From Opitutus sp. GAS368 (GTDB lineage: Bacteria; Verrucomicrobiota; Verrucomicrobiia; Opitutales; Opitutaceae), in the NCBI GenBank assembly GCA_945861645.1, contig CAMAVZ010000033.1:1-16521 (forward strand): a stretch of 16,521 nt of DNA, written 5' to 3'. The notes below the pieces were generated by a model, which saw only the letters and a list, made by a program, of their open reading frames with translations, did no database searches and was not told where the DNA came from. Every line of letters starts with the position of its first letter. The stretch's first letter is position 1. Position numbers and translations under genes: made by a program. This document shows positions 1 to 16,521 of the stretch, piece after piece.

Positions 1-10
1 GAATGCCGGG

Positions 11-46
11 TTGACTTTACCTTGCGCGCACACTCCTTCGTTTATC
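11..46 (+). promoter_or_regulatory. Possible sigma70-type promoter for the efflux locus
   Basis: TTGACT at 11-16 is a 5/6 match to -35 and lies about 30 nt before the GTG at 47. There is no convincing -10 at 17-bp spacing (TCCTTC). Confidence 0.25.
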
Positions 47-451
47 GTGCAACGTCTGCAACGTATCATCGCTTTTGTCCTGTTTGCCCTGTGGCTGCCG
101 GCGACGCTGCACAGCGATTTGGAGGCCGCCGAAATCAATTATGTTTTCGGGGGGCACGATCACGCCTCGCTGGCGCGCCAGCACTCTGATTGTGCTCACG
201 ACCGCGCTGACGACGAGGTCCCGCACTCGACCGACGGCGTGAGCTATCGCCATGATTCCCAGAATCTCAAGGTGCCGCTGCCGGCCTTCGCTTTTCTCTA
301 CCCCGTCGGGGTCATCCCTCTTTTTGCGCCCATCGATCTGCCCGCAAAATTTATAGCTAAAACGGGGGCCGCCCCGCCCGAAGTGGCCCGCACTTGGCAC
401 TTCCTCCGCCGCGCCGCGCCTCCGCCGCGCGCGCCCTCGCTCGTAGTTTAA
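47..451 (+). CDS. Small His-rich leader protein upstream of the czcCA-like operon (CzcI/DUF2946-like architecture; candidate ribosome-arrest uORF)
   Basis: The in-frame GTG at 47 gives MQRLQRIIAFVLFALWLPATLHS, a basic then hydrophobic signal/TM segment. It is followed by a His/Cys/Asp-rich stretch (HDHASLARQHSDCAHD...PH...RH) and a Pro-rich C-terminus WHFLRRAAPPPRAPSLVV, with TAA at 449-451. The track start (TTG at 11) is less likely. Confidence 0.75.
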   Translation: MQRLQRIIAFVLFALWLPATLHSDLEAAEINYVFGGHDHASLARQHSDCAHDRADDEVPHSTDGVSYRHDSQNLKVPLPAFAFLYPVGVIPLFAPIDLPAKFIAKTGAAPPEVARTWHFLRRAAPPPRAPSLVV

Positions 452-541
452 CGCCCGAACCCCTCCGCGGGTTCGCCGTTATCTCCCCGTCTCCGGCGCG
501 TTCCTGCGTCGTTAGCCGGCTTCTAGTGCGTCCCAAACGCA
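450..541 (+). promoter_or_regulatory. Structured intergenic leader between the uORF and the TolC gene
   Basis: CGAACCC (456-462) pairs with GGGTTCG (469-475), flanked by AACG (450-453)/CGTT (477-480). Also CCGGC (493-497)/GCCGG (515-519) and TGCGT (527-531)/ACGCA (537-541). No U-tract follows, so this is not a classical intrinsic terminator. Confidence 0.4.
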
Positions 542-570
542 AGTACTCACCCACTGATTTTCTCCTTCCC

Positions 571-1884
571 ATGCACCCACGACTCACCTCCCGCCGTTCT
601 TCTGCCCCGGCACTCCTATTGCTCCTCTCAATCGCATTCGTTTGCCCCGCTCCATCGCGGGCCGCCGACCCGACGGTCAAACTCAACGCGCTCATCAGCG
701 AAGTGACGTCGCGTCACCCCGAACTCGCCTTCTACGAAGCTGAAATTGCCGCCGCCAAGGCCGGTGCCCGTAGCGCCGCCACGTGGGCCGACCCTGAACT
801 GTCCCTGTCCGCCGGTCACAAACGTGTCCGCGATTTCTCCGGCGCCCTGGCCGGTGAAGGCACGGCGTGGTCCGTCTCACTTACGCAGACCTTCGAGTGG
901 CCCGGTCGCCTCGCTATCCGCAAAGCGCTCGCCAACGGCCAGATTGCCCTCGCCGAACTGGGCCTCGCTCGTTTTCGCAACGCCCTCGAATCGCGCGCCC
1001 GCACGCTCGCCTATAGCTTGCACGCCGCCCACACCCGCGCCGCCACCGTGCGTGAAGTTGCCGACCGTTTCACCGCGCTCAAGGAAACATTCCTCGCCCG
1101 CGAACCCGCCGGCCTCACTTCGCTCCTTGAAACCCGCGTGATCGAAGCCGCTGAACTTTCCCTCCAACGCCGCGCCGCTGAGGCCGAACTCGCCCTCCAC
1201 GCTGCGCTCCTCGAACTCAACCAACTTCGTGGCGCTGCTATCGACGCTCCGCTCGTCCTCGCTGCGCCCGCCCTCACGTTTGGCGATGCTCCTGCCCCCG
1301 ACGCCCTCCTCACCGCCGCCCGCGAAAACAATTTTGATTTTCGTCAGAAACGCGCCGAGTTGGAACAACAAGGCTTCGCCGTCAGTCTGGCGCAAAATGA
1401 ACGCCGCCCTGTGATCAGCGTCAGTCCGTTCTTCTCCCAGGACAAAGCGGACACCCGCGAATCGGTCATCGGCCTCGGTCTCTCTATTCCGCTTGCCGTC
1501 TCCGGTCGCGCCCGCTCCACGGTTGATGTGGCCGAAGCGCGCCGCCGCCAAGCCGAGACCGCTGCGCTCGTCGCCCAGCGGGAGCTTGAGCGCGACGTGC
1601 TCACTTCCGCCCATGTGTTCGCCACCAAAATCGCCGAGATTCGTCGCTGGGCCCCCGACACCACCGGTAAATTCCGCGATGCCGCTGCGCTGGCCGACCG
1701 CCACTACCGCCTCGGGGCTGTGCCCATCGCCACTTACGTTGCGCTCCAGACGAGCTACCTCGACGCCATCGAAGCCCTGCTCGCCACCCAGCAAGAAGCG
1801 CTCGCCGCCGGCCTGCGCCTTCGCCAGCTCACCGGCCTCGATTTCACCGCGGTCTCCCTCGTCAACGCGACGCCCGCGCCATGA
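571..1884 (+). CDS. czcC: TolC-family outer membrane efflux protein (CzcC-like)
   Basis: ATG at 571 gives a signal peptide (MHPRLTSRRSSAPALLLLLSIAFVCPAPSRA). The body is Ala/Leu/Glu-rich and helical with OEP-repeat signatures (HPEL, DPELSL, LTQTFEWPGR, GLSIPL, YRLG). It has an ATGA overlap with the RND gene. Confidence 0.9.
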   Translation: MHPRLTSRRSSAPALLLLLSIAFVCPAPSRAADPTVKLNALISEVTSRHPELAFYEAEIAAAKAGARSAATWADPELSLSAGHKRVRDFSGALAGEGTAWSVSLTQTFEWPGRLAIRKALANGQIALAELGLARFRNALESRARTLAYSLHAAHTRAATVREVADRFTALKETFLAREPAGLTSLLETRVIEAAELSLQRRAAEAELALHAALLELNQLRGAAIDAPLVLAAPALTFGDAPAPDALLTAARENNFDFRQKRAELEQQGFAVSLAQNERRPVISVSPFFSQDKADTRESVIGLGLSIPLAVSGRARSTVDVAEARRRQAETAALVAQRELERDVLTSAHVFATKIAEIRRWAPDTTGKFRDAAALADRHYRLGAVPIATYVALQTSYLDAIEALLATQQEALAAGLRLRQLTGLDFTAVSLVNATPAP

Positions 1885-4800
1885 TTGACCGCATCCTCGA
1901 ATTTTCCCTGCGTCAGCGCGCCGTCGTCGCGCTCTTTGCGGTCGCTCTGCTCGGCGCCGGCCTCTGGTCCGCGCTGCATCTGCCGATCGACGCCGTGCCC
2001 GACATCACCGGCGTGCAGGTGCAGATCAACACGGAGGTCGCCGCCCTCGCCGCCGAAGAATCCGAAAAGCTCGTCACCCAGCCGCTCGAACTCGAACTCG
2101 CCGGCCTGCCCGGGGTCGAAGAGATGCGCTCGATCACGAAGTTCGGCCTCTCGCAAATCACGCTGCAATTCAAAGACAACGCCGACATCTACCGCGCGCG
2201 CCAGCTCGTCACCGAGCGCTTGCAAGGCGCGCTCGAACTCCTGCCCCCCGGTGTCCTCCCGAAACTCGCACCCATCAGCACGGGCCTTGGCGAGATTTTC
2301 TACTACAGCGTGAACTATCGTGCTGAAGCGAAGCAGAAACCCGCGACCGAAATTGAACAGCTTATCGTCTTGAGCGAACTCCAGGAATACGTCATCAAGC
2401 CGCTCCTCCGCACCGTCCCCGGCATCGCTGAGATCAACGGCACCGGCGGCTACCAGAAGCAATACGTCATCCAGCCGAAGCCCGCGGCGCTCGTCGAACG
2501 CAACCTCACCTTCAGCGAACTCGCGGCGCTCGTCACGCAGAACGTCGAGAACGCTGGCGGCGGCATCGTCAACCGCGGCGGCCAGCAGCTCACGATTCGC
2601 GCCGTCAGTCGCGTACAGACGGTCGAGGACATCGCGAATCTTCCCGTGAAATTCGGCGCGGGCGCGCAGCCGATTCTCCTCAAAGACGTGGCCGAGGTTA
2701 AGCTCGGCACCAAATTCCGCACCGGTGCCGCCACGCTCGACGGCCACGAAACCGTCATCGGTACCGTCATGATGCTCGCCGGCGAAAACAGCCGCGAGGT
2801 CGCGCTCCGCGTCAAGGCCCGCCTCGCCGAAATCCAGACCAAACTTCCCGCGGGCGTGGAAATTCAAACTCAATACGATCGCTCCTTCCTCATCGACCGC
2901 ACCATCGGCACCGTCGAAAAAAATCTCGTCGAAGGCGCCATCCTGGTTGTCATCGTGCTCCTGCTGCTGCTCGGCAATTGGCGGGCCGCCCTCATCATCG
3001 CGTGTGTGATCCCGCTTTCGTTTCTCTTTGCCCTCACCGGCATGAGATACTGGGGCATCTCTGGTAACCTCATGAGTCTCGGCGCCGTCGACTTCGGGCT
3101 CATTATCGACGGCGCGGTCGTCATTGTCGAAAATATCGTGCGCCAGCTCGGCGTGCGCCAGCACAAGCTCGGCCGTCCGCTCACCGCCGAGGAGCGTTCG
3201 CAGACCGTCCTCGCCGCCAGCAAACAGATTGGCCGCCCGATGTTCTTCGGCGTCCTCATCATCGCCGTTGTTTACCTTCCGATCCTCGCGCTCACCGGCA
3301 TCGAGGGGAAAATGTTTCATCCCATGGCGCTCACTGTGATGCTCGCCCTCGGCGGTGCCCTGGTCCTCGCGCTCACGCTCATACCCGCCCTCTGCGCGTG
3401 GCTGCTCCGCGGCAAAATCTCCGAAGATGACAACGTCATCATCCGCTGCGCGAAAAGTCTCTACGCCCCCACGCTCCACGTCGCGCTTCGCCTGCGCTGG
3501 TTGGTCGTCACCGCCGCCATCGCGCTCTTCGCCGGCTCGCTCTGGGTCTTCACCCACCTCGGCGCCGAATTCGTGCCGAAGCTCGACGAAGGGTCCATCA
3601 CCGCGATGCTCTACAAGCCCGTCGGCATGAGCCTGGAGGAATCCCTCCGCACCGACATCGAGGTCGAGAACCGCCTGCGCGCTGATTTTCCCGAACTCAC
3701 CCGCATCTTCTCCCGCATCGGCACGAGCGCCATCGCCTCCGATCCCATGCCGCCTAACGAAAGCGACGTTTACCTCTTCTACAAACCGCTTGCCGAATGG
3801 CCGAAGACCGCCGGCCGCCCCACCACCAAGGCCGAACTCTGTGTGCAGATCGAAGCCGCCTTGAAGAAAATCAATCCCGACTACGATCTGCTCTTCGCCC
3901 AGCCCATCGAAATGCGTTTCAACGAAATGCTCGAAGGCACCAAGGCCGAACTCGCCGTAAAAATCTTCGGTCCCGACTACGACGTCCTCGAACCGCTCGC
4001 CCAACAGGTCAAGGCCATCCTTGAAAAGACGCCGGGCGTTGCCCAGGTCGAATACGAGACCGACGGCCGCACCCCGCAGCTCCAGCTGCGCGTGAAGCGC
4101 GACGTGCTTCGCCGCCACAATCTCCAGGCCGCCGAGGTCAACCACGCCGTCAGCGCCGCGCTCGCCGGCGAGATCGTCGGCAGCATCGTCGAGGGCAACC
4201 GCCGCCACGACATCGTTGTCCGTATGCCCGAGGAACTCCGCGCCGATGACGCTGAGATAAAAAAACTCCCGCTCCGCGTCGGCGAGCACGGCCTGCTCCC
4301 GTTTGGCGCTGCCGTTGATTTCTCCACGCTGAAGACCGTTGAGCCCATCCAGCGCGACGGCGGTCAACGCCGCGCCGCGCTCATGGTCAACCTCGCCGTC
4401 CGCGACATCGAGGGCTACGTCCGCGCCGCCGAGAAAACCATCGCCGCCGAGGTGAAGTTCCCCGAGGGCTACATCGTCGAGTTCGGTGGGCAGTTCCAAA
4501 ATCTCCAGGAAGCCCGCGCCCGCCTCGCCGTCGTCGTCCCCTCGGCTCTCGCGCTCATCTTCGTGCTCATCTTTCTCGCCTTCGGCTCGGTGCGGCAGGC
4601 GCTGCTCGTTTATACCGGCATCCCGCTTGCCGTCACCGGCGGCGTGGCCGCTCTCTGGCTGCGCGCCATGCCCTTTAGTATCCCCGCCGCCATTGGCTTT
4701 ATCGCGCTGACCGGCGTCGCCGTGCTGAACGGCGTCGTCCTCGTCAGCTACTTCAATCAGCTCCGCGAGGCAGGCCGCACCCTGTACGACTCCGTCATTG

Positions 4801-5030
4801 AAGGCGCGCTCACCCGTCTCCGCCCTGTACTCATGACGGCTGCTGTTGCCAGTCTGGGCTTCGTCCCGATGGCGCTCGCCACGGGTGCCGGCGCCGAGGT
4901 GCAGCGGCCCCTCGCGACTGTCGTGATCGGCGGCATCATCAGTTCCACCCTCCTTACCCTCGGCGTGCTGCCTGTCCTCTACGCGTGGTTCGAAAAGGAA
5001 AAACCTGCCGACAACGCCGCCCAATCATAA
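1881..5030 (+). CDS. czcA: CusA/CzcA-family heavy-metal efflux RND permease (CzcA-like, probably divalent cations)
   Basis: 1049 aa. Motifs: LPIDAVPDIT, APISTGLGEI, TM4 GAVDFGLIIDGAVVIVENI, GIEGKMFHPMA, DPMPPNESD, GFIALTGVAVLNGVVLV, RLRPVLMTA, GAEVQRPLATVVIGG. Confidence 0.95.
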   Translation: MIDRILEFSLRQRAVVALFAVALLGAGLWSALHLPIDAVPDITGVQVQINTEVAALAAEESEKLVTQPLELELAGLPGVEEMRSITKFGLSQITLQFKDNADIYRARQLVTERLQGALELLPPGVLPKLAPISTGLGEIFYYSVNYRAEAKQKPATEIEQLIVLSELQEYVIKPLLRTVPGIAEINGTGGYQKQYVIQPKPAALVERNLTFSELAALVTQNVENAGGGIVNRGGQQLTIRAVSRVQTVEDIANLPVKFGAGAQPILLKDVAEVKLGTKFRTGAATLDGHETVIGTVMMLAGENSREVALRVKARLAEIQTKLPAGVEIQTQYDRSFLIDRTIGTVEKNLVEGAILVVIVLLLLLGNWRAALIIACVIPLSFLFALTGMRYWGISGNLMSLGAVDFGLIIDGAVVIVENIVRQLGVRQHKLGRPLTAEERSQTVLAASKQIGRPMFFGVLIIAVVYLPILALTGIEGKMFHPMALTVMLALGGALVLALTLIPALCAWLLRGKISEDDNVIIRCAKSLYAPTLHVALRLRWLVVTAAIALFAGSLWVFTHLGAEFVPKLDEGSITAMLYKPVGMSLEESLRTDIEVENRLRADFPELTRIFSRIGTSAIASDPMPPNESDVYLFYKPLAEWPKTAGRPTTKAELCVQIEAALKKINPDYDLLFAQPIEMRFNEMLEGTKAELAVKIFGPDYDVLEPLAQQVKAILEKTPGVAQVEYETDGRTPQLQLRVKRDVLRRHNLQAAEVNHAVSAALAGEIVGSIVEGNRRHDIVVRMPEELRADDAEIKKLPLRVGEHGLLPFGAAVDFSTLKTVEPIQRDGGQRRAALMVNLAVRDIEGYVRAAEKTIAAEVKFPEGYIVEFGGQFQNLQEARARLAVVVPSALALIFVLIFLAFGSVRQALLVYTGIPLAVTGGVAALWLRAMPFSIPAAIGFIALTGVAVLNGVVLVSYFNQLREAGRTLYDSVIEGALTRLRPVLMTAAVASLGFVPMALATGAGAEVQRPLATVVIGGIISSTLLTLGVLPVLYAWFEKEKPADNAAQS

Positions 5031-5210
5031 AACGCCTGCTGCTCATCCGCGCGCCGCTGGCGCTCGGCGAGTTGCTCGTTTTGCGACTAGATTGGCCCCT
5101 GTCGCTAGCCACGGAAGAATCTCCGCCCTGCGACTGCCCCAGCCGGAAAAACGCCGCTTAGGCGGGGACTTTACTTGCTCGGGAGCGGTGGACGAACTAG
5201 CGGTTGCGTA

Positions 5211-6494
5211 ATGCTGTTACCCATTGGTCCCGATGAGAAAAATCCTGCAGTGGTGATTCTCGTGGTCGAGAATCAGGCGGATGTGCGCAACAAAATCGTC
5301 ACCGACCTTGCCGGCCAATGGTCCCTGCGTCTGGCGGCGACGGCCGCGGAAGCGGAAATCGTCCTTGAGCAGGAGCCGGTGCAGCTGGTGCTGCTGGGCT
5401 TGCCCATGGGGAGTATTGAAGGGGGGCGCGTTCTGCAGAGCGTGAAAATGATCGACGAGCATATCGAAATTGTCGTGCTGGCCGCTTTTGAGGCTAAGGA
5501 ATCGGCGCGGCAGGCCATCCGCCGAGGCGCTTGCGATTATATTAGCAAGACCGCAGAGCCTAATATTCTTCGTGCAGCAGTCGCGCGGGCGGTACGGTTG
5601 CGCGATCTGTTTGATCGCGAAGCGAGCAATCATGCGCGGCTCTCCAATCTGACGCAGCAGCTCAACGACACCGTGATTCGTGGGGAAATTGCGCGTAATA
5701 ATAATCTCGGTTACGCGGGGGTCTTGCACGACATCGTCAATCCCTTGACGGTTGCCAGTGGATTTCTGGAGGCGATGCAAAAAACCATGGCGAATCAAAC
5801 GACGCTTACGGCGGAAATGCTGGAGCCGATGAAGCGTGAACTAGCGCTGATATCTAAGCAGATTTTTCTCTGCTGTAGTATCACCTCCCGCTACATGCGG
5901 ATATTGCGGCACCAGTATGACCAAGCGGGCGAGTGCTCAGTGAATCGGACGCTCAATGATCTGCAGGTGATCGTGGCGCATCATCGTGAGCTGAAGCCTA
6001 ACCCGCTGGAAATTTTAGAGCTGAAGGAAAACCACACCGTTTTAATTGGCTCCACGGATCTCCTGCCGGCTTTGCTCAACTTGACGGTCAACGCCGTGCA
6101 AAGCTCGGCGGCGGCTGAGCCGGTGGTCGTTTCGGCGGAGCCCATTCTGCTGCCGCCGGATCCCGCTACGTTACAGGATGGTCCGCAGGATATTTATTGG
6201 GGTCGCGCCACCTTCAATGCTTCGCCGCCGACGGTGGCGATCCGAGTGATTGATCGGGGGCGGGGGATGCCTGCTAATATTTTAGCCCAAATCTTTGAGC
6301 CGCATTTTTCGACCAAAGGAGAGAAAGGTAATGGGCTCGGCCTGCCCATCGTCGCGCGACTCGTGGAGGTGCATCACGCCCTCATGCACGTCCACACGGA
6401 GGTCGGCGTTGGCACGACGGTGACGCTCTACCTGCCGGCGCGCGTGCTGTCGCGGAGCGATTCCATGCAGCCCTTTGCGGTTCGGCCGGTCTAG
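5211..6494 (+). CDS. Soluble hybrid histidine kinase with N-terminal (pseudo-)receiver domain
   Basis: Receiver-like N-terminus (ILVVEN...LVLLGLPM...AIRRGACDYISK). H-box LHDIVNPLT, N-box LLNLTVNAVQ, G1 DRGRGM, F-box FEPHFSTK, G2 GNGLGL. No TM segments. The start is uncertain (ATG at 5211 or a slightly later GTG). Confidence 0.9.
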   Translation: MLLPIGPDEKNPAVVILVVENQADVRNKIVTDLAGQWSLRLAATAAEAEIVLEQEPVQLVLLGLPMGSIEGGRVLQSVKMIDEHIEIVVLAAFEAKESARQAIRRGACDYISKTAEPNILRAAVARAVRLRDLFDREASNHARLSNLTQQLNDTVIRGEIARNNNLGYAGVLHDIVNPLTVASGFLEAMQKTMANQTTLTAEMLEPMKRELALISKQIFLCCSITSRYMRILRHQYDQAGECSVNRTLNDLQVIVAHHRELKPNPLEILELKENHTVLIGSTDLLPALLNLTVNAVQSSAAAEPVVVSAEPILLPPDPATLQDGPQDIYWGRATFNASPPTVAIRVIDRGRGMPANILAQIFEPHFSTKGEKGNGLGLPIVARLVEVHHALMHVHTEVGVGTTVTLYLPARVLSRSDSMQPFAVRPV

Positions 6495-6674
6495 CCCGAT
6501 AGATTTAAGGGATGCCGATGGTGCGCGATCGGTCTGTGCTAAGCCTATTTTCGAGGAGATAAAAACATCGATGGGTGGCTCATAATTACGGCCGCGCGCT
6601 ATTTCGTTGAAACGTTAGTTAGGCGCGGTGGACCTGAGCTTGTCGGGCTTCGAAAAATTACTCAGTTTAAATTG

Positions 6675-6950
6675 ATGCCGGCCAAGCGAGCTTTTGTTTA
6701 CATTCTGCGGTGTGCTGATCGTACCTTTTATATCGGCACGGCCAAGGATGTGCCGCTGCGGTTGGCGGTGCATAACGCGGGGAAGGGAGCGAAATATACG
6801 CGGCCGCGTTTGCCGGTGCGGGTAGTTTGGCAGGAGGGACCGCTGAGTTTGACGCGTGCGCTGCAACGCGAATATCAGCTCAAGCAATTGACGCGGCCCA
6901 AGAAACAGGCGCTCATTCGGGGCCGACTCAAAATTCCGCGCCCGCGCTGA
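6675..6950 (+). CDS. Small standalone GIY-YIG nuclease family protein (YhbQ/UPF0213-like)
   Basis: FVYILRCADRTFYIG...RLAVHNAGKGAKYTRPRLPV...ALQREYQLKQLTRPKKQALI. ATG at 6675. Confidence 0.92.
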   Translation: MPAKRAFVYILRCADRTFYIGTAKDVPLRLAVHNAGKGAKYTRPRLPVRVVWQEGPLSLTRALQREYQLKQLTRPKKQALIRGRLKIPRPR

Positions 6951-6958
6951 TTTTCCTG

Positions 6959-7708
6959 ATGCTGCTCTTCCATAAAATTTTACCCCTGTTTTTTCTGCCG
7001 GTGGGTATCGTCCTGCTCCTGCTGTTGTTCGCCTGGTGGACCCAGCGGCGCTGGCCGGTGGGCGTGGCCTGCTTGCTCCTCTACGCGGGCAGTACGCCCT
7101 ATGTGGGTCATCGGCTCATCGGTTGGTTGGAGTCGCGTTATCCCGCCGTAGCCGTTGTCGACGTAGAATCAGCTGATGCCGTCGTGGTGCTCGGGGGTAT
7201 TCTGGGCGCGCCGGTTGCTTTGGGTTTTACGCCCAACTGGACTGAGACCGTCGAGCGTTTCGAAGCCGGCGTCGCCCTGGTTCAATCGGGGAAGGCGCGG
7301 CGGCTAGTGTTTACCGGGGCCCGAATTAAGTGGGAGGGCCGTGCGACTACGGAGGGCGAGGAGCTGCGGCAACTCGCACGGGTACGTGGCGTGGCGGCGG
7401 AAAAAATTTTAGTGACGCGCGAGATCGATAATACCGCTACGGAAGCCATCGCCGTGGCTGAGCTGATGCAGTCGCAGGGTTGGCGCCGGATTATTTTGGT
7501 GACCACGGGCTGGCACATGCCGCGCGCTGCTCATTTATTTGCTCGGGCGGGAGTTAATTGCCTGATTTTTCCGGTCGATTTCCGTTCTGATCGGAATCGG
7601 CTAGTGACCGTCATGGATTTTGTGCCAAAGGCGGAAGCTTGGCAATTAACCGAGACCGCCCTGCGCGAGTGCTACGGTTATGCGTTCTATGTTGTGACCG
7701 GCCGGTGA
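6959..7708 (+). CDS. YdcF/DUF218 family membrane protein (ElyC/SanA-like)
   Basis: ATG at 6959. Two N-terminal TM helices, LESRYP, VVVLGG, LVFTG, NTATEA, ILVTTGWHMPRA and C-terminal ALRECYG. Confidence 0.9.
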   Translation: MLLFHKILPLFFLPVGIVLLLLLFAWWTQRRWPVGVACLLLYAGSTPYVGHRLIGWLESRYPAVAVVDVESADAVVVLGGILGAPVALGFTPNWTETVERFEAGVALVQSGKARRLVFTGARIKWEGRATTEGEELRQLARVRGVAAEKILVTREIDNTATEAIAVAELMQSQGWRRIILVTTGWHMPRAAHLFARAGVNCLIFPVDFRSDRNRLVTVMDFVPKAEAWQLTETALRECYGYAFYVVTGR

Positions 7709-7713
7709 CGCTC

Positions 7714-8325
7714 TCAGGCGGTCGGCGGCTGGGTTTTCAGGTAGTCGGCATAATCGGCTGGAGCATCCAGATCATGGACAACGGTCAGCGCTACGGTGGC
7801 CACCTCAGGAGCGTAGTCGCGCAAGAGTTGGCTCGCCCCTGCTTCGCCTTGGAGGGCGGCGAGGGCGGCAAAGTATTTTTTGGCGAAAAATACCGGTGGT
7901 CGTCGGATCGTCCCGTAAGCGGAAGCCACGATGGGTTGGCCGGTGCGGCGATGCGTTTCGATTAATGCCGTGATGTGGTCAGCCGAAAGATTAGGCTCAT
8001 CCGCTAGGGCGATGACGACCCCGGTTGACGCGGGTGAGCATGTGGCGAGCGCGGCTATGCCAGTGCGCAGCGATGAACCCATACCCTCAGCCCAACCCGC
8101 GTGTTCGACGATTTCGACGGGCAGTCCGTCAAGACACGGACGAATCACCGCGGCCTGCGCTCCGAGAATTACGATGATCGGCGTCACCGGCGCCGTTAGG
8201 CTTTTTTCGACGAGGTAACGCAGCAAAGGCTGCCCCTGCACGGCGAGCAATTGTTTGGGCCGCCCCATGCGAGTGGCCGCCCCCGCCGCGAGTAATATAA
8301 GAGCGCAGGCCGGCGGCTTAACCAT
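7714..8325 (-). CDS. mocA: Molybdenum cofactor cytidylyltransferase (MocA-like nucleotidyltransferase)
   Basis: ATG at 8325 overlaps the xdhC stop. Motifs: LLAAGAATRMGRPKQLL, WAEGMGSSL, LADEP, PPVFF, LQGEAGA, DLDAPADY. It lies next to xdhC. Confidence 0.8.
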   Translation of the reverse strand: MVKPPACALILLAAGAATRMGRPKQLLAVQGQPLLRYLVEKSLTAPVTPIIVILGAQAAVIRPCLDGLPVEIVEHAGWAEGMGSSLRTGIAALATCSPASTGVVIALADEPNLSADHITALIETHRRTGQPIVASAYGTIRRPPVFFAKKYFAALAALQGEAGASQLLRDYAPEVATVALTVVHDLDAPADYADYLKTQPPTA

Positions 8326-9307
8326 GAATGGGCTGAGCGCGATCGCGCAGATGAATGGGTGAGCGGCCTGATAATCGACACTGCATCTCCGCCACAATAG
8401 CTAGGGCAACCGTCTCGGGCGTCGAGCCCCCGAGGTCGAGGCCGACGGGAGCATGCAAACGCGCCAGCATGGTGGCGTCGGGAGAAAATCCTTCCGCGCG
8501 CAGTTGCGTCAGTAGCCGATCGGTTCGCTGGCGGGGTCCGAGGACCCCAAGATAGGCCAGCGACTGCGGCAGGAGGCGACGGAGGAGATTTAAATCTTCC
8601 GTATAGCGATGGGTCATCACGACGGCAAAAAGCGCCCGCGTGGTGGGGTCCGGCTCCGCAATTTTTTCGGCGGGAGTAATCATTATTCTATCCGCGGCGG
8701 GGAAGCGCGCCGCGGTGGCATACGCGGCCCGCGCATCAGTTACTGTGACGTGCCAGCCCAGTTCTTTAGCGAGTCGGACCAGGGGGCGGGCATCATCGCC
8801 GGCGCCGAAAAGGAGCAAGGCGGGCGCGGCGTTAATTATTTCCTGAAAACTATCGGGCGCAGGACGGTTCCCGTTGGATGCAAGGGTGGTGCCCAAAGCG
8901 CTGGTGCCCTCGTAGGTCGTGCGGAGGGTGGTGGGGTGCCCCGCGCGCAAATTTTCGGTCAGGACTTTGATCCACTCCGGCCGAATGATCGGCACCGGCT
9001 CGATCATGATATGGACGATGCCTTGGCAGCCCAGGCCCACGCCCCACACGAGGTCATTTTCGGATGTGGTATTGTAGACGGCGGTTTCTGCTTGGCCGGT
9101 AGCGAGGACGCGCTCCGCCCGCAGGATGATGTCTTCCTCAAGGCAGCCGCCGCTGATGGAGCCAATGGGTGAATGGCCTTTAAGCACTAAAAGTCGCGCG
9201 CCTGGTCGGCGGTAAGAAGAGCCAGTAACACGCACCAACGTCGCCAACGCCGCCGGGGCCGGCGGGGCCCCAGCGAGCGCGGCCAAGATTTTTTCGATTT
9301 CTGCCAT
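8318..9307 (-). CDS. xdhC: XdhC/CoxI family molybdoenzyme maturation factor
   Basis: N-domain GSSYRRPGARLLV, GSISGGCLE, GVGLGCQG. C-domain FGAGDDA, VVMTH, YLGVLGP, APVGLDLGGSTPETVALAIVAE. Confidence 0.93.
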   Translation of the reverse strand: MAEIEKILAALAGAPPAPAALATLVRVTGSSYRRPGARLLVLKGHSPIGSISGGCLEEDIILRAERVLATGQAETAVYNTTSENDLVWGVGLGCQGIVHIMIEPVPIIRPEWIKVLTENLRAGHPTTLRTTYEGTSALGTTLASNGNRPAPDSFQEIINAAPALLLFGAGDDARPLVRLAKELGWHVTVTDARAAYATAARFPAADRIMITPAEKIAEPDPTTRALFAVVMTHRYTEDLNLLRRLLPQSLAYLGVLGPRQRTDRLLTQLRAEGFSPDATMLARLHAPVGLDLGGSTPETVALAIVAEMQCRLSGRSPIHLRDRAQPIHG

Positions 9308-9314
9308 GGCGCAG

Positions 9315-10805
9315 TTACGATTGATCGGGCGCCGCCTTCAGAGCGTAGATTTCCTGTCCACCCTCCGCCCGCAAGAGCCGGGCGAGCGCCGCGCTTCTGA
9401 GGCCGTGCCGACACGAGAGTGCGACGGGGCCGGTCGCTACAAATTCGCGCAGCGCGGCTAAGTCGTGAGCGGGGATCGCATGAAAATTGCTGCGACCAAT
9501 CGATGGCGCCGTTTCACCGGGCTCGAGGAGGAAAATTATCTTCGACGTGGGTCCGAGCGCACTGAGGTGGGCGTCGGTTATCCAGATCGTTTCGCGCTCG
9601 CTGTGCTGCACGGTGGCGGGCGTGGGCAACTGCTCGAGCCGACGACACACCGGACAATCGGGCCGAGCCAGGCGTTCGATGGTGAGCGCCGAGCCGTCGA
9701 GTAAGTTAACCAAACGCGTTTGTTGGGCCGCGGTGCCGGCGAGGCCAAGGATTAATTTTAAAGTTTCGGCGGCTTGCATCACTCCGAGAACGCCCACGGC
9801 GGGTCCAAAGACCGGCCCGCCGGCGCAATTCTCTTGAGGCTCGAGCTCGGTCGCGGTGCGACCAGCCCACAAGCAGTGCAAGCATCCCCCGGTTCCGCGT
9901 TGGAAAATATCGAGCGTGCCTTCAAAGCGATGGACGGCGGCCGAGATGAGTGGGCGGCCGAGTGCTTGGCAGGCATCGTGCAAAATAAAGCGTGAGGTGA
10001 AATTATCGGTGCAATCGAGGATGACGTCGTGGCCTGCGACTAACGCGCGGGCATTCGTTGCGGTGAGATCGCCTTGGTGTGTTTTGATTTCAATCGCGGG
10101 GTGATGGAGTCGCAGTCGCGCGGCGGCGGCGAGCACCTTGGGGGCACCGACCTCGGCCAGCGTAAATAATAGCTGACGATGAAGATTAGAAAATTCGACG
10201 TGACCGCCGTCGACCAAGGTGAGCTGGCCGATCCCGGCGCCGGTGAGATAAAGGGCGGCGGGACAACCCAGTCCGCCGACGCCGACTACCAGTACTCGCG
10301 CAGCGGCGAGTTTGGCCTGACCGGCTGCACCGACTTCTGGGAGCGAAGCTTGGCGCGTATGGTAAGCTATGAGCGTCGGATTCGTTGCGGCCTCAGTCGC
10401 GCAGTTCACCCATTCGGCGGCGCCATCGGGGTGATGCTCTTTTTTCCATACTGGCAAGCGGCGCTTAATTTCCTCGATGACATGGCGACAAGCGGCAAAC
10501 CCTGCGGCCCGATGTGCGGAAGCGACGCCAATCCAGATGGCTACTTCGCCGATGCGCAGCGTGCCGGTGCGGTGCACGCAATGTACGTGGGTGCCCGTGT
10601 AAAGCTGCTCCGTCTCGGCGATGATAGCTTCACCCTCAGTTTGGGCGAGCGCGTCAAACGCTTCGTACTCTAGGTGCGTGACGGGTTGGCCGAGATGATG
10701 GTTGCGCACGCGCCCTTCAAAAATCACCGCCGCGCCGGCCTCAGGCGCGGCGCGGCACCTCGCTCGCTCGGCGGGATCAATCGGGGTGGCGGTCAGTTCA
10801 AACAT
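9315..10805 (-). CDS. moaE-moeB: Fusion protein: MoaE (molybdopterin synthase large subunit) + MoeB/ThiF adenylyltransferase + degenerate rhodanese domain
   Basis: aa ~1-135 are MoaE (FEGRVRN, LEYEAF, HRTGTL, SAHR, IKRRLPVWKKE). aa ~145-390 are MoeB (GVGGLG, SNLHRQ, DCTDN, zinc sites CLHC and CPVC). The C-terminus has the rhodanese loop CRHGLRS (9393-9413). It is one uninterrupted frame. Confidence 0.9.
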   Translation of the reverse strand: MFELTATPIDPAERARCRAAPEAGAAVIFEGRVRNHHLGQPVTHLEYEAFDALAQTEGEAIIAETEQLYTGTHVHCVHRTGTLRIGEVAIWIGVASAHRAAGFAACRHVIEEIKRRLPVWKKEHHPDGAAEWVNCATEAATNPTLIAYHTRQASLPEVGAAGQAKLAAARVLVVGVGGLGCPAALYLTGAGIGQLTLVDGGHVEFSNLHRQLLFTLAEVGAPKVLAAAARLRLHHPAIEIKTHQGDLTATNARALVAGHDVILDCTDNFTSRFILHDACQALGRPLISAAVHRFEGTLDIFQRGTGGCLHCLWAGRTATELEPQENCAGGPVFGPAVGVLGVMQAAETLKLILGLAGTAAQQTRLVNLLDGSALTIERLARPDCPVCRRLEQLPTPATVQHSERETIWITDAHLSALGPTSKIIFLLEPGETAPSIGRSNFHAIPAHDLAALREFVATGPVALSCRHGLRSAALARLLRAEGGQEIYALKAAPDQS

Positions 10806-10807
10806 AA

Positions 10808-11062
10808 CTAGCCCCCGGCGACGGGTGGAATAAATACTATGCGATCGCCAGTGGTGAGAGGAGTATGCATCTCCCCGTAACGCTCATTGACGGCGACCCG
10901 CAGCAGATTGGCGGGAAAGGTGAGGGCGTGGGATTTCTGTAATTCTGCGTAAAGTTCTGCGGAGGTGCGGGCGGTGGTCGCTAGCTTGAGCGTCGAGCAA
11001 CCCGCTTGTTCGCGGAGCACGGCGAAGAAACGAATCTGCAACTGGAGGGGAGTGTCGGCCAC
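10808..11062 (-). CDS. moaD: Molybdopterin synthase sulfur carrier subunit
   Basis: 84 aa. IRFFAVLREQAG, VAVN and C-terminal FIPPVAGG (Gly-Gly). GTG start. Confidence 0.93.
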   Translation of the reverse strand: MADTPLQLQIRFFAVLREQAGCSTLKLATTARTSAELYAELQKSHALTFPANLLRVAVNERYGEMHTPLTTGDRIVFIPPVAGG

Positions 11063-11071
11063 GCGGAGAAA

Positions 11072-12052
11072 TTAGCCGCCAATTTCCGACATCCCGCGCG
11101 CCGAAGGAATCAGGTGTTGCGCGAGGCCGTGGCCCCACGGTTTTTCGTGCACTGCTTGGCGAATGCAGGTGGCGATGGCGTCGTCATTTTCGCCGCCGCG
11201 GAGCAGATGGAGTAAATTAATTTCGTTATCCCGTAATAGGCACAGCCGCAGCACCCCGTCGGCAGTGAGCCGCATGCGATTGCAGCCGGCGCAAAAAGGA
11301 GCGGAGACGGGGCTGATGAAGCCTAGGGCACCCTGACCCCCAGGGAGACGATAGAGGCGGGCCTCGCCATCGAGTTGGCCGCCATTCACGAGTTCTAGCG
11401 GACCGAAGGCGGTCGTGAGGACCGTAAGCAGTTCAGCTTCGCTCACCATGCCGCGTTTCTGAAAATCTGAATTATTGCCGAACGGCATCTGCTCAATGAA
11501 GCGGACCTGCCAAGGATTGTTTAAAGTGAGGCGAGCGAGTGCGACGACATCCTCGCCGTCATTCACCCCGCGACAGACGACCGCATTGAGTTTAATGCGC
11601 AGGCCGGCGCGAGCCGCGGCGGCAAGGCCCGCGTGCACATCCCGGAGATTGCCCCAGCGCGTGAGTTGGCGAAATTTTTCTTCATCGAGGCTATCGATCG
11701 AGACGTTGGCAGTTTGCAGGCCAGCATCGGCCAGCGGTTGAGCCAGTTGGTCAAGAAGCACGCCATTGGTGGTGAGGCCAACGGTCGTGATGCCGGGCGT
11801 ATTGACGGCATGGCGCACCAGCTCAACCAAGCCGGGGCGCAGCGTGGGCTCGCCCCCGGTGAAACGAATTTTCCGAAAACCCAAGGTGCCGAATAAGGTG
11901 ATGAGGCGCCGGAGTTCAGCGTCGCTCAATAATTCACCCCGCGGCCGGAAAGTCATATTCTCCGGCATGCAGTAAACGCAGCGCAGATTGCACGCATCGG
12001 TTAAAGAGATGCGGAGGTAGTCAATATCGCGGTGGTAGCTGTCGAGCGGCAT
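11072..12052 (-). CDS. moaA: GTP 3',8-cyclase (radical SAM)
   Basis: ATG at 12052 (MPLDSYHRDIDYLRISLTD). CxxxCxxC is CNLRCVYC. Also RFTGGEP, TTNG, RFIE, the C-terminal cluster FCAGCNRMRLTADG...CL and terminal MSEIGG. Confidence 0.97.
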   Translation of the reverse strand: MPLDSYHRDIDYLRISLTDACNLRCVYCMPENMTFRPRGELLSDAELRRLITLFGTLGFRKIRFTGGEPTLRPGLVELVRHAVNTPGITTVGLTTNGVLLDQLAQPLADAGLQTANVSIDSLDEEKFRQLTRWGNLRDVHAGLAAAARAGLRIKLNAVVCRGVNDGEDVVALARLTLNNPWQVRFIEQMPFGNNSDFQKRGMVSEAELLTVLTTAFGPLELVNGGQLDGEARLYRLPGGQGALGFISPVSAPFCAGCNRMRLTADGVLRLCLLRDNEINLLHLLRGGENDDAIATCIRQAVHEKPWGHGLAQHLIPSARGMSEIGG

Positions 12053-12089
12053 GTTGAGGGGAAGAGAATAGGTCTGGGCTGACCTCAAA

Positions 12090-13223
12090 TCAAATACGAA
12101 TCCCGCCAGCGCGCAGTCCATAAGTGACGACCACGCCCAGAGTAAGCCCGATGAGATAGCCTTGAGGCAGCCAAAGACAGCAGAGCGCCACACCGAGGGC
12201 TATGCTCATCGCCCGGCCCGAGCTGCGTAGGTCGCGCACCAGTAAGACGAGAACGGCCGCCTCTACTAATAGCACCGCGCCGAGAATGGCGGAGGGAAAA
12301 GCTTGAATAAGTCCCGTGAACGCCGCGCTAAAAAATAAACCCGCCACAACAAATAGCGCACCGTAAATCACGACCGCACCTCCCGTGCGCGCCCCCAGAG
12401 CATAATAACCAGCCAGGCCGCCACAGCCGTGACAAACGGGAATACCGCCTAACCAGGGGACGATTAAATTAAGACCGGCATACGTTAGGCCGATCGTGCG
12501 CAGGGTGAATGATCGACCAGGAAATAAATCGCGCACGGTTTGCTGCGTGGCGATGAGCGAATTTGAAAGCGAGAGTGGCAGTTGGGGTAACACCAGTAAC
12601 GTGAGCGCCGTGAGCCATTGATCCCATGGCCACGACTCCGCGTGCGGGAGAGTGAAGCCGATGCCCTGCGGAATCGCTGACCAATTGACCCGATAGATCA
12701 TCGCCCAAATGACGGCCGCGCCCATCACGAGCAAAGCCCCAGGCAGGCGATGGCTCTTGCGCCATAACGCGAGCGTTAAAATAGCCGCAAGGGCCGCCAC
12801 CCAGCTCCCCGTGCTGGCGTTTTGGGCGATTAATTTCGTCGCGACTCGCGCGAGCGAGAGCCCAAGCCCAACTTGCACGCCGCGCACCACACAGAGAGGA
12901 ATAATGCGACTGAGCCAGTCGAGTCCCCCGCTGGCCGAGAGCACGAGCATTAGCCCGCCAATCATCAGGCCGGCCATTTGGAGCAAAGCGCCGGAAGCTT
13001 GGCCCGCGATGACGACCACCGCCATGGCCTTGAGCGGTTGTACGGGCATGGGCAGGCCGTAGAGCAAACCAGTGAAAATTTGAGCGCAGCCAAAAGCGAT
13101 GAGCACCCCCGAACAATTGAGGCCAGTCGCGAGCAGGATCCCGACGATGATCGGGAGTGAAGTTCCGATATCGCCAAACGCCCCGGCCAATTCCCGCCGG
13201 TTAAATTGTAGGCGCGCTGTCAT
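12090..13223 (-). CDS. MOT1-family molybdate (sulfate/molybdate) transporter
   Basis: ATG at 13223. ELAGAFGDIGT, PMPVQPLKAM, PQLPLSLSNS and PVCHGCGGLAG..ALGARTGG match MOT1 signature motifs. Many TM helices. It is embedded among Moco genes. Confidence 0.85.
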   Translation of the reverse strand: MTARLQFNRRELAGAFGDIGTSLPIIVGILLATGLNCSGVLIAFGCAQIFTGLLYGLPMPVQPLKAMAVVVIAGQASGALLQMAGLMIGGLMLVLSASGGLDWLSRIIPLCVVRGVQVGLGLSLARVATKLIAQNASTGSWVAALAAILTLALWRKSHRLPGALLVMGAAVIWAMIYRVNWSAIPQGIGFTLPHAESWPWDQWLTALTLLVLPQLPLSLSNSLIATQQTVRDLFPGRSFTLRTIGLTYAGLNLIVPWLGGIPVCHGCGGLAGYYALGARTGGAVVIYGALFVVAGLFFSAAFTGLIQAFPSAILGAVLLVEAAVLVLLVRDLRSSGRAMSIALGVALCCLWLPQGYLIGLTLGVVVTYGLRAGGIRI

Positions 13224-13231
13224 GTAAGGAC

Positions 13232-13732
13232 TCAGGACGTCGGCCGCGTGAGTTGCGGCCGAAAGCCCGCGATGTGATCGAGGGCTTCGGCAATTGCCGG
13301 GGCTAATAAGGGGAGACATTCCGCGATCGCCGTGGGTCGACCGGGTAAATTAACAATCAGCGAACGTCCGCGCACGCCGGCGGTGGCGCGGGAGAGAATC
13401 GCAGTTTTCACTTTTTGATAATTCTGCATCCGCATAATTTCGCCAAAGCCTGGGAGCTCTTTTTCCAAGACCGCGTGCGTGGCCTCGGGGGTGATATCGC
13501 GCGGCGAAGGTCCGGTGCCGCCGGTCGTAAAAATGAGCGGGCAATGTTCGTCATCGGCCAAGCGACGCAAAGCCGCCTCCAAGAGGGCGCGATCGTCAGG
13601 CAAGAGTACGCGAATCCATTCCAGCGGCTCAGCAATAATGGTGGCCGCGATGCGCTCGATCTCTGGTCCGCTGGCATCAGCGTAAATGCCATTTGCCGCC
13701 CGATCGCTTAAAGTGACGCGCGCAATTTTCAT
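13232..13732 (-). CDS. mogA: Molybdopterin adenylyltransferase
   Basis: TLSDRA...YADASGP, PDD, TTGGTGPSPRDITPEAT, LPGFGEIMR, AILSR, NLPG. Confidence 0.93.
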   Translation of the reverse strand: MKIARVTLSDRAANGIYADASGPEIERIAATIIAEPLEWIRVLLPDDRALLEAALRRLADDEHCPLIFTTGGTGPSPRDITPEATHAVLEKELPGFGEIMRMQNYQKVKTAILSRATAGVRGRSLIVNLPGRPTAIAECLPLLAPAIAEALDHIAGFRPQLTRPTS

Positions 13733-14193
13733 GATTTAATTTTTTCGACGACATGAATGCCGTCGATCGACATGGCTTTATCCACGGCTTTGCACATGTC
13801 GTAAATAGTGAGAGCGGCGACAGACACCGCGGTCAGGGCTTCCATCTCAACGCCCGTTTGGCCGGTCGAGCGAATCGTTGCGCGGATGAGAATGCTCGTC
13901 GGCTCGACCGAAAATTCGAGTGAAGCGCCTGACAGGGCGAGTGGGTGGCAGAGAGGAATGAGCGTGCTGGTAGCTTTGGCCGCTTGTAGTCCCGCAATTT
14001 GGGCGACGGTGAGCACATCACCTTTGGGCAGGGCTTGAGCGCGCAGGAGGTCAATGGTGGCGGCGGCACAATGGAGTCGGCCTTCCGCCATCGCCGTGCG
14101 GTGGGAATCAGGTTTGGCGCTCACATCGACCATGCGGGCGTGGCCAGAGGCATCGAGATGGGAGAATGACGGTGAGCTGGGCGCGGTTTTCAT
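13729..14193 (-). CDS. moaC: Cyclic pyranopterin monophosphate synthase
   Basis: FSHLD..GHARMVDVSAK, KGDVL, LIPLCHP, TGVEMEALT, IYDMCKAVD. ATGA overlaps with both neighbours. Confidence 0.97.
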   Translation of the reverse strand: MKTAPSSPSFSHLDASGHARMVDVSAKPDSHRTAMAEGRLHCAAATIDLLRAQALPKGDVLTVAQIAGLQAAKATSTLIPLCHPLALSGASLEFSVEPTSILIRATIRSTGQTGVEMEALTAVSVAALTIYDMCKAVDKAMSIDGIHVVEKIKS

Positions 14194-15377
14194 GGAAAAA
14201 AAATAAAACTAACCGATTGGCCAATCTGTAAGTTGGTCGGCGGCGTGGGCACGGGCAAGAGCGCGTTCGCGCCGACGAGGCCACTGCTGTCGCCGGAGCT
14301 AGCGAGCGGCAGCGGCGTGAGTTCATAGTGACCATCCACGAGTTCAGCGCGGCAGGGCCAAAAAGTTTGACGAGAATCTACCGAAGGCAATCCGGCGATG
14401 GCCTGTAATCGTCCCTTGATTTGGGGCCGGGGTGTAGTCGTGCCGGTGGCGAGGTAGCGGAGGAGGGGGGCGAGAAACAATTGGAAAACCACCCAGTGCG
14501 AAACGGGATTGCCGGGTAAGGCAAAGGCGAGTTGCTCGCCGCGCGTGGCGAAAACGAGCGGTTTGCCTGGACGAAGGTTTAAGGCGTGGAAGTGGAGCGT
14601 GTAGCCCAGTGATTCCAGCAGGGGCCGCGCGATATCGTGATCGCCCACGCTGGCGCCACCGGAGATCAGCAAAATATCGTGAACCGGCAGAGCTTCCGCG
14701 ACTGCGCGCGCGGTGGTGAGATCATCGGTGACGCGGGCCTGACCCGCAAGTTCAGCGCCTGCCCCAGCCAGTAACGCGGCAATGAGGGTGGAGTTGCTAT
14801 CACGAATTTGGGCGCCGGTAGGAGTTTGGTCCGGGGCAACTAATTCGTTCCCCGTCACCAGATGAACGCAGCGCGGGATTCGCGTGACGCTTGGTTGCGT
14901 GCAACCGGCCCCAGCGAGCGCCGCTAATTCTGGTGGACCGAGGCGAGTGCCAGCGGCGACTAAAATAGCTCCGGCGCGACAATTTTCACCCCGCCGGCGA
15001 ATGTAGTGAGGACCAGGGGCTGAAGTTATCTGCACGATCTCGCCAGAGCGGGTGACTTCCTCCTGTTTAACCACGCAGTCAGCTCCACTCGGCACCGGCG
15101 CGCCCGTGAAGATGCGGACGCATTCGCCCGGTCCTACGCTGCCGGCGAAAGCGATTCCGGCCTGGCTCGCGCCGATTACGCGCAGCGGCACTGAGCGGCT
15201 ATTTTGCTGAAGCGCGTAGCCATCCATGGCGGCGGCGTCAAAAGGTGGCGCATCGGTCTCGGCGTAAATCGGCGTGCGCAGGGTGCGGCTGAGGGCCGCG
15301 CTCAGCGGTACATTAACCGCGGCCAACTGCTGCGCCTGCGTCAGGATAGTTTGCCAAGCTTGGTCAGGCGAAAACAT
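14190..15377 (-). CDS. moeA: Molybdopterin molybdotransferase
   Basis: PPFDAAAMDGYA, RIFTGAPVP.GAD.VV.QE, TGNEL, IRDSN, SGGASVGDHD, RPGKP, LPGNPVS. Confidence 0.95.
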   Translation of the reverse strand: MFSPDQAWQTILTQAQQLAAVNVPLSAALSRTLRTPIYAETDAPPFDAAAMDGYALQQNSRSVPLRVIGASQAGIAFAGSVGPGECVRIFTGAPVPSGADCVVKQEEVTRSGEIVQITSAPGPHYIRRRGENCRAGAILVAAGTRLGPPELAALAGAGCTQPSVTRIPRCVHLVTGNELVAPDQTPTGAQIRDSNSTLIAALLAGAGAELAGQARVTDDLTTARAVAEALPVHDILLISGGASVGDHDIARPLLESLGYTLHFHALNLRPGKPLVFATRGEQLAFALPGNPVSHWVVFQLFLAPLLRYLATGTTTPRPQIKGRLQAIAGLPSVDSRQTFWPCRAELVDGHYELTPLPLASSGDSSGLVGANALLPVPTPPTNLQIGQSVSFIFFP

Positions 15378-15389
15378 CGTAGTAGCTTT

Positions 15390-16520
15390 TTATTCCGCCG
15401 GGGGCCGCGCGCGCTTAGGGGCGGATTTTTTCTTCGGCGCAGCAATCACGATAAATGGCGTGTAGAGGGTCGAGAACTTCTGCGGAAAGCGGCCAATGAT
15501 TTTAACGCCCTCATCCAGCGATTCCTGCGTCTTCACGTGGCCGACCGTATGGAGCTTGGCCACTACATCATAGCGGTGATGCGGGATGAGTAATTCGGCC
15601 GGCACGAGATTATCAATCGCCAGCTCCTCACAGCGGCGCAGCAGAACGTCCAAGCCCGCGCCCGTGTGCGCGCTGATGAATAAAGCCTCGGGGTATTGTG
15701 CCCGCAGTCGCGTGAGCGTTTTTGCCTCGGTGGCGTCGGTCTTATTGAAGACCGTGATCGTCGGTTTATCAGCGGCGCCGAGTTCACCCAAGACCTCGAG
15801 GGTGGTGGCGTGATGCTGCGCGACGTTGGGGTTGGTGGCGTCGAGGACGTGAATCAGGAAATCAGAGACGACGACTTCTTCCAAAGTGGCCTTGAAGGCT
15901 TCGACTAATTTATGCGGCAGGCGGCGAATAAAGCCGACGGTATCAGTCGCGAGGAGCGTGCGGCCGTCCGGTAAAAAAAATTGGCGCGTAGTCGGGTCGA
16001 GGGTCGCGAATAATTTATTAACCGCGAGAACGTGAGCGCCCGTGAGCTTGTTCAGCAGCGAGGATTTACCCGCATTAGTATAACCGACGATGGCGGTACC
16101 TGGCACGGGCGTCCGCTGCCGTTTGCGGCGTTGGGTGGCGCGTTGGGAAATAACTTGAACGAGCTCCTCTTTTAAATGGGCGATCCGATCGCGCACGACC
16201 CGGCGATCCTGTTCGAGCTGAGTTTCGCCCTCGCCGCCCATTGAGCCTTTACCGCGCTGTCGGGAGAGATGGGTCCACGCACGGGTGAGCCGCGGCAGCG
16301 AGTATTCCATGCGCGCGAGAGCGACTTGGAGCACCGCTTCGCGGGTCTGGGCCCGATCAGCGAAGATTTCTAAAATAACTTCCTGACGATCAATCACCGC
16401 GAAGCCGGACTCTTTCTCCCAGTTGCGCTGCTGACTCGGCGAGAGCTCACTATCGATGACGATCACATCGGCGCCTTCCGCCTTGGCGAGGGCGATTAAC
16501 TCCGCCGCTTTACCACTCCC
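15390..16520 (-). CDS. hflX: GTPase HflX (5' end truncated by the window edge)
   Basis: The frame is open to the edge (GSGKAAELIA...). ELSPSQQRN, ILEIFADRA, GEGETQLEQDRR, G1 GYTNAGKS, G2 LFATLDPT, G3 DTVG, G4 NKTD, G5 SAH. Confidence 0.97.
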   Translation of the reverse strand, partial: GSGKAAELIALAKAEGADVIVIDSELSPSQQRNWEKESGFAVIDRQEVILEIFADRAQTREAVLQVALARMEYSLPRLTRAWTHLSRQRGKGSMGGEGETQLEQDRRVVRDRIAHLKEELVQVISQRATQRRKRQRTPVPGTAIVGYTNAGKSSLLNKLTGAHVLAVNKLFATLDPTTRQFFLPDGRTLLATDTVGFIRRLPHKLVEAFKATLEEVVVSDFLIHVLDATNPNVAQHHATTLEVLGELGAADKPTITVFNKTDATEAKTLTRLRAQYPEALFISAHTGAGLDVLLRRCEELAIDNLVPAELLIPHHRYDVVAKLHTVGHVKTQESLDEGVKIIGRFPQKFSTLYTPFIVIAAPKKKSAPKRARPPAE

Positions 16521-16521
16521 G

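Follow-up and report, generated by a model that had tools for sequence, protein, structure and literature searches.

The metal-sensing arrest leaders characterised so far, CruR and CutF, are described in the papers we consulted as copper-responsive and as ending in RAPP or PPP. CruR (Bp2923) of Bordetella pertussis, a DUF2946 (PF11162) protein, is encoded by a small exported uORF that heads a metal operon and targets a TonB importer. It has Cys ligands, a RAP motif three residues from its end and a long spacer, and the product is poorly structured. CutF of Rhodobacter capsulatus combines a signal, a ligand region and a Pro-rich end, and the model proposed for it is metal-induced stalling on PPP that frees a Shine-Dalgarno sequence (PMC9973294). 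Its end reads PEPEGPPPRL, which corrects an earlier note on the DNA described here, made from the sequence alone, that had given CutF a RAPP end.

In Ozturk et al. 2023 (PMC9973294), efflux outer membrane proteins (CusC/CzcC/SilC) are the commonest neighbours of the CutF-like set, His-only clusters occur beside Ni/Co genes, and CzcI is treated as a CutF-like protein before czcCBA. A CutF-like leader before czcC is therefore already in print as a concept. CzcI of Cupriavidus metallidurans (pMOL30) is a small exported His/Cys protein encoded right before czcC, with a conserved C-terminal motif; Zn induces czcICBA in the absence of CzcRS, and czcI2 is leaderless (PMC10127602). We also drew on PMC9426467, PMC12992588 and PMC9045368.

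We analysed a 16,521-nt stretch of Opitutus sp. GAS368 (contig CAMAVZ010000033.1, positions 1 to 16,521 of the forward strand), here called the window. It contains a uORF, the leader, ahead of heavy-metal pump genes, with the following features in window coordinates.

11..16, + strand: -35 box, sigma-70-type (TTGACT), 36 nt 5' of the leader GTG; the mRNA is predicted to be leaderless
33..38, + strand: candidate -10 element, T-rich and non-consensus, a weak assignment based on 118 distinct promoters that are enriched in T at +24 to +28 relative to the -35 box
47..451, + strand: leader ORF, 134 aa, of an unnamed Opitutaceae family; neither Pfam nor NCBIfam matches it at E<=1
50..127, + strand: hydrophobic helix at the N-terminus, a signal or membrane anchor, carrying the conserved LWLPATxH(C); helix 2-27 in the model, W16 invariant
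110..253, + strand: candidate ligand region from the alignment, His22-Cys23...Asp57-x-Cys59-x3-Glu63 in the family, often with CxxC; the window copy has Ser23, Pro59 and additional His/Asp
395..439, + strand: candidate arrest motif W-x-F-x-x-R-A-A-x3-R-A-P-S, from conservation; predicted P-site Pro130 (434-436) and A-site Ser131 (437-439)
450..480, + strand: hairpin 1, starting at the stop codon, with inner stem 456-475 and loop CUCCGC (CUGCGC in the family), from family counts, compensatory pairs and folds
493..519, + strand: hairpin 2, less conserved, from folding and family comparison; relatives often share the CUGCGC loop
545..570, + strand: C/U-rich, G-poor tract before the czcC start, mostly unpaired and with no Shine-Dalgarno sequence, from composition and folding
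571..1884, + strand: CzcC-like outer membrane factor (PF02321, E 1e-28)
1881..5030, + strand: CzcA/ZneA-like heavy-metal RND permease (TIGR00914; ZneA 625 bits vs CusA 524), with no adaptor gene between czcC and czcA

The leader runs from GTG47 to TAA451 and its C-terminal end is WHFLRRAAPPPRAPSLVV. RAPS occupies codons 128-131 (nt 428-439), and three more codons precede the stop. The AlphaFold model (pTM 0.27) has a helix at residues 2-27 and a disordered remainder, in keeping with the earlier note's description of a uORF with an N-terminal signal or membrane segment and a RAPS end. The protein has a single Cys (Cys49) and His at positions 22, 37, 39, 46, 51, 60 and 69. A gap of 119 nt separates it from czcC (OEP), which is followed by czcA.

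Like CruR, the leader is a small, presumably exported uORF at the head of a metal operon, with Cys ligands in the family, a RAP motif three residues from the end, a long spacer and a product predicted to be poorly structured; its target is an exporter. It differs further in a W-x-F-x-x-R-A-A element, in a conserved hairpin at the stop codon and in a RAP-x end that is never RAPP (0/150 and 0/122 in the two sets described below). As in the DUF2946/CruR arrangement, it stands first in a metal-homeostasis operon with a long spacer: an RND permease lies downstream in 132 of the 133 leaders having >=3.5 kb of downstream sequence, and the spacer to the next gene has a median of 111 nt in 135 loci. 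Membership of DUF2946 itself is not supported. PF11162 gave no hit for the window protein and weak matches below the cut-off in 4/124 relatives (best E 0.013); CxxC is absent from the window copy and the end is not RAPP.

The survey of Ozturk et al. selected proteins of <150 aa with an N-terminal signal, PP in the last 15 residues and a same-strand neighbour at <=1 kb. The window copy fits the size, PP and neighbour rules, with the signal judged from the hydrophobic N-terminal helix, and 34/150 family copies pass the PP rule. The full CutF-like list of PMC9973294 may thus contain some of the leaders; the 8,054 characters of its supplementary text available to us do not use the term Opitutaceae. 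Our search of the open literature found no publication on this leader family, its motif or its hairpin.

A family profile built from 23 homologues and run against 300 genomes of the host family, Opitutaceae, matched 162 of them, with 235 matches including the window and <=5 per genome. In a phylum-wide draw it matched 23/26 Opitutaceae genomes; the leader was not found in the 274 genomes from outside this family, with 14 candidates scored per genome. Named records with a leader are mostly Opitutaceae or Opitutae, some labelled just Verrucomicrobia; Oleiharenicola lentus is among the carriers. The full scan gave 1,372 leader clusters at 50% identity. These homologues, together with synonymous variation at every degenerate codon of the C-terminal motif, indicate that the uORF is genuine and exclude chance. 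No second member was found in the window's genome (84% complete).

Our locus sample comprised 160 loci, namely the 149 non-window matches listed and 11 from another homologue search, with 85 further matches left out; removal of 7 duplicates or loci without a hit left 154 distinct leaders in 153 loci. No Pfam or NCBIfam family fits the leader, and no Rfam family matches the leader or the spacer. The top hits by language-model features were DUF6769 (PF20558) and unnamed small proteins of Bacteroidota (score 0.96). These share 134-149 of 256 features with the leader, and 0/124 leader members match the PF20558 model at E<=1; we regard them as look-alikes rather than as shown relatives. On sequence grounds, we class the family as an unnamed variant of the CruR/CutF kind, for which control has so far been shown only for copper genes.

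Conservation along the leader is uneven. The mean frequency of the top residue is 0.80 at residues 12-30, 0.21 at 31-56, 0.33 at 64-116 and 0.75 at 117-131, which agrees with the earlier expectation of a conserved C-terminal motif after a divergent middle. The distance from Trp16 to the Arg of RAP is 98-120 aa. Of 155 sequences (154 plus the window), 150 fit the pattern W-x-F-x-x-R-[AT]-A-x3-R-A-P-x; of the other five, four nevertheless finish with RAPD or RAPG and the fifth has a frameshift. In the locus L194:1446-2259, the leader is frameshifted within the C-terminal motif, by assembly error or decay. Among the 150, the counts are W 148, F 147, R 150, A/T 147, A 150, R 140, A 148 and P 149. 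In place of the RAP Arg, 9 copies have Gly and 1 has His, which speaks against reading the motif as an arrest sequence. The motif ends 3-4 residues short of the stop. The PPP run, part of a RAAPPP stretch that the earlier note had singled out, is present in 3/150 leaders and is not a family determinant.

The residue after RAP (S 98, A 14, D 13, T 11, N 7, G 4, E 2, C 1 and Pro 0 of 150) is not the fixed Ser that the window copy had suggested. In ApcA, an actinobacterial arrest peptide whose gene lies upstream of yidC, mutagenesis showed that arrest is retained when the A-site residue is P, C, N, T, S, G, D or A and is abolished by larger residues (PMC7897499). The post-RAP residue falls within this tolerated set in 148/150 leaders. 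Among 122 cluster proteins at the 50% level, mostly <50% alike, 117 are ApcA-permissive, 3 have a stop codon there and none has Pro. The background for the permissive set is 50% of 132 RAPx sites in the window's genome and 34/122 at the next leader position; relatives are not independent, so we attach no p-value to this enrichment.

As far as the sources show, natural variants of the ApcA cluster include RAPS, RAPA, RAPT, RAPD and RAP* (PMC10987492), with no natural Pro at the A site, and ApdA/ApdP strictly require Pro there (PMC10987492, PMC7897499). The leader conforms to the ApcA rule and departs from that of ApdA/ApdP. ApcA arrest also depends on far-upstream residues (PMC7897499), a need that fits the conserved W, F and RAA of the leader motif. 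The likeness to ApcA, which extends to R-A-P, the tolerated non-proline A site and a presumed dependence on distal residues, is one of motif; the leader has another target, belongs to another phylum and carries a spacer with metal ligands. Its layout is that of RAPP-like arrest peptides, with an export signal, a spacer of >30 aa and a conserved C-terminal R-A-P-x. Most RAPP-like motifs in ordinary proteins cause no stalling, according to the same two papers (PMC10987492, PMC7897499), which, like the Pro requirement of ApdA/ApdP, counts against an arrest by the leader. By analogy with the toeprints of ApcA, ApdA and ApdP, the predicted stall register places Pro130 in the P site and Ser131 in the A site.

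Some copies end in RAP-stop or QAP-stop and one in HAPD (L264, L270, L266, L271, L179). These ends echo the R/Q/H variants and Pro-stop types of known arrest peptides.

Upstream of the leader, TTGAC is found 33-40 nt 5' of the start codon in 123/153 leaders, compared with 27/1105 long ORFs of the window's genome and 0/106 starts of downstream outer membrane factors. From this spacing, the leader transcript probably begins at or near the start codon and would be leaderless. A consensus promoter scan missed the leader promoter because of its non-canonical -10. The leader promoters (window 11-46) have a strong -35 box and no TAnnnT -10.

Downstream, a hairpin with loop C[UC][GC]CGC lies <=35 nt from the stop in 101/149 leaders and at 0/283 stops of downstream genes; the background is about 0.3% of 38-nt windows in the window's genome. 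In a loop-anchored test on 95 distinct sequences, 80-98% can form pairs 2-7, compensatory changes are seen, and the pairing exceeds all 500 shuffles as well as slid controls, where the shuffles ignore relatedness. Rfam holds no match for the hairpin. With stalling on Pro130, the ribosome would extend to about nt 449, the hairpin base, according to the 15-17 nt toeprint rule.

The hairpins themselves could be the regulator, as a protein-binding site or riboswitch, with the peptide secondary. Conservation extends to the loop sequence, which often recurs in the second hairpin, and codon choice at RAP is biased: in the window (431-436) and its relatives, GCT encodes 33% of the Ala and CCT 39% of the Pro, compared with 6% each in downstream genes and 12-14% elsewhere in the leader. 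Against this, the motif is conserved at the protein level with varying codons, and 48/149 copies lack the loop type. We consider a purely RNA-based regulator highly improbable.

A Shine-Dalgarno-like sequence was found in 0/109 spacers, and 6% of 614 genes in the genome use one. In 107 folded sequences, the accessibility of the czcC start is near-constant (0.58 free, 0.66 stalled, 0.64 terminating), with no sign of a translational switch. We rejected a Shine-Dalgarno switch of the CutF type, as the spacers lack the sequence and the start region is mostly unpaired; the leader differs from CutF here in a genome that hardly uses Shine-Dalgarno sequences, as it does in its rarity of PPP. With the CutF switch disfavoured in this way, Rho attenuation, as for CruR, is the likelier output. 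No intrinsic terminator was found in a scan. The tract before the downstream start has C at 0.40 and G at 0.13 in 109 loci, and window 547-624 contains 37 C vs 9 G; this bias extends into the downstream coding region, which weakens its support for a Rho site. The window's genome encodes Rho and EF-P. A second Rho-like gene (G000:C10:24322-25425) scores under the TIGR00767 cut-off.

Contigs from lake-sample RNA libraries cover the leader and pump genes, and in 2/4 runs examined (of 16 RNA runs listed) they bridge the leader to czcC. As contigs, they show presence rather than start sites, a drop after the leader or a single transcript, and stretches that they leave bare count neither way. They are compatible with constitutive coupling or tuning, in which the act of translating the leaderless ORF, together with the hairpin, would set basal pump transcription or stabilise a processed mRNA with no sensing at all. 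The lack of a predicted conformational switch also agrees with this. Such tuning would leave the conserved export helix and ligands unexplained, and we find it quite improbable.

A profile-recognised outer membrane factor starts <=700 nt downstream of 124/145 leaders. In five complete genomes with 13 heavy-metal permeases, the leader precedes 9/9 of the non-CusA type and 0/4 of the CusA type, and the four leaderless permeases are closer to the second, CusA-like pump of the window's genome. Conversely, 0/136 leader-linked permeases are closer to that pump than to the window's pump. In the three permease types tested, ZneA and CusA matches were far above those to drug pumps. The window pump scores above the TIGR00914 cut-off (1206 bits) and is closer to ZneA than to CusA, which bears out the earlier call of a CzcA-type exporter as the target. 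The sequences thus associate the leader with non-CusA metal pumps, whose substrates are predicted only; this association supports the guess that they are divalent metals.

RND helix-4 motifs are linked to metal class, and we take the DFG-type helix-4 motif of the target permease to be of the divalent-metal type. The label 'Cus-like' for eight pumps with an AIGIG motif was unsupported, as the one tested scored 767 with ZneA vs 740 with CusA. The second heavy-metal pump of the window's genome (G000:C2:62692-67671) is CusA-like (835 bits vs ZneA 508) and has an adaptor; directly upstream of it we saw neither a leader nor an outer membrane factor.

The window pump (571-5030) has no adaptor (MFP) gene, and an adaptor may be encoded elsewhere. 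Between czcC and czcA of 136 leader-headed pumps (L061-L218), 13 have nothing, 21 a lipoprotein of 130-165 aa, 34 a lipoprotein of 225-275 aa and 68 a longer adaptor. The 236-aa adaptor form matches the C-terminal part of CusB/ZneB alone, and its model has no long helical hairpin. To our knowledge, Borrelia BesA also lacks the adaptor hairpin.

Dedicated regulators are rare around the leaders. Near 153 loci, the ArsR proteins of the window's genome gave 1 hit and the OmpR-type ones 0, a count that short or distant regulators could escape. The 145 longest upstream ORFs include 1 DtxR-like and 1 LuxR regulator and 6 NicO-like proteins. The closest relative, with a leader 91% identical, has 7.9 kb of upstream sequence with tRNA-Gln and housekeeping genes and no evident regulator. 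Base 1 of the contig is also the first base of the window, with the DNA beyond out of view, and a missing regulator there is by itself uninformative; the earlier remark that none is adjacent largely holds across the loci but carries no weight for the window alone. Several leader operons (L209, L208:91-1500, L131, L081) have NicO-like genes beside them and, presumably, CobW-like GTPase and heavy-metal ATPase-like genes. Within the window, the gene after czcA (5175-6494) encodes a hybrid of receiver and kinase in which no sensor domain is evident, and the minus strand at 7714-15377 encodes XdhC and what we take to be a MobA-like gene and other molybdenum-cofactor genes.

Position alone would also suit a trans-acting, periplasmic or membrane-anchored accessory like CzcI that quenches the pump, with the C-terminal motif as the pump-binding site. 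CzcI shares the position and layout and is reported to quench CzcCBA (PMC10127602), and W-x-F-x-x-R could serve as an interaction motif. Yet the same motif precedes permeases that are just 30-60% alike and have different adaptors, and every operon has its own copy, with up to 4 leader-headed operons in one complete genome. A filter on the A-site residue and a hairpin fixed at the stop codon are not expected of a binding site. Homology to CzcI does not extend beyond the signal region (hhalign probability 42%); there is no significant profile match, and the PDRPQW end motif of CzcI is absent from the leader. We therefore consider a trans-acting accessory unlikely. Three different metal pump operons lie in tandem at G214:C1:6723433-6745352, each with its own leader.

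CzcI was also considered as a RAP-x leader in its own right. It contains RAPD, but among 37 aligned members (the query and 36 of 48 hits) RAPD occurs in 9 and PDRPQW is what is conserved, so this candidate was rejected. The CzcI family (L314:377-724 and P0173-P0221) keeps P-D-R-P-Q-W after a variable spacer, a candidate arrest motif of another kind. Of four proteobacterial czc loci checked, one has a CzcI-type ORF and three have none evident.

Alignment of the family revealed conserved His22 (121/124), Cys23 (122), Asp57 (113), Cys59 (115) and Glu63 (115). The additional His residues of the window copy (37, 39, 46, 51, 60 and 69) are not conserved, e.g. H37 in 37/124 and H46 in 12/124, and the His cluster proposed earlier is therefore no family trait. 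The earlier observation of no CxxC and a single Cys is right for the window and wrong for the family, in which CxxC occurs in 65/149 relatives and single-Cys leaders number 2/149. As judged from the alignment, the family is Cys-rich and the window copy an atypical, derived, Cys-poor member. It lacks both of the most conserved Cys (Ser23, Pro59), and its nearest relatives show stepwise Cys loss. In this lineage, Cys is replaced by His/Asp, and the motif, hairpin and promoter are kept. Pump classes showed no difference in the ligand counts of their leaders (median Cys 6-6.5, His 4; p 0.27 and 0.61), and a quick tree intermingles leaders of different classes, so metal specificity is unreadable from the leader.

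An arrest leader could also act in cis without sensing metal. It would then monitor export capacity or periplasmic disulfide status, with folding of a Cys23-Cys59 disulfide pulling the chain free; pump expression would track envelope or redox stress, an indirect effect of metals. The ligands with the strongest conservation are Cys23 and Cys59, leaders of different pump classes have the same ligand content, release by a disulfide has been proposed for CutF (bioRxiv 2025.02.05.636593), and the architecture has what the literature asks of Sec-monitoring peptides. But the target is always a metal pump and never of the CusA type, His22, Asp57 and Glu63 are conserved too, and the window lineage exchanged Cys for His/Asp and still has the motif, hairpin and promoter. 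We hold export or disulfide monitoring to be rather unlikely.

Our preferred reading is a leader that senses metal through its nascent chain. A leader acting in cis in some way is fairly likely, and it probably turns the pump genes on by arresting the ribosome that translates it. Whether it is specifically a cis-acting arrest leader that senses a divalent metal, with the metal prolonging the stall and read-through following, we rate as evenly balanced. In this model, a sigma-70 promoter would start the transcript at the leader start codon, as the -35 spacing suggests, and the N-terminal helix would export the nascent chain. The Cys/His/Asp ligands, about 100 residues before the arrest site, would then lie outside the cell membrane. 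The ribosome, aided by the upstream W-x-F-x-x-R-A-A, would stall once the R-A-P proline occupies the P site, and the non-proline A-site residue would make the arrest moderate and releasable, as for ApcA. Without metal, export force would free the stall, translation would stop at the hairpin, and Rho would terminate within or after the 119-nt spacer. A divalent metal bound to the exported part would lengthen the stall, and transcription would continue into czcC-czcA. This combines the polarity of CutF with an output of the CruR type, and we infer the polarity solely from the target being an exporter.

The fullest form of this reading is an arrest leader for non-copper divalent metals, whose transcript is leaderless, whose long arrest sequence W-x-F-x-x-R-A-A-x3-R-A-P is tuned by a non-Pro A site, and whose conserved hairpin meets the leading edge of the ribosome. 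It would replace two-component or ArsR control of all non-CusA pumps across a Shine-Dalgarno-free family, and in the window lineage the ligands would have shifted from Cys to His/Asp. We propose this whole combination tentatively and rate it as somewhat less likely than not. Screens that require RAPP, RGPP or PP miss most of the leader family. If the reading is true, the A-site rule of ApcA predicts natural sequences of an unrelated family, and nascent-peptide sensing would extend to exporters of the zinc/cobalt/nickel type. It would also give a testable account of efflux operons, such as czcICBA, in which metal induces expression with no dedicated regulator present, with the reservation that the end motif of CzcI differs.
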